DNA of 63,867 nucleotides, filler included, from an uncultured Methanosarcinales archaeon (GTDB taxonomy: Archaea > Nanobdellota > Nanobdellia > Woesearchaeales > CAYXTQ01): the NCBI GenBank assembly GCA_964608065.1. It is 8 parts of 8 records of this genome, joined end to end, with 100 filler letters (N's around TTAATTAATTAA, not from the genome) between each part and the next. Parts side by side here need not be neighbours in the genome. Positions count along the whole stretch, not along the records: positions 43,773 to 52,107 come from CAZSMA010000065.1; 7 more parts are not named here. The stretch is one strand, 5' to 3'. The notes beneath the pieces are model-generated. The model had not been told where the DNA came from. It saw nothing but the letters and a program-made list of their open reading frames with translations, and made no database searches. Shown here piece after piece: positions 1 to 63,867 of the stretch. Numbering within the stretch: the first letter of the stretch is position 1; each line of letters begins with the position of its first letter. The position numbers and the translations under genes are program-made.

Positions 1-60
1 TTTTTTTTTTTTATGTTTATTTTTTTTTTTTTTTGGTTTTTTTTTTTTTTTTTTTTATTT

Positions 61-317
61 TTCTTAAATAAATTTTTTATGAATCTTTCTGGCTGAGGAA
101 CTTCCTTGTATTTATCCAGTGTTTCCTTTACAAAAGTCAACCTAGAATATGTTTCTTCAACATCCCTTACATTTTCATAAGAATATTCAGAATCAAGCTT
201 AATCTCAGACTCTTTTAACTCGCATATTCCTGCCTCATGCAATGGTGTTATTATTTTACTTATTGTGTCTTTTCTTAAAAACGTAGATACATGATATATC
301 TTTGCTGGTCTGAACAT
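61..317 (-). CDS. atpI: A/V-type ATP synthase subunit I, N-terminal fragment running into low-quality sequence at the window start
   Basis: Manual translation from ATG at 317: MFRPAKIYHVSTFLRKDTISKIITPLHEAGICELK, typical of the subunit I N-terminus; follows a subunit H-like ORF. Confidence 0.7.
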
Positions 318-323
318 TTTTTT

Positions 324-638
324 TTATTTTAGCACTTCTTGTAGGATTAGGTCTACCCCTTTATTTTTATTTTTTTCAAATTTTCTCTTTAGAGAAGATA
401 TTTGTTTTTTGTATGATTCTAGATCTTTCTTTAGTTTTTCTCTTGCTTTTTCCTCTTCTTTTTTTACTGCTTCGCTTTTATTTTGTAATAGTTTTTTTTC
501 TGTGTCTGTAATATTTTTTTGTATTGCCTTTTTTGTGTTCTCAAAGGTCTTTTCACTGTCTTTTCTTGCTTTTTCCAGAAGTTGTTCTTGTTGTTCTTCA
601 AAAGATTTAAGTTCTTGTAAAATAGATTTTTGATTCAT
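324..638 (-). CDS. A/V-type ATP synthase subunit H(G)-like peripheral stalk protein
   Basis: 104 aa K/E-rich coiled coil directly upstream of subunit I. Confidence 0.65.
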   Translation of the reverse strand: MNQKSILQELKSFEEQQEQLLEKARKDSEKTFENTKKAIQKNITDTEKKLLQNKSEAVKKEEEKAREKLKKDLESYKKQISSLKRKFEKNKNKGVDLILQEVLK

Positions 639-869
639 TCTTTAACATCCCCACCTCATTTTATAAAAAGTTGCTATAAAATAGACAGTACTTCTTAGTT
701 GGCAATTCAGATTAACACTCTTATTTATAAAGTTTATTGTTTTTTAGTGTAATATATTCTTTCTTTTCTTGTTTTCGTAATCAGTCGGTTGTGAATATCT
801 CAAAAACATAAATTTTATATAGTTTTTAACAACTTTTAATTTTCTAATAAAACTTATGAGGGTGATAAA

Positions 870-2807
870 ATGTTATACTATATTTTGGCAATAAGTGTAT
901 TGGCTTTAGTATTTGCAGGATATACTGCTTCTAAAGTTCGTAAGATGGGACAAGGCACTGATAAGATGAAGGAGATCGCAAAAGCTATTCATGAAGGAGC
1001 TATGGCTTTTTTATTCAGAGAGTATAAGATTCTATCAATATTTGTTATAGTCTTGTTTTTTGTACTTGGTTATTTTCTATCATGGATAACTGCAATTTCG
1101 TTTTTATGCGGAGCTATATTATCAACACTTGCAGGATTTATTGGAATGAATATAGCAACTAAGGCTAATGTCAGGACAACGCATGCTGCAACAAAAAGTT
1201 TAGTTGGTGCATTAAGGGTTGCTTTTTCAAGTGGAGTTGTTATGGGTTTTAGTGTTGTTGGTTTTGGACTTTTAGGAGTTAGTGTTTTATTCCTTGTTTT
1301 CAAAGATCCTAATCTGATAATAGGATTTGGTTTTGGAGCTTCATCAGTTGCATTGTTTGCAAGAGTAGGTGGAGGAATTTATACAAAAGCAGCAGATGTT
1401 GGGGCTGATTTAGTTGGAAAGGTTGAAGCTGGAATTCCTGAAGATGACCCAAGGAACCCTGCTGTTATAGCTGACAATGTAGGGGATAATGTAGGGGATG
1501 TTGCTGGAATGGGTGCTGATCTGTTTGAAAGCTATGTTGGTTCAATTCTTGCTACAATGATTCTTGCATTGAGTATTTCTGTTGGTGCTTCAAAATTTGT
1601 TGTTCTGCCTCTTGCTATTGCTGCAACAGGAATTATATGTTCTATTATAGGAACATTATTTGTAAAAACAAATAGTGAGAAGAAAGTCCATTCTGCTCTG
1701 AATAAAGGGCTTTTTTCAGCAAGTATATTGTTATTGCCTTTAGCTTATTTAATAATTAGATTTACATTGCCAAAAACATTTGAAATGGGAGGAGTAACTT
1801 ATGGTTCAATAGGTGTGTTTTATGCAACTGTAGCTGGATTGGTTGCAGGAGTTTTAATTGGTCTGCTTACAGAATATTATACATCCTATGATTATAAGCC
1901 AACAAGGAAGGTTTCTGAAAGTTCAAAGACAGGAGCTGCTACAAACATAATTGAAGGTTTGTCAACAGGTATGGTAAGCACTGTTCTTCCTGTATTGGTT
2001 ATATGTTTAGGGATATTTATAGCTTATTATTTTTCAGGACTTTATGGTATTGCAATAGCTGCTGTTGGAATGCTTTCAACACTCGGTATAAGTTTAGCAG
2101 TAGATGCTTATGGTCCTGTTGCTGATAATGCAGGGGGAATTGCAGAAATGGCTGGGTTGCCATCAAAAGTAAGGAAAAGGACAGATTCACTTGATTCTGT
2201 AGGAAATACAACTGCTGCTATGGGAAAGGGTTTTGCAATCGGTTCAGCAGCATTGACTGCATTAGCATTGTTTTCTGCTTTTACAACAACAGCTAAGATT
2301 AGTATGATCAATATAATGAATCCAATGGTAATAATTGGTTTGTTTATTGGAGGCAGTTTGCCTTTCTTGTTTTCATCAATGACTATGAGGGCTGTTGGAA
2401 GAGCTGCTCATGATATGATTGAGGAAGTTAGGAGACAGTTCAAGAATATAAAGGGTTTGATGGAAGGAAAAGCCAAGCCAGACCATAAAAGGTGCGTTGA
2501 TATTGCTACAAGAGGAGCTTTAAAACAGATGATTATTCCTAGCTTGATAGCTGTTGTAGTTCCTGTTCTGACAGGATTGGTTTTGGGAGTTGAGGCTCTT
2601 GGAGGATTATTAGCTGGATCATTGGTTACAGGAGTTTTGCTTGCAATAATGATGGCTAATACTGGCGGATCATGGGATAATGCTAAGAAATATATTGAAT
2701 TAGGGAATTTTGGTGGAAAAGGTTCAGATGCTCATAAAGCTGCTGTAGTAGGAGATACAGTCGGAGATCCATTCAAGGACACATCAGGCCCTTCAATGAA
2801 ATTTTAA
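870..2807 (+). CDS. hppA: Membrane-bound pyrophosphatase, K+-dependent type (probably Na+-translocating); 3' end corrupted
   Basis: [49 protein letters not shown] (Ala) marks K+ dependence. Confidence 0.95.
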
Positions 2808-2920
2808 ATAAAATTAATGATTTTTTTGGTTTTAGTCAGTTTTTGTTTTTTTTTTTAGTTTTTTTTTTTTTTTTTTTGTTTTAGGAAAAGTTTTTATAGG
2901 TTAGTTATTAGATTGTTTTT

Positions 2921-4621
2921 ATGTCTATATTTAGAAAAACCTTAAAAAAAAGAAATCTTTATTGGGATGAAAAAATTACTTTAGAAGGTTGGAACCATAT
3001 TGCACAAAGGATATATGGTGAAAGAGAATTAGCTAATATCTGGTATGAGGATATAAAAAATGATTTTGAAGCATTAGAAAAAGGCAGTAAGGATATAGCC
3101 CATATTATCAAAAAATTAGAGAACAAGATAGGAGATGACCATGAATATAAAGAAGTGCTAGAAAGTATAAATATGCTTATACATCTTGTGAAACACCCTA
3201 AAGCTAGTGCAAAATTTCTTAATAAAGTGTATGATAAAGTAAAAAAAATGATAAGATATATTGAAAAAAAGAAAGGTGGGGATATTATTGAGGCTCCTGG
3301 AAGAAGGTTGTTTATTAAGAAAATAGCAGTAGGAACAGTTGGTTTGCAGTTAACTAAGGGTAATTTGTTTGGTCAAAGTGCAATACATAAGTACTTATTG
3401 ATCGAAGAATATAAAAATATAATAGAAGCTATGAAAGGATATAAATTTCTTAATACGCTTTATGGGAATCTAAAGGCACTTTACAAAATAAATCCTGGAG
3501 AGGGGGTTGAATTTATTATTCAAAGTGACAACAAAGGTTGTAGGACTATTGCTTACTCAAGAAAAGAGGTTGTCCTTTCAGCTTTTAAAACTATTTTTGA
3601 GCATGATACTGGAAAGAAAACTGAGGTTGTTAGTTCACAAGATGTAAATATGAATGAGGGAATATTCTATATTCAGTTTTCATTTAATAAGGATGAGAAA
3701 TTTGTGCTGAGAAATCTTGAATTATTGAAGAAATACAAGAATATTGTTTTGTATTATGATACTGAAGAGGGAGGGATAAAATTATTATTGGGCCCTTACA
3801 CAACAGAAGATTCTGCAGCTGATGTGGCAAAAAAGATTCTTAGGTTAGATAGTGTTCTTGATATTCTTTTGACAAATGAATTAGGTGTAGTTACACCAAT
3901 TTATCCGTATGGTATGCTTGATTTTGAGTGGCAAAATATAATCAAAGAAATTAAGGTTTTAGAAGCGAAAGATGTTTCTAATGCTAAAGGAAGGAATGAA
4001 AAAAGAAATAAAGTGTATGAACAACAGGGAAAAAAGACTTATTCTTTTGATCAGATCAATGCAATAATTGAGCAAAATATTGATAAGAATGAGATTTTTT
4101 ATGGTAAAAGATGGTTATCTTTATTAAAAGCAATAGCTTGGTGTGAATCCACTTATGACCCGCGTGTAGTAGGTTATAAGATAGTGAAAAAGTGGGTTAA
4201 GACTGAAAGCGGGAAGCTAGTAAGAAAAAAAGTAAGGGAGAAAGCTGGAAGGGGTTTGTACCAATTAATGCCTAAAACAGCAAAATATATGGGGGGAAGG
4301 GAGTATACTGAAGAAGAGCTTTTTAACCCTTATATTAGTAAAGAATTGGGTATAAAGTATATTAATTATTTGAAAAATAAAATAGATGGTTACTACTCGC
4401 CTAAGGGAGATCATGGAACAAAACTAAAGTTAATATTAGCCGCTTATAATGGTGGTGAGTCTGCTATTAAATGGTCTAGGAAAGGTGGTGAAATTATAAA
4501 ACCTATGATTAGGGTTTATGAAAATGAAATAAATAAAGGATATCAACAAACAAGGGATTATGTTAAAAAAGTTACAAAACAATGCAAGTTATTTGAAAAA
4601 GGTTTTGTACCAAAACCTTAA
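2921..4621 (+). CDS. SLT-family lytic transglycosylase domain protein with SPOR-like segment and internal twin-Arg motif
   Basis: AIAWCES, GLYQLMPKTA, LAAYNGG, TRDYVKKV; LLLGPYTTEDSAADVAKKI; GRRLFIKK. Confidence 0.8.
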   Translation: MSIFRKTLKKRNLYWDEKITLEGWNHIAQRIYGERELANIWYEDIKNDFEALEKGSKDIAHIIKKLENKIGDDHEYKEVLESINMLIHLVKHPKASAKFLNKVYDKVKKMIRYIEKKKGGDIIEAPGRRLFIKKIAVGTVGLQLTKGNLFGQSAIHKYLLIEEYKNIIEAMKGYKFLNTLYGNLKALYKINPGEGVEFIIQSDNKGCRTIAYSRKEVVLSAFKTIFEHDTGKKTEVVSSQDVNMNEGIFYIQFSFNKDEKFVLRNLELLKKYKNIVLYYDTEEGGIKLLLGPYTTEDSAADVAKKILRLDSVLDILLTNELGVVTPIYPYGMLDFEWQNIIKEIKVLEAKDVSNAKGRNEKRNKVYEQQGKKTYSFDQINAIIEQNIDKNEIFYGKRWLSLLKAIAWCESTYDPRVVGYKIVKKWVKTESGKLVRKKVREKAGRGLYQLMPKTAKYMGGREYTEEELFNPYISKELGIKYINYLKNKIDGYYSPKGDHGTKLKLILAAYNGGESAIKWSRKGGEIIKPMIRVYENEINKGYQQTRDYVKKVTKQCKLFEKGFVPKP

Positions 4622-4628
4622 TTATTTT

Positions 4629-4895
4629 TTATTCTATCAACAACTCTTTCTCTTTCTCAAAATATTCTTCTTCAGAAATCTGGCCTGTTATGTATTGTAC
4701 TTGAAGTTGTTTTAATGGGGAGTCTATGTCTTTGATACTTATTACTATGGAACTATCTAGTTTCTCTACTGGTTCTTTGTGTTCAAGGTCTTCTACATAA
4801 TTTTTGCCCCATGACATTGTTATTGCACCTACAATTACAGCAAAGACTACCAGAAGCAGGGTTGCCATTAAAGGTGACAGGGCTTTTTTATTCAT
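4629..4895 (-). CDS. Archaeal type IV pilin-like protein (class III signal peptide)
   Basis: MNKKA/LSPLMATLLLVVFAVIVG. Confidence 0.85.
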   Translation of the reverse strand: MNKKALSPLMATLLLVVFAVIVGAITMSWGKNYVEDLEHKEPVEKLDSSIVISIKDIDSPLKQLQVQYITGQISEEEYFEKEKELLIE

Positions 4896-5274
4896 TTGTT
4901 AAAATTTACCTCTTAAATTTTCATATTGAAAATCTGTGATTTTCATCTTATTGTTTTAATATAATCTTTTTGCAATAATAACATGTAAATGAACAAACTA
5001 ATCATCATCATTTCAAATATAGGGAACAGTAAAGGGGGGATTTCTAAGAATCCTACAGATGCCATTACAGTCATTGATTCCTCAATAACATAGAGTATTA
5101 TAGCTATAAACAAGAAATACCAAGGAATATTGTAGATTCCTTTTTTTTTCTGCATAAACAGCTTAATGAATAATACAATAACTATGGCTACTAATACTAG
5201 ATTATAGTATGGTGCTATTATTCCTAAACATTCTGTGAAGGTCATTTGTTAAAATTTACCTCTTAAATTTTCAT
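4892..5274. repeat. 33-bp exact direct repeat (4892-4924 and 5242-5274) forming the RBS/start region of two consecutive genes
   Basis: tcatttgttaaaatttacctcttaaattttcat occurs twice. Confidence 0.9.
4943..5245 (-). CDS. Small 3-TM membrane protein
   Basis: Hydrophobic; NL..PW..EE pattern shared with the neighbouring gene. Confidence 0.75.
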   Translation of the reverse strand: MTFTECLGIIAPYYNLVLVAIVIVLFIKLFMQKKKGIYNIPWYFLFIAIILYVIEESMTVMASVGFLEIPPLLFPIFEMMMISLFIYMLLLQKDYIKTIR

Positions 5275-5558
5275 TTTTTTATGTTTATCTGAAATGTTAA
5301 AGCAAATATCAAAAATCCTAATATTATTGTTGGAACTATATGGGTTAAGTAAGATGTTGAAAAGATACTAAAAGCTCTTAAAGCCCCTAATGTTTCTTGA
5401 ATCATAAAGAAGAATAAAGCAACTATTAATGCTAGCCACGGTTTTAGATAGTGTTTTTTAGTAGATGCTTTGATCAGGCCTATTGCAATTATGGCTGCAA
5501 TTACACTTAGAACTAAGTTTGCTATTTTTAATAAACCTTCAACAAAAAACAAACTCAT
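5271..5558 (-). CDS. Small 3-TM membrane protein, probable paralog of 4943-5245
   Basis: Likely start MSLFFVEG after a GGGGTGA RBS; NL..PW..QE pattern. Confidence 0.7.
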   Translation of the reverse strand: MSLFFVEGLLKIANLVLSVIAAIIAIGLIKASTKKHYLKPWLALIVALFFFMIQETLGALRAFSIFSTSYLTHIVPTIILGFLIFALTFQINIKK

Positions 5559-5656
5559 ATCACCCCTTTTTATTTTATTAAGTATATTGTAATATAAAAG
5601 CTTTTTTGTTTTTAAAACAATAACTTTATATATAATATTTATCAATAATCAGTTTA

Positions 5657-6802
5657 ATGAAAAAATCACAGTTTGTTATAGGCAAGCCTTTTATTTACAT
5701 ATTGGTTCTGATATTTATGGTATTGATCTTGTTCTGGGTGAACAGCCAGTTTAGGGAGGTTGGAGATAAGACTGAGAAACAAGAAGTGAGGAATTTTGCA
5801 ACAAGTCTTGATAATATGCTGTTAAAACAGACTTACAAGTATGAAGGTGTTAAGGAAGAAAGCTTTGCTTTGCCTTTGGATTTAGAGTTAGTCTGCTTTA
5901 TTGATAAAGATAAAGGATTTGATGAATATGTTAATACTGAGTTGAGTTCGTATATGGATTTTTATCCTAGTTATAATGTTTTCTTTTTTCCAATAGATAA
6001 GTATGATCCTGCAACTATAGAAAATATTGAACTTGAGGAAAGCCCTCTTTGTGTTAAGACTATAAATGGAAGAATAGATTTAAGTTTAGTCGGAAAAGGA
6101 GATAAAACACAGATTAAGGCTGTGGGTGATAAAGAGATAGATTGTGTTACTTTGCTGTATAATGGTGATCCTGAAGATAAAGTTGATGTTGTGTTTTTAG
6201 GCAATGATTATAAGGAAGTTGGAGATTTCACAGAAGATGTTAGCAAATATGTAAATAATGTTTTTTTAGAAACAAAACCTCTTGATTTGAATAGGGATAA
6301 AATTAATTTTTACAGAATAGATAAATTTCAGGATTTAGGCTGCGAGATTACAAGCTATATTTTATGTAATCAGTATAGGGCAAAACAATTAGCTTCTAAT
6401 TGTCCTAATGATTATATTTTTATTTTAACTGATATCAGCAAGATCAAAGATTTTGTCAAACCAATAAGAAGCAGTGCTTTTTCGAATATAGCTCATATAA
6501 ATGTAGCTGATAATGATTTTGTCTTACTGCATGAGTTTGGCCATACTTTTGGGGATTTAGCAGATGAGTATGTAGATGAGAGTTATTATAAAATGTTTGA
6601 TGAGGATAATTATCCTAACTGTGACAAAGTTGGATGTGAAGAATGGTCTGATGTTGAGGAAGCTGGTTGTTTTGAAGGCTGTTCTGTAAGCCAATTTTAC
6701 AGGCCAACTAAAGAGTCTATAATGAGAAATTATCTGAAATCAAGAGTATATGGGGTTGTTAATGAGGATATTGTTGATAAGAGGTTAGATGTTTATGAGT
6801 AA
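5657..6802 (+). CDS. M64-like zinc metallopeptidase with pilin-like N-terminus
   Basis: KVDVVFLG, HEFGHTFGDLADEY, CFEGC, SIMR; MKKSQ followed by a hydrophobic helix. Confidence 0.8.
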   Translation: MKKSQFVIGKPFIYILVLIFMVLILFWVNSQFREVGDKTEKQEVRNFATSLDNMLLKQTYKYEGVKEESFALPLDLELVCFIDKDKGFDEYVNTELSSYMDFYPSYNVFFFPIDKYDPATIENIELEESPLCVKTINGRIDLSLVGKGDKTQIKAVGDKEIDCVTLLYNGDPEDKVDVVFLGNDYKEVGDFTEDVSKYVNNVFLETKPLDLNRDKINFYRIDKFQDLGCEITSYILCNQYRAKQLASNCPNDYIFILTDISKIKDFVKPIRSSAFSNIAHINVADNDFVLLHEFGHTFGDLADEYVDESYYKMFDEDNYPNCDKVGCEEWSDVEEAGCFEGCSVSQFYRPTKESIMRNYLKSRVYGVVNEDIVDKRLDVYE

Positions 6803-7316
6803 AACAATAAAGATAATAGCAGTAATGTTTATTTTATTATTGAGTATAGTTATAGCTCAGAATGAAGTGTTTATTGTTGACTTAAACTATGAGGATGGAG
6901 AACTCACAGTTAAGGAAGTTATGACGAAGACAGGTTATTATCCTGACAGAAAAATTCATAAAGGGGAAGATTATACACTTGATTTGGTTTCTGAGGATGA
7001 AGTGCTGTATTCATTTAAATTTGAAGTTCCTTTAAGGATCCAGACAGATGTTATAAATGAAGATGGAGAGATTGAAGGTGGAGTTATTGTTTTGGATAAA
7101 AGCAATTTTGCTTTAGTACTGCCTTATTATGATAAAGCTAAGGAGATTAAGATTTATGATAATAAGAATAAGGAAGTTGTTTCTAAATCTGTTGTTCCAG
7201 CTTTAGGTGAGAGAACAACTTTGAAATATGTTTTTGGGTTTATAATAATATTTATTGTGCTGTATTTCTTTTTCAGGAAGAAAGGGCATGGAAGAGTTAT
7301 AACACGTCGCATATGA
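6789..7316 (+). CDS. Secreted, membrane-anchored hypothetical protein coupled to the peptidase
   Basis: Signal peptide and C-terminal TM; overlaps upstream stop. Confidence 0.75.
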   Translation: MFMSKTIKIIAVMFILLLSIVIAQNEVFIVDLNYEDGELTVKEVMTKTGYYPDRKIHKGEDYTLDLVSEDEVLYSFKFEVPLRIQTDVINEDGEIEGGVIVLDKSNFALVLPYYDKAKEIKIYDNKNKEVVSKSVVPALGERTTLKYVFGFIIIFIVLYFFFRKKGHGRVITRRI

Positions 7317-8739
7317 TGCTTCTCAGCATATGGCCTGTTACTTTTACGTTGTAGAATTTGTTCAGTTCTAATCTTTGTTTTATTCCAACAATTAAAGGGT
7401 AGGTTCCAAGATGTCTTCCAAAGGTAGTTTTTCCGTCGTAGATTTCCATCCTTACATCTTTTAATATTGTTTCTTTTGGAACAAGTTTTTGAAGCATTGG
7501 AGAATCAATGTTTTGTCTTATATCATTTCTCCATTTCCAGTAATATTTCTTGTTTTTTCTTAGGAATTTGTTTTTTACTGTTTTGTATAATGGTGTTCCT
7601 TCAAATATGTTGACCTGCCTTATGTTTATTCTTCTTAGTAATAAGTTTTCTTTTATAATTTTTTTTAAGTGGAATATATTTTGTTCATGAGTTTGTTTTG
7701 ATTCTCCTTTTAATCCAAAAATAAGGTTTATTCCAGGCAGAAATTTTTGCATTCCATTAGATCCTCTGCTTTTCCCATATTTGTTTATTATTTTTACAGC
7801 TTTGAATGTTTTTTCAGGAGTTGTGTTAAGGTTGTTTTCTTCTATAACTGTCTTATCAAAGCTTTCTACTCCAAAAGCAGCTATGTTTCCTTCTGTGCAG
7901 TATTTGACTATTGCTTGAGTTATTTCTTCTCCTCGTTTTGTGATTACTGTGTTTGGATTTACATTGTCGATATGCAATGTTTTGATATTTAATTTTCTTA
8001 TTTGTTTTAACAGCTCTATTGGATCTGGATAAGTGTAGAAGCAGTTTTGTTTTCCTAATCTGAAATGCTGGCAGCCAAGTTTAGTGAATGCTTTGATTTC
8101 ATTTAGTATGTCGTTTATGGGTCTGAATTCTAGTTTGTTTTTTATAGGTTCTGTGCAGAAACTACAAGAACCAGAGCAACCATGACTTGTTTCTATCTCT
8201 ATAACTCTTAAGTCTTGGATTTGTTTGATGATATCAGAGCCTTTAATGCTGTGTTGTTTTATTTCATTGTAGGAAAAGTTGAAGTTTTTGATATTGAACG
8301 TACTTAAGTCTGCTTTTTCAAAGAATTTTCCGCCTTCTGAGGCAGTTCCGTAAACAGCAGGGCCTGTTAGTATTTTTGTTATATTTAGGTCTTTGGTTAA
8401 AGAGATGATTTCCTTTAAAGTTCCTGGAACAGCGCTTAGGTATTTTCCTGGAGTATGTATTCCAAGGATTACAATTAAAGTTGTTGTGTTTTGTAGAATG
8501 TTTTTTATGTTATTGTAGTTTTTAGTTAAATTATATACTTTAATATTTGTTTTTTGGCTTGGTTTTGTTTTTTGTATTTTTGAGTCATAGATTTTGTATA
8601 ATCTTAAATCGTCTATTGTTATGTAATTAGGGATTTCATCCAGAGACCCTGCTATGTATCTTGGATATGTTCCTAAGTAAGGCGGAACACCTAATCCTGC
8701 TGGTTCATCTGTATAACAGTCTAAGATAGTTGTGGTCAT
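7297..8739 (-). CDS. Archaeal radical SAM protein with C-terminal TRAM domain
   Basis: DEPAGLGVPPY; CSGSCSFC; GTYPLIVGI and VTGHMLRSI. Confidence 0.9.
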   Translation of the reverse strand: MTTTILDCYTDEPAGLGVPPYLGTYPRYIAGSLDEIPNYITIDDLRLYKIYDSKIQKTKPSQKTNIKVYNLTKNYNNIKNILQNTTTLIVILGIHTPGKYLSAVPGTLKEIISLTKDLNITKILTGPAVYGTASEGGKFFEKADLSTFNIKNFNFSYNEIKQHSIKGSDIIKQIQDLRVIEIETSHGCSGSCSFCTEPIKNKLEFRPINDILNEIKAFTKLGCQHFRLGKQNCFYTYPDPIELLKQIRKLNIKTLHIDNVNPNTVITKRGEEITQAIVKYCTEGNIAAFGVESFDKTVIEENNLNTTPEKTFKAVKIINKYGKSRGSNGMQKFLPGINLIFGLKGESKQTHEQNIFHLKKIIKENLLLRRINIRQVNIFEGTPLYKTVKNKFLRKNKKYYWKWRNDIRQNIDSPMLQKLVPKETILKDVRMEIYDGKTTFGRHLGTYPLIVGIKQRLELNKFYNVKVTGHMLRSIICDVL

Positions 8740-8853
8740 AATTAGTCTATTATTATGTTTTTATTTAAAATAGTTTAGATTTTAATTAAAGTTGATTTCT
8801 ATTATTTATCACCACTTCTAAATGACTATAAAATAGAAAGATACAAAGCAATT

Positions 8854-8953
8854 NNNNNNNNNNNNNNNNNNNNNNNNNNNNNNNNNNNNNNNNNNNNTTA
8901 ATTAATTAANNNNNNNNNNNNNNNNNNNNNNNNNNNNNNNNNNNNNNNNNNNN
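8854..8953. other. Artificial contig spacer (also 17688-17787, 26471-26570, 35109-35208, 43673-43772, 52108-52207, 60438-60537)
   Basis: 100-bp N-TTAATTAATTAA-N six-frame-stop linker; contigs decrease in length. Confidence 0.99.
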
Positions 8954-9632
8954 TTTTTCCTTTTTCACACAGTAAAAATACCCTCATATAATGGTCTTTA
9001 TAGTATGAGAAGATTGGTGTTAAAGCTTTGTCGTATTGTGCTGCAATAAGTTGTATTTTTCTGATAAGAATTCTTAATCCTGTTTCATGCATTACTTCAT
9101 TTCTTAAAGGCTGGGACCAGTATTTTCTTTTACATGCATTAGGGTAAGTTCCTGTTAAAGCAGCTGTGTCTGTTGCTGTTATAGCTAGAATTCCTTGTCT
9201 GCTTATTCGTTTTATTGCTGAATCAAGGAATGGATTAGGAGAGCCGAATGGATCTATATCAATATAATCAAAACCTGTGCTTTTTAGCAAGAATAAGCTG
9301 GCATCTTCATTATGGATACTGATATTTTTATTTTTTATTTTGTTTAGCTTTAAGTTTTCTTTAATTATTTTTTTTGAATTTTTATTGTTGTCATTAAAGC
9401 TTATGTTTTTTATCTTATTTTTTTTTAATTCTAGTAAAAATCTGATTCCCCTTACTCCTGTTGCAGCTAATGGTAGTGCTATTTGCAGATTGTTTTTGTT
9501 TATTGAGTTTAATAATAATATGGTTATATCTCTGTTGAATTTCATTACAGGATTGTAGAAGATTGGTAATTTACTTGTAATTTTTCCTTCTGCAATTTTT
9601 ACTTTGGCTTTTCCTTCTTGGATTGTCTTCAT
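8954..9632 (-). CDS. trm1: tRNA (guanine26-N2)-dimethyltransferase, truncated by contig end
   Basis: FYNPVMKFNRD, ATGVRGIR, IDIDPFGSP, TATDTAAL. Confidence 0.95.
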
Positions 9633-9634
9633 TG

Positions 9635-9856
9635 TTAACAGTCTGGGTCTTCTACTTTACATACTGGTTTTTGAGTGGAGAAATCGTCTGGACAAACCCT
9701 ATCTTTATAGCCGCAGATATAGATTTCATCACCAGCTGTTATACTTCCATGAGTGTATTCATCTGGGTAGATAACAGTTATAGTGTCATCTACTGGATTT
9801 TTGCATCCTGAGATTATGGTTAATATCAATATTATTAATATTATTTTTTTAATCAT
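9635..9856 (-). CDS. Small Cys-containing lipoprotein
   Basis: Lipobox ISGC; C-terminal DRVCPDDF..C..EDPDC. Confidence 0.7.
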   Translation of the reverse strand: MIKKIILIILILTIISGCKNPVDDTITVIYPDEYTHGSITAGDEIYICGYKDRVCPDDFSTQKPVCKVEDPDC

Positions 9857-9908
9857 AAGTATAGTGTAGGTTATTAAGAATATATAAAGTTAATCAATAT
9901 ATTAAAAA

Positions 9909-10256
9909 TTAGACTACTGTTAAATACCTATATTCTACATCTCTGAAGTCATCGTTAGATGCTGTTATTTTAACTAAATGATGGCCTTTTCTGGTGTTTT
10001 TAGGGATTCTGTAATGAAACCAAGAGCCAGAGCCGTCATAATCATCAACATCAAAAGAACTACTTGCTAGTATTGTGTCTAGTATATCAACTTTTATTTT
10101 AACATCATCTATGTCGTATGGATTATTGTTGTAGACACTAACTCTTACCTCTGCTTCCTGCCCTATTTTAACATAATCATCTAAGAAATGTACACTAAGT
10201 CCAACTAATAAAATTCCTAAAAAGAATATTGATATTTCTTTTTGCATATTTATCAT
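9909..10256 (-). CDS. Single Ig-like domain protein resembling the C-terminal domain of the 1740-aa protein
   Basis: VKITASNDDFRDVEYRYLTVV vs LRIVISNDNIRRVKHRYITVI. Confidence 0.7.
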   Translation of the reverse strand: MINMQKEISIFFLGILLVGLSVHFLDDYVKIGQEAEVRVSVYNNNPYDIDDVKIKVDILDTILASSSFDVDDYDGSGSWFHYRIPKNTRKGHHLVKITASNDDFRDVEYRYLTVV

Positions 10257-10394
10257 CCCCTTTTATTTAATCTAATAAGAACTAATATTTAAATTATTCT
10301 ATGAAGTTATAGAGGATTAATGACTTGTTTGTAATTAATTTTTAGAAGAAGAGGGAAAGGGGGCAGTCTATAAAGAAGAAAGACAAAATAAAAT

Positions 10395-10532
10395 TTATAA
10401 CCCCAATATCCTGATTAAATCTTTTTTTGCTTTAGCTCTTTCTACTGCTAGTTTTTTTCTGCAAACATAGCACCACTTCCTTCTTTTGTTAAGGCTTGGT
10501 ATTTCATCCCCGCATTTTTCACATATCATCAT
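10395..10532 (-). CDS. 45-aa zinc-finger microprotein (absent from ORF track)
   Basis: MMICEKCGDEIPSLNKRRKWCYVCRKKLAVERAKAKKDLIRILGL*; two CxxC. Confidence 0.7.
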   Translation of the reverse strand: MMICEKCGDEIPSLNKRRKWCYVCRKKLAVERAKAKKDLIRILGL

Positions 10533-10556
10533 TTTTTTTTCTTCTTACCCCCAACA

Positions 10557-13500
10557 TTATATTACAGTAATATATCTGTGTTTGACTCTTCTAATATTAT
10601 CATTACTTATGACAATTCTTAAATCATATTCTCCTGGCTGGACCCAAGAAGGAATGTCTACAAGTATTTTCTTAGTAACTTGCTTGTTATTTAAGTCAAA
10701 TCTTCCAACGCTTTTGTATATTCCAAGTTCTGGAATAGTGATACTGACTTTTATTTCATTTGATTTGACATTTCCAGTACCTTCAAGAGTAACATAAACT
10801 GGAAGTACGTCTCCAGCTCTAACTATTTCGTTGTTTAATCTTATTCTTCCAACATGTATTGCTTCATATGGTTTTTCTCTTACTCTTATTGTGATTGTTT
10901 TTGTAACAGTAAATAATCCATCAGATATTGTTACTGTTACAGTATATGTTCCCCTGTCTCCTATGTTGGTTTGCCATATTCCATCAGAACCAACTGGTTG
11001 TGAAATTGTAAGATATAATATATCATTATCAGCATCAGATACTTTTGGATCAATTACAACAGTTTCTCCTTCTATGACTGTAATGTCATGTACTTCAAGT
11101 TCTGGCTGGTGTTCACAAACATCTCCAATATCATCATTGTCTAAATCTTCCTGGTTTGGATTGTAAATATCAGGGCAATTGTCTATGTTGTCATTGAATC
11201 CATCGTTGTCAGAGTCATCTGGATATGTATCACATACATCTCCAATACTGTCTGAATCTGAGTCTGTCTGTGAAGGATTATAATTATCAGGACAATTATC
11301 GTTTTCATCAGCAATTCCATCTTGGTCTTTGTCATTGTCTAAAGTATCTGGATTACAGTCATCATCTAAGAGGTTATTTGGGACTTCTGTTTGTCCAGGG
11401 TTTATTGCAGCATTTTTATCATTACAGTCTTGTAAGTGGTTGTAACCATCGTTGTCTATGTCTGTTAAATCTTGTCCATTGCAATCTTCGTCTACTCCGT
11501 CATAAGGTGTTTCTGGAGCTCCTGGGTAGATTGTATTATCATTGTCATTGCAATCTGTAGTGTGGTCATAGCCGTCGTTGTCTACATCTGTTAAGTCTTG
11601 TCCATTGCAATCTTCGTCTATTCCGTTGTAGGGCGTTTCTGGAGCTCCTGGGTAAATGTTTTTGTCATAATCATTACAGTCAGATATGTGGTCATAAAAA
11701 TCATCATCAACGTCTGTTAAATCTTTTCTATTGCAATCTTCATCTATTCCATTGTAGGGTATTTCTGTTGCTCCTGGGTAGATTGCGTGATTATTATCAT
11801 CACAATCTTCAGTTAAATCGTAGCCGTCATTATCTACATCTGTTAAGTCTTCATTGTTGCAGTCCTGGTCTATGTTGTCATAAGGGATTTCTATTGCTTC
11901 TGGGTAGATTGTATTATCATTGTCATTGCAATCTGTAGTGTGGTCATAGCCGTCGTTGTCTACATCTGTTAAGTCTTGTCCATTGCAATCTTCGTCTATT
12001 CCGTTGTAGGGCGTTTCTGGAGCTCCTGGGTAGATTGTATTATCATTGTCATTGCAATCATTATTTGTTGTTGAATCATAATTACTATCAGCAGAGCATA
12101 AGCACCTACTTGTTGTAGTTCCATAATTATCATTATCATTATCTAGATAATAATAAGTACATGATAAGGAGTTTTCTTCATCAACTTCGGTATTGCAGTT
12201 ATCATCTATGTTGTTACATGTTTCTGTTGCTGCAGGGTTGATGTCTGCATTATTATCATTACAGTCATTATTTCCATTAGGACATGCATCAGATATTACA
12301 TAACCTATGCTGCTGTCGCAATAATCATCATTATCATCATCACATCCTTCATCTATCTGGCCATTGCAGTTATCATCTATATTGTTGCAGATTTCTGTTG
12401 CTGCAGGGTTGATGTCTGCATTATTATCATTACAGTCAGAGTTATCTAATAGGTAATCTTGAGGTTGTGCACATGAATCTTGTGAGACTATATTATTACC
12501 ATAACTGTCAGAATCTGAGTCCTGATAGTAAGTTGTTTTTATGTCTTCATCTATGATTGCATCACAGTCATTATCTAAACTGTCACAGCTTGATTCTTGT
12601 TCTTCATAATTATTAACAGAAGTGTAATCATCTAACCATCCTTGTATTCCTGCGCATGTTTGTTGTGAGCCTTGGCAAACTCCGTCTTGTTTTGAGTTTA
12701 ATGGAGTTGTTAAATCTTCATCTATATTGCTGTCGCAATCATTGTCCAAGCCATCGCATGTTTCAGCAGATGAACCTTCAAATGAGTCACATGTTTGTAC
12801 AACACCTGCTACACAGTTTTGTATTGTGTGTTCACAGACTCCAACACCACACGTAGTTGCTCCAAGGTTTTCATCAACTTCGTTATTGCAGTTATCGTCT
12901 ATGTTGTTGCATGTTTCTGTTGCTGCAGGATTTATATTTGAGTTATTATCATTACAGTCTCCTCCAAAAGGTGTGTAAGTATCATTATCTGTGTCAAAAC
13001 CTTCATCAATATTACTATCACAGTTGTCATCTATTCCATTATCCAGCTCTGTTGCTGCAGGATTTACATCTGCATTATTATCATCGCAATCTTCTGTGTT
13101 ATCATAGCTGTCATTATCATTGTCATTATTTAGAACAGTGATTGTAACTTCTTCTGATGTGTTTAGTTCTCCATCAGATACTGTAATTAGAATTGTAACT
13201 GTTTCTCCATCACTGAAGCCTGTCTGCCATGTAAACATAAAAAAGTTTTGTGTGAATCTAGTATCGTTAATGTAGAATATTAAATTGTTAGGATCTGTTT
13301 CTTCGTCTGTTGCAATTGCAACTATTAAAACAGTGTCTTTTTCATTTACTGTGATGTCAGAAATTGGATCTAGTATTGGCGGATCATTTATATTTATAGA
13401 AAGTGTATAGTTGTTTTCAGCAAATCCTACATTATCGTATTCATCAATACATCCTATGTTCCAGTTAATTACACTGTTGTCTGGAATGTTGTTTACTATA

Positions 13501-15779
13501 AAGGTTCCTTCAACATAGTCGTTGTTTATGAGCAGTGTTTCTTTTATTTCAAAGATTCCAGTAAGATCTGTGTATAAAGAACAGTTGGTTATGTTTTGGT
13601 TGGTTGCGTTAAATGTAAATTCAACATTACCATCATTATCTTCACTATTATCTGCTGGGCTGATTAATTTAACAATTGGATTATCTAGATCTGCTTCATT
13701 GTTTAAAGAGTAAGTGCAATAGTTTTTGAACCAGTCTTCATTATCAATATCTGTATCATGTCCATTAGGCAATCTTGCTATACATTCGTCATCAGTACTT
13801 GAAGCATTTACCCCTTCTTCCTTGTAAGCATTATCTGATAAAATTCCATCATTTAAGTTTCCGTATGTAACTCTGTCAACTTCAATGTTGTTGTAGTATA
13901 ATATAATTTGTCCTGCAGAATATTGGATTGAAGCGTCAGGATCTAATAAAATAAAATAATCATTTGAATTTAAAGTTCCGCTTAAGCTATGATTTGTAAA
14001 ATCAAATGTTCCTAAACTTACTTTCCAATTATCTAAGTTAACGTCATAATCTGATGGATTGTAAAGTTCAATCCATCTGTCATTTGTGTTTATATTGCCA
14101 TTGTTGTTCCAGTCTTGTTGTGGGTCTAGAACAAATTCATTAAGCATTATTTTAGGCATAACATTTACAGTTGCTTGCTTTGAAGCTTCAAATTCTCCAT
14201 CTGAAACTGTTATTGTTGCTGTTAAGGTTGTTCCTGCGTCTTCTAAAGCAGTTTGCCATGTGAAAATGTTGTTAGATTGTATGAATTTAGGATTATTTAT
14301 TTGATAAGTTAATGTATCTCCATCAACGTCTATTGCGGTTGCAGTTATGGTTGCTAAGTGTGTTGCAACTACATCTATTTCTGTAAAATCTTCTAAATTT
14401 GGAGCATCATTTTGACAGTTTTGATCTATATTGTCTAGTATTTCTGTAGCTCCTGGGTAGATTGTTGAGTCTAAGTCATTACAATCTTCTGTTTTATTGT
14501 AGCCATCATTATCATAATCATTTAGATATGGGTCGCAAGCATCTCCAATGTTGTCATTATCTTCATCTTCTTGGTTTGGATTGTAGGTATTAGGACAGTT
14601 GTCATCCACAGTTTCAATTCCGTCTTGATCAGGATCATCATCTAAAGTTAATGGGTTGCAGTCATCATCTATTCCATTATTTTGTATTTCTGTTTGTCCT
14701 GGGTTGATGTTTGGATCATTATCATTGCAATCTTCAGTTAAGTTGTAGCCGTCATTATCTACATCTGTTAAGTCTTCATTGTTGCAGTCCTGGTCTATGT
14801 TGTCATAAGGGATTTCTATTGATCCTGGGTAGATTGTGTTGTCATTGTCATTGCAATCATCTGCTTGTGTGGCTGTATAAAGATTATCTCCAAAACATAA
14901 GCATTTATTATCAGTTATACCATAAGTATCTTGATCAAAATCATAATAATAAGTAGTGCAGCTTAATGCATTTTCTTCATCAATTTGGTTGTTGCAGTTA
15001 TCGTCTATTCCATTACATGATTCTGTTGCTGCAGGGTTTACATCTGCGTTAGTATCATCGCAGTCTTGTTCTTCATGATAACCATCATTGTCAGAATCTT
15101 CACCATAAGCTGCCCATAAAGCGCAGTTTTCAAACAATGTTTTAGCATCGTTTGTCCAATGATCTGATTCAGTTATTCCGAAAAAACATCCACGAGCTTG
15201 TACAACTGTTCCACCATATAATACATCTCCTGGTTCTGCTATTCCAATTATAGCATCTAAATTATAAGATGTTGTTGAAGTAACTGTTAATATATCTTGA
15301 TCTTTGCCAGACCTATGTAAATAATAAACAGGTAATCCAAGATTACTTTGATCATAACAGCATTGATTATATATTTGAATTGTAGAGGGTAAGCCATTTG
15401 TGATTGAATTAGATACTTGGTTATTTGCTTTTAGAGGTTGGTTTGAAGACATAACACTGATACCATTAGTATCAGTCCATGACCAATCATTCATATGATT
15501 ATAGTTAACTATAACAGAAGGATATTGATTAACCGGGATAATATTTGGGTCTTGGAAGTTTTCGTCTCCAACTAATATTAAATCATAATTAGAGAAATCT
15601 GTCTGAGCTACATTAGAATATTGAATTTGAGTTACTGTAAAACCTTTATCTGTTAAAGTGTTTATAAGATTTTGATCTAGTTTTAAGCTGCTTCTGTAGA
15701 TATATGCTACATCACCTGCTGCTACTAAAGTGCTTGTTAAAATAATACAAAAAATAAAGATTAATATATTCTTTCTCAT
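10557..15779 (-). CDS. 1740-aa secreted surface protein: MopE-like metal-binding repeats, thrombospondin type 3 repeats, lamin-tail domain, Ig/cadherin-like domains
   Basis: Many DCNDNDNTIYPGAPE..NGIDEDC units; DNCPDNYNPSQTD; IMLNEF..WIELYNP; signal peptide. Confidence 0.9.
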   Translation of the reverse strand: MRKNILIFIFCIILTSTLVAAGDVAYIYRSSLKLDQNLINTLTDKGFTVTQIQYSNVAQTDFSNYDLILVGDENFQDPNIIPVNQYPSVIVNYNHMNDWSWTDTNGISVMSSNQPLKANNQVSNSITNGLPSTIQIYNQCCYDQSNLGLPVYYLHRSGKDQDILTVTSTTSYNLDAIIGIAEPGDVLYGGTVVQARGCFFGITESDHWTNDAKTLFENCALWAAYGEDSDNDGYHEEQDCDDTNADVNPAATESCNGIDDNCNNQIDEENALSCTTYYYDFDQDTYGITDNKCLCFGDNLYTATQADDCNDNDNTIYPGSIEIPYDNIDQDCNNEDLTDVDNDGYNLTEDCNDNDPNINPGQTEIQNNGIDDDCNPLTLDDDPDQDGIETVDDNCPNTYNPNQEDEDNDNIGDACDPYLNDYDNDGYNKTEDCNDLDSTIYPGATEILDNIDQNCQNDAPNLEDFTEIDVVATHLATITATAIDVDGDTLTYQINNPKFIQSNNIFTWQTALEDAGTTLTATITVSDGEFEASKQATVNVMPKIMLNEFVLDPQQDWNNNGNINTNDRWIELYNPSDYDVNLDNWKVSLGTFDFTNHSLSGTLNSNDYFILLDPDASIQYSAGQIILYYNNIEVDRVTYGNLNDGILSDNAYKEEGVNASSTDDECIARLPNGHDTDIDNEDWFKNYCTYSLNNEADLDNPIVKLISPADNSEDNDGNVEFTFNATNQNITNCSLYTDLTGIFEIKETLLINNDYVEGTFIVNNIPDNSVINWNIGCIDEYDNVGFAENNYTLSININDPPILDPISDITVNEKDTVLIVAIATDEETDPNNLIFYINDTRFTQNFFMFTWQTGFSDGETVTILITVSDGELNTSEEVTITVLNNDNDNDSYDNTEDCDDNNADVNPAATELDNGIDDNCDSNIDEGFDTDNDTYTPFGGDCNDNNSNINPAATETCNNIDDNCNNEVDENLGATTCGVGVCEHTIQNCVAGVVQTCDSFEGSSAETCDGLDNDCDSNIDEDLTTPLNSKQDGVCQGSQQTCAGIQGWLDDYTSVNNYEEQESSCDSLDNDCDAIIDEDIKTTYYQDSDSDSYGNNIVSQDSCAQPQDYLLDNSDCNDNNADINPAATEICNNIDDNCNGQIDEGCDDDNDDYCDSSIGYVISDACPNGNNDCNDNNADINPAATETCNNIDDNCNTEVDEENSLSCTYYYLDNDNDNYGTTTSRCLCSADSNYDSTTNNDCNDNDNTIYPGAPETPYNGIDEDCNGQDLTDVDNDGYDHTTDCNDNDNTIYPEAIEIPYDNIDQDCNNEDLTDVDNDGYDLTEDCDDNNHAIYPGATEIPYNGIDEDCNRKDLTDVDDDFYDHISDCNDYDKNIYPGAPETPYNGIDEDCNGQDLTDVDNDGYDHTTDCNDNDNTIYPGAPETPYDGVDEDCNGQDLTDIDNDGYNHLQDCNDKNAAINPGQTEVPNNLLDDDCNPDTLDNDKDQDGIADENDNCPDNYNPSQTDSDSDSIGDVCDTYPDDSDNDGFNDNIDNCPDIYNPNQEDLDNDDIGDVCEHQPELEVHDITVIEGETVVIDPKVSDADNDILYLTISQPVGSDGIWQTNIGDRGTYTVTVTISDGLFTVTKTITIRVREKPYEAIHVGRIRLNNEIVRAGDVLPVYVTLEGTGNVKSNEIKVSITIPELGIYKSVGRFDLNNKQVTKKILVDIPSWVQPGEYDLRIVISNDNIRRVKHRYITVI

Positions 15780-16435
15780 CTTTTTTTTAGCACCAACATA
15801 AGAACTAAGGCTATGATTACACCTACAACAACAATTATTGCAACTATTAATATTCCAACTAAAGGATTAGCTTTTTCTTTTTCTTCTTTTGGAACTTTGC
15901 CTCCAAGTCCTATTGTGATTTCTTCTTCTTCTGTCTCTTCTTCTTCCTCAACTTCTTCTTCAGGTGTTTCTTCTTCTGTCTCTTCTTCTGTTGTTTCTTC
16001 TTCAGTTTCCTGGTCTCTATTTGGATCTTCAGGACCTTCTGCAATTATGATTATAGTTGAGCTTAAACCTACTCCTGGGCTGTCTTCTGCTGAAAAGCCA
16101 ACTCCAATTTGTCCTTGGTAAGTTCCTCCATATTCTAATCTTATTATGAAAACTGCATCTTTTGATTCTCCTGGCTCTAAAGTAAAAGATTCATCTAATA
16201 ATTCTGCAATAAACCTCATATCTCCTTGAGGTTCTAATGTTATTTCAACAGGAACATCATTTACATTATTAATACGAACATATTTTTCAATAACTGTTGT
16301 TTCTCCTTCTTCAACTTCTGTACGGATTATCATTCTTGCGTTTCCTATAGAAGCAGTTAAAGCGTTTGCTAATGGTAGAAGTAAGAATAGAGCTGTTAAA
16401 CAAATTAATATTTTCTTCATATAAAGCACCCCCAA
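15776..16435 (-). CDS. Membrane-anchored Ig-like protein with acidic linker
   Basis: Signal peptide, E-rich linker, C-terminal TM; coupled to the large gene. Confidence 0.8.
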   Translation of the reverse strand: MGVLYMKKILICLTALFLLLPLANALTASIGNARMIIRTEVEEGETTVIEKYVRINNVNDVPVEITLEPQGDMRFIAELLDESFTLEPGESKDAVFIIRLEYGGTYQGQIGVGFSAEDSPGVGLSSTIIIIAEGPEDPNRDQETEEETTEEETEEETPEEEVEEEEETEEEEITIGLGGKVPKEEKEKANPLVGILIVAIIVVVGVIIALVLMLVLKKR

Positions 16436-16811
16436 TATTTATTGCTTATAAGTAATTTTTATGTTGTACTACTTTCAACTGATTAATGAGAATGGTAGTT
16501 GCATATATAAACAAGATTGTAGCAGATTACAGAAATGCTTTTAAAAGAAAGGTGTGACCACCAGTTGTAGACGATAATTTTGGTTTTTTTAAGTACCACT
16601 AATATGTATTTTTTATCATACAAATATATATAAATGAATTTTTTATCAGTAGTTTGGGACGACTGTTTTGTCGACGATAAAATAAATTAAGGAAAATGAG
16701 TTAGAATTGGTTACTGTTTTGTGTCTAAACATAAATAAAAGAATTAATTACTGTTTTAGAATGGTTTTAAGGCTGTTTTTTGATGTGTGAGTGGTTAAAA
16801 AATTGGTAAAA

Positions 16812-16843
<32 letters not shown>

Positions 16844-16880
16844 TTAAAATAAAATATTTTTTAATTTTTTATGAAAAACC

Positions 16881-17531
16881 TTAAAATTTTTTTGTAGTAG
16901 GTATATAGTCAACACCGATCTGCCTATAAACTGCAGAGATAAAATCTTCCTCAAAATACCTTGTTAGACTATGAGGGTTTACTTTTTTGAGTTTACCTAC
17001 AGTAGTGTGAGCTATTTTTTCAATACCATTAACATTAATATATGTAACTGCATCTTGTAAATCTTCTTCCGAAATTTTTTGTTTACCTGGAAAAAGAGAA
17101 TTAAACAATAGTAAAGATGCTTCCAACGCAGGAGTAATTTTAATATCAATGCATTTTAATACTTCATCTGGTAAAAAAGCACTTAAACCATCGTAATCTG
17201 CTTTTCTTAATTCTTCCAGAAGTCCTGGATCTATTATTCTAAAGAAATTTAAAGGATTTGTTCTCAAATCAAGCATTTCTCTTGTATATTTTCCTTCAGG
17301 AAATAAAAATTCAATTGTTCTCTTGCTTAGCTCATGTTCATGAGAATACCTAAGAATTGGATTATAAATAAATTTAGTTGTTAAGGGTTTAGTAGTTTGA
17401 TCAAACAAAATCGGATAATCTTCTATTACTTTTGTCGGAAGAGGTTTATCAACTACATCTTTTTCGCCATCTTTTTTCTGCGATTCAATTAATCGTTCTA
17501 AATACGATTTTGATATGTTTTTAGGTGACAT
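16881..17531 (-). CDS. Hypothetical protein
   Basis: 216-aa ORF with upstream CGAAAGG-TTTAAATA promoter. Confidence 0.7.
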   Translation of the reverse strand: MSPKNISKSYLERLIESQKKDGEKDVVDKPLPTKVIEDYPILFDQTTKPLTTKFIYNPILRYSHEHELSKRTIEFLFPEGKYTREMLDLRTNPLNFFRIIDPGLLEELRKADYDGLSAFLPDEVLKCIDIKITPALEASLLLFNSLFPGKQKISEEDLQDAVTYINVNGIEKIAHTTVGKLKKVNPHSLTRYFEEDFISAVYRQIGVDYIPTTKKF

Positions 17532-17934
17532 CTTAATTAAGGCAAATTATACCTACTATTTAAACCTTTCGTTATTGTAGTTACTAGTAAAAAGTAACTA
17601 AATATTTTTTGAGAATAAAGGAAATAAAAAAAAAAAAAAAAAAAATTTTTTTTTTTTTTTTAAAACGGGGATATAATAATTTAAAATNNNNNNNNNNNNN
17701 NNNNNNNNNNNNNNNNNNNNNNNNNNNNNNNTTAATTAATTAANNNNNNNNNNNNNNNNNNNNNNNNNNNNNNNNNNNNNNNNNNNNATCGTTTGGAAAT
17801 TGAAAATTTCCAAAAGTTTTTATAGTTCATTAAATTAATTTGTATAAAATTGAAAATAAAATTTTTGTAAAACAGAATTCAATAAAAAAAAAAAATCGAT
17901 ATCAAAATTGATTAAAATTAAATACTGATCCAAA

Positions 17935-18573
17935 ATGAGTAAAAAATTGTCCAAATCTAGGTTGGGTATCCTATTAAGTGATTTAAAAGGGTTTTCTGAG
18001 CCTAATGTGAGAGTAGAGCAGTATAGTACAGATCCAGAGATAGCAGCAGAAGTATTATGGAATATGATATTTTTGGATAAAATTGAAGGAAAAGTGAGTG
18101 CTGATTTTGGTAGTGGAACTGGTATATTGGGCTTAGGAATGCTTATTTTAGGGGCTAAAAAGGTGTATTTTGTGGATATTGATAGTAAGGCTATAGAAAT
18201 AGCTAAAAATAACTATAAAACTCTGAAAAGTGAGGGTTTAATTAAAGGTGTTGGGGTGTTTAAACATATGGATATTAGCAAGTTTAATGAGAAATGTGAG
18301 CTGTTATTGCAAAATCCTCCTTTTGGGGTAAAAGTGAGACATGCTGATAAGGTGTTTTTAGAGCATGCTGTCAAGATAAGTCCAATAATATATAGTTTTC
18401 ATAAAAGTGAGGGAAAAGGGTTTATTCAAGGGTTTTGTGAGGATAAGGGGTTTAATATAACGCACAAGTGGGATTTCAGCTGGCCTTTGAAGCAAACTTT
18501 GAAGTTTCACAGGAAAAGGATATATAGGATAAAAGTGAGTTGTTTTAGACTCGAGAAGGAGAAAACTATATAA
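17935..18573 (+). CDS. METTL5-family RNA methyltransferase
   Basis: EQYSTD, DFGSGTGILG, QNPPFG. Confidence 0.9.
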   Translation: MSKKLSKSRLGILLSDLKGFSEPNVRVEQYSTDPEIAAEVLWNMIFLDKIEGKVSADFGSGTGILGLGMLILGAKKVYFVDIDSKAIEIAKNNYKTLKSEGLIKGVGVFKHMDISKFNEKCELLLQNPPFGVKVRHADKVFLEHAVKISPIIYSFHKSEGKGFIQGFCEDKGFNITHKWDFSWPLKQTLKFHRKRIYRIKVSCFRLEKEKTI

Positions 18574-18609
18574 ATAAGCGATTTATCCTGCAAGTGAGGT
18601 GTTTTTATA

Positions 18610-18888
18610 ATGGAGATGAAAATTGTCGAGGAGGGAAAAAATAAGTTAGTGTTTGAATTAACTAAAGTTAGTCATGGTTTTTGTAATATTCTTAAAGATC
18701 AGTTATGGAAAGGTGGTCATGTGAAGGTTGCTGCGTATAGAGTAGACCATCCTTTAATTGGAATTCCTACTTTTGTCGTCGAGACAGATGGAAGTATAAG
18801 TCCTAAGAATGTTTTGTTAGCAGCTATCAAGAAGTTAGATGGAGTTGCTGATAAGTTAAAGAAAGAGTTTGCTAAAGAGTTAAAATAA
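18610..18888 (+). CDS. rpoL: Archaeal RNA polymerase subunit L (Rpo11)
   Basis: HGFCNIL..VKVAAYRVDHPL. Confidence 0.92.
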   Translation: MEMKIVEEGKNKLVFELTKVSHGFCNILKDQLWKGGHVKVAAYRVDHPLIGIPTFVVETDGSISPKNVLLAAIKKLDGVADKLKKEFAKELK

Positions 18889-18902
18889 TAAAAAAAAAAA
18901 AA

Positions 18903-19463
18903 ATGTTTAACCAAGAGGATGGTAATAAACTCTTGAATTTAGCGCGAGATTCTATTAAGCTTTTTTTCGACGATAAAGATGTTAAAGTTAAAGATGAAGT
19001 TATGAAGAAATTTTCTGAGAAACAGGGTGTGTTTGTGACTATAACTATAGAAGGAAATCTAAGAGGTTGTATAGGTTATCCTGAAGCTGTATATCCTTTA
19101 TGGGAAGCTGTGCTGAATGCAGCTAGGAGTGCTGCTTTTTCTGATCCTAGATTTGGAGCTTTGACAAAAGAGGAATTTAAGAACATAGATATTGAAATAA
19201 CTGTTTTAACAGTTCCTGAACTTATTGAAGTTAGTAAATCTGAAGAATATTTAGATAAAATTAAGATAGGGGAAGATGGGTTGATTATTAGGAGCAGTAG
19301 GGGTTCTGGGTTATTATTACCTCAGGTTGCTACTGAATATAACTGGGATAGTAAACAGTTTTTAGAACATACTTGTGAAAAAGCAGGGTTAGGTAAAGAT
19401 AGTTGGAAGGAAAAAAGTATACTAGTATATAAGTTTCAAGGTCAGATTTTCAAAGAGGGCTAA
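18903..19463 (+). CDS. AMMECR1 family protein
   Basis: LRGCIG, DPRF, GLLLPQVA, CEKAGL. Confidence 0.93.
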   Translation: MFNQEDGNKLLNLARDSIKLFFDDKDVKVKDEVMKKFSEKQGVFVTITIEGNLRGCIGYPEAVYPLWEAVLNAARSAAFSDPRFGALTKEEFKNIDIEITVLTVPELIEVSKSEEYLDKIKIGEDGLIIRSSRGSGLLLPQVATEYNWDSKQFLEHTCEKAGLGKDSWKEKSILVYKFQGQIFKEG

Positions 19464-19543
19464 TTCTATAGAATTCTGGCAGTACAGAGCCTGTAAAAAT
19501 AGAAAAGTATAAAAATCAGTGGTGCCTACGTTTGTAGGAATAG

Positions 19544-20089
19544 GTGATTTTAGTGGCTTTTATAAGAGTTAAGAAGTTTAAGAGAAAAGATGGCAGTAGG
19601 GTAGAATATGCTTATATTGTAGAGAATAAGAGGTATAAGAGGCAGGGAAAGGTCAGGCAGAAAAGCAAAAAGTATTTGGGCAAAGTGTATAGGTTTGATA
19701 AAGTGGAAAATAGTGAGTTTCTTGAGTTTCATAATATAGAAGATGTTAAAGAATATGTTGGAGATAAGAATCATATAGAGATTATGAATGATGTGTTGAA
19801 ATGGGAGTTAAGTAATCATGGGTTTAAGGAAGATGAAGGGGTGTGGAAAAATAAAGATTGTTTTATGAATATTAAAGATAAAAAGGTTTATAATGAGAAA
19901 GGAAATGATATAGCATTAGCATTTAATGAAGGATTGTTTTGCACTCATAATATAAGGAAGATATATAATTTTAAAGCTACATTCAGTGATGAAGAGTCTG
20001 GCTATAAGTTAGCTAAAGCTTTTGTTGAAGCTGGATTAAAAGTTCCTAAAGAAGTTTTTGTTGGTGTTTATGAGAAGATTGTTGGGTGA
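19544..20089 (+). CDS. Hypothetical basic protein
   Basis: 181-aa ORF; AFIRVKK..YAYIVEN..KYLGK N-terminus. Confidence 0.75.
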   Translation: MILVAFIRVKKFKRKDGSRVEYAYIVENKRYKRQGKVRQKSKKYLGKVYRFDKVENSEFLEFHNIEDVKEYVGDKNHIEIMNDVLKWELSNHGFKEDEGVWKNKDCFMNIKDKKVYNEKGNDIALAFNEGLFCTHNIRKIYNFKATFSDEESGYKLAKAFVEAGLKVPKEVFVGVYEKIVG

Positions 20090-20139
20090 AATTCTTTAAT
20101 GCATCTTATATTATCAAGCTGCATATATACTAGTTTCTT

Positions 20140-21051
20140 TCAACTATACTTTTTTATTGAATCTTTCTTTTCATTCATAATACTAACTATTTTCTCTAAA
20201 GTGTTGCTAGAAAGGACAATGGCATCCATTTGTTTTTCTTTTAAGATTTTTCTTACTCTTTCTGTTGAAGTGTCTAGTTTTTCATTAAGTCCTATCCAAG
20301 ACTGATATTCAATGCCTTCATTGGAGTAAATTACTCTAGAAGAATTGTCTAGTGTGCTTATTTCAACTTTGTCTAAGATAGGCATTATGCCTTTTTCTTG
20401 ATTAAATGCTTCATCATCGCTCCATTTATTAAAAATAGTATGAATTTCATGTTCTTTTGTTATTTTAAGTATATCTCTTATATCTCCTTGGCTGTCTTTA
20501 AATACATGATACAAAGCAGGAATATATCCAGATCCTTCACAGTTAATTTTTCCTTTAAAATATTTCAAAGTTTTTTGGTTTCTGGATGCAAATGCTTCAA
20601 TAGTAGACCCACGTAAAAGAGATAGTTTATCATATAAGGAATTACGAATTGCTTCAATCCTTGGCTTTATTTCATATGGAATCTTACCATATTCTTTACC
20701 ATATTCTTTACCGCTTGTTTTATTAGTAAACTGTACGGGAAGTGTAGGTGTTTGAACTAATTTATATGTATCTGTTTCAAAGGACCATTCAATTTTCGAA
20801 TGATTTCCATTAAAATTACTTAATATGGCTTCTCCTTCTCCAAGGATATCCCTCAACTTAAACCTTGCACTTATGTAGTCTTGCTCAATAAGAATTTCTT
20901 CAGTTTCAATCTGATCTAGGTTATAGCCTGGTAGTTCTTTAGCTATTTCTCTAATGCTTTTTTTTTCACTTTTAGTACACGAAGTTATTGTAGGAACTGA
21001 TGCTCCAGCACTTAGAAACAGTAAATTCTTACCAAATTTTCTTCTATCCAT
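20140..21051 (-). CDS. Hypothetical protein with twin-arginine (lipo)protein-like signal
   Basis: MDRRKFGKNLLF...ITSC. Confidence 0.7.
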   Translation of the reverse strand: MDRRKFGKNLLFLSAGASVPTITSCTKSEKKSIREIAKELPGYNLDQIETEEILIEQDYISARFKLRDILGEGEAILSNFNGNHSKIEWSFETDTYKLVQTPTLPVQFTNKTSGKEYGKEYGKIPYEIKPRIEAIRNSLYDKLSLLRGSTIEAFASRNQKTLKYFKGKINCEGSGYIPALYHVFKDSQGDIRDILKITKEHEIHTIFNKWSDDEAFNQEKGIMPILDKVEISTLDNSSRVIYSNEGIEYQSWIGLNEKLDTSTERVRKILKEKQMDAIVLSSNTLEKIVSIMNEKKDSIKKYS

Positions 21052-21214
21052 TTTTCATCCCCCAATCAAGTATTATTGTGGATTATAATAATGGTATATT
21101 TAAACATTTCTATACTTGAGTACTCTAGAGTACTCTAAGTTTGTATAATGGATTTATTAAAACAAAATAAAAATTCGTAACATTTTTAAAGAATGAATTT
21201 TAACCATATGTAAA

Positions 21215-21925
21215 ATGAGGGGGAGTAATAATAAAGTACCAAAACACATAGGAATAATTTTAGATGGTAATAGGAGATTTAGCAAAAGATTAATGGTAAA
21301 GCCGTGGAAAGGTCATGAATATGGTGCTAAAAAGATTGAGAAATTATTGGAATGGTGCAAAGAGTTGGGTATTAAGGAATTAACATTATATGCTTTTTCT
21401 ATAGAAAATTTTAACAGACCTAAGAAAGAGTTTGATTATTTAATGAATTTATTTAGGAAAGAATTTTCAAGGTTAAAGGATGATAAAAGGATACATGAGA
21501 ATAAAATAAGGATTAATATTATAGGAAGAATTCATATGTTTCCAAAAATGGTTCAGGAAAGTATGAATGAGGTTATGGAGAAAACTAAGGATTATAAGGA
21601 TTATATTATCAATTTTGCAATGGCTTATGGCGGCAGAACAGAAGTAATAGATGCTGCTAAAAAGATAGCTGAAATGGTTAAGAATGGTAAGTTGAATGTT
21701 GAAGATATTAATGAAGAAGTTTTCTCAAAAAATTTGTATTTTAAAGATGAGCCTGATTTGATTATTAGGACTGGTGGGGAAAAAAGAACTAGTAATTTCT
21801 TAATATATCAAGGAGCTTATGCCGAATGGTTATTTTTAGAGAAAATGTGGCCAGAGTTTGAGAAAGAAGATCTGAAAGAAGCAATAGTTGAGTATGGTAA
21901 AAGAAAGAGAAGGTTTGGTCGTTAA
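21215..21925 (+). CDS. uppS: cis-prenyltransferase (undecaprenyl diphosphate synthase family)
   Basis: HIGIILDGNRR, YAFSIENFNR, DLIIRTGGEKRTSNFL. Confidence 0.95.
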   Translation: MRGSNNKVPKHIGIILDGNRRFSKRLMVKPWKGHEYGAKKIEKLLEWCKELGIKELTLYAFSIENFNRPKKEFDYLMNLFRKEFSRLKDDKRIHENKIRINIIGRIHMFPKMVQESMNEVMEKTKDYKDYIINFAMAYGGRTEVIDAAKKIAEMVKNGKLNVEDINEEVFSKNLYFKDEPDLIIRTGGEKRTSNFLIYQGAYAEWLFLEKMWPEFEKEDLKEAIVEYGKRKRRFGR

Positions 21926-22731
21926 AAATTCTTGATTTTCTCAATAACATCTCTAACAATATAATTTGGAGTTGATGCTCCAGCTGTTATTCCTATGTTG
22001 TTTTTTGATTTAAACCACTGTTTTTTCAGGTCTTTTGTAGTTTCTATATGTTTTGTTGTTGTTAGTGTTGAGCATAGTCTTGCTAATTGTTTAGTATTTG
22101 CTGAGTTATATCCACCTATAACTATCATTAAATCTGAATGTTTAGCTAAGTTAATAGCAGCAATTTGTCTTTCAGCTGTTGCATTGCAGATTGTGTCAGA
22201 TACTTTTACTTCTTTGCTTTTTTTTTTTAAAGCTTTGACTATTTCATTGACTTTAGCTTTAGACTGTGTTGTTTGTGATATAATGGCTATTTTTCTGTAT
22301 TTTTTTAGTTTTTTTAAGTCATTTAAAGATTCAATTACTGTTTTTCTTTTTAGATTTCCTACAATGCCTTTAACTTCTGGATGGTTTTTTTCACCAACAA
22401 CAATAACCTGATATCCTTGTTTTTCTGAGATTTTTGCTATATGCTGTGCTTTTTTTACAAAAGGGCAGGTTGCATCAATAATGTTTTTTTTTTTTAGTTT
22501 TTTTAAAACAGAATCAGGAACACCATGTGCTCTGATGATGACTTTTTTTTGCTTTATTTTGTTTAAAGAAGATACTGCTTTAATTCCGTTTTTTTCTAAA
22601 GCAGCTATAACCTGAGGATTATGTATTAAAGGGCCAATTGTGTTTGCTTTGTCGTTTGTTTTTTTAGCTATGTCTAGTGCTCTTTTTACTCCAAAGCAAA
22701 ATCCATAGTTTTTAGCTAGTCTTATGTTCAT
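21922..22731 (-). CDS. ispH: 4-hydroxy-3-methylbut-2-enyl diphosphate reductase
   Basis: GFCFGVKRA, DATCPFV, DTICNATAERQ, GITAGASTP. Confidence 0.96.
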   Translation of the reverse strand: MNIRLAKNYGFCFGVKRALDIAKKTNDKANTIGPLIHNPQVIAALEKNGIKAVSSLNKIKQKKVIIRAHGVPDSVLKKLKKKNIIDATCPFVKKAQHIAKISEKQGYQVIVVGEKNHPEVKGIVGNLKRKTVIESLNDLKKLKKYRKIAIISQTTQSKAKVNEIVKALKKKSKEVKVSDTICNATAERQIAAINLAKHSDLMIVIGGYNSANTKQLARLCSTLTTTKHIETTKDLKKQWFKSKNNIGITAGASTPNYIVRDVIEKIKNF

Positions 22732-23546
22732 ATTGTGTGTGTTAAGTAAATGTTTTTATATTTATTTTTTAAGTTTTTATACGCTTGTTTTTGCAGATCA
22801 TTATTTTGGAATATTCCGAAAACTGAGGGTCCTGAGCCAGACATCAATGAAGCTAAAGCTTTGTTGTTAATTAAATCTTGTTTTATTTCATTTATTATTG
22901 GATTTTGTTTTATAATATGTTGTTCAAAATCATTAAATAAATGCTTTGCAATATAGTTAATATCAGAGTTATTGATTGCTTCTAAGATGTCTTTTTGATT
23001 TGTTTTTTTATAGGTTTTGAACAAAGAGTATGCGTTTTTTGTTGATATTTGGATTTCTGGTGTTATTAGAATCAATGGAGTATTAGGTATTTTTTTTAGT
23101 TTTAGTAATAATTCACCTTTTCCTTTAACCAAACAAGTATGGCCTGTCAAGCAGAAAGGAACATCAGAACCTATTTCTAAAGCTAAATCTATTAAATCTT
23201 GGAAAGAAAGGTTTAAATTCCATAGTTTGTTTAAAGCATATAATGTTGTTGCAGCATTGCTTGAACCTCCAGCTAATCCTGCCGAGATTGGAATGTTTTT
23301 TTTTATTTTAATTTTGATGCCTTGCTTTACATTGAATCTGTCTTTTAGTAATCTTGCTGTTTTTCCAACAATGTTGTTTTTTTTTATTTCTTTGCAATCT
23401 ACAATAATGTCTTTGTGTTTTTTAAATTTTAAAGTATCATGAAGATCTATTTGATTCATAATAGAAGAAATATTATGATAATTATCTTTACGTTTTTCTA
23501 TAACATTTAATGTTAAGTTTATTTTTGCAAATGATTTTAGCTGCAT
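22728..23546 (-). CDS. ispE: CDP-ME kinase
   Basis: AKINL, IPISAGLAGGSSNAA, GSDVPF, MSGSGP; likely start MQLKSF. Confidence 0.95.
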   Translation of the reverse strand: MQLKSFAKINLTLNVIEKRKDNYHNISSIMNQIDLHDTLKFKKHKDIIVDCKEIKKNNIVGKTARLLKDRFNVKQGIKIKIKKNIPISAGLAGGSSNAATTLYALNKLWNLNLSFQDLIDLALEIGSDVPFCLTGHTCLVKGKGELLLKLKKIPNTPLILITPEIQISTKNAYSLFKTYKKTNQKDILEAINNSDINYIAKHLFNDFEQHIIKQNPIINEIKQDLINNKALASLMSGSGPSVFGIFQNNDLQKQAYKNLKNKYKNIYLTHTI

Positions 23547-24685
23547 TTTATTACACTTACTATAACAAAGCATTGGATTCCTAATCCTTTACCCCAAGGT
23601 GTAAGTTCTTCACCGCTTGTAGTTGTTATTCCTATGTCATTCCCAGTTATTCCCAGGATAGTCTTAAGACTATGTTTTATTTTATCGACTACAGGTTCTA
23701 ATTTTGGAGTTTTGGCTTCAACCATTATTCCGATGTTGTTTATTTTGTAATTTTCTTTTTTTAGAAGCTCTAAAGCTAGTTTTATGTATTGTTTTGAATC
23801 TTTAATACCTAGATTTTTGCATAAATCGTCACAATAGTGGCCAATAGACTTTTTTCCTATTGCATTTGTAATAGCATTGAATAAAGCATGCAGAATAACA
23901 TCACCATCTGAGTTTGCTTCTAGTTTATTTTCATTTTTAAAGAATAATGTTCCTAATGTTAATCCTTTTTTATTAGAGAATTTGTGTGAGTCCTGGCCTA
24001 AGCCGATTCTTGCATTGTTTGAGATAAATTTAAGATTTTCATAATCATTTTGAGTAGTTATTTTGAAGTTTTCTTCTGAGCATTCTACTAATTTAACTTT
24101 ATGGTTTAGTCTTTCAACTAAAGCCACATCATCTGTTGCATAGAAATTATCTGCTTTTGCTTTTTCAAATGCTTTTAATGCTAAATCATATCTTATACAT
24201 TGAGGCGTTTGTATTTGGTATAAATTAGAACGGTCTAATGTTTTTTCTACAAAATTATCTTTTACTTGCTTTATTGTGTCTTTTGCTTTAAAACCTGCAA
24301 CAGAAGCTCCGTGTTTTTTAGCTTGTTTAATGCATTCATTGATTGTTTTTTGTGTAATTAATGGGTTTGCTGCATTATGTATTACTATTATGTCATTAGA
24401 TTTTGCTTTTATTGATTTTATTCCATTATAAACAGAATCTTGTCTTTTTTCTCCTCCAATAACTATTTTCTTTATTTTTTTTAAGTTGAATTGTTTTAAT
24501 AGATTATTTAGAATGTGTGCGTTTTCTTCACTTGTTACTATGGTTATTGTATCAATATCAGAATCTTCAAATTGTTTTAAAGTATGGTATATTATGGGTT
24601 TATTGATTATGTTTAAGAATATCTTGTTTAATGATTTATTCATTCTTGTGCTTTTTCCAGCACCAACTATAATAGCATGGTTCAT
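23537..24685 (-). CDS. ispDF: Bifunctional IspD/IspF
   Basis: GAGKSTRM, GGEKRQDSV, QTPQ, KITT (IspD); RIGLGQDSH, SDGDVILHA, TTSGEEL (IspF). Confidence 0.93.
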   Translation of the reverse strand: MNHAIIVGAGKSTRMNKSLNKIFLNIINKPIIYHTLKQFEDSDIDTITIVTSEENAHILNNLLKQFNLKKIKKIVIGGEKRQDSVYNGIKSIKAKSNDIIVIHNAANPLITQKTINECIKQAKKHGASVAGFKAKDTIKQVKDNFVEKTLDRSNLYQIQTPQCIRYDLALKAFEKAKADNFYATDDVALVERLNHKVKLVECSEENFKITTQNDYENLKFISNNARIGLGQDSHKFSNKKGLTLGTLFFKNENKLEANSDGDVILHALFNAITNAIGKKSIGHYCDDLCKNLGIKDSKQYIKLALELLKKENYKINNIGIMVEAKTPKLEPVVDKIKHSLKTILGITGNDIGITTTSGEELTPWGKGLGIQCFVIVSVIKCS

Positions 24686-24810
24686 GGATTAACCCCCTAG
24701 AAGCTGATAATAAATTGGGTTTTATAATGGTTGTGGTTTAGTTATTACTTTCGTAGAATATAAATGTTTAAATATTATTTATTGAATTGGTAGATATAAG
24801 GTGGTGTATA

Positions 24811-25353
24811 ATGAAAATATTTGGGAGTGGTAAAGCAAAATATAAAGATGAAGGTTTGTATTCCCTAATCCAACCTGTAATTGAAGCTAACTTTAAAACT
24901 TACGGGGAACCCCCGGGTACAAATATTTATAGAAAAGAGATGAGGAAACTTAGGAAAGGTGAGCCACAGAAAATATTACAGGAATATCCTCTTGCTAGAC
25001 AAATAGTGTGGGCGTTATTGAGTGAGGAACGCTGGGTTAGAGTATTATGTGAGAAATGGGCTTTTGAAAAAGAATCAGTTTTTTTTGATGGGGTTAAAAA
25101 AGAAACACTTGAAAATACTTTAGATGCTCTCCGAAAAGGTGGTTTATTAGATATGGTAGGTGATTGTTTTAGTAGTTCATATTGTTTTGCAAGTGAATTA
25201 ATTACTGAAATGAGCAAAGGTACTTTTTGGAACCCTCCATCTGTAAAAGGGTTTGAATATAGAGTCAACGAGGAGTTGAGAGAAGCATTAATAAAATTTT
25301 TACAACCATATGAATCAGAAAAACGCCAGTATCAACTTCCTAAGAAGTCTTGA
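24811..25353 (+). CDS. Hypothetical protein lying antisense between dxr and ispDF
   Basis: ORF with own TATA box and GGTGG RBS. Confidence 0.65.
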   Translation: MKIFGSGKAKYKDEGLYSLIQPVIEANFKTYGEPPGTNIYRKEMRKLRKGEPQKILQEYPLARQIVWALLSEERWVRVLCEKWAFEKESVFFDGVKKETLENTLDALRKGGLLDMVGDCFSSSYCFASELITEMSKGTFWNPPSVKGFEYRVNEELREALIKFLQPYESEKRQYQLPKKS

Positions 25354-26470
25354 TTATTTCTTCACTTTTTTTTCTAGCCCATTTATCAGCTTCTAGAATT
25401 TCATCTATATCTGGGTTTTTGATTAAGGAATGGGAATCCATAACTGATTTGATTGTTTCTGGAATTTTTAAGAAAGGTATTTTATCCTGTAAAAAAGCAT
25501 TAACTGCTATTTCATTAGCTGCATTCATAACAGAAGGAAGTGTTCCTCCAATAGTTCCTGCATCATAAGCGTATTGTAAACATGGGAATAGTTCTAGATT
25601 TGGTTGTTTGAATGTTAATTCCTTAGCTTTTACTAAATCTAAGGTTGTCAAAGTGTCATTAGGTAAGCGTTTTGGATATGTTAAAGCATATTGTATAGGA
25701 ATTTTCATAGAAGGGATTCCTAATTGAGCTATAATTGACTTATCTTTGAATTCAACTAAAGAATGGATTATAGATTGTGGATGGATAACAACTTCAATTT
25801 TATTATAAGGCATGTTGTAAAGCCAGTGTGCTTCAATAACTTCAAAGCCTTTGTTCATTAAAGTTGCACAGTCAATGGTAATTTTAGCACCCATATCCCA
25901 AGTTGGGTGTTTTAGAGCGTCTTTTGCTTTAACTGTTTTCATTTGCTCTAAATTAAGGTTTTTGAAAGCTCCGCCTGAGCATGTTATTATTATTTTGTTT
26001 ACTTCTTTTTGATTTTCTCCATTTAGGCATTGGAATATAGCAGAATGTTCAGAATCTATAGGCATTAATGAAATTCCTTGTTTTTTTACTTGTTCCATTA
26101 CAATAGAGCCAGCAGTTACCAAAGTTTCTTTGTTAGCTAAAGCTATGTTTTTTTTGTGTTTTATAGCTTCTAAAGTAGGTAGAACACCGATAGAGCCAAC
26201 AAGAGAGTTAATTACAGTATCAGTTTCATTCAAACAAGCTATTTTTTTTATCCCTTCCAACCCAGAATATACTTCAATATCAACTTTAGATTTAAGTTCA
26301 TCTGCTTTTTCATTATCCATAACTGCAACTGCTATTGGATTGAATTCTTTAATTTGTTTTTCAAAGATTTCAATATTTTTATTGCAAGTTAATCCAATTA
26401 GTTTGAATTCATTAGGAAACTTCTTGATTATTTCTAAAGATTGCTGGCCAATAGAGCCTGTTGAGCCTAA
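25340..26470 (-). CDS. dxr: 1-deoxy-D-xylulose 5-phosphate reductoisomerase; first residues lost at contig end
   Basis: LGSTGSIG at contig edge; LANKETLV, PIDSEHSA, HPTWDMGAKITID, NAANE. Confidence 0.96.
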   Translation of the reverse strand, partial: LGSTGSIGQQSLEIIKKFPNEFKLIGLTCNKNIEIFEKQIKEFNPIAVAVMDNEKADELKSKVDIEVYSGLEGIKKIACLNETDTVINSLVGSIGVLPTLEAIKHKKNIALANKETLVTAGSIVMEQVKKQGISLMPIDSEHSAIFQCLNGENQKEVNKIIITCSGGAFKNLNLEQMKTVKAKDALKHPTWDMGAKITIDCATLMNKGFEVIEAHWLYNMPYNKIEVVIHPQSIIHSLVEFKDKSIIAQLGIPSMKIPIQYALTYPKRLPNDTLTTLDLVKAKELTFKQPNLELFPCLQYAYDAGTIGGTLPSVMNAANEIAVNAFLQDKIPFLKIPETIKSVMDSHSLIKNPDIDEILEADKWARKKSEEIIKTS

Positions 26471-26668
26471 NNNNNNNNNNNNNNNNNNNNNNNNNNNNNN
26501 NNNNNNNNNNNNNNTTAATTAATTAANNNNNNNNNNNNNNNNNNNNNNNNNNNNNNNNNNNNNNNNNNNNACATACATAATTAAAAAACACAATAGGATT
26601 TATAGTTTACTTTTGTCGTTAACTATAACTTGCAAACATTTAAATATATCTTTAGTGTAAGAGGATAG

Positions 26669-27937
26669 ATGAATATATTAGACCTTTTTGCTTCAGTTAC
26701 CAAGTTTGATACTGCAACTCTATTCAAGATTATTTTGACTGGTTATATCTTCTTATTTATCTACACAAAAGAAAAAACAAACAAAATTTGGGATGAGTTA
26801 GATGCATTTGGCAAGTTTGTAATTTCGTTCCTCTTTGGATTTATAATTTTTATAATTGTAGAAATCTCCTTTTATCCCTTATCTAATATTTTAAAATTTA
26901 CTGAAGTATATACTAAAATCCAGTCCATTTCATTCATTATATATCCTTTTTTAGCAATTTTGTTAGCATATACTTTTGTACAAGATCATAGAAAAAAAGA
27001 TATTAGAACTGGTTTGTTTATTATAATTGCCTTATTTTCAATTAATATTTCCTCTTTAATTATTGGATTGTATAAAATGAATAGCCAAGCTTTTTATTAT
27101 TCACCATATATGCATTATATAGGTTGGGATTTTTCAATTATTTTGCCTATAATTTTTATATTATCCTTGCCATTGATTTTAGGTGCAATGCTTATTTTAT
27201 TTACAACTAAAATGAAACAAATAAGAGATAATGAAGTATTTTTATTGGGTTATAGAAGTTTTATCGGCAAATTCAGATTTAAATATTTTAAGAAGTACAT
27301 TTTTCTTTTCTTTATTATTTTAATTTTCTTAATTCTCTTAAATTGGAGGCTCTTTCCTTCATTTGGACAAAACTATACTGGGAATTTATCCTGCGAATTA
27401 ATGGCTGTAGGCGGTCCATTAAATTTAATAAATGAAAATGTAGAATGCTCTTATCTCTTTGAAGGACAGTTCAATATTAGAGAATCCCATAGCCCTTGGT
27501 TCATTTTAGATATAAATGAACCGCAAAATCCTACAAATGAGCTTAAGATTGGTTCTCTTTTAATCAAACCAATAGCTCTTCCTTTTTCTAGTATTATTCT
27601 CTTTAATATTAGTAATCTACAGGGCGGGACATATAATTACTCTTATACAAAATCACAGAATGCTTATTTTACGATAGAATGTAAAAATTATTTAGAAAAT
27701 GACTTTTATTCTATTCATTCTTATTTGATAAATTCAGATAAACCAATAGGCTACTTAAGTATACGATTTGCACCTGATATAATTATTAATAGTACTTGTC
27801 TATCGGTAGATAATACAAAAGAATTGTGGGTAGAAAAGTATAAAAATAATGACTTATATCTTATATATGATAAACCAGAACAGGCAAAAACTAGTTTTAT
27901 TCTAGAGTATACAATTCGTAATTCTTGCAAAAAATGA
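26669..27937 (+). CDS. Multi-pass membrane protein
   Basis: About 6 hydrophobic segments plus C-terminal soluble domain. Confidence 0.75.
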   Translation: MNILDLFASVTKFDTATLFKIILTGYIFLFIYTKEKTNKIWDELDAFGKFVISFLFGFIIFIIVEISFYPLSNILKFTEVYTKIQSISFIIYPFLAILLAYTFVQDHRKKDIRTGLFIIIALFSINISSLIIGLYKMNSQAFYYSPYMHYIGWDFSIILPIIFILSLPLILGAMLILFTTKMKQIRDNEVFLLGYRSFIGKFRFKYFKKYIFLFFIILIFLILLNWRLFPSFGQNYTGNLSCELMAVGGPLNLINENVECSYLFEGQFNIRESHSPWFILDINEPQNPTNELKIGSLLIKPIALPFSSIILFNISNLQGGTYNYSYTKSQNAYFTIECKNYLENDFYSIHSYLINSDKPIGYLSIRFAPDIIINSTCLSVDNTKELWVEKYKNNDLYLIYDKPEQAKTSFILEYTIRNSCKK

Positions 27938-27948
27938 TAAATAGGCTC

Positions 27949-28218
27949 TTAAATTTGTTCTATTTTTTTTACATACTTCAGAATTTCATTGCCGTTTTTT
28001 GTTCGTTTATATATTCTCCCGCGTTTATCCTTATCGTTAAGGCATATTATTAATCCTTTCTTTTCAAGTTCTCTTATGATTTTGCTTGCGTGAGTAATAC
28101 TCATTTGCAGTTTTTTAGCGATATGGCTGGGAGTAAGAGGTATGTATAATCTAGTAAGGACTGTTATTCTATTTTCACTTCTAATAATCCATCCAGCTGT
28201 ATTCCAATTAACTGTCAT
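27949..28218 (-). CDS. Winged-helix transcription regulator
   Basis: LTPSHIAKKL..HASKIIRELEKKGLI..RGRIY. Confidence 0.85.
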   Translation of the reverse strand: MTVNWNTAGWIIRSENRITVLTRLYIPLTPSHIAKKLQMSITHASKIIRELEKKGLIICLNDKDKRGRIYKRTKNGNEILKYVKKIEQI

Positions 28219-28356
28219 AGTACTTAATAGCCTATGCTCATTTCTATATGTAGTGACATAATAGTCAACTAATTGGGAGAAAATTGCAACCCCCTATGTA
28301 ATTATGAAATAAAATACGAAAGATTTAAATATTGGCTAAACTTTTTCAAGAGAGAT

Positions 28357-28872
28357 ATGGGTAAGTCCAAAGACGAACAAATAAAATTAACACGCAATGA
28401 AAGGAAATTTTTTGCATTTATACTAAAAGAAGGCAATATGCCTGATGTGGAAATAGCAAGGAAGACACATATGAGCAAATCTACATGTTCCCGTATAAGA
28501 AATAAGCTTGAAAGAACACTTATCTCGGAGTATGTGCCAGTTGTTTCCTTGCACAAAGTTGGAATAAATGTGTTCCTTGTTTTGACGTTTCAGTGGGATG
28601 CATTTGATAATAAAGAATTAACAAAGAGGACATTTTTAAAGTTAGAGGGTGATCCGCGTGTAATTTTCTTGGCAAATGGGGAAGGCTCTATAGCAAATAC
28701 AGTTATGTTTGTGGGATTGCATGATATTGAAAGATTTCATGCGTATCTAAAAGAATTTAGGGAAACTTATGGAAAATATGTAATTAATATTAATACTCTC
28801 TTACTTCCTTCAAAAGAAGTCATAAAAAATGATTTTACAGAAGTAATTAGAGATGCAATCGGAGGAAAATAA
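28357..28872 (+). CDS. Lrp/AsnC-like regulator
   Basis: HTH DVEIARKTHMSKSTCSRIRNKLE; CGAAAGA-TTTAAATA promoter supports start at 28357. Confidence 0.8.
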   Translation: MGKSKDEQIKLTRNERKFFAFILKEGNMPDVEIARKTHMSKSTCSRIRNKLERTLISEYVPVVSLHKVGINVFLVLTFQWDAFDNKELTKRTFLKLEGDPRVIFLANGEGSIANTVMFVGLHDIERFHAYLKEFRETYGKYVININTLLLPSKEVIKNDFTEVIRDAIGGK

Positions 28873-28873
28873 A

Positions 28874-30931
28874 ATGAATAATATAAATAAGACTTTATTA
28901 CTCTTATTAGCTATATTTCTTATGGTAATAGAAGTAAGCGCAACCGTATGTGATGATACTGCGGCACCAATTTGGTCTGTTGGGAATATTAGAATTTCAA
29001 ATTCTGAAGTAAGCGCTGGTGGAATAGTGTCTATAACTATACCAATAACAAATAATGCCGAAAATACAGATTATTCTTGTCATATTGTACCTTGTAGTGG
29101 CTCTACATGTTATTGTAGCGATACTTGTCCATGGTTAGCAGAGCCTATTGTTGTATCAGTAGAACATGGAATGACAAGAGATTTAACTACATCATTTAAT
29201 GCTCCATCATATGATACTAATTCGCAGAAAACAGAAGTGATTGCAGTTTGGGTTGCTTGTTATGGGTATTGGGATAGAATATGGCCCCTTTGTGATTATT
29301 ATGTTGAAGGTGAACAAACAAAGACAACTAGTTATAAATGGCCTACGTCTGTTGAGATTTCGGAGAAGCAAGCGAAAACACAAGCAGATTCAGCAAAAAC
29401 ATCTGTTCAAAATGCAATAAACACTGCAAATTCTGCTATTAATGAAGCACAAGCTAAAATAACCGAAGCTTCACAAATAGGAGCGGATGTAAGTTCCGCT
29501 ACTTCTTCTTTAAATTCTGCTCAAGCAGACTATACTAGTGCAAATAATCTTCTCTCCTCAGGAAACTCAGCATATACGAGTAAGGATTATTCCAGTGCCA
29601 AATCTTCTTACACTCAAGCAACAACAAAAGCAGACTCTGCACAGGATAAAGCAGCAAATGCAAAAAGTGCAGTTGATAAAATAATTGAAGATTATAATAA
29701 AAAGAAAACAGAAGCGCAAAATAAAGTTTCTGATGCAAATTCGGCAATGGATACTGCTAAACAAAGAATAGGAGCTGCAGACAAGGTTATATCTGAGGCA
29801 ACTGTGCTTGGGATGGATACAGCCCAGGCTAAAGCAGATGTGGCAACAGCCAGATCAAAAATAGATACTGCTGAGGATTATTATAAGGAAGCATCAAATA
29901 TGTTCTCTACCAATAATTTTGAAAGTGCTAAGAGTAAAGCAGAATCAGCTATTAGCCTAGCAGATGAAGCTGAGACTTTAGCTACTGGTGCTTATAATAA
30001 ATTAAATGAGAGATTAACTATCGCTGGTGAATCAAGTAAAGCAATACTTAATGCAAATACCGAAGTCAGCCAGATGAATGAAATAATGACAAAAATGGAC
30101 TATATTGTAAGAAATACAGAAAAATGGGGGGTTGATTTGGCTGAAACTAAGACAGTTATTGCTACAGCAAATATAAATGTTGATTCTGCTGAGGATTTAT
30201 TGTCGCAGGCAAAGAATAGACAGGCATCAGGTTCATTTGACGATGCTGCTGATTATGGTAATCAAGCAAGAGATAAAGCTGCTACTTCGAGAAATAGGTT
30301 GGATACTATGGCTCATACTATTTTGTTAAGTACGCAGGATGCTCTTGATAAAGCATATAATCAGCTTCAAACAAAAATAGCCGAAGCAGAATCTGAAGTT
30401 CAGTCAGCCCAAAATACTTATGGTTCATCACCTGAATATATTGTAGATGCGCAAAATGATTTATCTAATGCAAAGAATTCATTAGAACAGGCTAAACGAG
30501 AGATAGAAATAGTTAATTCTGCTTCTGAACTAGTGCCTCTGCTACAAAATGCAGAGCAAGCTTTTAAAACGATAGAAACAACGGAACAAAAAATAGATAG
30601 TTCAATCCGAAATGCTAAGAGTGCAAAATCAGGTTTAACTAAAAAAATAGCAATTGGTGCTGCAATTGCTGCAGCTACAGGTGGTGGTGGATTCTTGTAT
30701 TATAGGAGAAGGAAAAAGAAAGGCAAAAAAGAAAGTCATAAGGAAAAAGAAGAAAAGAAATCTAAAAAGGAAGAAGAGACAAAGAAAGAGGTTAAAGAAA
30801 AAGAAGTAAAAAAAGAAAAGAAATCTAAAAAGGAAGAAGAGAAACCACTAAAAAATTGTCTTAAATGTAATGCTAAACTTAAGAAAGGTCAGAAATTCTG
30901 TAATGAATGTGGAGAAAAGTTAGGGAGATAA
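28874..30931 (+). CDS. Membrane-anchored Ala-rich coiled-coil surface protein with C-terminal zinc ribbon
   Basis: Signal peptide, Cys-rich head, long helical repeats, TM, CLKC..CNECG; GGAGG RBS. Confidence 0.85.
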   Translation: MNNINKTLLLLLAIFLMVIEVSATVCDDTAAPIWSVGNIRISNSEVSAGGIVSITIPITNNAENTDYSCHIVPCSGSTCYCSDTCPWLAEPIVVSVEHGMTRDLTTSFNAPSYDTNSQKTEVIAVWVACYGYWDRIWPLCDYYVEGEQTKTTSYKWPTSVEISEKQAKTQADSAKTSVQNAINTANSAINEAQAKITEASQIGADVSSATSSLNSAQADYTSANNLLSSGNSAYTSKDYSSAKSSYTQATTKADSAQDKAANAKSAVDKIIEDYNKKKTEAQNKVSDANSAMDTAKQRIGAADKVISEATVLGMDTAQAKADVATARSKIDTAEDYYKEASNMFSTNNFESAKSKAESAISLADEAETLATGAYNKLNERLTIAGESSKAILNANTEVSQMNEIMTKMDYIVRNTEKWGVDLAETKTVIATANINVDSAEDLLSQAKNRQASGSFDDAADYGNQARDKAATSRNRLDTMAHTILLSTQDALDKAYNQLQTKIAEAESEVQSAQNTYGSSPEYIVDAQNDLSNAKNSLEQAKREIEIVNSASELVPLLQNAEQAFKTIETTEQKIDSSIRNAKSAKSGLTKKIAIGAAIAAATGGGGFLYYRRRKKKGKKESHKEKEEKKSKKEEETKKEVKEKEVKKEKKSKKEEEKPLKNCLKCNAKLKKGQKFCNECGEKLGR

Positions 30932-30934
30932 ATA

Positions 30935-31198
30935 ATGGAACCAAAAACAACATATAATTCCTGTAAACCTGACACATTTGAAAAGTGTTTAAATGTATGT
31001 AAAAATACTGGAGAATCTATAAAAAATTGTGGAGGTTTATGCTTAGAAGGAACTAAAAATCTGTGCGGAAATAAAACTAAAATAATTTTAAATAAAAATC
31101 AATTCTCCGCTGAAACAGAAAATAGTAAAAAAGGATGGGTTTTAATTTTAATTAGTTTTATTATTATTTTATCTTTTATATGGAGGTTCTTATCTTAG
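30935..31198 (+). CDS. Small Cys-rich membrane protein
   Basis: CxxxC repeats and C-terminal TM. Confidence 0.65.
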   Translation: MEPKTTYNSCKPDTFEKCLNVCKNTGESIKNCGGLCLEGTKNLCGNKTKIILNKNQFSAETENSKKGWVLILISFIIILSFIWRFLS

Positions 31199-31199
31199 A

Positions 31200-31766
31200 A
31201 TGTTATACCTAACTTTAATTACGTTTGGAGTATTTGTATTATTTTGGGCAGGAGACTTGTATCTTACTTTAAAAACAGTAAAACATTTAGGAAGACATAT
31301 AGAAATAAATCCAATTATTAAATTTGTTTTAAGAGGGCGAGGAAAGTTTATTTATTTATTCAAGCCCATTGAATTGATAGCCTTTTTATATTTAATTTGG
31401 TTTTTAAACAGATTTGAAGGAGTTATTCCTTTCTATATTTTATTAGTTTTTATTTTATTTTATGCTTTATTAGTTGTTAATAATGCTCACGTTTTTTATA
31501 AAGTAACAAAAAAAGAATCTAGAGCCTTTAAGATTATTTTTGTTGGATTAACTATAGCAATGTTATTTTTTATTTATCTTAACTATTTATTATATTTAGA
31601 CCTTGGAGTATCTTATGGTGCCTTATATGAATCAAATGAGAAGTATAATGAATTATTTTGGCAGTGTGAGGAAAAAAATATTTCTATTACTACACCCGAA
31701 CCACAGGATTTCAAAATAAAATTTCCAGAACTTAATCTACCAATTAGAAGGAGTGGTTTAGAATGA
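31200..31766 (+). CDS. Membrane protein (DUF5658-like)
   Basis: DLYLT..EINPI..NN motif pattern. Confidence 0.65.
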   Translation: MLYLTLITFGVFVLFWAGDLYLTLKTVKHLGRHIEINPIIKFVLRGRGKFIYLFKPIELIAFLYLIWFLNRFEGVIPFYILLVFILFYALLVVNNAHVFYKVTKKESRAFKIIFVGLTIAMLFFIYLNYLLYLDLGVSYGALYESNEKYNELFWQCEEKNISITTPEPQDFKIKFPELNLPIRRSGLE

Positions 31767-34096
31767 AAAGAATGGTTATATTTTTTATGTTAATATTATT
31801 GATTCCAATAGTAACAGCTACAACAAATTTAGATTTTAGGTTAGATGTTGAAGAAAAAGGATTTTATCCTAATGAAAAGATACCTCTTAATGTTACTGTT
31901 GTTAATAGAGATGCAACATTTACAGCTAAGGATGCTGAACTAACAGTTAATATAGGAGATAGGTTTTATACTTTTGATTTAGGTGACCTTAAACCAAGTG
32001 AAACGTTTCAAGAAGAAATAATTTTGCCTGAATTTCCTGCTGGAACGCATAGTATAAGAGGAGAGATTAATTATACTGGAATTTTAGGTGAAAGATTTAT
32101 TGAAGTAAGTTATGGTTCATTCGAAGTTTTATTTCCACTAATTGAAAGATATCCAAGAAATGTTTATGTTTCTGCTTATGATCTCCCTGGAAAAATAATC
32201 AGTGGTAAGGATTATGAGGTTAGCATTACAATAACTAATGATGGGGAAGTTAGTGCTGATTTGTTAATAGAATTTGGTTCTATTGATGAATTCTTTGAAG
32301 AAAAAACTAAATTAGAACCTAGTGAAAGTACAACAGTGGAAATGAAAGTTAAATTTGAAAATGATGGAGTTTCTCTTATAGAAGCCAGAACCTATGCATT
32401 GATTAATGGAGAAAAATATTTGCTTAATTATAGGGGTAAAAAAACTTATGTTCAAACAGAAAGGAAGGCTAAACTTATTTTTGATAGAATTGAATTAGTT
32501 AATGAAGGAGATAATAAAATAAATCAAGAAGATAGTGTTAAATTCAAAATTTTTATTAAGAATGACGGCGATATGGCAACAGATGTAAAAGCGGAGTTAT
32601 CTTCAGATATTGAAAAAATAAATATTTTAAATTCAAGTGTTTCTTATGTAACAATAGCAAATAAAGAGAGTGTTGCTTCTTCTGAAGATGTATTTGAAAT
32701 AGAGACTGAAGGAATAGAAACTGGCGATTATGAGTTAAATTTAAGATTAAATTATATTGATTCTGAAAATAGAGAAAAAGAGATTAAATTACCAATTAGT
32801 ATAAGCGAAGGTGGAGATATTTGTGAAAAAGATTTAGATTGTTTAGATTCTCAAACTTGTGGGAATAATCAATGTGTAGAAGTCTTTTGTGAATGTGGTT
32901 ATGTAAAAAATAGAAAATGTATGGGTTATGAATGTTGTTCTGATATTGAGTGTGAAGAAGATTTAATTTGTAATCAAGATAATCATGTATGCGAAATTCC
33001 AACTGATTTAACTAGAGATTTATTAATTATTACTGTTGGTAATAAAATAGATAAAACTGATAAGTATATAAATGCTATAAATAGTTATAGAAAAACATTA
33101 CAACTAGAAAGTCTTAGTTCCATTTATCTTGAATTAGATTCTTCTAAAATTAAAAGATTTTTTAATGTAGAATTAACAGATGCTAATGATTGGAGGGATA
33201 TTAAATCTGTTTTAGATAAAATATTGAGTAAAACAAAATCTAAATATGTCTTAATTTTGGGTGGTAATGGTGTTATTTTACAGCCTCCTGCAAAGACCAC
33301 GGCAGAAATTCCTAGTATCCCTGTGTCTGATGATAGATATGTAGACATAGATTTAGATGGTTTACCAGATATTGCAGTAGGAAGAATCCCAATACCTGAA
33401 AATACTCGTTCTACAACAATAATTGAAACAGCTTTAGACTCTGCAATAAAAATGCATAATAAAAATTCTTTATCAAAAGTTATGTTAACTGATGTATGCT
33501 TGTTTACTCCTTCATGTAGTGGAATTAAAGATGTTAATCAGCTTTCAAATGCTATTTTTGGAGTGGATTGTAGTGAAACTAATTCTTGTTTTCCTGCTCC
33601 TTCATATTGCGAGGATTCAAAATGTTCTCAACAAGATGAATTTTTTAATCAACTTTTAAATCATGACTTTATTAATCTTAATGCACATGCTTCATCTTAT
33701 AGTTTCTCTGCAAAAACAAATGATGGTTGGTATGGTGTACTAACTTCATCAAAATTATATAAGAATCCATTCAATACAAATCCTGTTTTTTCTACGATAG
33801 GTTGTCATAGTGGGACTATAGATCATGGAGAAAATAAAAATGCAAATGTGTTTGCATTTTTGGCTAATGGTGCTTCTATTTTTGTAGGTAATACCCGTTA
33901 TGGATGGGGTAGTCAGCTAACTTCAGGATTATTATCTAAATATTATTTAAATTTAAGGAATGGACAAACATCAGGTGAAGCTATTATGAACATGAAAAGA
34001 AAAGCGCTAGAAGATTCAGATAGTGAGCTCTATAATGCGGCAATTTATGAGATTCAATTATATGGTGATCCAACATTAAAAATTAATATGGAGTGA
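31763..34096 (+). CDS. Secreted peptidase C25 (gingipain-like) with Ig-like and Cys-rich domains
   Basis: YVLILGG, SDDRY, PDIAVGRIP, NAH, GCHSG, LYGDP. Confidence 0.85.
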   Translation: MKRMVIFFMLILLIPIVTATTNLDFRLDVEEKGFYPNEKIPLNVTVVNRDATFTAKDAELTVNIGDRFYTFDLGDLKPSETFQEEIILPEFPAGTHSIRGEINYTGILGERFIEVSYGSFEVLFPLIERYPRNVYVSAYDLPGKIISGKDYEVSITITNDGEVSADLLIEFGSIDEFFEEKTKLEPSESTTVEMKVKFENDGVSLIEARTYALINGEKYLLNYRGKKTYVQTERKAKLIFDRIELVNEGDNKINQEDSVKFKIFIKNDGDMATDVKAELSSDIEKINILNSSVSYVTIANKESVASSEDVFEIETEGIETGDYELNLRLNYIDSENREKEIKLPISISEGGDICEKDLDCLDSQTCGNNQCVEVFCECGYVKNRKCMGYECCSDIECEEDLICNQDNHVCEIPTDLTRDLLIITVGNKIDKTDKYINAINSYRKTLQLESLSSIYLELDSSKIKRFFNVELTDANDWRDIKSVLDKILSKTKSKYVLILGGNGVILQPPAKTTAEIPSIPVSDDRYVDIDLDGLPDIAVGRIPIPENTRSTTIIETALDSAIKMHNKNSLSKVMLTDVCLFTPSCSGIKDVNQLSNAIFGVDCSETNSCFPAPSYCEDSKCSQQDEFFNQLLNHDFINLNAHASSYSFSAKTNDGWYGVLTSSKLYKNPFNTNPVFSTIGCHSGTIDHGENKNANVFAFLANGASIFVGNTRYGWGSQLTSGLLSKYYLNLRNGQTSGEAIMNMKRKALEDSDSELYNAAIYEIQLYGDPTLKINME

Positions 34097-34100
34097 AAAA

Positions 34101-34634
34101 ATGAAAAAAATAATATTTTTAATAATTATATTTGTTCTTTTAGTCATTGCTGGATGTAAATATCAACAATTAAAAGATTTAAATATTTGTGGTGATGGAA
34201 CATGCACTTTAACAGAAGATTGTAGAACTTGTCCAAGTGACTGTGCTTGTAGTAGTGATGAATCTTGTGATTCTTTTGGGGTATGTAGAAAAGCGGTTTG
34301 TGGTGATGAAATCTGTTCTGAAGAAGAAAAATCAAGTAATTCTTGTTGCGAAGATTGTGGTTGTGAAGATGGTAAAATCTGTAATAAAGTAATACAAAAA
34401 TGCCAGGAGAAAATAGAAGTTAATGAAGAAATAATAGAGAATATTGTTAATAAATATTTGAGTGAAAATAAAATTGAAGGAAAAATTAAAAAAACAATAG
34501 ATGCTTATTATAAAGAGCAAATAATAAAAAAAGTTACAATTGATTGTGGCAAAAAAGAATTACCTTACCCTTGTGAGATTATTTTATTTATTAATGAAAA
34601 AGGAGAAATAGTTGAAGAAGTGAGAACTGTATAA
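34101..34634 (+). CDS. Cys-rich lipoprotein
   Basis: Lipobox IAGC; CGDGTC...CPSDC repeats. Confidence 0.8.
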   Translation: MKKIIFLIIIFVLLVIAGCKYQQLKDLNICGDGTCTLTEDCRTCPSDCACSSDESCDSFGVCRKAVCGDEICSEEEKSSNSCCEDCGCEDGKICNKVIQKCQEKIEVNEEIIENIVNKYLSENKIEGKIKKTIDAYYKEQIIKKVTIDCGKKELPYPCEIILFINEKGEIVEEVRTV

Positions 34635-34657
34635 AGGTAAAATAAAAAAAAGATATT

Positions 34658-35047
34658 TTACTCTATATTAAAAGTGTTAGATTCACGGGTTTCGTAAGCA
34701 TATTCTAGCTCAAATATTACTTCTGGCTTATAATCTTCATCAAATAAGTATATTCCTTGGCTATTTAATAGACTAACTTGCTTAGCTTCGCATGTAATTA
34801 TGGCTTCGTCATTCTCATCTAATTTAACTTCCTGGCATTGCAAGTCTGCTGAAACAGGGAACCTGATTATATTTGTTTTTATTTTCTTTTTATCTTCATC
34901 AATCGGAGTAAAAGGTACACATTGTTCATTTACTCTTTGCAAGTCCCAAAGATTGCCGTCGCCAACATTGTCAACTTCTATCCTAAAAATAATTGTCACT
35001 AAATTATCACTTAAAGGAATGCTGTTTTCTTCTTTGATCATTGTCAT
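34658..35047 (-). CDS. C-terminal part of a probable exported protein, near contig edge
   Basis: ORF track; VDNVGDG beta-rich segment. Confidence 0.5.
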   Translation of the reverse strand: MTMIKEENSIPLSDNLVTIIFRIEVDNVGDGNLWDLQRVNEQCVPFTPIDEDKKKIKTNIIRFPVSADLQCQEVKLDENDEAIITCEAKQVSLLNSQGIYLFDEDYKPEVIFELEYAYETRESNTFNIE

Positions 35048-35316
35048 GTGCTTCTTGAACGTGATGAACCATCATCCTCGGATAGTGCGATTTTTAATCC
35101 TTGCTTCANNNNNNNNNNNNNNNNNNNNNNNNNNNNNNNNNNNNNNNNNNNNTTAATTAATTAANNNNNNNNNNNNNNNNNNNNNNNNNNNNNNNNNNNN
35201 NNNNNNNNTATAGTAGTAAATTTAAGTAAATTAAAAAAAATTTTAAAAAAAATTTAAAAAAAAAAAAAAAAAGATTTATATATAAGTTATTATATATTGA
35301 CTATAGATGATATATA

Positions 35317-35541
35317 ATGGCAAGCACAACTATACAACTTGATAAATCAATTGTAAATTCATTAAAAGAGGTAAGGGAATATCCTAGGCAGACCTATAAT
35401 GAACTTATTAAAGGTATGATCCAGTTATTTAAGAGTGTAAAAAAAAAGAATCAATACGATGAATTTCTTCATAAAATTCAGCAAGCAAAGATGAAAGAAT
35501 TATGGGACAACAGGGAAGATGATGAATGGGAGAACGCTTAA
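35317..35541 (+). CDS. Antitoxin-like protein
   Basis: TTIQL..TYNELI; LWDNREDDEW tail; upstream of PemK. Confidence 0.75.
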   Translation: MASTTIQLDKSIVNSLKEVREYPRQTYNELIKGMIQLFKSVKKKNQYDEFLHKIQQAKMKELWDNREDDEWENA

Positions 35542-35589
35542 AAATAGTTTCACGATTTTTGGCGTGTCAAAAACAGGAGGTTTTTAAAC
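35534..35589. repeat. Double-hairpin palindromic element between antitoxin and toxin
   Basis: CGCTTAAAAAT..ATTTTTGGCG and AAAAAC-AGGAG-GTTTTT; resembles the reverse complement of 36984-37040. Confidence 0.6.
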
Positions 35590-35901
35590 ATGCCTGAAGC
35601 AGGAGATGTAGTTTTAACTAATGTTCAATTTGCTGATACTTTTGAAATCAAGAAGAGGCCTGCTTTGGTTTTATTTGAGGAATTTGATAATGTTGTAGTG
35701 GCAGGAATAACAAGTAATCTTGAGATGAAGGGCATACTTTTAAAGAAAAAAGAAGGTGCAGTAAAAGATAGTGTTATAAAACTAAATTATATATTTACTA
35801 TTTCTAAGATGATGATAGAGAAAACACTATTCTCTCTATCTAAAGAGAAAAGAAAAGAAGTATATGATGAATTAGTTAAAAGATTGAAAGATTTGTCTTA
35901 A
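35590..35901 (+). CDS. PemK/MazF family toxin
   Basis: GDVVL..F.D..KKRPALV..ITS. Confidence 0.9.
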   Translation: MPEAGDVVLTNVQFADTFEIKKRPALVLFEEFDNVVVAGITSNLEMKGILLKKKEGAVKDSVIKLNYIFTISKMMIEKTLFSLSKEKRKEVYDELVKRLKDLS

Positions 35902-35953
35902 ATAATTTTAATAGAAAACTATTTATAGCTGTTAAATCTTAAAATATTCTATC

Positions 35954-36406
35954 ATGGCTAAAACTATTTCAAAAGATACTCCATTGGCTGAGATAACTTT
36001 AAGAAGATATGAGAAGCCTGATAATTTAAGTGATAGGGGGCTAGTTAGGAAGTTATGTTTGAGTATTGGATTATTGCAGCCAGGAGATTCCAGGGATGTT
36101 GTAGTTGATGTTCTGCATGTTATGCTTAAGAATAAAGATAAAGAGCTAAGTTCAGAAAAAGTTAAGGAATTGGTTATTAAATTAAGAAAGCAGAAGAAAT
36201 TAGCATTGCATGGAATAGCTTCTTCTAATATAAGAAGGCAGTTGAAAAGGTTAAGAGCTTTGTTTTTGATAGAGAAGGTTGCTAATAAATACAGAATTAA
36301 TGAGAAAGCATCTTTATTAGAGATATATGAAGAGAAGATAGAGAAGTTTTTGTTAGAATCTATTAAAAATAGGGTTAAAGAATATTTCAAGGCTGTTTCT
36401 AAGTAG
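35954..36406 (+). CDS. Conserved winged-helix-like hypothetical protein
   Basis: EITLRRYEKP, LCLSIGLLQPGDSRD, SNIRRQLKRL. Confidence 0.8.
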   Translation: MAKTISKDTPLAEITLRRYEKPDNLSDRGLVRKLCLSIGLLQPGDSRDVVVDVLHVMLKNKDKELSSEKVKELVIKLRKQKKLALHGIASSNIRRQLKRLRALFLIEKVANKYRINEKASLLEIYEEKIEKFLLESIKNRVKEYFKAVSK

Positions 36407-36448
36407 TAAGATTTATATATGATTTATAATCAGAAAAATTGAAAAAAA

Positions 36449-36535
36449 GGTACTGGGAAATCAGAGATACGAGAAAATCAAAGATTTTCTGTATCTCCTG
36501 AAAATCGAAAAGATTTTCATGAGATTTCCGGTACC
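36449..36535. repeat. Branched palindromic element: two GAAAATC/GATTTTC hairpins closed by an outer stem
   Basis: GGTAC..GGAAATC / GATTTCC.GTACC; GAGATAC/GTATCTC; AGAAAATC/GATTTTCT; TGAAAATC/GATTTTCA. Confidence 0.85.
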
Positions 36536-36563
36536 TCTTCGTAAAACTCAGAGGTGATAAATT

Positions 36564-36692
36564 ATGGAATGCGATAACTGCAATGGAAAATTAACTAAGA
36601 AAGATAGTATGAACAGCGGTAATGCTAAGTATGTAAAGTATGTCTGTGATAAATGTGGTAATGTAGAGAATAAGTGTGAAGGGCTTACATAA
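36564..36692 (+). CDS. 42-aa zinc-ribbon microprotein (absent from ORF track)
   Basis: GAGGTGA RBS; MECDNCNGKL...YVCDKCGNVENKCEGLT*. Confidence 0.75.
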   Translation: MECDNCNGKLTKKDSMNSGNAKYVKYVCDKCGNVENKCEGLT

Positions 36693-36733
36693 AGCAAAAA
36701 TTTTAAATAAAGTCTCAGTTAATCATAAACATT

Positions 36734-37924
36734 ATGCAAGAAATTTATGAACCAAGAGAAGACTCTTATTTATTATTAAAACAGGTTAAAAAATACTCTA
36801 AAGGTATTGTTTTAGACATGGGAACTGGTTCTGGGATACAGGCTTTAGGAGCTGCTAAAAATAAAAATGTAAAAAAAGTTATTGCTGCAGACATCAATAA
36901 AAAAGTAATTCAATCATTAAAAAAAAATAAAATAAAATTTATTCAAAGTGATCTGTTCTCAAATATAAATCAAAAGTTTGATATGTCGGTAAATCGCAAA
37001 GCGATTTCCGATCATGCTCAAAAACCTATGGTTTTTGACACAATCATATTTAATCCTCCATACTTGCCTGAAGATCCAAAACTAAAGGATTTGACTTTGG
37101 ACGGGGGGAAACAGGGCTATGAAGTTATTGAAAGATTCCTGAATGAAGTTAACAATTACCTTAAAACTGATGGAATAATATTGATTGTGTTCTCTTCTTT
37201 AACAAAAAAAAAGAAAGTTGATGAATTTATTCAGAATAATATGCTGGAGTTTAGGTTATTGGAAAAACAGCATATTTTTTTTGAAGATTTGTATGTTTAT
37301 TTGATTGAAAAATCTGAAATATTAAAACAATTAGAGAAAAGAAAAATAAAAAACATTAAAAAACTTACAAAAGGTCATAGAGGATTGATTTATACTGGAA
37401 ATAATAAGGAGATTACAATCAAAATAAAAAATCCTGAGTCTGAAGCTATTGACAGGATTAAAAACGAAGTAAATTATTTAAGATTATTAAACAAACATAA
37501 TATTGGTCCTAAACTATTATTTTTTTCTGATGATTATTTTGTCTATGATTTTATCGACGGAGATTTTATTGAAGATTATATAAAAAAATCAAGTAAAAGC
37601 AATATAATCAAAGTGTTAAAAGAAGTTTTTGAGCAAATGTTTGTTTTAGATAAATTGAAAATAAACAAAGAAGAAATGCACCATCCTGTGAAACATGTTA
37701 TAATTAGCAAGAATACGCCTGTATTGCTAGATTTCGAGCGTTGTCGTAAAACTTTAAAACCCCATAATGTAACACAGTTCTGCCAGTATTTGATTAAGAT
37801 TACAAAATTGTTGAAAGAAAAGAAAATAAACATTAATAAAGATAAAATAATTGAATTATCTAAAAGGTATAAGAAAAAATATGATAAGAAGATTTTGGGG
37901 TTGATATTAAATGAAATTCAATGA
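36734..37924 (+). CDS. HemK2/N6AMT1-like methyltransferase fused to a small kinase-like domain; carries a 19-aa insertion
   Basis: IYEPREDS, DMGTGSG, FNPPY; KGHRG, KEEMHHP, LLDFE. Confidence 0.9.
   Translation: MQEIYEPREDSYLLLKQVKKYSKGIVLDMGTGSGIQALGAAKNKNVKKVIAADINKKVIQSLKKNKIKFIQSDLFSNINQKFDMSVNRKAISDHAQKPMVFDTIIFNPPYLPEDPKLKDLTLDGGKQGYEVIERFLNEVNNYLKTDGIILIVFSSLTKKKKVDEFIQNNMLEFRLLEKQHIFFEDLYVYLIEKSEILKQLEKRKIKNIKKLTKGHRGLIYTGNNKEITIKIKNPESEAIDRIKNEVNYLRLLNKHNIGPKLLFFSDDYFVYDFIDGDFIEDYIKKSSKSNIIKVLKEVFEQMFVLDKLKINKEEMHHPVKHVIISKNTPVLLDFERCRKTLKPHNVTQFCQYLIKITKLLKEKKININKDKIIELSKRYKKKYDKKILGLILNEIQ
36984..37040. mobile_element. 57-bp in-frame palindromic insertion
   Basis: TGTC...GACA ends, two hairpins; removal gives KFDTIIFNPPY. 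Confidence 0.75.
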
Positions 37925-37979
37925 AAAAGTTTACAAAATTGTAAAAAAAATACCAAAAGGAAAAGTAACTACATATAAA
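37911..37979 (+). pseudogene. Orphaned original 5' end of the MGMT/ogt-family gene
   Basis: MKFNEKVYKIVKKIPKGKVTTYK, then homology stops; frame ends at TGA 38019-38021. Confidence 0.85.
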
Positions 37980-37981
37980 AA

Positions 37982-37996
37982 CGGAAGATTTATATA
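37982..37996 (+). promoter_or_regulatory. BRE/TATA promoter carried by the endonuclease insert
   Basis: CGGAAGA-TTTATATA about 22 nt before ATG 38018. Confidence 0.6.
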
Positions 37997-38017
37997 TTCA
38001 AAAATCTTTATTTATTT

Positions 38018-39316
38018 ATGAGAACTTGGAAGAAACATGAACTGGATTTCTTAAAACAGAATTATAAGACTTTAGATTATAAATATATTCGTAAAAAATT
38101 AAATCGCTCGATAGGAAGTATATACTGGAAATGTTTTGACCTAGGGTTGAAGAAAGGTAGATGGACTGAAAAAAATAGACTAACTAAAAATAAGGTAATT
38201 AAATTGTTAATAGAACAAAGTAGAAAATTAAACAAATCTCCATCTGTAAGAGACATACCTATATCTTTAAGATCTGCTTGTCAAAAACATTTTGGCAACT
38301 TTAATAATGCAAAAAAACATGCAGGTTTAGGTATCAAAGAGTATTATCCAAAATTAAAAAAACAATGCTACAATGAAAGTAAAGAACTAGCTTATATAGC
38401 TGGTGCACTAATTGGTGATGGTAGTTTTAGATTACAAAAATCTAAGAAGAGGTCATGTTATGTTATGATTTTTGCAACTAAAGATAAAGATTTTATGGAT
38501 TTTTTTGTTCATAATTTTAATAAGTGGTGTAATTATAAACCTAAAATAAAAAAAAAAGAAGGGGGCTATAAAAAATTTCCTAGTGGTAAATATTATAATT
38601 ATAATGAGACATACATAACTCAGATTCCTTTTAAAGAAGCCTGGAAATTTTTAAAAAAATTTAAGGATAATCCAATTTTTTGTATAAAATTATTTTCAGA
38701 TGAAAACCTTAAATGGTTAATTAAGGGTTTATGGGATGCTGAAGGATGTGTAAGCGTAACAAAACAAGGATATATGAGAATCTATTTTAGTAATTCTGAT
38801 AAAAAAGTAATAGACTTATATAAAAGATTATTAAAAAAATTTAATTTTACATTTTCTCTTTACAAACAAGGTAAATCCGTTAATATAAATATACTCAACG
38901 AATATGAAATGTTAAGATTTATTAACCTAATTTATGGAATAACTATAAAAAGAAAAGAAACAGAAGCTATAATAAACAAATTAAGAAACCAAAAAATTTC
39001 TAAAGATGATGAGAATTTTACACAAGCTGTTTATAGACTGGTTAAACAGATTCCTCGTGGACGTGTGTCTACTTACGCTAATATTGCACGAGCTCTAAAA
39101 ACAAAAGCATACAGAGCTGTTGGTAATGCTTTAAGATGTAATCCCTATGCTCCAAAAGTGTCATGTCATAGAGTTATTGCTTCTGACGGAAGTTTAGGCG
39201 GGTTTATGGGCAAAACTAAAGGAAAAACAATTGAAAAGAAGATTAGATTGTTAAGAAAAGAGGGAGTAAAGATAAATAAAAATAAAATAAATTTAAAAAG
39301 ATATTTATGGAAATAA
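38018..39316 (+). CDS. LAGLIDADG endonuclease fused to a complete MGMT (O6-alkylguanine alkyltransferase) domain
   Basis: AYIAGALIGDG and LIKGLWDAEG; then VYRLVKQIPRGRVSTY..RAVGNAL..SCHRV..LLRKEG; no intein termini. Confidence 0.9.
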   Translation: MRTWKKHELDFLKQNYKTLDYKYIRKKLNRSIGSIYWKCFDLGLKKGRWTEKNRLTKNKVIKLLIEQSRKLNKSPSVRDIPISLRSACQKHFGNFNNAKKHAGLGIKEYYPKLKKQCYNESKELAYIAGALIGDGSFRLQKSKKRSCYVMIFATKDKDFMDFFVHNFNKWCNYKPKIKKKEGGYKKFPSGKYYNYNETYITQIPFKEAWKFLKKFKDNPIFCIKLFSDENLKWLIKGLWDAEGCVSVTKQGYMRIYFSNSDKKVIDLYKRLLKKFNFTFSLYKQGKSVNINILNEYEMLRFINLIYGITIKRKETEAIINKLRNQKISKDDENFTQAVYRLVKQIPRGRVSTYANIARALKTKAYRAVGNALRCNPYAPKVSCHRVIASDGSLGGFMGKTKGKTIEKKIRLLRKEGVKINKNKINLKRYLWK

Positions 39317-40240
39317 TCATTTCTTATTCTTTTTCTTAACTTTCTTTATCTCTTTGTCAAGATCTAGTTCTTCTAATAGCTCTTTGTATCTGTTTCTGAT
39401 TGTGACTTCTGTTACACCAGCTACATCTGCAACTTCTCTCTGAGTTCTTTTTTCACCATGTATCAAAGCTGCAACATATAAAGCTGCTGCTGCAATACCA
39501 GTTGGGCCTCTTCCAGAAGTTAATTCTGCTTTCTGAGCTTTTTCTAGAATTTCAACAGCCCTTGATTGAGTTTCAGGGCTTAATTTCAAAGATGAAGCGA
39601 ATCTTGCAATATAATCTGCTGGATTTGAAGGTAATATTGTTATACCTAATTCTCTTGTGACAAATCTATAAGTTCTTCCGATTTCTTTTTTCTCTATACC
39701 TGAAGCTTCTGATAATTCGTCTAATGTTCTTGGAACTTCATGCCTTCTACAAGCAGCGTATAAAGCTCCAGCAACAACAGATTCCATACTTCTGCCTCTA
39801 ACTAATCCTCTTTGGACAGCTAGAGTGTAAATTCTTGCTGATTCTTCTTCAACTGAACCTGGAAGCTTCAAATAAGAAGATACCCTCTTTAATTCAGCTA
39901 AAGCAAGCTTCAAATTACGTTCAATAGCTGTAGAAATCCTGTATTGCCATTTTCTAAGTCTAAAGAACTTATTTCTGTTTTTATCTCCTAAACCATATAA
40001 ATCTGATTTTGTTCCAACTTCTGTTCCTAACCCTTGATCATACTGTGTATAAGTCATAGGAGCTCCTGTCCTACGTTTTTTTTCACCATCATCACTATCA
40101 AATTCTCTCCATTCTTGTGTAAAGTCAACCATCTTGTCTTCTATGACTAGACCGCAGTCTTTACAGATGACTTCTCCTTTTTCTTTATTTAAAAAAAGGT
40201 TAATTCCACCACATTCTGGACATTTTTTTACATAAGACAT
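39317..40240 (-). CDS. tfb: Transcription initiation factor IIB
   Basis: CPECG zinc ribbon, EWREF, RGRS, TQREVADVAGVTEVTIRNRY. Confidence 0.97.
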   Translation of the reverse strand: MSYVKKCPECGGINLFLNKEKGEVICKDCGLVIEDKMVDFTQEWREFDSDDGEKKRRTGAPMTYTQYDQGLGTEVGTKSDLYGLGDKNRNKFFRLRKWQYRISTAIERNLKLALAELKRVSSYLKLPGSVEEESARIYTLAVQRGLVRGRSMESVVAGALYAACRRHEVPRTLDELSEASGIEKKEIGRTYRFVTRELGITILPSNPADYIARFASSLKLSPETQSRAVEILEKAQKAELTSGRGPTGIAAAALYVAALIHGEKRTQREVADVAGVTEVTIRNRYKELLEELDLDKEIKKVKKKNKK

Positions 40241-40616
40241 TTTTTATCACCATGATATTTTTATATCTAAAGAATTATGCTTTAATGTATTCTTTATTCA
40301 GGTAAGCACCCCCGTTATAATAATCCAATAATTACAATAAATTTATAAACAGAATGCGTATCATATATATAAAGGTTTCTGTTTTTTTTTGTGTTTTTTA
40401 GCAAAACTTATAAAGGGTTTTATTATGTAAATAGTCTTGAAAAGTTAGTTTATAGTTTTTATTGACTCTATTTTTTTAAAAAAAAGGTTTAAATGAGTCT
40501 TAAAAGTATAATAAAGCTTGGTTTAAGCTCTTATTAGTAAATAAATGATTATTAACTTTAGGTTAGTCAATAATTAGCAAACTTTTTAATGATTTTTGTT
40601 TTATAGAATTATTTTA

Positions 40617-40630
40617 ATAAAATTTATAAA
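40617..40630 (+). promoter_or_regulatory. TATA box of tRNA-Ser
   Basis: A-rich BRE and TTTATAAA about 25 nt upstream of the tRNA. Confidence 0.65.
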
Positions 40631-40655
40631 CAATAGCAAATACCTATAAACCTAT

Positions 40656-40838
40656 GCCACGGTGGCACAACCTGGTAATGCGGTGGCCTTGAGCCAATTT
40701 TTGCTAGTAAGCCGCTTTCCGCAAGGATATCTCGGTTCAAAACGACTGGTTACGCTCGGTCGACACGCAAGGTGCGGCATAAAACCACACTTGCTCGCTT
40801 GTCGCTCGCAACTGGTCGTGAAAGTCCGAGCCGTGGCG
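40656..40838 (+). tRNA. tRNA-Ser(TGA) with two introns (40694-40709 and 40742-40824); CCA not encoded
   Basis: Acceptor GCCACGG/CCGTGGC plus G73; anticodon stem GTGGC/GCCGC with TGA at 40690-40692; long variable arm; T stem CTCGG/CCGAG. Confidence 0.92.
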
Positions 40839-40898
40839 TTTTATTATTCTGCAGAACCATAAATTTTTTAAATAGAAGTAGAATTTCAATTTGTTAAA

Positions 40899-41744
40899 AT
40901 GGATGGAGTAATTAGCGAAATGACAGAGGGAATGGTAAAGTTAGATGAATTAACTTTAAAGTATGGTAAAATAATCAAAAGAAAAAATATAAGACTTGAA
41001 CGTCAAGATCCTCATAAAATATGGGAAAATTTTTTGACAGACCAAAAAACTGGTAAAAGATATCAAAGAGCAGAAATAGAAGAAGAACCTACTATAAGAA
41101 TACCTGAATTTTCAGGTGTTAATAGGGAAAAAGCTACTAAGCAAAAACTTAAAACATGGTCTATAAAATTACAAGAAAGAAAAATGTTAAATAGGATTGC
41201 TAATGCAATTAACACTGAACCCCCTTATCCAACCAGTGTTTGGTTAACAGATAGTGAATTTTCTGAAGAAGCTTGTTTCTTATACAAATACTTAAATCAG
41301 GAGAGATATTCCAGAGCAAGAGCTCTCTTTTTACAATACAAAGAAAGATTTCCAAAGTCTTTTTTACGTAAGCCTTCAGCTCATACTCAACTGCTAACTC
41401 AATTAGAAGAAATTGTTTTTGGAGTATACGACGAAAAACTTATTGACTCAATTCCTGAAGAACAATTTTATGGAGAACGTCTTGAACCAAGAATCCATGT
41501 AACAATCTATGAAGGTGGTGAAGTAAAAATTGATGAATTTGAACCAACTACTTCTATAAAAGATGAAAAGTTTAAAAAAATAAAAAAAGTAGGGTCTTAT
41601 TTCAACTTAAAGAAGGGAAGAAAATCACATACACAAGATCACCAAGTCAATATTACTAGATTACCAATACAACATGGTGGTTCTGGACAACAAGTTAATC
41701 TTCCGAACCCATACAGTTCAAGAAATTTCCCAATAAAGAGATAG
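40899..41744 (+). CDS. Hypothetical protein
   Basis: 281-aa ORF preceded by a TATA-like element. Confidence 0.7.
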   Translation: MDGVISEMTEGMVKLDELTLKYGKIIKRKNIRLERQDPHKIWENFLTDQKTGKRYQRAEIEEEPTIRIPEFSGVNREKATKQKLKTWSIKLQERKMLNRIANAINTEPPYPTSVWLTDSEFSEEACFLYKYLNQERYSRARALFLQYKERFPKSFLRKPSAHTQLLTQLEEIVFGVYDEKLIDSIPEEQFYGERLEPRIHVTIYEGGEVKIDEFEPTTSIKDEKFKKIKKVGSYFNLKKGRKSHTQDHQVNITRLPIQHGGSGQQVNLPNPYSSRNFPIKR

Positions 41745-41822
41745 TCCTTATTCTCCAGCAATAAACAACATTTATATAATCTAAATTCTTACTTGTTATA
41801 TAGGGGTTGGAAGAAGAAGAAA

Positions 41823-42128
41823 ATGCTAGATTTTAAACACAAAGACCCTAAGATTTCTAGGGATACAAATATAACAAAGATAAAAGAAAAATTAGCTTTC
41901 TTAAACAATAAGGATGAAAAAACACAGGAAGAGCTGGATGATTATATCAGTTGTTTAAGTGATAATAAAACCTGCAAATATATGAAAGACTTTAAAGATG
42001 TAATTAACCTATGCAATAATCATTTGTTTGAATGCAACTTTAAATCAAAAGAAAGATTTAAGTTTGAAAACAGCTTAAAGCCTGAATGCAAAAGAGTAGA
42101 TATTCTAAGATTGAAGAGTATTTTATGA
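41823..42128 (+). CDS. Hypothetical Cys-containing protein
   Basis: ORF; likely ATG start MLDFKH. Confidence 0.65.
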   Translation: MLDFKHKDPKISRDTNITKIKEKLAFLNNKDEKTQEELDDYISCLSDNKTCKYMKDFKDVINLCNNHLFECNFKSKERFKFENSLKPECKRVDILRLKSIL

Positions 42129-43622
42129 TTATCTAACACTAACACCAGAATTCTCTTTTACTGTTTCTTTAGCATATTTCAGTTTTCTTTCGCTTTCTGC
42201 ATAAACTGTATAAACTTTTTCTCCTCTTTTGACTTTATCTCCAACATGCTTATAGAAATAGATTCCTGATTTTTTATTTGTAGGAGCTCCAGATATTCTT
42301 GCTATCTTGCTTGTATACCCATTGCTTATACTAACTATTCTGCCATTTTTAGTAGCATTTACATCAAAACTAAATTTTCCTAATCTTATTTTACTTGGAT
42401 CAGTTATTTTGCCACCCTGGGCTTTAATTATCTCAACCATCTTGTTATATGCTTTGCCTGTTTTCAAAATATCCAAAGCTTTTTGTTTTCCTTTTCCTTT
42501 AGCAGCTTTTTTGCCCATCTCTAGAATTAATCCTGCCATATACAGGCTTTTTTTTGTTAGATCTTTAGGAGCTCTTGGATCATTCTTTAATATCCACAGA
42601 ATATCTCTTGCTTCCAAAGCAGGACCTATACCATTACCTATTGGATGATCTCCTTTTGTGATAATAACTTTTATTGTTTTATTCAGTTTTTTTCCAATGT
42701 TTTCAAAACTTTTTTTTAATTTCAGGCTTTTCTCTTTTTCCTTAATTTTTGATCCAAGGCCAACAGGTATATCAATTAAGATATGAGTAGAAGAAACAGA
42801 ATGTTTTTTAGCCATGATTGAAGCCAATAACTGAGACTTAGCATCTATCCTTAATGGCTTTTCTACTCTTATTATTTGGTCATCAGCTGGAGCTAGATTT
42901 AAAGATCCACCCCAAACAATGCAGCCGTTAGTTTTCTCAACAATTTTCTTCATTTGTTTTATAGAGAAACTAACATTAGCTAAGACTTCCATTGTGTCTG
43001 CTGTTCCAGCAGGAGATGTTATGCTTCTTGAGCTTGTTTTAGGTATTGTTAAGCCAGCTGCTGCAACAATCGGAACTATAATCATTGTTGTCCTGTTTCC
43101 AGCTATACCTCCAATGCAATGTTTGTCTATTATAGGATATCTTTTTAATTTTAGGGTGTCTCCATGATGCGCCATACATTTAGTCAACCAGATTGTTTCA
43201 TCTAAATCCATCTGGTTAGAATAACATGCTGCAATAAAATAAGTCAGTTCTATATCACTAAGTTTGTTATTGACTATATCCCAGACTATCTGGTTTATTT
43301 CTTTTTTAGTCAGTTTTTTTCCATCTAATTTTTTTTTTATATAATCTAATGATAATGGTTTTTTTGCTGGAATTATTTTTACAACATCATTGTTCTTTAA
43401 ATTTAATCTTTCAATCACTTCCTCATAAATTCCAATCTTACCTTGTGAAACACTTTTTTTTGATTCAGCTATATCAACAACGCATGTTTGAATTTTGTTA
43501 TTTCTCCTTACTTTGACCCTATCTAATGCGTGTATATCTAACAGTTTAGCATCTTTTTCATTAAGAATTACTACTAAAGCTCCTCCAGTAGAAACATCCA
43601 TGTCTTTTACTTTAAGTTTCAT
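42129..43622 (-). CDS. AMP phosphorylase (archaeal thymidine phosphorylase family)
   Basis: DKHCIGGIAGNRTT, PKTSSRSITSPAGTAD, GIGPALEARD; start MKLKVK. Confidence 0.95.
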   Translation of the reverse strand: MKLKVKDMDVSTGGALVVILNEKDAKLLDIHALDRVKVRRNNKIQTCVVDIAESKKSVSQGKIGIYEEVIERLNLKNNDVVKIIPAKKPLSLDYIKKKLDGKKLTKKEINQIVWDIVNNKLSDIELTYFIAACYSNQMDLDETIWLTKCMAHHGDTLKLKRYPIIDKHCIGGIAGNRTTMIIVPIVAAAGLTIPKTSSRSITSPAGTADTMEVLANVSFSIKQMKKIVEKTNGCIVWGGSLNLAPADDQIIRVEKPLRIDAKSQLLASIMAKKHSVSSTHILIDIPVGLGSKIKEKEKSLKLKKSFENIGKKLNKTIKVIITKGDHPIGNGIGPALEARDILWILKNDPRAPKDLTKKSLYMAGLILEMGKKAAKGKGKQKALDILKTGKAYNKMVEIIKAQGGKITDPSKIRLGKFSFDVNATKNGRIVSISNGYTSKIARISGAPTNKKSGIYFYKHVGDKVKRGEKVYTVYAESERKLKYAKETVKENSGVSVR

Positions 43623-43772
43623 TTTAACAAACGCGTTTAGTGTTCTCTTTGATGTATATGTCAATAAAAGTCNNNNNNNNNNNNNNNNNNNNNNNNNNNN
43701 NNNNNNNNNNNNNNNNTTAATTAATTAANNNNNNNNNNNNNNNNNNNNNNNNNNNNNNNNNNNNNNNNNNNN

Positions 43773-43830
43773 CTGTCAAATTTATTAGAAATAGATTACA
43801 ACATACTCCACATTCAAGACATTTATTCAC
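43773..43830 (-). CDS. N-terminus of a CxxCxxCC (YkgJ-like) protein, truncated by contig end
   Basis: GTG start: MNKCLECGVCCNLFLINLT. Confidence 0.6.
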
Positions 43831-43842
43831 CTTTTCCCCCCA

Positions 43843-44109
43843 CTATCTTTTATTCAAACCGCTTTTCTTCTTGCCCCAATTCCACTTCCATTCTCCATCT
43901 GTTTTTCTTTTTGAGATTACAGTTACTGCAACAATACCTGCAAATAAATATAATAAGTATTTACCTGTATTCCCCTCTTCAGTTATTAACATACTTAGAG
44001 AAAGTATGTATAATATAAAAACAACTACTACTGCCCACCCTTCCCATGTGGTTGGAGTAGCACCATATCCAAAACCTCTTGGTTTGAACCAATATTTGTT
44101 AGATTTCAT
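43843..44109 (-). CDS. Small 2-TM membrane protein
   Basis: WFKPRGFGYGATPTTWEGW...WKWNWG. Confidence 0.8.
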   Translation of the reverse strand: MKSNKYWFKPRGFGYGATPTTWEGWAVVVVFILYILSLSMLITEEGNTGKYLLYLFAGIVAVTVISKRKTDGEWKWNWGKKKSGLNKR

Positions 44110-44116
44110 TCTTTCA

Positions 44117-45110
44117 TTACCTCCAACTTACATTAACATCATCAGTTCTTTCATAAGGTCTGATAGAACTATCTTTTGTTCTGATACCTGATTTATACTC
44201 CAACAAACCAAGATAAGCTATCATTGCTGCATTGTCTACTAAGAATTCATTTGGAGGAATAAAACACTTAAAACCATTATCTTTACACATTCTTTTAGCC
44301 ATTTCCTGAAAGCGTAAATTACAAGCAACACCTCCGCCTAAAATCAATTCTTTTTTATCACAATGATGCAAAGCTCTTTCTGCAACTTCTAAAAGCATTG
44401 CAAAAGCTGTTTCCTGCATTGAATATGCTAAATCTTCTTTTTTAAACTTTTTATCATATTTCTTTTTCAAATTAGTTAATAAACCACCAAAACTAACATC
44501 CATTCCTTTAACAACATAAGGTAATTCAATAAACTTTGAAGATTTTAAACTCAATGAATAAAGTTTAGGACCTCCTGGAAAACCTAAACCTAAATATCTA
44601 GCAAAAGCATCTAAGAAATTACCAACTCCAATATCTAATGTTTCTCCAAATATTCTATATTTTCCAGCTTCATAAGCAATAACTTGTGTGTTAGCACCTG
44701 AAGCATATAATAAAACAGGATCTTTTACAGGAAACAGCATATTACCTATTTCAAGGTGTGCAATACAATGATTAACACCTATTAAAGGTTTATTTAACAT
44801 CAAAGCTAAAGTTCTGGCAAAAAATGCTCCTATCCTTAAACAATGACCTATTCCGGGACCTTGTGAAAATGAAATTAAATCTACATCTTTTAATTTTAAT
44901 TTAGATTTATCTAATGCTTGTTTCAAAACCTTATCACAAACCTCAACATGATGCTCAGCTGCTTTAGCTGGGATTATTCCACCTGATGAAGTGATATAAC
45001 TATCTTTAACATTAGAAATTACTTTCTTATCTTTTACAATACCAACACCAAAAGTATCTCTGCCTTTAGAGTGCAGTACTTTCAATGCCGAGACATATTA
45101 AAGGTTTCAT
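44117..45110 (-). CDS. kae1: Kae1 t6A synthase (KEOPS), two exons: 45110-45071 and 45057-44117 (326 aa spliced)
   Basis: Exon 1 MKPLICLGIESTA, exon 2 (H)TFGVGIV; GPG, HCIAH, SGANT, GETLD, DNAAMIA. Confidence 0.9.
45058..45070 (-). other. 13-nt BHB-type mRNA intron in kae1 (predicted)
   Basis: Sense strand AAAGTA CTGC AC^T CTAAAG GCAG AG^A TACTTT. Confidence 0.85.
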
Positions 45111-46333
45111 CTTTCTAATTTCTTAGCCCTCTTATGTATATTTTTCGTTCTTATAGCAATATTTTCTTCATTTAATATTTTTTTTACTATTTCTGTTCCT
45201 TTTAGGCCATTCTTTATATTTTTTTCCACTTTTTCTATTAACCAAGGAGGCCATTTTCCAGATATTTTCTTAGCTTTATATAGTTTTTCCATTTGTTCAT
45301 ATCTATAGCTCTTGACAGTAGGATTAAATGTTGGTAGATTATATGCATCCTTAATACTAATCATTAAAGTCCATAATTTTGTTCTAGTAATAAGCCAAGG
45401 TTTAGCACTAATATTTAATGACTTAAGAATATTTTTTATAAGTCCTGTATTTGGTTCTGTTATGATACCAACTTTTTGACTACTAAAATCCACAAAACCA
45501 TCTGAATCTGCTAAGCCTTGAAGGAAAAAAATCTTAAACTCTCTTGGAGATTTTAAAATCCAATCTGCCCTAATCGGATTATATGTTGTTAATTCATTAT
45601 TCTTTAATCCAAGACAAACATTAAAAATCCATTGAATCAAAAGAGATGATTGAGAGATCCACGTGTAAAAAGGATAAACATTTCTTTTTCCTGCTGGGCA
45701 ATCTTTGCATCTGTTCATACGCATACTTAAGTAATTAGTGCATAGTTTTACAAATTCCCCTAACCTTTCATTTGTTTTATATCCTTTTGAAAGCCTAAGA
45801 TGGATTCTTCTTGTAACTCTTTGTTTTCTTTTTATTCCTGTTTTACTTGAATCTCCTATTAAAATACCTAATAGATAAGCAAAACATAGTTCTTTTTTAG
45901 TTTTTATTTGTTTTCCTTGTAATACCTTTAATTGTTTTATAACAGAATAAATATCATTATATGATTCTATTTTTTCAGGTACTTGAATCCATGGCTCAAT
46001 AAGTAGTCCTCCTCTAGTTGAATTTATAGAAAGCCACTTTAGATTGTTTTTTGGTTTTCCTAAGTTTAAATAATGGTCTAAAATTCTTATGATAAAGGGT
46101 TTGTTTCCTTCATATATCCAATGATCAATTTTTCTTTTTGAGATTTTTGTTAATTTTGCTATTTGTGAAGCAGAAAAACCCCGTGTCCTATGTAAAATTA
46201 CTTTTGAATATTCTTTGAAATCTTTTATATCTTTTTTATTAATAAATATTCCATAGAAATATTTTATGAAGTTTATACCCGGATGTCTTTTGAAATATTT
46301 AATTAAATTTTTATTAATTTTCATTTGAATCAT
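45107..46333 (-). mobile_element. Free-standing LAGLIDADG homing endonuclease gene inserted in the kae1 5' end
   Basis: AYLLGILIGDSS and FLQGLADSDG; N-terminal HTH; stop overlaps new kae1 start (ATGA). Confidence 0.88.
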
Positions 46334-46462
46334 CAATTTTTCTTAGGTTGAAACTATGTAAATGCTTTTCCTTTATATACCTCACGTACACTTGGCCAGT
46401 GGCCAGTGAGGTTAGAAAAAGCATAATTTAATAGTTGAAACAATATTTGAGTGATTCAAATG
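46322..46462 (-). promoter_or_regulatory. ~140-nt imperfect hairpin overlapping the endonuclease start codons
   Basis: Nested arms 46322-46332/46452-46462, 46352-46357/46431-46436, 46362-46369/46417-46424, 46379-46385/46406-46412. Confidence 0.7.
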
Positions 46463-46472
46463 TTATTAAAAT

Positions 46473-46514
46473 TTAATAAGGGTATTTTATTGATTCTATA
46501 CCCAAACAATTCAT
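46473..46514 (-). pseudogene. Orphaned original 5' end of kae1
   Basis: MNCLGIES-IKYPY*; AAAAGCA-TTTAAATA promoter about 27 nt upstream. Confidence 0.85.
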
Positions 46515-46572
46515 TTTATCAAGTAGTAAAAAACCTAAAAGTATTTAAATGCTTTTAAAACACTCAAATACA

Positions 46573-47613
46573 ATGAAGACTGTATTAGCTATAGGAGATA
46601 TGTGTGATTGGGACTCCTTCAAGAAGTTTTACAGACAGAGAAGATTATTCAGCAAACACGGATTTAAGTTTAAAAATGTTGAATATAAATCAATTTTAAG
46701 AGATGAATTTCCTTCTATAAAGACTGAAAAAATCATAATTTTCTTCTTTTTTCCATTCAACTACTGGAATAAAAAAATAGAAACAAAGCATTACAAAGGA
46801 GTTTATGGAAACAGGTATTTTTATATAAAGTTCAGAAAATTCTGGAATGAAATAACAAAAAAGCTTAATGACCATTATCATGACAAGCAGATATTTTATG
46901 TCAATCATCCGCAGCAGATAACTTTAGACAGAGACAAATATGTTACAAGCAAAATATTAGAAAAAAACAATATTTTAGTTCCAAAATATTACCGAACAAG
47001 AGACTTAAAAAAGATATTAAGATTTCTTGATGAAGGAAGGAAACTGTTCATAAAAGTAAGATATGGCTCTATGGGCAAGGGAATAACATATCTAGAGAAA
47101 AAATACTGGTTTACTAATTTTAGATTCAAGAATAACAAAATAATAAGCAAAAAATCTGATTATGGATGGAAATTCAGGAATAAGACAGGCAATAAAAAAT
47201 TCTTAAAAGCTTTGTTAAAAGAAGATATTATAATTGAGGAAGCAATCAATCCTTTATTATTAAAAGGAAGAAAATTTGATCTAAGGATGTATGTTTGTTT
47301 TGGAAAAGTTGTATATATATACCCAAGAAGCAATGATCCTATACAGCCAACAACAAATATTTCACAAGGAGCAATAGGAGAAGGAAAAGAGTTTTTAGAA
47401 AGCATTCCACCTAAAGTATTGAGAGATTCTATAAAATATGCTATAAGATCTACTAAAGCTATGAAACTGAATTTTGCAGGTGTCGATATAATGCCAAACG
47501 GCAAAGGAGTTACTGTCATAGAAGTCAATACATTTCCTGGATTTCCAAAAACAAGGAAATTCAATCTTTCTAAATACATAATAAAGGAGATAACGCAAGA
47601 AAAATGGATATAA
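46573..47613 (+). CDS. ATP-grasp ligase (RimK/YheC-like)
   Basis: DKY, FIKVRYGSMGKGI, KFDLR, TTNISQG, AGVDI, IEVNTFPG. Confidence 0.85.
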   Translation: MKTVLAIGDMCDWDSFKKFYRQRRLFSKHGFKFKNVEYKSILRDEFPSIKTEKIIIFFFFPFNYWNKKIETKHYKGVYGNRYFYIKFRKFWNEITKKLNDHYHDKQIFYVNHPQQITLDRDKYVTSKILEKNNILVPKYYRTRDLKKILRFLDEGRKLFIKVRYGSMGKGITYLEKKYWFTNFRFKNNKIISKKSDYGWKFRNKTGNKKFLKALLKEDIIIEEAINPLLLKGRKFDLRMYVCFGKVVYIYPRSNDPIQPTTNISQGAIGEGKEFLESIPPKVLRDSIKYAIRSTKAMKLNFAGVDIMPNGKGVTVIEVNTFPGFPKTRKFNLSKYIIKEITQEKWI

Positions 47614-48065
47614 GAAGAGCAACAATAGATGATTTTGAGAAAGTTTTACCAATCAAGTTAGAATCTAAAGAAGAAGAAAGAAAGTATAATCCTGGATTAG
47701 AGCCTATAAAGAAAGTGATTGAAAACTACAAAGGATATCTTAGGAATGATATTGAAAGTGAATGGAGGGCTGTTTTTATAGCAGAGGATAAAGAAGTCAT
47801 TGGAATCATAGTTGCTAAAGTTTACAGAACATTAATAGTTGCTGGCTATGAAAGAAGAGGTTATTTAACTAATCTTTATGTTAAACCAAAGTTCAGGAGA
47901 AAAGGCATAGGTAAAGAATTATTTAACACAGCAGTAGCTTGGTTAAAGAAAAAGAAAGCAAAAGGAGTTACTTTAGAGATACACAGTGCAAACAAAGACA
48001 AGGTTAATTTCTATCATAAATTTGGATTTAAAGACTTTACAATAAAGATGGTTAAGAAGATTTAG
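47604..48065 (+). CDS. GNAT acetyltransferase
   Basis: LYVKPKFRRKGIG, FYHKFGF. Confidence 0.92.
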   Translation: MDIRRATIDDFEKVLPIKLESKEEERKYNPGLEPIKKVIENYKGYLRNDIESEWRAVFIAEDKEVIGIIVAKVYRTLIVAGYERRGYLTNLYVKPKFRRKGIGKELFNTAVAWLKKKKAKGVTLEIHSANKDKVNFYHKFGFKDFTIKMVKKI

Positions 48066-49086
48066 TTTCTGGAAATACTAAGTCTATTAAAGAAGCTGCT
48101 GCGTTTCTTGGCTTTCCTATATAAGGATAATGGTGTAATGCAATTCCTGGCATGTTGTTGACTTCAATAATTTTATAATTTTTGATTATATCTTTTGTAA
48201 TGTCTTTTGTGATTATGTCAATTCCTGCATATGTAAGTCCTGGAATTGCTTCCAAAACCTTCATTGCTATCAACTTAGCAGAAGGGTGCGCATCTTCAGT
48301 AAAAGCGATACTGTCTCCTCCTGAACACATATTTGAATTGTGTCTTAGAAATATTCTCTCATTATTTTTTGGAATTGACTCTAATGTGAGTTTTTGTTTT
48401 TTTAGATTAGTTATTGTATCTTCATCAATCTTGATTTTATACCATGGATTTAAACTAAGTTTATCTCCTTTGTCTTTACGGTCTATATTTTTTTTTATTA
48501 TTAATTCATTTATGTTTGTTTTTCCATCTCCGAGAACAGATGCTGGTCTTCTCATTGTTACAGCACAATATCCATCTTTTGTTATAAAAACACGGTATTC
48601 GTTTCCTTCGTAATATCTCTCAACAATTATCCTCTTGTATTTTTTTCCAAGATTGCATGCTACATCTTTTATGTCCCTTTTCCATATCTTGCAATGGACT
48701 CCATTTCCAAAATCTGTGTTATCTGGTTTTAACACTATTTTACTATCAGTTGCTTTTGCATAATTATTTATTGCATCAATCTTAGATGATTCAAAAATTT
48801 TACCTTCTGGAACAGATAACCCCCTTTTTTTTAGGAATAGTTTTGTATCTGTTTTGCTGCACAGTATCTTCTTTGTGATTGCTGGCAAACTTGTGTTATC
48901 AGCACCATAAAAAAGTGCGATTTTATCTTTATATTTAAGCTGCACATATTTACTTAAAAGTACATTTGCTTTTATTCCCCTCTTAAGAGCTTCACTTATA
49001 ATAATGCAGGATGTTAGTCCTATACCTCTAAAATCATAATCTTTTCTATCTAGAAAATTGATTTTATAATTATTGTGTTTTTCCAT
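48052..49086 (-). CDS. ATP-grasp ligase like the GshF/cyanophycin synthetase ATP-grasp domain
   Basis: VLKP..GNGV, EYRV, RRPASVLGDG, SNMCSGGDS, IIEVNNMPG. Confidence 0.88.
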   Translation of the reverse strand: MEKHNNYKINFLDRKDYDFRGIGLTSCIIISEALKRGIKANVLLSKYVQLKYKDKIALFYGADNTSLPAITKKILCSKTDTKLFLKKRGLSVPEGKIFESSKIDAINNYAKATDSKIVLKPDNTDFGNGVHCKIWKRDIKDVACNLGKKYKRIIVERYYEGNEYRVFITKDGYCAVTMRRPASVLGDGKTNINELIIKKNIDRKDKGDKLSLNPWYKIKIDEDTITNLKKQKLTLESIPKNNERIFLRHNSNMCSGGDSIAFTEDAHPSAKLIAMKVLEAIPGLTYAGIDIITKDITKDIIKNYKIIEVNNMPGIALHHYPYIGKPRNAAASLIDLVFPETKSS

Positions 49087-49202
49087 AACAGAGTTAGTCC
49101 TTTATTGTCAGAGATACTCTAAAGGTATTAAAAGTTTTCTGTTTTTTACTACCTCCATTATATAGAAATGTTTTTATATTATGTTTTCTAAATATTTGTA
49201 TT

Positions 49203-49883
49203 ATGGTAGCAAAAGGAGTTCAGGAAAAAAGAAGATTTGTTATTCTTAACAATTATAAAAATGAAAAACATTTTAGACATCTTGAGACTGCTGTGAACGA
49301 ACAGCTTAAGAAAATAAAAGAAGAAAAACCAGACTTTAATTATGAGGTTGTTAAGTATGATAATTATGGTGAAAACAGGGATAAAATAAAAAAAGAAATA
49401 GGTAAAGGAGATACTATAATATCTGGAGGCTCTACTAATGCAGGAGAAAAAATAAAAGGTAATTATGTCAAAGTTGGGGATGAAGTGCATCATCACATAA
49501 GGGATAATCTAAAAGATAACTATTTCTTAGGAATCTGCCATGGTGCTCAGGCAATGGGTGAGGCATATGGTGGTAGGATTACAAGAACAGAGCACAGACA
49601 TATGAAACGTAGAGAGCCAACTAAAATAGAATCAGACCTGGACTTATTTAGAAGTGATGCAAAAAGTAAGTATCATGCTAATCATAGATATTATATAAAA
49701 TCTTCAGATAAAGGTAAACTCAAACCTATTGCTAAGACAGTATCAGAACATACTGGAGAAGAGTTCATTGATGCTTATAAAGTAGGAAATCATTATGGAT
49801 TGCAATTCCATCCAGAAAGGACAAAAAGGGGAGAGGACTTATTAAAGAAGTTCTTATACAAAGCAGTAGGTTATTCAAAGTAA
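49203..49883 (+). CDS. Class I glutamine amidotransferase-like protein
   Basis: ISGG, LGICHGAQ, GLQFHPE. Confidence 0.88.
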   Translation: MVAKGVQEKRRFVILNNYKNEKHFRHLETAVNEQLKKIKEEKPDFNYEVVKYDNYGENRDKIKKEIGKGDTIISGGSTNAGEKIKGNYVKVGDEVHHHIRDNLKDNYFLGICHGAQAMGEAYGGRITRTEHRHMKRREPTKIESDLDLFRSDAKSKYHANHRYYIKSSDKGKLKPIAKTVSEHTGEEFIDAYKVGNHYGLQFHPERTKRGEDLLKKFLYKAVGYSK

Positions 49884-50900
49884 TTTCTCTCTTCCTTTAG
49901 GAAGCTTAAACTGCAACTTACCGTCTTTTGTCATCAGGCCTTGTTTTAAGTCTTCTTTGTTTGCAACTTTAATTACAAATGGCAATATCATTCTGCTCAA
50001 AGAAATAGAAACTACTCTTGGCAAGGCTGCTGGCAGATTATCTATAACATAATGTGTTATGCCTTCCACTTTGTATGTTCCTTCTCCTAAAGACCTTGGC
50101 TTAGAAGTTTCTATAGCACCTTTTTCATCGCAGGAAATATCATTAATTAAGCTTTTTTTTTTTAATAGTTTAAGATCTTTTCTTTTTACAATATGACCAT
50201 AAGATGGATGCCATACAATAGCATTGACTAATATATCAACATCAGGCAGATACTTTTCAATATGTGGTGTTTTATCCTTGTATAGAATTTGTGGCGTTAT
50301 TTTAGCATGTTTTAAAACTTCTTGGCAGCCTTTTGAAACATTACCACAACCCATTATTACAACAGAGGGTTTTTTTTTTAATTTTAATTTTGATAATTCT
50401 TTGTAAACATTTGGCTTTTTAAAACATTTTTGTATTGGAGGAAGTTTTTTGAATCCATTTCCTATCATATCACCATAAATCCTTAATCCTTCGTACATTC
50501 CAACAACTCCTGCTTCAAAACCTAAAGTTACTAATCTTTTTTTTCTTTTGTCTCTGATTTCTTCATAAGCATAACTCTTGACTTTATTCTTTAATAGTTT
50601 TTTTAATAAAGGAATGTCTTGCCCTTTTTCAACATGAAGATAACCCATTATAATCTGATTCTGCTTTATTGTATTCAAAGGGGGTGTTTTAACCCTTACG
50701 ATCATTGGAGAATCATAAACATTTTTTTTTATTTTTGCACCCACTTTAATATAATCTTTATCAGAAAATCCGCTTTTCAGTCCTGCATTATGCTCAACAA
50801 AAACAGTATGACCTATCTTAACTAATTCTTTTACACGAAAAGGAGTTAAAGCTATTCTTTGCTCTCCTATCTTTGTTTCTTTAGGAATACCTATTATCAT
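49875..50900 (-). CDS. Alanine dehydrogenase/PNT-family NAD(P) oxidoreductase
   Basis: IIGIPKE..EQRIALTP, GCGNVSKG, DISCDEKGAIETS. Confidence 0.85.
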   Translation of the reverse strand: MIIGIPKETKIGEQRIALTPFRVKELVKIGHTVFVEHNAGLKSGFSDKDYIKVGAKIKKNVYDSPMIVRVKTPPLNTIKQNQIIMGYLHVEKGQDIPLLKKLLKNKVKSYAYEEIRDKRKKRLVTLGFEAGVVGMYEGLRIYGDMIGNGFKKLPPIQKCFKKPNVYKELSKLKLKKKPSVVIMGCGNVSKGCQEVLKHAKITPQILYKDKTPHIEKYLPDVDILVNAIVWHPSYGHIVKRKDLKLLKKKSLINDISCDEKGAIETSKPRSLGEGTYKVEGITHYVIDNLPAALPRVVSISLSRMILPFVIKVANKEDLKQGLMTKDGKLQFKLPKGREKLL

Positions 50901-51341
50901 TTTAAAATTTTATTCATAAGAATTATTTAAATTTGTTCATTAAATAAAATTTAATAAAAAAAAAAAAAATGAAAACCACGCATACACTTGCACTAGATTT
51001 AAGAACTGTTGGAAACTGCGTGCTGAACATCTCGTTGCCTTGATGCTTACACACCAGTCCCATCAAACTCATATTTTATGAGTGTTCTAAATGTGTCTAT
51101 TTTCGAGGTGGGCTTCGTGCTTAGATGCTTTCAGCACTTATCCCTATAAAGCGTAGCTGCCCTGCGTACCTTGTAAGATAACAGGTAGACCAGTGGCTTC
51201 GAAAGCCAGTTCCTCTCGTACTATGGCTTCCTTCCCCTCAGACACAAACATTTCCAGTAGATATCAAACAAACTGCCTCACAGCGTTCTGAACCCAGCTC
51301 ACGATCCCTTTTAATTGGTGAACACCCACACCCTTGGGCGC

Positions 51342-51389
51342 CTACAGTTCGAAGAAATGTAGGTTCCGAAAAACCTAATTTTTCGATAT
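51342..51389 (-). other. 48-nt relaxed-BHB intron in the 23S helix 91 loop
   Basis: GGGCGT GCAG AA^A ... CTGT AG^G CGCCC; splicing restores GGGCGUGCAGAAGCGCCC. Confidence 0.8.
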
Positions 51390-51446
51390 TTCTGCACGCC
51401 CAGGATAGGAAGAGCCGACATCGATGTAGCAAGCCGCGCCGTCGAT

Positions 51447-51533
51447 ATGCTCTAGAACGTTAAAGCTATTGCTATGAGAAATGAAGACCTATAAATGACC
51501 TCAAATCACAGACTAGCGGCCTTAACGCTCAAA
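51447..51533 (-). other. 87-nt BHB intron in 23S helix 89
   Basis: GA GCTC AT^T TTGAGCGTTAAGG...CTTTAACGTTCTA GAGC AT^A TC; splicing restores GAGAGCUCAUAUCGACGG. Confidence 0.88.
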
Positions 51534-52207
51534 ATGAGCTCTCAGGCGCGACAACTCTGTTATCCCCGGAGTAACTTTTTGGTCATCTCTAACCTCGATC
51601 AATGAGGTATAAAGGTTCGCTAGGCCAAACTTTCGTTTTTGGATTTCGTCTTGTTAAAAATCCAATTAGGCTGGCTTTTGCCCTTGCGCTCTACAGCCGA
51701 TATCTGACCGGCTTGAGCCAACCTTTGGACCCTGCTGATACATTTTCAGCAGGGTGCCACCCCAGCCAAACTATCCACCTACAGGTGTCCTTTTTGCAAA
51801 GTAAGCAACGTAAATTTTGTAGAGTGGTGTTACATCGTTGTCTACACTCAAACTTGCGTCTAAGCTTTAGCGACTCCCACTTACGCTATACAACAAAATC
51901 CACATCGCAACCATAGGCTATAGTAAAGTTTCACGGGGTCTTCGCTTCCCACTGGAAATCTCTGGCCTTTGCACCAGAATAGAGTATTCAGAGGATTCTA
52001 GTTGGGGACAGTGATGATCTCGTTACGTCATTCATGCAAGCCGTCATTCAAACGGCAAGGTATTACGCTACCTTAAGAGAGTTATAGTTACCCCCGCCGT
52101 TTACCAGNNNNNNNNNNNNNNNNNNNNNNNNNNNNNNNNNNNNNNNNNNNNTTAATTAATTAANNNNNNNNNNNNNNNNNNNNNNNNNNNNNNNNNNNNN
52201 NNNNNNN

Positions 52208-53793
52208 TTTCCTCCTTTTTTCTCAGGTTCAACAACAACTTCTTCTGTCTTCTTTTCACCTAATCCTGCTGCTTCGTTTATCAAGTCATCTAATTCTTTC
52301 TGTTCATTACGACTCCAAGTATTTCCATCATCTAATGTAACTTGTTTTTTCTTCTCCAAAATATCTGCAAATAACTTTGCTTTCTTAGCCCTAGCATTTT
52401 TATCAGTTTCCCCTTTATAACCAAGTCTGACATAAGATTCAGCTTTTTCAAGATACGCTTTGCCATCATCTCTGTAGTCAGGATGAGCATACATTTTGCT
52501 TCCTACAAGATAATAATCCTCAGCTGTAGCTTGTTCTAGTTCATCCCTTTTGTCAAGAACTACTTTTAATTTTGCTACAGCATCATCTTCATAGCCTGTC
52601 TCTCCAACGGGTATTTCTTTACCTCTAATAATTGATTTTTTATCAAGAACATCTAAATAAGCAATCTGTGCAGCCTTATACTGCTCATTATCCTCATAAT
52701 ATTTGCCTGTTTCATAAGCAAATGCTCCTTCAGATTGTTTGTATAATACAGAAAGCTTGATTCTATCATCTTCACTAAGCTCTTGCTCACTGAAATGTGC
52801 TTTTTTACAGGAATCTCTTAATACTCTAAGTCTTTCAATATCATTAGTTCCAGCAACCTTTGAAATTTCTTGTTTTGCTTTATCAATTAAGCTGCTACCT
52901 CCACTTCCAAGGCAATAGTCAGTTAACTCTTTCACATATTCTTTTTCTTTTGTATATTGAGGTATTTTTTCTGTATCACTTTCTGTAATACCTTTCTTTA
53001 CTATTTCTTTTACCCTCTCTCCTACTTCTTTTTCCTCTTTTAATAACCTTCTCCTCTCCTCTTTATCTATATCCTGTTGTAACAGCCCAGCAATCTCTCT
53101 TTGTCTTTCGTAATCCCATTTAACATCTCTTAAACCATCCAGCTTATTAAGATATTCAATCCTGAAATTCAGTGATTCTAACTCATCAGTTTTAGGAGCA
53201 GAAGGCTTTCCTCCTCCTTTGAAGAGGTTAGCTATTCCGCTGAATATGTTTCTACTACTGCCAATACTACTTCCACCGCCACCTAGACCGCCTAAGTTAA
53301 TCCCTCTTGAATCCATTATGCTTGTAGTAAATAATAATATAACACCAACAATGATTAAAGCTATTAAGAGTGCTAATAGCTTGTGTTTCTCTAACCCTAC
53401 TTTCAATAACACTGCATAGATTATGAACACTAACATGATTAATAAGAATCCTAAAGCCATAAACCCATATTTCTCTATCCTAAATCCAAATCCAGATACA
53501 ATTCCAATTGCGCCTATAGCAGCAAATGCTAAAGCTATCCCCATAGCTGGCCTTGATTTCGTTTTATCATCACCTATAAACGCTTTCTTTAACCCAGTGT
53601 ATGCTGCTGAAAATAATAATACAAATATTAAAGCAAAGCTTAGTAAAGCATCATATCTCTGCCATCCTCCTGCAAAGAAAGCATTCATATTATCAAATAT
53701 GCTATTAAAACCATCTGCAAGACTTGCAGCAGATACAGTTGCAGTGCTAATTAGGAAAATTGCAATAATTATTGTTGCTAATTTTTTGTTCAT
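52208..53793 (-). CDS. Membrane protein with N-terminal TMs and long helical C-terminal region, truncated by contig end
   Basis: Signal peptide, about 4 TMs, Gly linker, charged helices. Confidence 0.8.
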
Positions 53794-54227
53794 CTTATCT
53801 TAGATCTTATATTTTCTATTTTTTTTTCATTAATATCCAATATCTTTTCTTTTGTCTTTGTTATGAAACTTTTTATTTCAATAAAATCAATTTTATCTGG
53901 TTCTTTAAGGTAATATTGAGTATCAATTCGTTCCTTCTTTAGATCCTCAATAAACCCAATATCCTTATTCTCATAACCTACTAAACTCATCAAAGCAATT
54001 GTGCATTCATGTATCTCACATTTAATTCCGATTTTGCATAATAATGCATATAATGCATTGTAGCATGAGTAATATGCTGTTACTGAAATCCATTTTCCAC
54101 TGACTTTTTCAAGATTGATTAAATCTTCTTCAGAACTCTTAAGATACTCATTACAGAGTGTATCATTAGGATCAACTAATTTTATTCCTTTATTCTGCTT
54201 TATACACCATTCTATTTTAGAGTTCAT
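53790..54227 (-). CDS. HEPN domain protein
   Basis: AYYSCY..IKCEIHECTI..RIDTQYY; follows an MNT gene. Confidence 0.85.
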   Translation of the reverse strand: MNSKIEWCIKQNKGIKLVDPNDTLCNEYLKSSEEDLINLEKVSGKWISVTAYYSCYNALYALLCKIGIKCEIHECTIALMSLVGYENKDIGFIEDLKKERIDTQYYLKEPDKIDFIEIKSFITKTKEKILDINEKKIENIRSKIR

Positions 54228-54825
54228 TATTGTAATACCCCCTGCATAGTTCAATAAATCTGTCTGAACCAAATATAATATGTGATTTGACTATTTCAAT
54301 TGCTAAGGCATTTTCTTCTCTAAGTAATTTAGCAAAACTTTCTAATGAAATGAAATGCGTGTTTACCTCAAAAGGATGGGTTTTTATAATATCAGTTATC
54401 TTCTTTGATTTTTTGCATAGCATTAAAACATCAACGTCAGATTCTTTGTTTGCATAACCCTTAGCATAGCTTCCAAATAAGATAATATCCCCAAATCTCA
54501 TAAGATCATTAACCAGCACCCATATCTTACTCTCATTGGCAAATTTTACAGATTTATAAAACTCAATAAGGTTTATAATCAGTCCTGATTTGTTTCTTTT
54601 TAAATCTAAATAATAAACAAATGTTTTTCCTCTTCTGTAAAAAGAAACTAAACTTTTATCCTGAAGATTCTTTATACATCTAGTAGCAGTCCTTAATGGA
54701 ATTTTTGAATTTTTGATTAAATCTTTTATAGTGTATTTTCTATTATACTCATATGTGAATGGAACTAGTAAATCTAGCCATTTTTGACTTATATTTGCCA
54801 TTTTTGACTTATTATTTTTATTCAT
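54217..54825 (-). CDS. wHTH plus minimal nucleotidyltransferase (MNT)
   Basis: LFGSYAKG..SDVDV. Confidence 0.9.
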   Translation of the reverse strand: MNKNNKSKMANISQKWLDLLVPFTYEYNRKYTIKDLIKNSKIPLRTATRCIKNLQDKSLVSFYRRGKTFVYYLDLKRNKSGLIINLIEFYKSVKFANESKIWVLVNDLMRFGDIILFGSYAKGYANKESDVDVLMLCKKSKKITDIIKTHPFEVNTHFISLESFAKLLREENALAIEIVKSHIIFGSDRFIELCRGYYNNEL

Positions 54826-55319
54826 CTTCTTTTTTTGATTATATCTACAACAAAATCTTCTCCAAATATTACATTGCCTTGCCTGAAAATTTCTAAGATT
54901 TGCTTATCTTTTGAACTGATCTTTTCCAATAATGAAGATTCAGATGAAGTTATGACATTTTTGTCTGGGATAGAGATTTCCTGTACAGAGATATCATCTA
55001 AAATAACCAAAACATCTGTTTTTGTAGCAATAACTGCTTTTGCATCTATTTTTGTGTCTAATTTAACATCTCCTTGTAAAAGAACTATTGCAGACAGGTG
55101 TTTTGCAGTTTTATTGTTTAAGTTTAATTCATAGAATAAACCTGTTCCTAATTTTTCATGCTTTACAATATTGCTTTTTTCTAATTTTTTTAAGATAGAA
55201 TGAACCCCTGCAGGACTTAATTTTAGGAATTGGGCAATATTCCTTATTGTATATCTGCTAGTGAAATTTCTAACTAAGAAATTGATTACTTCAAATTCAT
55301 TCTTTGCTATAGATTGCAT
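54822..55319 (-). CDS. wHTH protein with degenerate MNT-like C-terminus
   Basis: YTIRNIA..AGVHSILKKLEK; GNVIFGED tail but no GS..DxD. Confidence 0.75.
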   Translation of the reverse strand: MQSIAKNEFEVINFLVRNFTSRYTIRNIAQFLKLSPAGVHSILKKLEKSNIVKHEKLGTGLFYELNLNNKTAKHLSAIVLLQGDVKLDTKIDAKAVIATKTDVLVILDDISVQEISIPDKNVITSSESSLLEKISSKDKQILEIFRQGNVIFGEDFVVDIIKKRR

Positions 55320-55621
55320 GTTAATTTATAGTGAATGAACGTTTACTAGTATTTAAATGTTATTATTTTTTAGTATGTTGTAGTATGTTTTTAATTGTTT
55401 GTTGTTAGCTATATTTTGTTAATAACTTTAATATATTTTATATTTAAATAGTTTTTGTTAATAAGTTACTGTTTTTATCAAATATATACATTATTATAAA
55501 GAATAAATATTAAGTAAAAAAAGATGAATGTTTGTTTTTAGTTTATATTCAATATTTATTTTACATATACACTCTAAGATTAACATAAATTTAATAAACA
55601 GACCTATCACTTCGTCTGATT

Positions 55622-56005
55622 ATGGGAAGAATTAAATCAGAGGACCTAAGCAAATTAGAACAAGCAATAAGAGAATCATGGTGTGCTGACACATGTATCC
55701 AAAGTAAACGCGATAAATGGACTCCTAAAGAACCATATATAGGCCAAAGTGGACCAACAGCGCTTGTAATACAAGATCACCTTGAAGGAGACATAGCATA
55801 TAACAAAAAACGCAGTCACGTATGGAATATCTTACCAGATTTTTCAGAATATGATCTAACACGAGAACAATTCCTTAAAGGAACAATTATCACACAAGAT
55901 AATATAGTTACAAGAGACTATCTCTTTAAGGATACATTAAACAAGACCCCTCAAATAGAAGAAAGATACAAACTATTAAAACAACTAGTTGAAGAAAAAC
56001 TATAA
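55622..56005 (+). CDS. YunG-like protein
   Basis: SWCADT, GQSGPTALVIQD, HVWN, DLTREQF. Confidence 0.75.
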   Translation: MGRIKSEDLSKLEQAIRESWCADTCIQSKRDKWTPKEPYIGQSGPTALVIQDHLEGDIAYNKKRSHVWNILPDFSEYDLTREQFLKGTIITQDNIVTRDYLFKDTLNKTPQIEERYKLLKQLVEEKL

Positions 56006-56063
56006 TCTTCTCTTTTAAATACAACAACCTTTAAAAACAATAAACTAACTCTAATATTTTAAA

Positions 56064-56345
56064 ATGCAACAAACATATCCTGTAGGTGATTTAACTCTAG
56101 CTTTAGAAAGACTAAATGATGATGTTTATTCTTTATACGAAGACCTAGCTAAAACTGGACAAAAAGCATCTACTGAATCTGAAGAAAAAAGACTTAGCAG
56201 ACTAGAACGTCTAGCATGTGATATTAACCCTTTATTGTTATTAGACTTAAATGATACAAGAAATTTAATAACAGAATATAAAAAACTCCATCATATTTCC
56301 GATATCCAACTACAGATTATGAAACATAACAGATACAACCCATAA
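56064..56345 (+). CDS. Hypothetical protein
   Basis: 93-aa ORF with upstream TATA-like element. Confidence 0.6.
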   Translation: MQQTYPVGDLTLALERLNDDVYSLYEDLAKTGQKASTESEEKRLSRLERLACDINPLLLLDLNDTRNLITEYKKLHHISDIQLQIMKHNRYNP

Positions 56346-56554
56346 CATTTAAATAACTCTATCTTTCTCACTCTTTAAAATGCACACAGAAGAAGTTATA
56401 GCAGAAGGACATTTAGAGGGGGTAGTTCACAAGATGTTGGTGTTGTAACTGATGTTGGTTTGTTCTTAGGGTTGTTGGATAAAGGAGTTTATCTTCTTAA
56501 CTACTCTATAATAAAGAAAAGTTTAAATATCCGTTAGTATTATCATAGTATTGG

Positions 56555-57259
56555 GTGGTAAATATCCCAATAGAATCTATTGAATTTCAGATAGAAGAAT
56601 GGTTGAAAAACATACCATATCCATTAAAGGAAGATATGAGTAAAGTCTTGGGATTTGATATTAATAGTAGTCGTATAGATATATATGACAAACTAGGTTC
56701 TATAGAACAATATATTATTATTAAAGAAAAACAGTTTGAACGTATGAAGGAAGAAGAAAAGGAAAAAAGAGCAAGCATTGAAAAACTACTGTTCTTATAT
56801 GTTATGAAATCCAGCATAGATAATTTAACACAAACTATTGGTAAAAATCTAGAGGCAAGTAATAAAATATCAGAGATTGAAAGAAAACTGAGAGAAGAAA
56901 TTCAAAACATAAAAGCGCTACCCCCTTATAAAGGAGAAACATCACAACCTTCTTCAGAAAGCGATCTTGTTGGAACTCCTTTTCCAAGAAAATGTCATGT
57001 AGAAGGGGGCCCTGAAGGTGCTGTATTAACCGTTCCTATGAGAAAAGGATTATATGAAATATGCACTGTAGCTTATCATGCCCATAGAAGAACATTTTTA
57101 CAACTTCATGTTATAAATGCCAGTAAGCTTAAAGAGGGTGGTTGTCCTTTAGAATATAGTAGAGGAATAATACAAAGGTTTATTCCATGGAACAGATGTA
57201 AGTTAGGAAATGGTTATTTACGTGAAATAGATTTAACAAAAACAGGACCTAAACTATAA
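56555..57259 (+). CDS. Hypothetical protein
   Basis: 234-aa ORF, helical N-terminus, first of a co-oriented run. Confidence 0.7.
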   Translation: MVNIPIESIEFQIEEWLKNIPYPLKEDMSKVLGFDINSSRIDIYDKLGSIEQYIIIKEKQFERMKEEEKEKRASIEKLLFLYVMKSSIDNLTQTIGKNLEASNKISEIERKLREEIQNIKALPPYKGETSQPSSESDLVGTPFPRKCHVEGGPEGAVLTVPMRKGLYEICTVAYHAHRRTFLQLHVINASKLKEGGCPLEYSRGIIQRFIPWNRCKLGNGYLREIDLTKTGPKL

Positions 57260-57273
57260 AATGAGGTAATAAA

Positions 57274-58167
57274 ATGTCAGTTGATGAAGATGTTATCACA
57301 CAATTCAGATCACAATTCAATGTGATAAAAGGAAAGTTGGCAAGACACAAAGATGAATATTCTGGTAAAGGTGCAACTATTTGGGATGTTTTCTTACGTG
57401 CTGACAAAGAACTTTTAGAATTAGCACAGAGGTTAAGGAGTACTAGCGGTTATAATAATTTTAATGAAACAATAAGATTGAATACTGAGATAGTTAGTTA
57501 TCTTAAGGTATTAGAAAGCTATGGGTTAATAAAACCAACAAAAGCAAACTTAGCTGATTTTAATAAATATGAAAAACTTCAACAAAAATATTTGAAAGCA
57601 GAGAAATTGATAAGAGAACTTAATTCAGAAGAATCACGTTTACAAAGGCTAAAAGAAAATATTATCAAAGCAAAGGCTTTTTTAACAGATTATTATGCTA
57701 CTTTAAAAAGTGATAAAGATTTAAATCCTTACGAAGTGGATAGTAAATTAGAAAGTAAGGTTCTACAGTCAAGAGCATATTCAAAATTTAATGAATTAGT
57801 AGATAAAGATAAAGCTTCTTATTTAGAAGATAATGAAGTAAAAGCACTTCTTCCAGAAAATATTGAAGAAGATAAAATTAGTGGATTAGATGAAATGATT
57901 GTTAAATATAATAAGGGGGTCATATATATAGGCTGTGCTCAAGAGGCAATGCAGCAAACAAGTTCAAGAATTGAAGTTATTAAAAGAGATTTAGAACTAA
58001 ATCATATAACATCCAGAGAAAGGCAAGATCTTGACAAATTTAAGAGTGGAGAACATCAATTATATAATTTTGGAAATTATACTGCTAATTATTGGAGAAC
58101 TGTAATGAAGAATATGACAAATTTTTTCAAAGAATTAGGAATTAAGAATATAACTATTAATTTGTAA
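57274..58167 (+). CDS. Helical hypothetical protein sharing a domain with the next gene
   Basis: DKDLNPYEVD..DKISGLD; GAGGT RBS. Confidence 0.75.
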   Translation: MSVDEDVITQFRSQFNVIKGKLARHKDEYSGKGATIWDVFLRADKELLELAQRLRSTSGYNNFNETIRLNTEIVSYLKVLESYGLIKPTKANLADFNKYEKLQQKYLKAEKLIRELNSEESRLQRLKENIIKAKAFLTDYYATLKSDKDLNPYEVDSKLESKVLQSRAYSKFNELVDKDKASYLEDNEVKALLPENIEEDKISGLDEMIVKYNKGVIYIGCAQEAMQQTSSRIEVIKRDLELNHITSRERQDLDKFKSGEHQLYNFGNYTANYWRTVMKNMTNFFKELGIKNITINL

Positions 58168-58202
58168 TTTTTTTAAAATTTCAAATAAAATCACAGATTA
58201 TA

Positions 58203-59027
58203 ATGATTGAATACTCATCATTAAAGGATTTGGTAACTAAAATAGATATAGCAAGAGAATTTTTATCAAATTATAAAATATCTTTATTGACAGATAAAGA
58301 CCTAAACCCTGTTGAAGTGGATAAAAAGTTAAAAGATAATTCTATACAAGTAATAGCTTATAACGAATTCAATGATATGTTAAAAAAATATGGGAATGAA
58401 GATAATTTCTTTAGAGATACAGACATAACAGACATCCTTACACCGAATATTTTTAGAGATAAAGTAAGCGGATCAGACAATATGGTCAAAAAGTTCTTCA
58501 CAGGTTTAATGTATTTGGCGAGTTTAGAAAAAATAGTGAAAGGAAGTAGTAAATATTATGAAGAAAATTTAAAGAAAAAAAAGTTAGCATACAGACAAGA
58601 AGAACATGAAGGACAAGCATCATATGAGGGTATTATTATAAAGGGGCCTCAATATTTCATAAAAATAATTAATGAAGCTTTGGAATTATTGAAAAGTAAA
58701 TATAAGGAAGAGTGGGAGAGTATCTTAGAGAATTTTACAGAAGTTAATCATAGATTACCCTCAGGAGTAGATGTTTACAGTGGAAGGGTTTACGGTAGTG
58801 ATAGGATGTTATTAAGTAAAGAAGAAGTTGCAGGATTTTTAATTCATGAGAACCACCATATAAGACTCTATAAGGATGGAAAAAGATTCGGCGGTAAAAG
58901 CGCGGAAGGGGAATGTTTGGAAAGAGAGAATTATTTTTTTATGAAAATAAACCAACCTTTAGTAGATATTAATTACCATCTACAAACTAAATATTGGGAG
59001 ATTCCGTTTGATAAAAGAGACTGGTGA
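58203..59027 (+). CDS. Protein with shared DKDLNP domain and C-terminal HExxH metallopeptidase-like domain
   Basis: DKDLNPVEVD..DKVSGSD; LIHENHH..AEGEC. Confidence 0.7.
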   Translation: MIEYSSLKDLVTKIDIAREFLSNYKISLLTDKDLNPVEVDKKLKDNSIQVIAYNEFNDMLKKYGNEDNFFRDTDITDILTPNIFRDKVSGSDNMVKKFFTGLMYLASLEKIVKGSSKYYEENLKKKKLAYRQEEHEGQASYEGIIIKGPQYFIKIINEALELLKSKYKEEWESILENFTEVNHRLPSGVDVYSGRVYGSDRMLLSKEEVAGFLIHENHHIRLYKDGKRFGGKSAEGECLERENYFFMKINQPLVDINYHLQTKYWEIPFDKRDW

Positions 59028-59055
59028 TTAGATTATACTAAAACAATATAATAAA

Positions 59056-60342
59056 ATGTTTGATCCAAAAAAAGATATTTCAGATATTTTTGAAAAAGGA
59101 CAGAAAATAATAGATAAAGAAATAAAAGAGCCTATTGAAAGGATTACAGAAAGTGAGTTTAAGGAAAGAGTAAGAGAAATACTAATTAAAAATTTTCATG
59201 ATAAAACTACATTCATCAATTTAGATGAAGGATATAAAACTGCTTGTTCTCTAGTCCCAAACATGCAATACACTTTAGAAGATGTAATTAATTTATTTAA
59301 TGAATTTCAAGAGTCTAAAGAATTTTATATTAAAGAGAGGTTTGGTATTTATATTTCTGCTTTGATTAATAGGGCAATAAAAGAAAGTGATATTGTTGAA
59401 TTAAATGTTAAGAATGATAGTAGATTGGATCATTATCTGGGTTTGTTTTTACCAAGAGGAACTATTATTTTAAACGGATGTAAAGTTTGCCCTCATGATA
59501 CAAATTTCAGTAAACTTGGCTATGGTCTTAATGGAGGTAAGCTAATTATTAATGGAGATTATCAGGGCTCTATTGGTCATAGGATGAAAGCTGGTACATT
59601 GGAGGTAAGAGGCAATCTTTCAGATAATAACTATAAAGACGGGCCTGGTTTTGAAATGGAAGGAGGATTATTACAGATTGATGGTGATTACAAAACTATG
59701 GACAGAAGCTTGGGTGTAGAGATGAAAGGAGGTAAAATTCTAGTTAAAGGAAATGTTGGTAGAATTGGAGAACGTATGGAGGATGGAGAAATTACTGTAG
59801 AAGGAAACGCCCAAGGAATGATAGGTGTAGGGATGAATGATGGTAAAATAGTGGTTGAAGGGAATTGTAAAGAATGTATCCATGGTACTAGTGTAGGATA
59901 TGGGATGTGCGGTGGTGAAATTAAAGTTGAAGGATATTGTGAAGCAAATGTCGGATTTTATTTAGGAAATGGTGTTATTGATTTAAAAAAAGTTATTGGG
60001 ACTCATAATTCCATAGGATATATGATGGAAAATGGTAAAATAAATATTAAAGGGGGTGTTGAGGGTACTTACCATAGTGTGGGGACGCATATGAAGGAAG
60101 GTATAATACGAATTGGAGGTAGTGCACTAAACTGTGACATTGGAATAACAATGTTCGATGGAAAGATTATAGTTGAAGGAGATGTAAGTGGAGGAAAATA
60201 TGTTGGAAGTGATATGAGGGGAGGGGTTATTGAAGTTAATGGTGATATGCCTAGTCCTAATTCAAGAACAAAAAGACTTTCTGGTTCAATATATCATAAA
60301 GGAAAAGAAATTAAAGATAGTATTTTTGCAGTATTTATGTAA
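59056..60342 (+). CDS. GXGXG/FwdC-like beta-helix repeat protein
   Basis: Repeated G..MxGGxIxVxG units. Confidence 0.85.
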   Translation: MFDPKKDISDIFEKGQKIIDKEIKEPIERITESEFKERVREILIKNFHDKTTFINLDEGYKTACSLVPNMQYTLEDVINLFNEFQESKEFYIKERFGIYISALINRAIKESDIVELNVKNDSRLDHYLGLFLPRGTIILNGCKVCPHDTNFSKLGYGLNGGKLIINGDYQGSIGHRMKAGTLEVRGNLSDNNYKDGPGFEMEGGLLQIDGDYKTMDRSLGVEMKGGKILVKGNVGRIGERMEDGEITVEGNAQGMIGVGMNDGKIVVEGNCKECIHGTSVGYGMCGGEIKVEGYCEANVGFYLGNGVIDLKKVIGTHNSIGYMMENGKINIKGGVEGTYHSVGTHMKEGIIRIGGSALNCDIGITMFDGKIIVEGDVSGGKYVGSDMRGGVIEVNGDMPSPNSRTKRLSGSIYHKGKEIKDSIFAVFM

Positions 60343-60368
60343 ATAAAATAGATTATGAGACGGCTAAA

Positions 60369-60437
60369 ATGATAGATCCAAAAAAAGACATATCAGATTT
60401 GTTTGAAAAAGGTCAGAAAATAATAGATGAAGAAATA
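60369..60437 (+). CDS. Start of a tandem paralog of 59056-60342, truncated by contig end
   Basis: MIDPKKDISDLFEKGQKIIDEEI vs MFDPKKDISDIFEKGQKIIDKEI. Confidence 0.8.
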
Positions 60438-60585
60438 NNNNNNNNNNNNNNNNNNNNNNNNNNNNNNNNNNNNNNNNNNNNTTAATTAATTAANNNNNNN
60501 NNNNNNNNNNNNNNNNNNNNNNNNNNNNNNNNNNNNNCTAAAGAAGGAAGCAGGTTTGTAAACCATAATTTTTTTTTTTTATTTT

Positions 60586-60867
60586 TTATTTTTTATAAGC
60601 TTCTTTATGATGTTTTAATCTATCAAATAGGATATGATTCTTTTCTTTATCAACTTTAAAGAATAGTACAAAGCTTTTATCTATATGCACCCTTTTATAT
60701 TCACTTAAACCATATTTTAGATTTTTATATCTATCAATAGATTTTGAATCATTATTAATTACTTCCTTTATCTTTTTATTGAGAATAATAAGTCTAACTC
60801 TATCTTTTTTTTTTAGTTTTTTAATTATCAGTTTCAGTTCATCTGATAAATCAAAGTCAAAACTCAT
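60586..60867 (-). CDS. RelE/ParE-superfamily toxin
   Basis: YKNLKYGLSEYKRVHIDKSFVLFF..HHKEAY. Confidence 0.85.
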   Translation of the reverse strand: MSFDFDLSDELKLIIKKLKKKDRVRLIILNKKIKEVINNDSKSIDRYKNLKYGLSEYKRVHIDKSFVLFFKVDKEKNHILFDRLKHHKEAYKK

Positions 60868-61118
60868 TCTAGACCGCAAAGTTTATCTAACTCTTTAATA
60901 GTCATTTTTCTATGCCCGTGTTTTTTGATATGTGCCTCACAGGACTTTATGACACCTTCTACTACTTCATCTTTAACTTCTTTCTCTACAAATTCTTCCC
61001 CATAGATGTCAGCAAATTTATCTAGAGCTTCAGCTTTATCTTTCAGACCAAATTTTTCTTTTATTACACCTAATACTTTATTTGTATATTCACTTACAGT
61101 TATGCTCATTGAAGTCAT
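60864..61118 (-). CDS. Antitoxin (DUF2683-like)
   Basis: YTNKVLGVIKEKFGLKDKAEAL; overlaps toxin start. Confidence 0.8.
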   Translation of the reverse strand: MTSMSITVSEYTNKVLGVIKEKFGLKDKAEALDKFADIYGEEFVEKEVKDEVVEGVIKSCEAHIKKHGHRKMTIKELDKLCGLE

Positions 61119-61305
61119 TTTAAATCACCTTAAATTACTTGATATTACTTAGAATAATCTTAAATTATATAAATGTATCGGAAATGTAGACTGTGGTGAA
61201 AAATATGGTGTAACAGATTTGTTAAGGATGTAATATTAGGAAAGTAATATTTTATTATTATTATATTAAATTATCCTTAAAGTACCCATTATATTGTATA
61301 TGTAA

Positions 61306-63867
61306 TTACTTAAATTCTTTAGACAAAATTTTAGTTATCTTGTTATTTGAATTCATCTTTTTATTTCTATTTTTGATGATTAAAACAATCACAACAAAGA
61401 TTGTTATTAGCATTGAAATAGTATTAGAGATTAAAAAAATTCCCTTATCTCCCATAAATGTTTTAAAATCAGCTGGCTTAAGAATGTAAATCTCAAAAGG
61501 GGTTTTTTCCTCTTTTAACACATTATTTTGTGATACTACTTTAGTAATTATTTCTCCATTATAACTTTTTATTGTGTTCCTTAAAGATTTAACAACAAAT
61601 CCTTGTGCACGCAATTTTTTCTTAGAGACTATCTCCTTATCTTTTAAGACTAATTGAAATTCTACGCTTTCATCTCTACCAAGATTCTCAAAAACATTAT
61701 TGCCCATAACTATGTATTTGCTTATATCCTGGCTTAGCTGAAGTTCTACTTTATCTAACAAACAAGTTCCATCATTTTTTATTTGACCTTTAACAATATC
61801 TGCATCTAAAAATGATATTTTCTCAGGTATATAAACAGAATAGGTGTATTTACACACTTCTTCTTTTTTTGTTTCTTCATATGTGTTTTCTTTTTTTTTT
61901 TCTGTTTCTTCTTTCGCTAAATCTTTTTTTATAGAGGTTATAAATTTCCCTCCTCCACCTGAACCACCTCCACCTGAACCACTACTTTGTACTACTTCCC
62001 CTTCTGTTTCCTCCCCAAATAGGGCATACAAGCTAAAGTGGTTAACAATCACTTTTACATAATTGCCAGTTGTATTAACAATGGAGTTTAACACATCCCA
62101 ACTAGAAGTTTCTTCATTATAATTATAAATTTTTAATGTTCCTTCATTGATATTCAGATTTTGTATTTCAGAATCATTATAAGGTATCTTTATAGTTATG
62201 TTTTTAATACTACTTTTAAAATTATCATCAAGTAATATCTCTATAAATTTATTTGTATCTTTCACTCCTGCAGGAGTTAAATCTACTATGTTATCAGTAT
62301 ATTTAGCAATCCCTATAGAAACATTTAAAATAGATTTATTAGGTATTATCTCCAAAACAATGTCTGAGTCTTCTATAACAGATTTAGTATTTTCATTTAA
62401 ATCTTTATTTACAAAAAGGGTGTCTTCAGCTGAATGATCCAATGCTAAAATGCCCTTAAAGCTGTAATAAACATTATTACTCAAAACATCTTCTGTATCA
62501 ATATCAACAATATAAGTCCCCTTTGACATGTTAGTTGTATTCAAAATAGCTGTAAATAAATCTCCTGTGCTATCAAGATTTATTTCTTTTATTTGTACTC
62601 CTTCAGAATTTTTGATTATTGATTTTACATATGAAATATCACTGATATCAGTTACATTCACAGTAATATTAATTAAATCTCCTGTACTTGTTTTTTTTGG
62701 AGTTATTGATACATCATTTAATAACGGAGCTGTTCTGTCATATACACATATCTGTTCAAATTCAGAATAGTTTCCAGAGTATAAATCCGAATCCAAATTT
62801 GTTTGCTCGTAACAAGGAATATTATCTGTCACATTCAAACAAGGTATTTTATCATTTGGTTGGCAAACATTATATCCAGTGCAAGTCCAGTTAGATGTGC
62901 AATAATCACAAACCGCTGTAGTATTTTCTGGAATATTGCAGTCTGTTGTTAATCCAGTTTCCTCACAACAATTATTTGTATAGGAATAACCAATAACAAA
63001 AATATCATCTAACTGACAAGAGATGTTTATATTTTCCCATGTTGAGGTGCAGTAATTGCATCCCACATAGGTTCCATCATCTTCTGGTAAGTTATTTGTT
63101 GTGCCACAATTATTTGTATCTATGTAAGTTTTTAGTTTGGTATCATCAGTTAAACAATCTCCATAAGTTATTTCCCAGTTTTCTTGGCATGCATCATAAA
63201 TTAAGTCCATCTTTTCTATCGCAGGAGTAGATGTTCCATCAGAGGATAATACTGCTTTAAACCTTATCTTCTCTGTAGAGACATCTAGTGAAGATAAATT
63301 GCTGCCTGAAGTAACATCTTCCCAATTATTGCCTGAATCTAAAGAGTAATAATAATCAATATTTTGGTTATTTAAGCTCTGTGTTGTCATAAATGAATTC
63401 CAATTAGTTAAACCATCTGGTGTTATGTCTTTTGTTTCTATAACTCCAGAACTAATATAATCTGTATAGGTGTAGCTTATTGTAACACTACTTAGGATTG
63501 GAACATCTAATTCTCCATTTAGAGTTGCTTTAAATTGTATATATCTACCAGAATCAGAAGTTATCTGTTCTCCTGGAGATACATAATCAGAACTCCATTC
63601 TCCCCAATCTATATTATCTGAAGATGTTCTTATCTGCAATGTTATATCAGTACCTGAAGCTATATTTTCTTCCCAACTTATTTCACTCCACTCAACATCT
63701 AACCCAGTATCATAAACAGGAGAGGTAAAAGTTCCCTCTGTGCTTAAGTAGTGTATTGCTTCTATATAATCTATTTTAACTTTTGCCGGGTCTATATTAA
63801 ATGAGTTTTGAGGAGAACTTAATCCTGTAATTGTTATATTATACCATCCTTCTTCCCCATCATAAGA
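61306..63867 (-). CDS. Large surface glycoprotein-like protein, 5'-partial (frame open to window end)
   Basis: In-frame extension SYDGEEGWYN...; Cys-rich repeats, VNHFSLYAL, Gly linker, C-terminal TM. Confidence 0.85.
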   Translation of the reverse strand, partial: SYDGEEGWYNITITGLSSPQNSFNIDPAKVKIDYIEAIHYLSTEGTFTSPVYDTGLDVEWSEISWEENIASGTDITLQIRTSSDNIDWGEWSSDYVSPGEQITSDSGRYIQFKATLNGELDVPILSSVTISYTYTDYISSGVIETKDITPDGLTNWNSFMTTQSLNNQNIDYYYSLDSGNNWEDVTSGSNLSSLDVSTEKIRFKAVLSSDGTSTPAIEKMDLIYDACQENWEITYGDCLTDDTKLKTYIDTNNCGTTNNLPEDDGTYVGCNYCTSTWENINISCQLDDIFVIGYSYTNNCCEETGLTTDCNIPENTTAVCDYCTSNWTCTGYNVCQPNDKIPCLNVTDNIPCYEQTNLDSDLYSGNYSEFEQICVYDRTAPLLNDVSITPKKTSTGDLINITVNVTDISDISYVKSIIKNSEGVQIKEINLDSTGDLFTAILNTTNMSKGTYIVDIDTEDVLSNNVYYSFKGILALDHSAEDTLFVNKDLNENTKSVIEDSDIVLEIIPNKSILNVSIGIAKYTDNIVDLTPAGVKDTNKFIEILLDDNFKSSIKNITIKIPYNDSEIQNLNINEGTLKIYNYNEETSSWDVLNSIVNTTGNYVKVIVNHFSLYALFGEETEGEVVQSSGSGGGGSGGGGKFITSIKKDLAKEETEKKKENTYEETKKEEVCKYTYSVYIPEKISFLDADIVKGQIKNDGTCLLDKVELQLSQDISKYIVMGNNVFENLGRDESVEFQLVLKDKEIVSKKKLRAQGFVVKSLRNTIKSYNGEIITKVVSQNNVLKEEKTPFEIYILKPADFKTFMGDKGIFLISNTISMLITIFVVIVLIIKNRNKKMNSNNKITKILSKEFK

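Follow-up and report, generated by a model that had tools for sequence, protein, structure and literature searches.

An archaeal alkyltransferase gene whose 5′ end has probably been replaced by a LAGLIDADG endonuclease cassette

How can a homing endonuclease gene reside inside a protein-coding gene when neither an intron nor an intein hides it? In the textbook view, as given in the available excerpt of PMC13619312, a free-standing gene of this kind is restricted to intergenic sites unless it is concealed in one of these ways. The question is raised by an ogt locus in a 63,867-nucleotide (nt) stretch of archaeal DNA, referred to here as the window, in which a LAGLIDADG endonuclease open reading frame (ORF) lies within the coding sequence of a DNA-repair gene. 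Here we describe the anatomy of this locus, its recurrence in other genomes and the mixed affinities of its parts, and propose that a free-standing LAGLIDADG gene probably inserted in the 5′ coding region of ogt as a self-sufficient cassette that brought its own substitute for the gene head.

The window is a chain of contigs with paired runs of 44 N between them, and the ogt locus is carried on the contig at 35209–43672 (8464 nt). The anatomy that the first-pass annotation had described is confirmed at the coordinates in Table 1. At its left, the end of a host gene overlaps the ATG of a truncated ogt head, the stump, by 14 nt; this upstream gene is the native operon context of ogt, and a transcription factor B (TFB) gene is the right-hand boundary of the locus. 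The stump, correctly recognized, comprises the first 23 codons of an MGMT/ogt gene, now orphaned (37911–37979). Its ORF, at 37911–38021, reads MKFNEKVYKIVKKIPKGKVTTYK before continuing into 13 unrelated codons, and its TGA stop overlaps the ATG of the next ORF, which is in a different frame. The TATA box reported between the two ORFs, TTTATATA, is present 29 nt 5′ of that ATG. Among the 12 genome loci found, two others (L001 and L002) encode the full fusion described below, and at 3/3 loci, the window included, the same motif stands 29–32 nt 5′ of the fusion ATG; in the 63.9-kb window it occurs only 23 times on both strands. A sigma-70 scan, using a model that is uninformative for an archaeon, found 5 promoter-like sites where 10.4 were expected, and no terminators.

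Table 1. Features of the ogt locus in window coordinates.
Feature	Position	Strand	Supporting evidence
Upstream host gene, methyltransferase with kinase-like C-terminal half	36734..37924	+	PF05175 E 1.3e-11
Orphan native ogt head (stump), codons 1–23 plus Asn24	37911..37982	+	Residues 1–22 match PF01035 positions 1–22 of 81, E 1e-5
Left end of inserted cassette: unrelated stump-ORF codons, TATA box TTTATATA (37989–37996), stump TGA (38019–38021)	37983..38021	+	
N-terminal helical DNA-binding region, residues 1–110, with homing-endonuclease-associated repeat	38018..38347	+	PF18780 residues 56–104, E 8.7e-6; helical in model
Double-motif LAGLIDADG core	38375..38953	+	PF14528 E 1.3e-16; PF03161 E 5.1e-7
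Linker between endonuclease and MGMT, of variable length among relatives, with no start codon	38954..39013	+	Indels at alignment columns 330–345; pLDDT <50 at residues 329–331
Replacement head, diverged second copy of ogt codons 2–27, in frame with endonuclease	39014..39091	+	
Native-looking ogt remainder (tail) with active-site Cys and stop codon	39092..39316	+	Complete PF01035
Downstream host gene, transcription factor B (TFB)	39317..40240	-	PF00382 E 1.4e-47

The ORF that follows the stump (38018–39316) encodes 432 amino acids (aa) and combines a double-motif LAGLIDADG endonuclease with a complete MGMT domain, so that, as first proposed, the endonuclease continues in frame into the alkyltransferase. 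Two LAGLIDADG_3 stretches cover fusion residues about 127–305, with motif 1 (LAYIAGALIGDG) at 38387–38422 and motif 2 (KGLWDAEG) at 38723–38746. Residues D134, G135, D240, E242 and G243 are invariant in 27/27 relatives, including D134 and E242, the two catalytic acidic residues. The AlphaFold model of the fusion (pLDDT 87) contains the repeated alpha-beta-beta-alpha-beta-beta-alpha core in a monomer, and the best PDB matches of the predicted endonuclease fold are bI3 maturase and I-DmoI, the latter over residues about 120–312 (Foldseek E about 1e-8; TM 0.71–0.74 normalised to target). The invariant catalytic residues and the confident I-DmoI-like model indicate that the nuclease is under selection. 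No methionine occurs between residues 296 and 397, and the domain boundary has no in-frame ATG, GTG or TTG, in agreement with the earlier remark.

Downstream of the endonuclease lies the second, diverged copy of the stump that had been pointed out, NFTQAVYRLVKQIPRGRVSTYANIARA (39014–39094). It shares 12/22 residues with the stump (local tblastn control, E 7.8e-7), at a DNA identity of 57% and a pS of 0.81 (range 56–57% and 0.81–0.97); on this comparison the head did not arise by fresh duplication of the stump. Its composition is also distinct. CGN arginine codons are indeed uncommon in the neighbouring genes (36/398 Arg codons, or 9%, in 28 long window ORFs), and they account for 3/4 Arg codons in the head and the next 7 codons, 0/6 in what remains of the MGMT part and 2/15 in the endonuclease, the rare codons ceasing after the 28th codon of the MGMT domain. 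GC content is 0.38–0.39 at the replacement head versus 0.25 in the endonuclease part. The remainder of ogt looks native and carries the active cysteine, in SCHRV (39161–39175; Cys codon 39164–39166), and together head and tail make up a full PF01035 domain (residues 333–417; profile 1–81 of 81; E 6e-26) that matches solved alkyltransferases such as 1mgt (E 4.7e-11). The acceptor cysteine in a P-C-H-R-V motif separates true transferases from alkyltransferase-like proteins that lack it. Although this cysteine is present in the window, the motif reads SCHRV rather than the PCHR[VI] found in 117/120 best stand-alone and 15/18 fused relatives, so MGMT activity is not assured here.

Head and tail differ in affinity as well, as the first-pass annotation had suspected. 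Scored on 21-residue heads against a 14-sequence reference set, the window head lies +7.9 bits toward the heads of the 14 main-group fusions, whereas 107 stand-alone heads reach at most 4.3 (mean −26) and the stump, at −11.0, resembles the stand-alone heads. The tail, in contrast, has a log-odds of −55.4, inside the stand-alone range (mean −75) and outside that of the main fusion group (minimum −19.8). The maximum of the cumulative score falls at domain residue 23, which is two residues beyond the breakpoint, and a peak of ≥10 occurs in only 1/107 stand-alone proteins. Two other fusions have the same sign pattern (P0002, head +8.5 and tail −71.8; P0011, head +7.5 and tail −23.0); the L001 fusion, P0004, gives −4.3 and +5.4, with no clear mosaic. 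The sequence x-S-T-Y occurs in 16/18 fusion heads versus 21/120 best stand-alone proteins (Fisher p 4e-9, kinship ignored), a difference of the kind that could confer immunity.

The architecture recurs well beyond the window. Endonuclease and MGMT are joined in 18 protein clusters of 414–447 aa that are 45–57% identical, and 9 more clusters (267–337 aa) consist of the endonuclease only. A stump lies 5′ of the LAGLIDADG ORF at 3/3 loci (window, L001 and L002), each time ending after the same V-x-T-Y codons, a small count that covers the 3 of 27 family members whose loci have readable DNA. Uninterrupted alleles exist too: we found 791 stand-alone MGMT-family proteins (55–177 aa, E ≤ 1e-3), and the same groups of archaea have many stand-alone genes of ~103 aa. 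With stumps and empty alleles both present in relatives, and with two other assemblies having the same layout, which makes misassembly unlikely, the first-pass reading of an insertion as opposed to a stable fusion is supported. Among 150 listed representatives of the ogt-endonuclease relatives, the 23 that extend beyond the endonuclease match were scanned; none carried another host domain, and the scan found extra helix-turn-helix modules and one shortened MGMT head (P0186). Two records are of side interest. The endonuclease-only P0021 and the 105-aa MGMT protein P0068 are each recorded from a 10776-nt contig, and P0004 is labelled 'methylated-DNA-protein-cysteine methyltransferase' in one source.

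The stumps themselves carry information on timing. Between the window and L001, 9.2/11.8 synonymous and 7.8/51.2 non-synonymous sites differ (pS 0.78, pN 0.15; Fisher p 1.5e-4, 21 codons), and because these differences are mainly synonymous the stumps appear to have been parts of working genes until recently. The L002 stump has decayed, with a 2-nt deletion and loss of the I-P-x-G motif. The substitution pattern of the stumps, the head–tail mosaic and the CGN codons in the head provide evidence that the insertions are recent. The left junctions differ in sequence, and across the three loci 5–15 nt separate the Tyr codon from the TATA box, a variation that precise homing alone would not produce.

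In the sequence of events that we favour, the target was a single-domain O6-alkylguanine alkyltransferase gene (ogt/MGMT family), which the element would have entered just after the ..K-V-T-T-Y-K codons. In this account the cassette has three parts: a TATA box of archaeal type, in a position suited to a leaderless transcript, then the ORF of the endonuclease and, fused to it, a substitute for the ~25 displaced ogt codons. With this substitute joined to the resident remainder and the original head stranded upstream, a complete MGMT domain would still be made, only now as the C-terminal domain of a 432-aa protein. We infer that the endonuclease cuts uninterrupted ogt alleles at DNA encoding G-K-V-T-T-Y, and that the break is repaired from the element-bearing allele with the stump and upstream gene as left arm and the ogt tail as right arm. 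Because the substitute head differs at every junction-side codon, including a change from Thr to Ser, the occupied allele would not be re-cut, and head and stump would not recombine. As MGMT has neither promoter nor start codon to itself, a frameshift or stop within the endonuclease gene would abolish MGMT as well, and decay of the selfish gene should therefore slow. The shared breakpoint at 3/3 loci, the stump substitution pattern and the head–tail mosaic are indirect signs of homing, which may be ongoing, and both domains of the fusion may be active.

Could the fusion instead be a stable architecture, created by one ancient insertion in an ancestor of Woesearchaeota-like archaea and inherited vertically since, with the nuclease possibly used by the host and the stump kept for translational coupling or as a small peptide? 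We regard this as unlikely, although several observations fit it. The window and L001 share synteny, an orthologue of the upstream gene (57% identity) lying 5′ of the L001 stump and a 90% identical TFB gene 3′ of the fusion; the divergence of these flanking genes fits a locus that has been inherited as a unit for a long time. The two fusion proteins, at 55% identity, have diverged about as much as the upstream gene, and by distance alone a single old insertion passed on vertically would be plausible. In addition, 14/18 fused MGMT domains group together (SH-aLRT 92), and AU tests did not reject a single origin, either for the four fusions with stand-alone-like MGMT as one clade on the endonuclease tree (p 0.069) or for all 18 fused MGMT domains as one clade (p 0.119, on 64 of 138 rows that we chose to comprise 18 fused sequences, 32 stand-alone sequences, being all of the two relevant clades, and 14 others). 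The claim of separate head and tail histories stands for the affinities by score, which in the window switch at the breakpoint contrary to what a stable fusion predicts, and not for tree incongruence, which is not significant; mobility is well supported, not proven. The stump stop overlaps the fusion ATG in the window and L002, as coupling would permit, but coupling is not a general feature, since in L001 the stump ORF stops 38 nt short of the ATG. Moreover, a non-functional stump should be unrecognisable at such divergence, yet two keep the MGMT head with mainly synonymous change, and since the third has decayed there is no uniform selection on the stump. The invariance of the nuclease catalytic residues in 27/27 relatives also speaks against a stable fusion, as does the interleaving of fused and unfused forms on the endonuclease tree, where well-supported branches force at least three changes between them; for example, the fused P0018 is sister to the unfused P0027 (support 100/100).

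A closer relative of our preferred account holds that the endonuclease moves together with an entire resistant copy of ogt, much as free-standing phage endonucleases co-convert a neighbouring gene, such that the window tail was imported along with the head; the length of the converted tract is the sole difference between the two. Double-strand-break repair in homing is expected to give co-conversion tracts that vary in length, and 14/18 fusions form one MGMT group with 6 stand-alone proteins in which head and tail agree. Against this, the tails are stand-alone-like while the heads are fusion-like in the window, P0002 and P0011, and the rare CGN codons stop short within the domain, which leaves carriage of the whole gene quite improbable. 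Alternatively, the locus might be an artefact in which two ogt alleles were misassembled, or the head might recently have been duplicated in place, with no connection to the endonuclease: the contig is short and derives from a metagenomic bin, and one contig only has this exact protein. We consider this very improbable, because two independent assemblies, L001 and L002, have the same order of stump, endonuclease and head, and because a head and stump with so little DNA identity are too distant for assembly collapse or recent duplication. The usual hosts of LAGLIDADG endonucleases are inteins or introns (PMC13619312, in the excerpt available); in either case the endonuclease would be removed at the protein or RNA level and the stump joined to the rest of ogt. 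The reading frames rule out an in-frame insertion, in keeping with the reported absence of an intein: stump and endonuclease ORF are in different frames and are separated by the unrelated codons and a stop. Splicing would moreover duplicate the head, since a complete second head is present, and is unnecessary. A scan of 37600–39500 against Rfam families at E ≤ 1 found no intron RNA at gathering score, its sole match being a miRNA model at chance level (20.4 bits versus a gathering score of 48; E 0.92). Removal by splicing is hardly credible here. The insertion of a free-standing cassette with a substitute head therefore remains the reading that we prefer.

Whether ogt is an isolated case bears on how general such insertions are. 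The kae1 case, on the contig next after that of ogt, is real, as first noted. In the window genome it is not a fusion; the endonuclease stop there overlaps the ATG of the head, with a frame break after it. Fusions of the endonuclease to Kae1 were also lacking among its relatives, with the Kae1 Pfam domain in 0/120 listed (224–716 aa) and no Kae1 match in the six longer ones that were scanned. The ogt and kae1 endonucleases are 26% identical over 167 residues (E 0.023) and so only distantly related, and not copies of one element. A search for flanking gene-end duplicates at 9 more distant endonuclease loci (L003 and L005–L012; the match at L004 lies in no ORF) yielded one convincing example, at the Patescibacteria locus L003, where a related endonuclease accompanies a mirror-image replacement of the tail (3′ end); the other 8 gave low-complexity or chance-level matches only. 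We put at somewhat less than an even chance the broader proposal that gene-end replacement is a general third route into protein-coding genes, beside introns and inteins, in DPANN archaea and Patescibacteria. Its 5′ form (ogt, kae1) would carry a promoter, the endonuclease and a substitute head, fused or start/stop-overlapped, and its 3′ form (L003) a substitute tail and the endonuclease; the fused form would hold MGMT hostage. If true, holding a host function hostage would let the selfish gene persist longer and, as a by-product, give rise to new multi-domain proteins and to mosaic host genes.

For cellular chromosomes, the ogt element suggests another solution to the problem of entering a coding gene, namely to bring along a spare copy of the displaced piece, and the idea that fusion to a useful host domain shields a selfish gene from decay. 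Annotation pipelines will name such genes methyltransferases and overlook the selfish element together with the stump and the gene's mosaic origin, and phylogenies of such host genes will blend foreign heads with native tails. The family is also a source of natural LAGLIDADG enzymes whose target, located in a conserved coding motif, can be predicted, and of a natural N-terminal fusion to the MGMT domain.

Several known systems share parts of this design. In other MGMT fusions (endonuclease V–MGMT, Ada-type AraC–MGMT and Nudix–MGMT), PF01035 is likewise the C-terminal module, and the architectures PF04493+PF01035 and PF12833+PF01035+PF02805 were among our protein matches; their partners, however, are repair or regulatory domains with no stump or duplicated head, whereas the partner at ogt would be a selfish nuclease, joined as a by-product of insertion. 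The closest solved fold is that of I-DmoI, a monomeric double-motif archaeal LAGLIDADG enzyme with which the ogt protein shares two LAGLIDADG motifs and their acidic catalytic residues. The I-DmoI gene lies in an rRNA intron, and the ogt fusion, at ~21% identity, adds an N-terminal helical DNA-binding region and the C-terminal MGMT domain. T4-like phages have free-standing homing endonucleases (seg and mob) that practise 'intronless homing'. By analogy, the ogt element would share with them its own expression signals, the cutting of a neighbouring gene in genomes where the endonuclease is absent, a co-converted resistant flank and the lack of splicing; seg and mob genes sit between genes with neither stump nor fusion, whereas the ogt element lies inside coding sequence with a duplicated head.

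The closest known analogue is the mORF of fungal mitochondria, as described in the accessible part of PMC3630166, and the general idea is therefore not new. mORFs make 'gene hybrids' in atp6 of Allomyces macrogynus and in atp6, atp9, cox2 and nad3 of Glomus sp. (PMC3630166). As at ogt, an endonuclease ORF lies inside a coding gene with no intron or intein; the element supplies a foreign and diverged duplicate of the gene end that it displaces, in phase, and the native end persists as a remnant; it is the native copy, not the inserted one, that resembles close relatives; and in some cases the ORF itself is in phase with the host gene (PMC3630166, same part). Shortened copies of atp6 and atp9 have also been described, with no tie to endonuclease insertion in the portion of PMC4162613 available. 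The mORF hallmark of a remnant plus a diverged substitute is found at ogt as stump and head (57% DNA identity) and recurs at L001 and L002. The host differs, mitochondrion in one case and the chromosome of a DPANN archaeon (with TFB adjoining) in the other, and the target here is a DNA-repair gene. More fundamentally, mORFs replace the 3′ end (C-terminus), so that the host promoter and start still serve (PMC3630166, same part), whereas the ogt element replaces the 5′ end; its cassette must therefore supply promoter and start, and the host protein can be made only as a C-terminal fusion. The ogt element is thus the mirror-image 5′ form of a mORF, with its own promoter and a translational fusion.

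The ogt gene in the window, a member of the MGMT family, begins twice. Its native start persists as a stump whose residues 1–22 match positions 1–22 of the 81 in the MGMT model PF01035 (E 1e-5, domain-model search), and the TGA of this stump overlaps the ATG of a 432-aa fusion ORF. The N-terminal part of the fusion ORF is helical and includes a homing-endonuclease-associated repeat; two LAGLIDADG stretches come next, and a complete PF01035 domain follows (residues 333–417). The first-pass annotation had placed a stump, a TATA box, a fusion ORF, a diverged second head and an SCHRV motif here, and each was confirmed in the sequence. TTTATATA occurs 23 times in the window (both strands together), and its spacing from the fusion ATG is as expected for the archaeal TATA box of a leaderless transcript. 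Inspection of the sequence and its translation found no start codon near the domain boundary of the fusion, in agreement with the annotation.

Features of the ogt and kae1 loci in the window
Feature	Position	Strand	Remark
MazF/PemK-like toxin gene	35590–35901		PF02452, E 1.7e-9; shares its small contig with the ogt element
Upstream neighbour, methyltransferase/kinase-like gene	36734–37924	+	end overlaps the stump ATG
Stump ORF	37911–38021	+	starts MKFNEKVYKIVKKIPKGKVTTYK, then 13 unrelated codons
TATA box TTTATATA	37989–37996	+	29 nt before the fusion ATG
Fusion ORF, 432 aa	38018–39316	+	frame other than the stump's
Replacement head, NFTQAVYRLVKQIPRGRVSTY..	39014 onward	+	second, diverged copy of the stump; opens the MGMT domain
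Acceptor-Cys motif SCHRV	39161–39175	+	within the MGMT domain of the fusion
Downstream neighbour, transcription factor B (TFB)		opposite to the ogt fusion	
kae1 stump MNCLGIES, 8 residues	from 46513	–	
kae1-adjacent LAGLIDADG ORF	46336–45107	–	Pfam E 0.006
N runs	8854–8953, 17688–17787, 26471–26570, 35109–35208, 43673–43772, 52108–52207, 60438–60537		

The locus occupies a contig of 8464 nt (35209–43672). The window consists of about eight such contigs, roughly 8.4–8.8 kb each and joined by paired 44-N spacers, and linkage across spacers is not to be assumed. In the upstream gene, a small methyltransferase domain (PF05175) is fused to a C-terminal half with a weak match to a choline/ethanolamine-kinase model (E 2.7e-4), and this gene is kept at L001 (2239–3432; 57% identity), a locus in another genome. 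The contig at 17788–26470 encodes an archaeal-type RNA polymerase subunit (Rpb11/RpoL-like, 18610–18888) and, at 21922–26320, the MEP isoprenoid genes IspH/LytB, IspE, fused IspD–IspF and Dxr. The MEP (non-mevalonate) pathway is normally bacterial, and its presence beside archaeal information-processing genes is unusual.

An intein at ogt, which the annotation had also discounted, is excluded because a stop separates the stump from the long ORF and the two are read in different frames. Rfam matched nothing relevant in 37600–39500, and an intron was rejected on that basis. The stump and the replacement head share 57% DNA identity and are almost saturated at synonymous sites (pS 0.81); they are thus too diverged for either an assembly collapse or a fresh duplication.

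The arrangement recurs in other genomes. A whole-protein search with the fusion returned 65 matches at E ≤ 1e-3, among them 18 clusters of 414–447 aa that carry both domains (98–100% query coverage, 45–57% identity; one is named Woesearchaeota methyltransferase by one source). In the family alignment, a further 9 clusters of 267–337 aa contain the endonuclease alone and stop just before the MGMT head; two distant endonucleases (P0028 and P0029) and 36 matches to the MGMT part only were left out of the family. Fused and endonuclease-only forms interleave in the 27-row endonuclease tree, in which well-supported branches force at least three changes and P0018 and P0027 are sisters (support 100/100); evidently, the stop codon between endonuclease and head comes and goes readily. 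One 366-aa relative, P0186, has the endonuclease but, of the MGMT domain, just positions 1–33, and is either a truncated fusion, a frameshifted fusion or a product of a contig end.

A duplicate N-terminus ahead of the endonuclease ORF, which the annotation had proposed seeking in relatives, was found with the same breakpoint at both L001 and L002, the two of 12 loci in a genome scan that encode a full fusion (both in Woesearchaeota bins). The L001 stump is a 32-aa ORF ending ..EFQEKVYKLCKKIPKGKVITY, then I-Y and a stop; that of L002 is a degenerate copy ending ..GEVSTYK, the stop of which overlaps the fusion ATG, as in the window. At all three loci the MGMT homology of the stump ends directly after the Tyr codon and TTTATATA lies 29–32 nt before the fusion ATG, and the stretch between Tyr codon and TATA box is unconserved (5 to 15 nt).

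The origins of head and tail were compared using the best 120 of 791 stand-alone proteins (55–177 aa) from a search with the MGMT part. In a tree of these 120 and the 18 fused domains, one group (SH-aLRT 92) unites 14 fused domains and 6 stand-alone proteins, and the window domain, P0002, P0004 and P0011 fall together with 26 stand-alone proteins in a separate, well-supported clade (98). We then scored sequences with position profiles contrasting the heads of the 14 main-group fusions with 107 stand-alone heads (the 120 minus the 6 in the fusion group and 7 that lack the anchor motif or its 12 preceding residues). The window head scored +7.9 bits, above all 107 stand-alone heads (maximum 4.3, mean −26.3), and the stump −11.0; the tail, at −55.4, lies within the stand-alone range and outside that of the fusion group (minimum −19.8). 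The cumulative score in the window peaks at domain residue 23, two residues past the breakpoint, and then falls steadily; 1 of the 107 stand-alone proteins has a peak of at least 10 bits. P0002 and P0011 behave in the same way, but the L001 protein P0004 does not (head −4.3, tail +5.4). The annotation had described the CGT and CGA codons of the head as uncommon nearby. Of the arginine codons, CGN accounts for 3/4 in the head and the 7 codons after it, 0/6 in the tail, 2/15 in the endonuclease and 36/398 in 28 other ORFs of the window. GC content rises from 0.19 in the stump to 0.25 in the endonuclease part, 0.30 in the tail and 0.38 in the head. None of 200 bootstrap trees of the endonuclease united the four fusions whose MGMT domains are stand-alone-like, yet AU tests rejected neither their being held together on that tree (p 0.069) nor the grouping of all 18 fused MGMT domains (p 0.119; 64 of 138 rows). 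Different origins for head and tail, as first suggested, and hence recombination between cassette and host gene, are therefore not proven by trees, although profiles and codons indicate them. The stumps at L001 and L002, the shared breakpoint and this head/tail mosaic support the interpretation of a head replaced by an endonuclease element.

The window and L001 loci are syntenic, with the same upstream gene (57% identity) and TFB downstream (90%), and their fusion proteins are 55% identical, so distance alone would allow one old insertion. Over 21 codons of the two stumps, 9.2 of 11.8 synonymous versus 7.8 of 51.2 non-synonymous sites differ (pS 0.78, pN 0.15; Fisher p 1.5e-4), which, as judged from these codons, is the pattern of sequence that coded for a working protein over most of its divergence time. 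Alternatively, the stump may encode a functional peptide; the L002 stump has a 2-nt deletion and has lost its I-P-x-G motif, and this decay means that stumps are not preserved in general. On these sequences, the simplest reading is that intact syntenic ogt genes were invaded on separate occasions, with an earlier event in the lineage of L002 and fairly recent ones in those of the window and L001.

The two LAGLIDADG motifs, acidic residues included, do not vary across the 27 family members, a sign of an active nuclease. An AlphaFold model of the fusion (mean pLDDT 87; low-confidence linker at residues 329–331) has a nuclease core nearest to I-DmoI and bI3 maturase. MGMT is tolerant of N-terminal partners, given the natural fusions among the whole-protein matches and the many engineered chimeras among matched solved structures. 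The motif PCHR[VI] is kept in 117/120 stand-alone and 15/18 fused proteins. The Pro-to-Ser change in the window is unusual, and the deviations in 3/18 fused (SCHRV, QCHRV and PCYKI) and 3/120 stand-alone proteins might point to weaker constraint on fused MGMT domains. Endonuclease-attached heads read x-S-T-Y in 16/18 cases, whereas stand-alone heads (best 120 of 791) read T-T-Y in 95 and V-S-T-Y in 21 (Fisher p 4e-9 for x-S-T-Y, sequences treated as unrelated), and all five junction-side codons differ between stump and replacement head in the window. This would be expected if the target of the enzyme were the G-K-V-T-T-Y-coding DNA of empty alleles and the cassette carried a resistant form of the head. 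Such an immunity rule is not absolute, as the L002 stump reads S-T-Y.

We propose that a cassette of promoter, endonuclease ORF and resistant substitute head (about 37983 to about 39091) inserted at the enzyme's presumed cut site in ogt. Once inserted, the native promoter and start would drive the stump alone, and the remainder of ogt would be expressed under the cassette promoter as a tail on the endonuclease. When the element homes into an empty allele, the stump and tail sides would act as homology arms, and conversion tracts of differing length would yield some fusions with wholly cassette-type MGMT and others with a cassette-type head only. Because MGMT is without a start of its own, any endonuclease gene disrupted by a frameshift or a stop would cost the cell MGMT as well, a putative 'hostage' effect.

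The second case put forward in the annotation, kae1 on a separate contig, is real: the minus strand of the next contig carries a stump, a TATA-like box, a LAGLIDADG ORF distantly related to the ogt endonuclease (BLASTP E 0.023) and a second kae1 head, the ATG of which (45110) overlaps the endonuclease stop. This head runs ..CLGIESTAL into a stop, and the kae1 ORF resumes in the +1 frame from 45085 (region 45040–45125, minus strand); if 13 nt were omitted, the head would share a frame with the G-V-G-I-V motif that comes next. In two homologues of the kae1 endonuclease, P0352 (574 aa) and P0359 (560 aa), the reading frame continues into ..LGIESTAH and terminates at precisely that point; at least three genomes therefore share the discontinuity. 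RNA at this point forms a long hairpin (−20 kcal/mol, z −2.29, 7/200 shuffles as good); in our judgement its bulges do not fall on the sides that a canonical archaeal bulge–helix–bulge requires. A small intron, recoding and a recombination scar are possibilities.

A mirror-image layout was found at L003 (3402–5015) in a Patescibacteria bin, where the endonuclease is 32% identical to that of ogt. There, a thioredoxin/ferredoxin-thioredoxin-reductase gene ends ..EIKEQGHCFCGLF.., its stop overlaps the ATG of a LAGLIDADG ORF (3998–4972), and a 41-nt, 80%-identical copy of the gene end follows directly at 4975–5015. Gene-end duplicates were absent at the 8 other distant endonuclease loci examined.

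Titles and abstract openings on DPANN LAGLIDADG proteins and on archaeal homing endonucleases and methylguanine, which covered few subscription journals, mention no 5′ head replacement, endonuclease–MGMT fusion or archaeal element of this kind. In fungal mitochondria, according to excerpts of PMC3630166, mobile ORFs were first reported in Allomyces macrogynus atp6 and later in Glomus sp. atp6, atp9, cox2 and nad3; each consists of an endonuclease ORF and a foreign C-terminal segment inserted in phase, leaving the native C terminus as a remnant. The L003 layout is a bacterial counterpart of this tail replacement. The ogt element follows the same principle at the opposite end of the gene and, as far as its sequence indicates, is best placed among the known gene-end-replacing endonuclease elements, as an archaeal 5′ version with its own promoter and a translational fusion.

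Follow-up and report, generated by a model that had tools for sequence, protein, structure and literature searches.

A probable tRNA-type mini-intron in the kae1 gene of a DPANN archaeon and its pairing with a LAGLIDADG-type gene

Archaeal rRNA introns encode LAGLIDADG endonucleases, for example I-DmoI in the 23S rRNA of Desulfurococcus mobilis, and in the collaborative homing of phages an intron has been proposed to interrupt the target of a nuclease, thereby shielding its carrier. Examples of the latter are F-CphI, encoded beside the intron-containing psbA gene of cyanophage S-PM2, and T4 mobE with the I-TevIII intron (PMC6083498, PMC2790892). As to messenger RNA, the cbf5 pre-mRNA of Crenarchaeota carries a bulge-helix-bulge (BHB) intron (Watanabe, 2002; Yokobori, 2009, PMC2738675). 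According to a 2020 paper, cbf5 was the one archaeal protein-coding gene in which a BHB intron had been reported, and the same paper places a further BHB intron in the 5′ UTR of the Haloferax volcanii HVO_1309 mRNA (PMC7714728). In eukaryotes, unconventional mRNA splicing is represented by HAC1/XBP1 (PMC4090602).

The window analyzed here, the whole stretch of 63,867 nucleotides, contains on its minus strand the single kae1 copy of a small groundwater archaeon (genome G000). From the ATG at 45110, kae1 reads MKPLICLGIESTAL and then TAA, and the body of Kae1 (TFGVGIV...), a protein whose role is t6A modification, continues in the +1 frame to a stop at 44117. Deletion of the 13 nt at 45058-45070 joins GCA-C to AT-ACT, encoding Ala-His-Thr, and brings back GIESTAHTFG, a motif that is unbroken in 28 intronless relatives. 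The earlier note had claimed a 13-nt insert splitting kae1, and both its position and the outcome of its removal proved to be exactly as described. Exon 1 (45071..45110, minus strand) is composed of the ATG, MKPLICLGIESTA and the first base (C) of the His codon; the predicted mini-intron UCUAAAGGCAGAG (45058..45070, minus strand) contains an in-frame UAA and would be cut after the second base of each bulge; and exon 2 (44117..45057, minus strand) supplies the last two bases of the His codon, followed by TFGVGIV... and the remainder of 312 codons after His up to the stop. No defect is apparent in exon 2, which shares 82% identity with the intronless orthologue in G001, a genome of the same genus. 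The ORF at 44117-45085 matches PF00814 (TsaD) with an E value of 1.1e-80 over model positions 2-264 of 264, and the N-terminal nucleotide-binding motif of Kae1/TsaD is complete only once the 13 nt are removed. The TTG at 45085, suspected in the earlier note of being a miscalled start, is indeed a mechanical ORF start without the invariant motif. A second intact kae1, which the earlier note named as grounds for refutation, was not found in G000, which is 96.8% complete. Nine runs, all of DNA, are listed as containing the stretch, and contigs of four runs were compared with it: the contig of run X1, which is possibly the source sample, spans 45035-45519 with zero gaps or differences, but it extends just 23 nt past the insert, and the contigs of the three other runs (X2-X4) do not reach the insert, that of X3, the sole run from another study, ending at 45084.

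The 51 nt at the junction (45040-45090) fold with a minimum free energy of -18.2 kcal/mol (z -3.29; 3 of 200 shuffles were as good) into a structure that includes a CUGC/GCAG helix and an AGA bulge. The outer helix, drawn previously as the 6-bp AAAGUA/UACUUU, actually comprises 14 bp including G-U pairs; its 5′ strand of 14 nt lies in exon 1 (45077..45090, minus strand) and its 3′ strand in exon 2 (45043..45056, minus strand), the assignment resting on the fold, on pairing (92.3% of cells paired over 14 sequences) and on the contrast with intronless alleles. The central 4-bp helix is formed by CUGC (45073..45076, minus strand), in which U occupies the wobble position of the Thr codon, and GCAG within the intron (45060..45063, minus strand). 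The 3′ three-base bulge AGA (45057..45059, minus strand), with the predicted cut AG|A, is seen when 16 of the 17 sequences are folded to minimum energy. The nominal 5′ bulge ACU (45070..45072, minus strand; predicted cut AC|U) lies thermodynamically within a 9-nt loop, and the C-UAAA-G inner hairpin of the earlier drawing is likewise nominal: the minimum-energy fold of G000 pairs CU with AG and leaves a 1-nt bulge, and a fold forced to two 3-nt bulges costs +1.2 kcal/mol, with the 5′ cut site in a 9-nt loop. Sixteen of the 17 minimum-energy folds combine the outer helix and the 3′ bulge with the 4-bp helix, and the strict two-bulge fold, with a 5′ bulge and an inner helix, only in two (L042 and L055). 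The predicted fold of G000 and most of its relatives, in which the inner helix is absent, is a relaxed bulge-helix-loop.

The covarying 4-bp helix foreseen among relatives was found. All 14 aligned sequences pair throughout this helix (100%), and its second pair is U-A in 8, A-U in 3 and C-G in 3, counts to be read with the kinship of these sequences in mind, since as few as two or three events might lie behind the three pair types. Across the entire structure the paired share of cells is 94.0%, and it drops to 31-45% once the 3′ partner is displaced by 1-3 columns; changes affecting both partners are found in 12 cells, compared with 3.0 in shuffles, and none of 500 shuffles matched the observed covariation score. 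For the four outer pairs beside the junction, pairing holds in 100, 93, 100 and 93% of the alleles that carry an intron and in 52, 24, 45 and 21% of 29 intronless alleles; synonymous exon sites are fixed in a way that keeps the outer helix.

Variable inserts at this His codon in related kae1 genes, another expectation of the earlier note, do occur. The same codon is interrupted in 16 of the 17 loci that were found via the upstream gene and reach downstream (the window together with L040-L052, L055 and L056), and in four further genomes (G072, G095, G102 and G275), giving 20 intron loci. The inserts are 12, 13, 14, 15, 16, 17, 18 or 20 nt long, and the lengths of the 15 distinct introns fall into all three classes modulo 3 (0 in six, 1 in five and 2 in four). 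All 15 contain an in-frame stop, compared with 4.5 expected from shuffles, and the predicted cuts give Ala-His-Thr in all 20 loci. The identical 13 nt occur in G000, G002 and G072, though the Kae1 proteins of these genomes are only 66-69% identical; the 17 other loci carry homologous inserts of 12-20 nt. G002 and G072 also have in common a GVAIMDDQ-KVY sequence at the start of exon 2. Exon 1 is open and conserved in every interrupted locus; its peptides were compared across 16 loci, and in G002 the same LGIESTA peptide precedes the break. The interruption is seen in independent assemblies, among them a single-cell genome and 13 of 15 metagenome contigs. The pattern search requires GTAC...ATAC, and introns with other flanks would escape it; three of its nine matches (G383, G173 and G237) were dropped, not being kae1.

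The enzymes of tRNA splicing are encoded in G000, where tRNA introns are also predicted by Aragorn. The RtcB ligase matches PF01139 at 519.6 bits, and the only EndA, a 188-aa ORF at L059:1222-1788 (PF01974 at 94 bits), is of the short single-subunit, alpha4-like form. Enzymes of the alpha4 type were long believed to require a strict BHB motif, which tells against splicing of the relaxed fold in G000. It has been argued in a 2018 paper that the presence of an extra loop gives DPANN alpha4 enzymes a broader specificity (PMC5829648). In the model proposed here, the exons of the kae1 transcript pair with each other in a long helix, the Thr-Ala codons form a 4-bp helix with the 3′ end of the intron, and a 3-nt bulge is left; EndA would then cleave two symmetric sites, and RtcB would ligate the exons, completing the composite His codon as C|AU and with it the invariant motif GIESTAHTFG. 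Because the intron contains an in-frame stop, unspliced mRNA would give only a 14-residue peptide. The sequence, its conservation and covariation and the presence of both enzymes are matters of observation, from which we infer the cutting and joining. It is very probable that the kae1 pre-mRNA contains, at 45058-45070, a minimal archaeal intron of the tRNA (bulge-helix-bulge/loop) type.

The suggestion that other split core genes with BHB folds might be present led to nothing convincing in G000. A strict scan of the genome gave 371 structural candidates, compared with 354-404 in three offset controls, and there is therefore no genome-wide excess of BHB folds. Thirty-two of its candidates would merge ORFs, and the outer helix exceeds 9 bp in kae1 alone. 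A loose scan (24,127 structural candidates, 557 of them merging ORFs) was unusable, and its filter missed even kae1. Among the 32 ORF-merging candidates of the strict scan, one that was inspected would deprive a helicase of its Walker A motif and is false.

Immediately upstream of kae1 lies a free-standing gene for a protein resembling double-LAGLIDADG homing endonucleases (45107..46336, minus strand; 409 aa, with an N-terminal helix-turn-helix region), the TGA stop of which overlaps the kae1 ATG. The protein model (pLDDT 89.9, pTM 0.87) has a two-fold repeated alpha-beta-beta-alpha-beta-beta-alpha core, and its best full-length Foldseek match is I-DmoI (TM 0.69 on target); I-DmoI chains score TM 0.66-0.70 on target with a probability of 1.00, and structures 2vs8 and 1b24 are among those matched. 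In all, 102 chains are matched at E <= 0.001; among the matches listed, most are homing endonucleases, and WhiA and a maturase also occur. Fourteen homologs retain G161-D162 and D277-S278-D279-G280 without change, and the acidic residues of these two motifs include the putative catalytic ones, as in the LAGLIDADG family. At the default threshold Pfam gave no match for the 409-aa protein; with E up to 1, LAGLIDADG matches fall below the curated cut-off (PF14528, 15-19.5 bits against 22.5), and a profile search of PDB sequences returned no match at E <= 1. Since sequence models fall short, membership in the family rests on fold and motifs. Judging by the model, the product is an I-DmoI-like double-LAGLIDADG protein with putative site-specific cleavage.

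The gene is tightly coupled to the interruption. It adjoins kae1 in all 17 loci that reach downstream, and an intron is present in 16 of these 17, compared with approximately 1% of cases without the gene. The exception, L058, has the gene beside an intronless kae1, the junction of which differs at many synonymous sites; the diverged junction would fit an alternative route to immunity but proves nothing. In the Kae1 tree, a quick version that excludes L043, L044, L055 and L058 (<250 aa) and omits L045 and L050 (duplicates of L041 and L048) as well as the four introns without a nuclease gene, the intron is distributed patchily: parsimony gives five changes, of which at least two are forced by well-supported branches, and kae1 of G000 is sister to an intronless gene with a support of 98. 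The DNA of G000 and G001 is alignable only within kae1 (76.5% identity over 950 nt, beginning just past the intron); their flanks cannot be aligned, so that the limits of an insertion cannot be traced. Among the ORFs listed for five loci, none upstream of the nuclease gene looks like what is left of a former kae1 5′ end. By analogy, we consider on balance that the LAGLIDADG gene and the intron form an archaeal counterpart of collaborative homing. The upstream protein would be a homing endonuclease directed against the kae1 junction in its uninterrupted form, the intron would disrupt the putative nuclease site and protect its host, and the two would spread jointly via gene conversion, after which the intron may persist despite loss of the nuclease gene. 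This link between the upstream ORF (45107-46336) and the intron, which the earlier note did not draw, is the more novel part of the present findings.

Alternatively, the intron may be real while the LAGLIDADG-like protein does not home on kae1, being either a nucleic-acid-binding protein (DNA or RNA) that has been domesticated, as a regulator of the WhiA kind or a maturase-like splicing helper, or the product of a selfish gene that prefers the site upstream of kae1. WhiA and the bI3 maturase among the Foldseek matches, and the extra helix-turn-helix-like regions of the protein, are in keeping with such a role; at 9 of the 16 intron loci the LAGLIDADG frame continues into kae1 exon 1, a hint that the two genes are expressed together, and four intron-bearing genomes in a sample of 401 manage without the gene. 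On the other hand, the invariance of both motif aspartates (D162 and D279) in the 14 homologs would fit an active nuclease, and decayed or truncated copies (L043 with two in-frame stops; L055-L057 without the N-terminus) resemble stages of a homing cycle. Moreover, close homologs of the gene occur in just 2 of the 401 genomes of the order, whereas a protein essential for splicing would be expected wherever the intron occurs. We regard a non-homing role as rather unlikely, albeit the most serious of the alternatives.

Returning to homing, it is tempting to speculate that the 12-20-nt inserts are mobile “immunity patches”: the nuclease would cut the invariant junction of intronless cells, repair would bring in the nuclease gene together with a minimal tRNA-type intron and so abolish the site, and the intron would outlive the nuclease gene. 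This proposal is tentative, and we would place it slightly short of an even chance. If true, it would be the first archaeal counterpart of collaborative homing to be spliced by host enzymes, a living picture of how an endonuclease-bearing archaeal intron is born, and a reason for the presence of tiny introns in the most conserved codons of core DPANN genes. The system is small enough to be examined directly, consisting of a 51-nt RNA and a putative DNA site of roughly 26 bp with one protein each.

Readings in which kae1 contains no spliced intron fare much worse. Translational recoding, by a +1 ribosome shift at CUC-UAA or a hop over the hairpin, can draw on the loose likeness of CUC UAA A to a shift-prone codon followed by a stop and on the stable hairpin at the site. 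However, insert lengths span all three classes modulo 3, six of them being multiples of three with in-frame stops, and no single shift or hop would suit all inserts; a +1 shift would add four residues to a motif that 28 relatives keep unchanged, landing at the nearest GCA codon would put the ribosome in the wrong frame, and the covariation coincides exactly with the 4-bp helix recognized by the splicing enzyme. Recoding is accordingly most improbable. Hardly any better placed is the notion that the insert is tolerated unspliced, with Kae1 initiated internally and lacking its first strand, or else produced as two polypeptides: a TTG-started ORF does exist from 45085, but it lacks LGIESTAH, the nucleotide-binding hairpin retained in every relative, and the clear purifying selection on exon 1 in 20 loci would be pointless unless exon 1 were joined to the body. 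Least credible of all is that kae1 is a pseudogene in decay or that the insert arose during assembly or sequencing, despite the metagenomic origin of the genome and reads that do not offer 31 nt on both sides of the insert, because the single kae1 with an exon 2 otherwise free of defects, the recurrence in independent assemblies with exon 1 open throughout, the length classes, the in-frame stops, the paired helix, the fixed exon sites and the presence of EndA and RtcB together argue that the insert is neither an error nor gene decay.

The kae1 intron is probably a genuine and apparently unpublished case of archaeal mRNA splicing, as read from sequence comparison. A literature search, with subscription journals and closed supplements outside its scope, found no kae1 intron and no pairing of a free-standing endonuclease with a BHB intron. 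The gene would be a second, well-supported protein-coding case in a different superphylum, with introns down to 12 nt, and an essential function, t6A modification, would rest on tRNA-splicing enzymes acting on mRNA. Gene callers will mis-annotate such core genes as truncated or frameshifted, which biases estimates of completeness and pseudogenes in DPANN genomes. The tight pairing with the LAGLIDADG gene also offers a testable model for the spread of archaeal introns and the origin of intron-encoded endonucleases.

In comparison with HAC1/XBP1, the common features, as predicted for kae1, are that protein enzymes cut paired stem-loops, a tRNA-type ligase joins the exons and the reading frame is altered; in the eukaryotic system, by contrast, Ire1 makes the cuts in a regulated stress response and there is no link to a mobile element. 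The HVO_1309 mRNA is, as is predicted for that of kae1, a substrate of the archaeal splicing endonuclease outside the Crenarchaeota, but its intron lies in an untranslated leader where no reading frame is broken, and it is experimentally supported, whereas the kae1 intron is predicted from sequence. As an mRNA intron it resembles that of cbf5: in both cases a tRNA-type intron resides in an essential gene for an RNA-modification protein, is removed (in kae1, as predicted) by EndA and a ligase, and is present in a lineage-dependent manner. The cbf5 intron, however, belongs to a different gene in TACK rather than DPANN archaea and has no reported partner endonuclease gene. The kae1 introns are 12-20 nt long and mostly of the relaxed bulge-helix-loop type, and G000 has a single short EndA, whereas cbf5 splicing is said to have been tied by Yoshinari in 2006 to a hetero-oligomeric EndA. 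The arrangement of a free-standing endonuclease gene adjoining an intron-bearing gene is shared with phage collaborative homing, which differs in that it involves self-splicing group I introns, phage genomes and other nuclease families; the kae1 intron would depend on the enzymes of a cellular archaeal host, and cleavage of its target is putative. Finally, the pairing of a BHB-type intron with a putative single-chain double-LAGLIDADG nuclease of the same fold recalls I-DmoI. There, the nuclease gene is located inside a long intron of an rRNA gene, whereas the nuclease-like gene of the kae1 locus stands free, upstream of the start codon, and the kae1 intron is too small to hold any gene.

The single contig that bears kae1 in the window's own genome (G000; assembly of 1.40 Mb in 131 contigs, 96.8% complete) occupies positions 43773-52107 (G000:C65). 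On the minus strand, the gene reads MKPLICLGIESTAL from the ATG at 45110 and then meets a TAA, and the Kae1 body (TFGVGIV...) resumes in the +1 frame, reaching 44117. A mechanical ORF with a TTG start (44117-45085) matches PF00814 (TsaD/Kae1; E 1.1e-80, model positions 2-264) and lacks the N-terminal LGIESTAH hairpin; an earlier note made from the bare sequence had already remarked that this ORF is missing the GIEST motif. The insert at 45058-45070 is precisely the 13 nt that the note had predicted to be a bulge-helix-bulge (BHB) intron, and its deletion fuses GCA-C to AT-ACT (Ala-His-Thr), the junction proposed there. A second kae1 copy was looked for in G000 and only one kae1 is present; the interruption is neither an artefact nor gene decay. 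Paired N runs lie at 8854-8953, 17688-17787, 26471-26570, 35109-35208, 43673-43772, 52108-52207 and 60438-60537; because the window consists of eight N-joined contigs, ORFs spanning 43673-43772, with their runs of X, are artefacts. Just downstream of kae1, an 88-aa ORF (43843-44109, minus strand) without a Pfam match has a hydrophobic mid-section and may encode a small membrane protein, and a 511-aa ORF on the neighbouring contig (42129-43664, minus strand) carries nucleoside/AMP phosphorylase domains (PF02885, PF00591 and PF07831) and is apparently ordinary.

A kae1 match was found in 39 of 40 relatives of the same order, and the N-terminus was compared at 29 loci, 28 of which are uninterrupted (...STAHT[FL]G). 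The remaining one, in a genome of a different family (G002; Kae1 69% identical to that of G000), carries the same 13 nt at the same position, while the insert is absent from G001, a member of the same genus (Kae1 82% identical). Both interrupted genes are preceded by an ORF of 373-409 aa (45107-46336, minus strand, in the window) whose stop overlaps the kae1 ATG; the two proteins are 58% identical, and the ORF was sought at the G001 locus and is absent. As a query, this upstream protein retrieved 15 metagenome contigs, three of which end within the gene, and four species-genome loci, which carry Nanoarchaeota or Woesearchaeota labels and include one single-cell genome. Wherever the sequence extends downstream (17 loci, the window counted), kae1 follows directly, and in 16 of these loci it is split at the identical His codon, so that the nuclease-like gene and the intron are statistically tied. 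In the exception (L058:193-1500), the upstream gene is more divergent than any other copy (39% identity), and the kae1 behind it (MLCLSCESTAHTFG) has no intron but departs from the common junction sequence at many synonymous positions; target drift, rather than an intron, may confer immunity here.

A junction pattern applied to 401 genomes of the order gave nine matches, and the reversed control pattern gave none. Six are kae1 introns: those of G000 and G002, and four more in G072 (the same 13 nt as in G000), G095 (13 nt), G275 (13 nt) and G102 (12 nt); the remaining three matches fall in unrelated sequence. These four additional genomes are 94-100% complete, and no homologue of the upstream gene was detected in them by single-protein search, nor by a 14-sequence profile in any of five genomes (G001 included). 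The closest relative of each of their Kae1 proteins is intronless. A quick Kae1 tree (39 sequences) requires five parsimony changes for the intron label, at least two of them forced by well-supported branches, and places the window's kae1 as sister to the intronless gene of G001 (support 98). The patchiness on the tree fits lateral spread by gene conversion, as does the occurrence of an identical 13-nt insert in three genomes with Kae1 identities of 66-69%, given that intron interiors otherwise vary freely; repeated intron loss may also account for the distribution. G002 and G072 (Kae1 66% identical; loci L040 and L062) open exon 2 with the same unusual residues (GVAIMDDQ-KVY), and the first ~45 nt of this exon are near-identical DNA directly after the identical intron, possibly a co-conversion tract.

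Inserts at the upstream-gene loci, of 13, 14, 15, 16, 17, 18 and 20 nt, all obey one parsing rule, which sets each boundary after the second base of a bulge, the 5′ bulge for the end of the exon and the 3′ bulge for the end of the intron. Every parsed row, L046 included, shows complete pairing of the central helix (56 of 56 cells in an alignment of 14 sequences). The second pair of this helix, which couples the third base of the Thr codon with an intron base, is U-A in eight sequences, A-U in three and C-G in three, both bases changing together. The outer helix is 92.3% paired, with two-sided changes at three pairs. Pairing falls from 94.0% to 31-45% when the 3′ partner is shifted by 1-3 columns, and none of 500 shuffles equalled the observed covariation score, although the 14 sequences are related and represent few independent events. 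The exon positions next to the junction pair in 100, 93, 100 and 93% of intron alleles versus 52, 24, 45 and 21% of 29 intronless alleles. Intron alleles keep Ser AGU, His CAU and Thr ACU, synonymous choices that build the outer helix, and their 11-13 exon bases closest to the intron are 89-90% identical (intronless, 73-77%). Variable inserts (12-20 nt) at this His codon and a covarying 4-bp helix, which the earlier note had proposed as a check, are present.

The 15 distinct introns (12-20 nt) have lengths of 0 (six), 1 (five) and 2 (four) modulo 3, and each contains a stop in the exon 1 frame; shuffling the variable part predicts 4.5, a contrast overstated by the relatedness of the introns. 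Translational frameshifting or hopping is very unlikely, since neither suits all three length classes. For multiple-of-three inserts that contain stops, read-through would be required, and it would add 4-6 residues to a motif that is otherwise invariant. One rule, removal from the RNA, would explain all cases.

For the 51-nt segment 45040-45090, the minimum folding energy is -18.2 kcal/mol (z -3.29; 3 of 200 shuffles equally stable). The central 4-bp helix CUGC/GCAG and the 3-nt AGA bulge appear in this fold as previously drawn, but the outer exon-exon helix has 14 bp instead of 6 bp, and the supposed inner hairpin amounts to one C-G pair. The minimum-energy fold has a 1-nt bulge and two pairs on its 5′ side; a constraint to two 3-nt bulges raises the energy by 1.2 kcal/mol and places the 5′ cut site within a 9-nt loop. 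With a single inner pair and the 5′ site in a loop, the motif in G000 is better named helix-bulge-helix-loop. Central helix, 3′ bulge and outer helix recur in the minimum-energy folds of 16 of 17 sequences, and a true inner helix only in L042 and L055.

Close homologues of the upstream protein occur in only 2 of the 401 sampled genomes; a further six matches, weak and partial, are to other ORFs, including ones of 879 and 1194 aa. Pfam gave LAGLIDADG_3 and helix-turn-helix, both below threshold, and a search of PDB sequences gave no match. A confident AlphaFold model (14 homologues; pLDDT 89.9, pTM 0.87) matched 102 chains at E <= 0.001 in Foldseek, and the matches listed are mostly LAGLIDADG endonucleases; among them I-DmoI is the best full-length fit (probability 1.00, TM 0.66-0.70 on target), followed by intein nuclease domains, I-SceI, WhiA and the bI3 maturase. 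Two motifs, G161-D162 and D277-S278-D279-G280, do not vary among 14 homologues. At 9 of the 16 intron-bearing loci (L041:2986-4242, L042:30-1283, L047:2072-3766, L051:2453-3715, L055:1080-2030, L043, L045, L048 and L050), the nuclease frame stays open through kae1 exon 1 and terminates within the intron, so the intron also provides its stop in unspliced RNA; splicing would yield an mRNA for a nuclease-Kae1 fusion, unless ribosomes initiate anew at the kae1 ATG. At the remaining intron loci, the upstream gene ends where kae1 starts or slightly before. The copy in L043:438-1706 is broken by two in-frame stops (TAG, TGA), and roughly the first 100 residues (the N-terminal third) are missing in L055:1080-2030, L056 and L057:2480-, copies that look to be in decay.

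G000 encodes one EndA (PF01974, 94 bits; 188-aa ORF), which, being single and short, is of the α4 type, and an RtcB without internal stop (519.6 bits). A 2018 study described, for several DPANN lineages, α4 enzymes that bear an extra loop and linked them to more disrupted tRNA genes (PMC5829648). Aragorn found only 19 tRNA genes in G000, 11 with predicted introns, in a noisy count that includes implausible ones (one of 1370 nt); this suggests heavy disruption, and many tRNA genes are probably disrupted in forms that Aragorn misses.

Strong comparative evidence backs the view that the insert is a tRNA-type mRNA intron, as first predicted from the G000 sequence. EndA would cut the pre-mRNA at AC|U and AG|A, and RtcB would join the exons into an mRNA coding for full Kae1. 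The balance tips slightly towards the upstream protein being a homing endonuclease directed against the uninterrupted junction, whose near-invariant codons make it an ideal target, with the intron splitting the site, shielding its carrier and travelling together with the nuclease gene. Decay of that gene and persistence of the intron would then yield the four orphan introns of G072, G095, G102 and G275. Collaborative homing is known from phages (PMC2790892; PMC6083498).

Full-text literature searching found no kae1 intron and no BHB intron partnered with a free-standing nuclease. According to a 2020 paper, cbf5 is the only mRNA intron reported besides its own 5′-UTR case in Haloferax (PMC7714728), and gain and loss of the cbf5 intron have been described (PMC2738675). 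Comparative sequence evidence supports kae1 as a second protein-coding host of archaeal tRNA-type introns, which here appear to be record-small, to adopt mostly a relaxed loop form and to be linked with a LAGLIDADG gene that is free-standing. The putative kae1 intron would be tRNA-type like those of cbf5 and the Haloferax 5′-UTR, and shares with cbf5 a protein-coding host.

Follow-up and report, generated by a model that had tools for sequence, protein, structure and literature searches.

kae1 is an essential, universal tRNA-modification gene, and in the window (the whole 63,867-nucleotide stretch of DNA that was analyzed) its native first codons and its body lie on opposite sides of a homing-endonuclease gene. 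How such an arrangement may have arisen, and how the gene could still be expressed from it, is the question raised by this locus. We consider it likely that the features described below belong to a composite mobile element specific for the kae1 5' end. In the best reading, its parts are a free-standing I-DmoI-like endonuclease gene, followed by a kae1 head of ~13 codons and by a BHB intron splitting the His codon of STAHTF.

Organization of the kae1 locus

Stump, hairpin, ORF, ATGA-coupled head and 13-nt insert, all of them listed on the minus strand by the original prediction, are present. The native kae1 stump (46473..46514, minus strand) begins with an ATG at 46514-46512 and encodes MNCLGIES (46514-46491), which is followed by five unrelated codons (IKYPY) and a stop reached by 46473. 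Its start resembles the M(I/L)CLGIES beginnings of uninterrupted Kae1 relatives, and its codon choice is normal for the host genome. When the upstream DNA was scanned for CLGIES-type matches, the stump gave the top score (32), with ~0.06 such matches expected by chance within 1.5 kb upstream, a figure that is inflated because the background contains true heads. A TATA-like box, TTTAAATA, can be read from the sequence 28 nt upstream of the stump ATG (46542..46549, minus strand); going by archaeal promoter geometry, we take it to be the presumed native kae1 promoter.

A single large BHB intron linking the stump to the kae1 body was also considered and rejected, since comparison by eye of the stump end with the region before ACT GCA revealed no 4-bp helix with bulges, and the TAH codons are missing from the stump.

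Between stump and endonuclease gene lies a strong hairpin (46352..46436, minus strand; -28.9 kcal/mol, z -5.1), the stability of which was equalled in none of 200 shuffles. The sequence TATATAAA is found inside its 3' arm, at 46379-46372, 39 nt before an ATG at 46333. The prediction of a long hairpin is thus correct for this locus, but the feature is locus-specific and was discarded as a component of the mobile element: the window holds no second copy, the spacer containing it is not common to other endonuclease-kae1 loci, and nothing comparably strong occurs at these (best z +0.6 to -2.8, against -5.9 in the window). An Rfam scan of 44900-46700 with E up to 1 returned zero matches, the hairpin included.

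The new kae1 exon 1 (45071..45110, minus strand) comprises MKPLICLGIESTA and one further base, the first of the His codon, and its ATG (45110-45108) overlaps the TGA of the endonuclease gene (45109-45107) as ATGA. Unspliced, MKPLICLGIESTA continues as L and then meets a stop, the Kae1 body beyond the head being in the +1 frame. The 13-nt insert splitting the His codon, UCUAAAGGCAGAG (45058..45070, minus strand), lies 7 nt beyond the position equivalent to the stump end, just past the counterpart of the element's insertion point as had been proposed. Exon 2 (44117..45057, minus strand; Pfam TsaD, 1e-80) runs from the remainder of the His codon to the stop and encodes a native-like body. Excision of 45070-45058 yields a Kae1 of 326 aa, the same length as its relatives. 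Gene callers clip the gene, so that the predicted proteins of the window (P0121) and of two relatives lack the true N-terminus.

Stump and head encode the same residues with different codons, as claimed previously, and over CLGIES 11 of 18 bases are identical. Two codons of the head are rare in the host genome: CTC accounts for 1.8% of its Leu codons and GGC for 10.8% of its Gly codons. Head plus intron are identical to those of a related locus (L001) at 50 of 53 nt, and the flanking segments at 108/150 and 98/150. The window Kae1 body is 82-84% identical to uninterrupted relatives, its sister being P0122, and at most 69% identical to the Kae1 of endonuclease-linked loci. Since the protein is native-like from the first residues past the intron, only the head appears to have been exchanged. 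By eye, the lengths of the N-terminal extensions differ between these heads and uninterrupted kae1 genes.

The intron across related loci

The insert was compared between the window and 19 related loci, the cut being placed between the second and third bulge residues, following the rule given for the cbf5 intron (PMC2738675). A 4-bp helix between two 3-nt bulges on opposite strands is found in all 20 loci (19 perfect; three of the four pairs in L010), and the cut so placed recovers both the frame and ..STAHTF.. in every one of them. Insert lengths are 13, 16, 17, 18, 19, 22 and 28 nt, and those divisible by 3 contain stops. The outer helix is an exon-exon pairing. All that is left of the inner helix in the 13-nt introns is a 6-nt loop (relaxed, bulge-helix-loop type), and L010 exhibits a 7-bp inner helix as read by eye.

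Helix cells are paired in 90.9% of cases, versus 36-43% in slid controls. Pair 17-46 is UA in 9 loci, CG in 7 and AU in 2, with none unpaired. Compensatory changes on both sides are observed at five pairs, and the observed score was reached in 0 of 500 shuffles. On this comparative sequence evidence, the 13-nt insert is a genuine BHB intron, as had been foreseen, and its splicing is predicted. The head was also described as recoded; its codons do differ, but the unusual ones largely build the BHB outer helix and are conserved in all loci, so the recoding need not serve nuclease resistance. No splicing-endonuclease gene was detected among the 43 window ORFs scanned and ARAGORN found no tRNA gene in the window, which therefore offers no tRNA introns for comparison.

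Programmed frameshifting in place of splicing was rejected, since the inserts span all length classes modulo 3 and carry stops. These observations also bear on the possibility of an artefact or a dying gene. Under it, the insert is put down to misassembly, a frameshifted pseudogene or a programmed frameshift site, and the stump to a fortuitous short ORF. The window belongs to a single assembly and contains 616 N, and the truncated Kae1 given by gene callers could be taken in the same sense. Against this, the architecture is repeated in 19 independent assemblies with all of these length classes and internal stops, the BHB helix covaries, the stump score is maximal and stumps recur at other loci, which makes an artefact highly improbable.

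The endonuclease

The free-standing gene at 45107..46336 (minus strand) encodes a single-chain LAGLIDADG endonuclease of 409 aa, as judged from the ORF, its motifs and a fold model. Pfam LAGLIDADG_3 matches it weakly (E 0.006, below the cut-off), both motifs being nonetheless visible, and a search of PDB sequences with the profile of the endonuclease family gave zero matches, so that a fold search was needed to place it. Its AlphaFold model (pLDDT 90.9, pTM 0.88) has as best Foldseek match in the PDB the homing endonuclease I-DmoI (2vs8_K; E 1e-7, TM 0.70 over the target), and model and match together display the pseudo-dimeric alpha-beta-beta-alpha-beta-beta-alpha fold, with additional helical regions at the N- and C-terminus. 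There are two LAGLIDADG helices, each with a conserved acidic residue at its end: G161-D162 and S278-D279-G280 are unchanged in 28 of 28 aligned family sequences, and by the motif register the Asp of each motif is the putative catalytic one. The model hence supports an I-DmoI-like LAGLIDADG enzyme with both putative catalytic Asp kept, in line with the proposed identity of the gene.

The claim that neither an intein nor a self-splicing intron is involved also held. Pfam detected no Hint/intein domain at the locus, the ORF lies upstream of the kae1 start with a stop or frame change between them in the window, and Rfam found no group I or II intron in 44900-46700. Longer fused endonuclease forms (717-2045 aa) were not found either, in a search that counts as weak evidence.

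A rather unlikely alternative is that the LAGLIDADG protein has been domesticated and, no longer a mobile nuclease, is a stable vertical partner of intron-bearing kae1, acting as a WhiA-like regulator or a maturase-like helper of the intron, with repeated loss of gene and intron accounting for the patchiness. WhiA and bI3 maturase are indeed among the lower-ranked fold matches, and all full-length endonuclease ORFs in the family are intact. It would also suit this alternative that different lineages yielded no near-identical copies of the endonuclease; the nearest homolog of the window enzyme is only 67% identical, and no recent transfer is thereby documented. On the contrary, the invariance of both catalytic Asp and I-DmoI being the best fold match speak for a nuclease, and the host splicing endonuclease cuts BHB introns with no help from maturases.

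Linkage, empty alleles and stumps in relatives

Of 25 loci with a relative of the endonuclease, 19 have it immediately upstream of kae1, and the intron is present in all 19 of these genes; the remaining six are one locus at a contig end and five with relatives of 27-44% identity. All relatives at least 42% identical and with downstream DNA lie directly upstream of an intron-bearing kae1. Co-occurrence of endonuclease and intron, which had been proposed as a check, is thus seen in 19/19 related loci collected by their endonuclease and with a visible junction, and the linkage spans several archaeal phyla, a strictness that a domesticated partner would also be expected to display. The ATGA overlap, suggested as a feature of the arrangement, is found in the window but is not general: the endonuclease ORF of 7 of the 20 loci continues in frame into the kae1 head, so that the spliced mRNA would encode a fusion protein. 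The kae1 head motif likewise occurs at the end of 24 of 120 database homologs of the endonuclease. Such in-frame layouts could be a sign of a host-related role and are a further point in favor of domestication.

Empty alleles, whose comparison with occupied ones had been recommended, are the norm among the closest relatives. Judged from protein sequences, 116 of the nearest 120 Kae1 are visibly uninterrupted and one probably so (at least 116/120), and the other three, the window's included, are read-throughs of the 13-nt intron. These three are scattered in the tree, where the starred branches force three changes.

Independent stumps were recognized in L011, right after rps27ae, and in L012, and a probable one in L003, in agreement with the predicted invasion of the gene by an element bringing a replacement 5' end. 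Together with that of the window they end 4-7 nt before the intron site, the window stump at 7 nt, and the ends of the three independent ones (window, L011, L012) fall within 3 nt of one another. Stumps are seen in only three, perhaps four to five, of the 20 loci. The left junctions measure 150 nt in the window, 70 nt in L012 and ~700 nt in L011, where an additional ORF is included, and the genes upstream differ from locus to locus. Looking blindly for 8-mers repeated on both sides of the endonuclease gene had no power: only in the window did a known stump score above the shuffled maxima (31 versus a null maximum of 29). Separately, L024 has a repeat and is a candidate gene-end replacement. 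The extra 45 residues of the L012 Kae1 were considered as a second BHB intron and proved instead to be a tandem duplication.

The stumps weigh against a domesticated protein, as they reflect insertion into a resident gene at least three times. They also bear on ordinary horizontal replacement, in which a foreign segment (endonuclease gene plus head and intron, or the whole kae1) would have recombined by chance and left the stump, the endonuclease being a passenger. The left junctions are illegitimate and of unequal length, and the spacers are not common to the loci, all of which would be compatible with it. Nonetheless, stump ends so closely clustered next to the intron site are hard to obtain without a site-specific break, and in the window a native-like Kae1 body had only its head swapped. 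Moreover, a stump / endonuclease / new head layout is repeated in the MGMT gene of the same window (37911-39316), where the LAGLIDADG gene is unrelated to the kae1-linked one. Chance replacement is consequently improbable in our estimation. A search of the ESM Atlas for a LAGLIDADG-MGMT fusion gave no usable match.

Conflict between the endonuclease and Kae1 trees

The endonuclease clade formed by the window, L001, L002 and L008 (97/95) contradicts well-supported Kae1 clades (99/97 and 95/94). AU tests rejected a shared history with p values of 3.7e-5 and 1.5e-4, the groups tested having been named after viewing the trees. The 13-nt intron type is common to exactly this endonuclease clade and crosses two Kae1 clades; in other words, intron type tracks the endonuclease and not Kae1. 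Both observations conflict with a purely vertical, domesticated partner and concur with the suggestion that the element could be a vehicle spreading BHB introns. Several other clades are congruent in the two trees, which points to long vertical persistence, unusual for a purely selfish endonuclease gene, and this congruence counts on the side of domestication. Sporadic presence and discordant phylogeny, the signature of a mobile element, are found together with some congruent clades.

Proposed mechanism

For the composite mobile element favored here, we infer cleavage, target position, immunity, splicing and repair route as follows. The enzyme would cut uninterrupted kae1 at or near the intron insertion point, and the occupied allele would template repair of the break. 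On the right side, kae1 homology would be used, intron and head being co-converted and the native body resuming within a few codons. On the left side, homologous repair would occur only where the upstream context matches; a foreign upstream context would lead to illegitimate joining, with the resident promoter and the first 8-10 codons remaining as a dead stump. The occupied allele would then be immune, its target being split by the intron and perhaps altered by changed codons. Gene function would be kept by the host tRNA-splicing endonuclease excising the intron and by the cassette supplying a complete new start, which would share a transcript with the endonuclease ORF and be either coupled to it in translation or fused to it.

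A broader proposal can be formulated, to which we give slightly less than an even chance. In it, a short insertion at the cleavage site, excisable by the host tRNA-splicing endonuclease, would act as a heritable immunity tag, and the unit of endonuclease, gene start and mini-intron would cross phyla by one-sided homologous repair, hijacking the promoter-proximal ends of essential genes and leaving dead stumps.

Relation to known systems and significance

As in the collaborative homing of phages, the endonuclease gene is beside, and not inside, an ORF-less intron, which in kae1 coincides with, or lies close to, the putative target; immunity of the occupied allele and joint movement of the pair would follow. 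The differences are that the kae1 intron is a BHB intron of 13-28 nt, predicted to be protein-spliced, while those of phages are self-splicing group I introns, that the element resides in the chromosome of a cellular archaeon, in an essential gene, and that the kae1 cassette brings a replacement gene start and leaves stumps. By analogy, the kae1 pair would resemble collaborative homing in its working without being a strict member, a group I intron being lacking.

Gene-end replacement, as seen in the window, L011, L012 and the MGMT case, has its counterpart in fungal mitochondria, where endonuclease ORFs supply a gene end of foreign origin (Allomyces atp6; Glomus atp6, atp9, cox2 and nad3), according to the cases described in PMC3630166. 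In those cases too, a LAGLIDADG (there also GIY-YIG) ORF enters a coding gene and brings along a diverged second copy of the gene end, the native one persisting as a displaced remnant; some of these ORFs are in phase with their host gene. There, the 3' end of organellar genes is concerned (PMC3630166), whereas kae1 receives a 5' end with its start codon in an archaeal chromosome, in a unit that includes a BHB intron. Replacement at the 5' end implies that the native promoter is stranded with the stump.

The combination of a single-chain enzyme with a BHB intron also recalls the archaeal rRNA BHB introns encoding LAGLIDADG proteins such as I-DmoI (PMC2738675). In kae1, on the contrary, the intron is much too short to contain the enzyme gene, which is found outside it, upstream of the start of a protein-coding host gene, and the enzyme is distant from I-DmoI in sequence, as the empty PDB profile search indicates. 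The cbf5 pre-mRNA of Crenarchaeota carries a lineage-specific, short (16-44 bp) BHB intron, cut between the second and third bulge residues; its origin is called unclear, and such introns too short for nuclease coding, in the account of cbf5 in PMC2738675. The kae1 intron shares the small size, the BHB type and the protein-coding archaeal host gene, but it adjoins an endonuclease gene and is sporadic across DPANN-type phyla, while no associated nuclease figures in that account of cbf5 (PMC2738675). Literature linking LAGLIDADG and Kae1, or describing such an arrangement, was not found in a search that left out most subscription journals.

In every observed case, a short BHB intron in an essential gene is tied here to an adjacent homing-endonuclease gene. 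The kae1 cassette thus suggests a way, open to testing, in which archaeal protein genes could gain short BHB introns and pass them on horizontally. It also carries the strategies of phage collaborative homing and fungal gene-end replacement over to the chromosomes of archaea and to 5' gene ends. The endonuclease family would, in addition, be a source of new single-chain LAGLIDADG enzymes, for which a candidate target is already defined. If the broader proposal were true, the MGMT case would make head replacement a general mode of LAGLIDADG invasion in DPANN-type archaea, with or without an intron.

Organization of the kae1 Locus

On the minus strand of the window, a TATA-like box (46549-46542) lies most upstream, followed by a stump ORF, i.e., the displaced native start of kae1, which begins with MNCLGIES (46514-46491) and continues with five unrelated codons and a stop, by an 85-nt hairpin (46436-46352), by a 409-aa endonuclease ORF (46336-45107), and by a new kae1 start or head, MKPLICLGIESTA, whose ATG (45110-45108) overlaps the stop of the 409-aa ORF as ATGA. 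The head frame reaches a stop two codons further on, and the Kae1 body (Pfam TsaD, 1e-80) resumes in the +1 frame and runs to 44117. The parts described in the original prediction were all located where it had placed them, and its statement that neither an intein nor a self-splicing intron is evident was borne out, neither a Hint domain nor a group I or group II intron being detected at the window locus. The window contains 616 N, and one run of them (about 43680-43730) breaks the ORFs just downstream of kae1.

Stump and head have six residues in common, encoded with 11 of 18 bases identical, and the head codons CTC and GGC are rare in this genome of 30.5% GC (1.8% of Leu and 10.8% of Gly codons, respectively). 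The hairpin is predicted to be stable (-28.9 kcal/mol, z -5.1, equalled by none of 200 shuffles), and its 3' arm contains TATATAAA. It has no counterpart at the other loci and could represent a terminator or insulator, a junction scar, or promoter context.

Archaea as a rule use the mevalonate route, MEP-pathway genes being unusual among them. Positions 21215-26320 of the window, which looks archaeal in having TFIIB and Kae1, hold a bacterial-type MEP-pathway cluster (IspD/IspF fusion, DXP reductoisomerase, LytB, and GHMP kinase) together with undecaprenyl-diphosphate synthase. ARAGORN found no tRNA gene over the 64-kb window.

The Endonuclease Family

Pfam assigned the 409-aa ORF only a below-threshold match to LAGLIDADG_3, and a profile search of PDB sequences with the endonuclease family returned no match. 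An AlphaFold model built on a 28-member alignment (pLDDT 90.9, pTM 0.88) has I-DmoI as its best PDB fold match (E 1e-7, TM 0.70 over target), with intein endonucleases, bI3 maturase, and WhiA ranking lower. G161-D162 and S278-D279-G280, the ends of the two motif helices, are invariant in that alignment. Judged by its modelled fold and these residues, the ORF is a LAGLIDADG enzyme, as predicted, and I-DmoI-like, with extra helical regions of about 100 N-terminal and 70 C-terminal residues. The family is large, and the search for homologs yielded 150 matches at E up to 1e-3; among the best 120 of these 150, 24 end in a ..LG(I/V)ESTA motif plus 0-2 residues. Endonucleases at two related loci, L015 (4995-5978) and L016 (4917-5972), are devoid of the first 98 or so residues, that is, of the N-terminal helical region, and keep the LAGLIDADG core, an intron-bearing kae1 still lying directly behind.

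A genome scan with the family alignment gave 25 loci. Nineteen of them, labelled Nanoarchaeota, Woesearchaeota, Pacearchaeota, Aenigmatarchaeota, Iainarchaeota, and one 'Baldrarchaeota' bin, carry a relative (42-57% identical) immediately upstream of kae1 and in the same orientation; five contain relatives of 27-44% identity and lack a kae1 in the vicinity, and at L007 the sequence stops at a contig edge. Genes further upstream vary by locus (Sua5, S27ae/S24e, PAC2, CLP1, DoxX/DUF5680, a methyltransferase, and others). The junction between endonuclease gene and head is an ATGA or TTGA overlap in the window, L001, and L002, an overlap in another frame in L005, L008, L009, L010, and L012, and an in-frame continuation through the head, with the stop inside the intron, in L003, L004, L006, L014, L017, L018, and L023. 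At these seven in-frame loci, the predicted product of unspliced RNA is a free enzyme extended by a short tail, and that of spliced RNA an endonuclease-Kae1 fusion.

Two side observations concern particular loci. The gene sua5, partner of kae1 in the t6A pathway, lies just upstream in L019 (318-992 with 1027-2277) and L003 (3739-4353), which belong to one Kae1 clade but have endonucleases in different parts of the endonuclease tree, a pattern pointing to separate invasions or to an endonuclease gene that was replaced. At L024, a distant family member (27% identical), antisense and adjoining a radical-SAM/HMPTM gene, is bracketed by a 34-nt direct repeat (4761-4794 and 6375-6408, 31/34 identical); both copies encode ..FNVIPEWYR, the far copy diverges immediately, and the gene's own tail is family-typical, with homologs aligning to about residue 522-531 of 557. 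This repeat may be a 3'-end counterpart of head replacement.

A BHB Intron in the Head of kae1

The RNA fold of 45100-45030 comprises a 15-bp outer helix, in which the LGIES codons pair with the TFGVG codons, and a 4-bp helix (CUGC with GCAG); the 3' strand bears a 3-nt bulge (AGA), and the 5' strand ACU and then a 6-nt loop. Bulge-helix-bulge (BHB) cleavage is described in a study of the cbf5 intron as occurring between the second and third residue of each bulge (PMC2738675). Applied to the window, this rule is predicted to excise exactly 45070-45058, joining GCA C to AT ACT, so that ..STAHTF.. is restored and Kae1 reaches 326 aa, the length of its relatives. The parse holds in all 19 related loci with kae1 behind the endonuclease gene, in line with the co-occurrence of both elements that had been anticipated. 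Over the 20 loci, inserts of 13, 16, 17, 18, 19, 22, or 28 nt occupy the same position in the His codon; their removal recovers the ..STAHTF.. motif in 20/20, and those of lengths divisible by three contain in-frame stops. By our own reading of the junctions, 18 of the 20 introns hold a stop in frame with the head.

When the 20 regions were aligned with MAFFT (18 rows being distinct), 90.9% of the cells were paired; sliding the 3' strand by 1-3 columns as a control lowered this to 36-43%. In the central helix, the second pair reads UA in nine rows, CG in seven, and AU in two, and no row leaves it unpaired; its 5' member is a Thr codon's synonymous third base, which pairs with a base of the intron. 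A programmed frameshift, a pseudogene, and an assembly error are ruled out by the insert pattern of the 20 loci together with the covarying pairs, and with 19 independent assemblies and such covariation it is extremely improbable that the locus reflects any artefact or frameshift. L010 shows a full 7-bp inner helix (own reading of the parse); the 13-nt introns have a mere loop in its place, and are thus of the relaxed bulge-helix-loop type. Extra residues in the kae1 of L012 were considered as a further BHB intron and rejected; they come from a GC-rich unit of roughly 44 nt that is duplicated in tandem within the 3' part of the gene (7174-7217 and 7248-7291), adding about 45 residues in frame.

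The head codons build the outer helix, which pairs exon with exon, and their nucleotides hardly vary across the 20 loci. RNA structure thus accounts for part of the recoding proposed for the head.

Empty and Occupied Alleles, and Insertion Scars

Alleles were judged from protein N-termini in the 120 Kae1 proteins nearest to that of the window (68-84% identical). An M(I/L)CLGIE.TAHTFG-type N-terminus, visibly uninterrupted, is present in 116 of them, and probably in one more, while the read-through signature of a 13-nt intron appears in only three (the window's own, P0142, and P0202). In a tree of the 120 proteins with the head trimmed off, these three are scattered, three changes being forced by the starred branches, and the window's Kae1 pairs with an uninterrupted gene (support 96) within a six-member clade holding five uninterrupted ones (99). 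Thus, the empty allele is the norm and the occupied one sporadic.

A calibrated scan for stumps in the 1.5 kb upstream of each endonuclease gene scored maximally for the window and L011 and high for L012. The L011 stump, MICLGIES followed by unrelated codons, sits directly behind rps27ae, at the end of a rpoE-spt4-rps24e-rps27ae row and ~700 nt from the endonuclease gene, with an extra ORF between; that of L012, ..ILGIEST and then unrelated codons, lies ~70 nt upstream of the gene. L003 shows MICLSCEAT and a stop 90 nt upstream, a probable decayed stump by its sequence, and L015 is ambiguous. The clear stumps of the window, L011, and L012 end 7, 7, and 4 nt before the point matching intron insertion, a shared end point left unaccounted for by a chance horizontal replacement with the endonuclease as passenger, which we consider improbable. 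By inspection, stumps have the short N-terminus of uninterrupted genes, and the travelling heads mostly an extension of 3-8 residues. Residues directly after the window's intron resemble those of its uninterrupted close relatives and not those of L001, L002, and L008; the foreign part is thus essentially head and intron alone.

Histories of Endonuclease, Intron, and Kae1

Trees were built for 19 pairs (the window and 18 loci), leaving out L023, with a partial endonuclease gene, and L007, with no kae1. Both contain (L006,(L014,L017,L018)), (L003,L004), and (L011,L015). They conflict, however, on starred branches. The window, L001, L002, and L008 form a clade in the endonuclease tree (97/95), but in the Kae1 tree the window and L001 group with L012, L006, and L014-18 (99/97), and L002 and L008 with L005 (95/94). 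AU tests reject the endonuclease clade on the Kae1 data (delta lnL 82.6, p 3.7e-5) and the Kae1 clade on the endonuclease data (delta lnL 68.2, p 1.5e-4), the groups having been named after the trees were seen. The same 13-nt intron occurs in exactly these four loci, with one base different in L002, and between window and L001 head plus intron are identical at 50/53 nt, compared with 108/150 before and 98/150 after. The intron thus goes with the endonuclease gene and not with the kae1 body.

A domesticated partner protein of kae1 would fit the strict linkage, the partly congruent trees, the in-frame fusions, and the lack of recent transfers, the closest endonuclease homolog among the matches listed being 67% identical; it is nevertheless unlikely, given that the catalytic residues are invariant, stumps are present, the trees conflict, and intron and endonuclease co-vary. 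Most likely, the locus holds a free-standing homing endonuclease with a replacement head and intron. Such an enzyme would cut uninterrupted kae1 near the His codon, and repair would copy endonuclease gene, head, and intron from the donor. The right side would be settled by homology within kae1, and the left side by homology only where the upstream context matches; mismatched contexts would lead to an illegitimate left join, with the stump staying behind the native promoter. With its target divided by the intron, and perhaps also by the changed codons, an occupied allele would be protected, and kae1, an essential gene, would be kept working by the host's splicing endonuclease.

Comparison with Known Systems

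In phage collaborative homing, as outlined in PMC3984707, a single site is shared by a free-standing endonuclease and an intron that has no ORF. The kae1 arrangement would work alike, but its intron is of the protein-spliced BHB kind and not a group I intron, a defining feature of that system. Mobile ORFs of fungal mitochondria are described as carrying a foreign C-terminal gene end that displaces the native one (PMC3630166); the kae1 case mirrors them, but concerns the 5' end of a gene in a cellular chromosome. I-DmoI, the nearest fold, is a single-chain endonuclease whose gene sits inside an archaeal rRNA BHB intron. The cbf5 intron was, as of 2009, the sole archaeal mRNA intron with confirmed splicing; it carries no nuclease, and its origin is described as unclear (PMC2738675). 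A full-text literature search, with most subscription journals outside its coverage, found LAGLIDADG and Kae1 together in no paper and no description of the arrangement.

A Second Putative Head Replacement in the Window

On the plus strand, a stump ORF (37911-38021) has a match to the MGMT DNA-binding domain (DNA_binding_1, E 8e-6) over positions 1-22 of 81, and its stop overlaps, as ATGA, the start of a 432-aa ORF (38018-39316). The latter encodes a homing-endonuclease-associated repeat and a clear LAGLIDADG domain, followed in frame by a complete MGMT domain, at the start of which the stump recurs over 20 residues in different, GC-richer codons. No intron was found in this case (37911-39316), and the endonuclease belongs to a different LAGLIDADG lineage, 26% identical to the kae1-linked one over 167 residues. 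Because the layout of stump, endonuclease, and new head is repeated here, head replacement seems to be a recurrent route by which LAGLIDADG genes enter genes in this organism.
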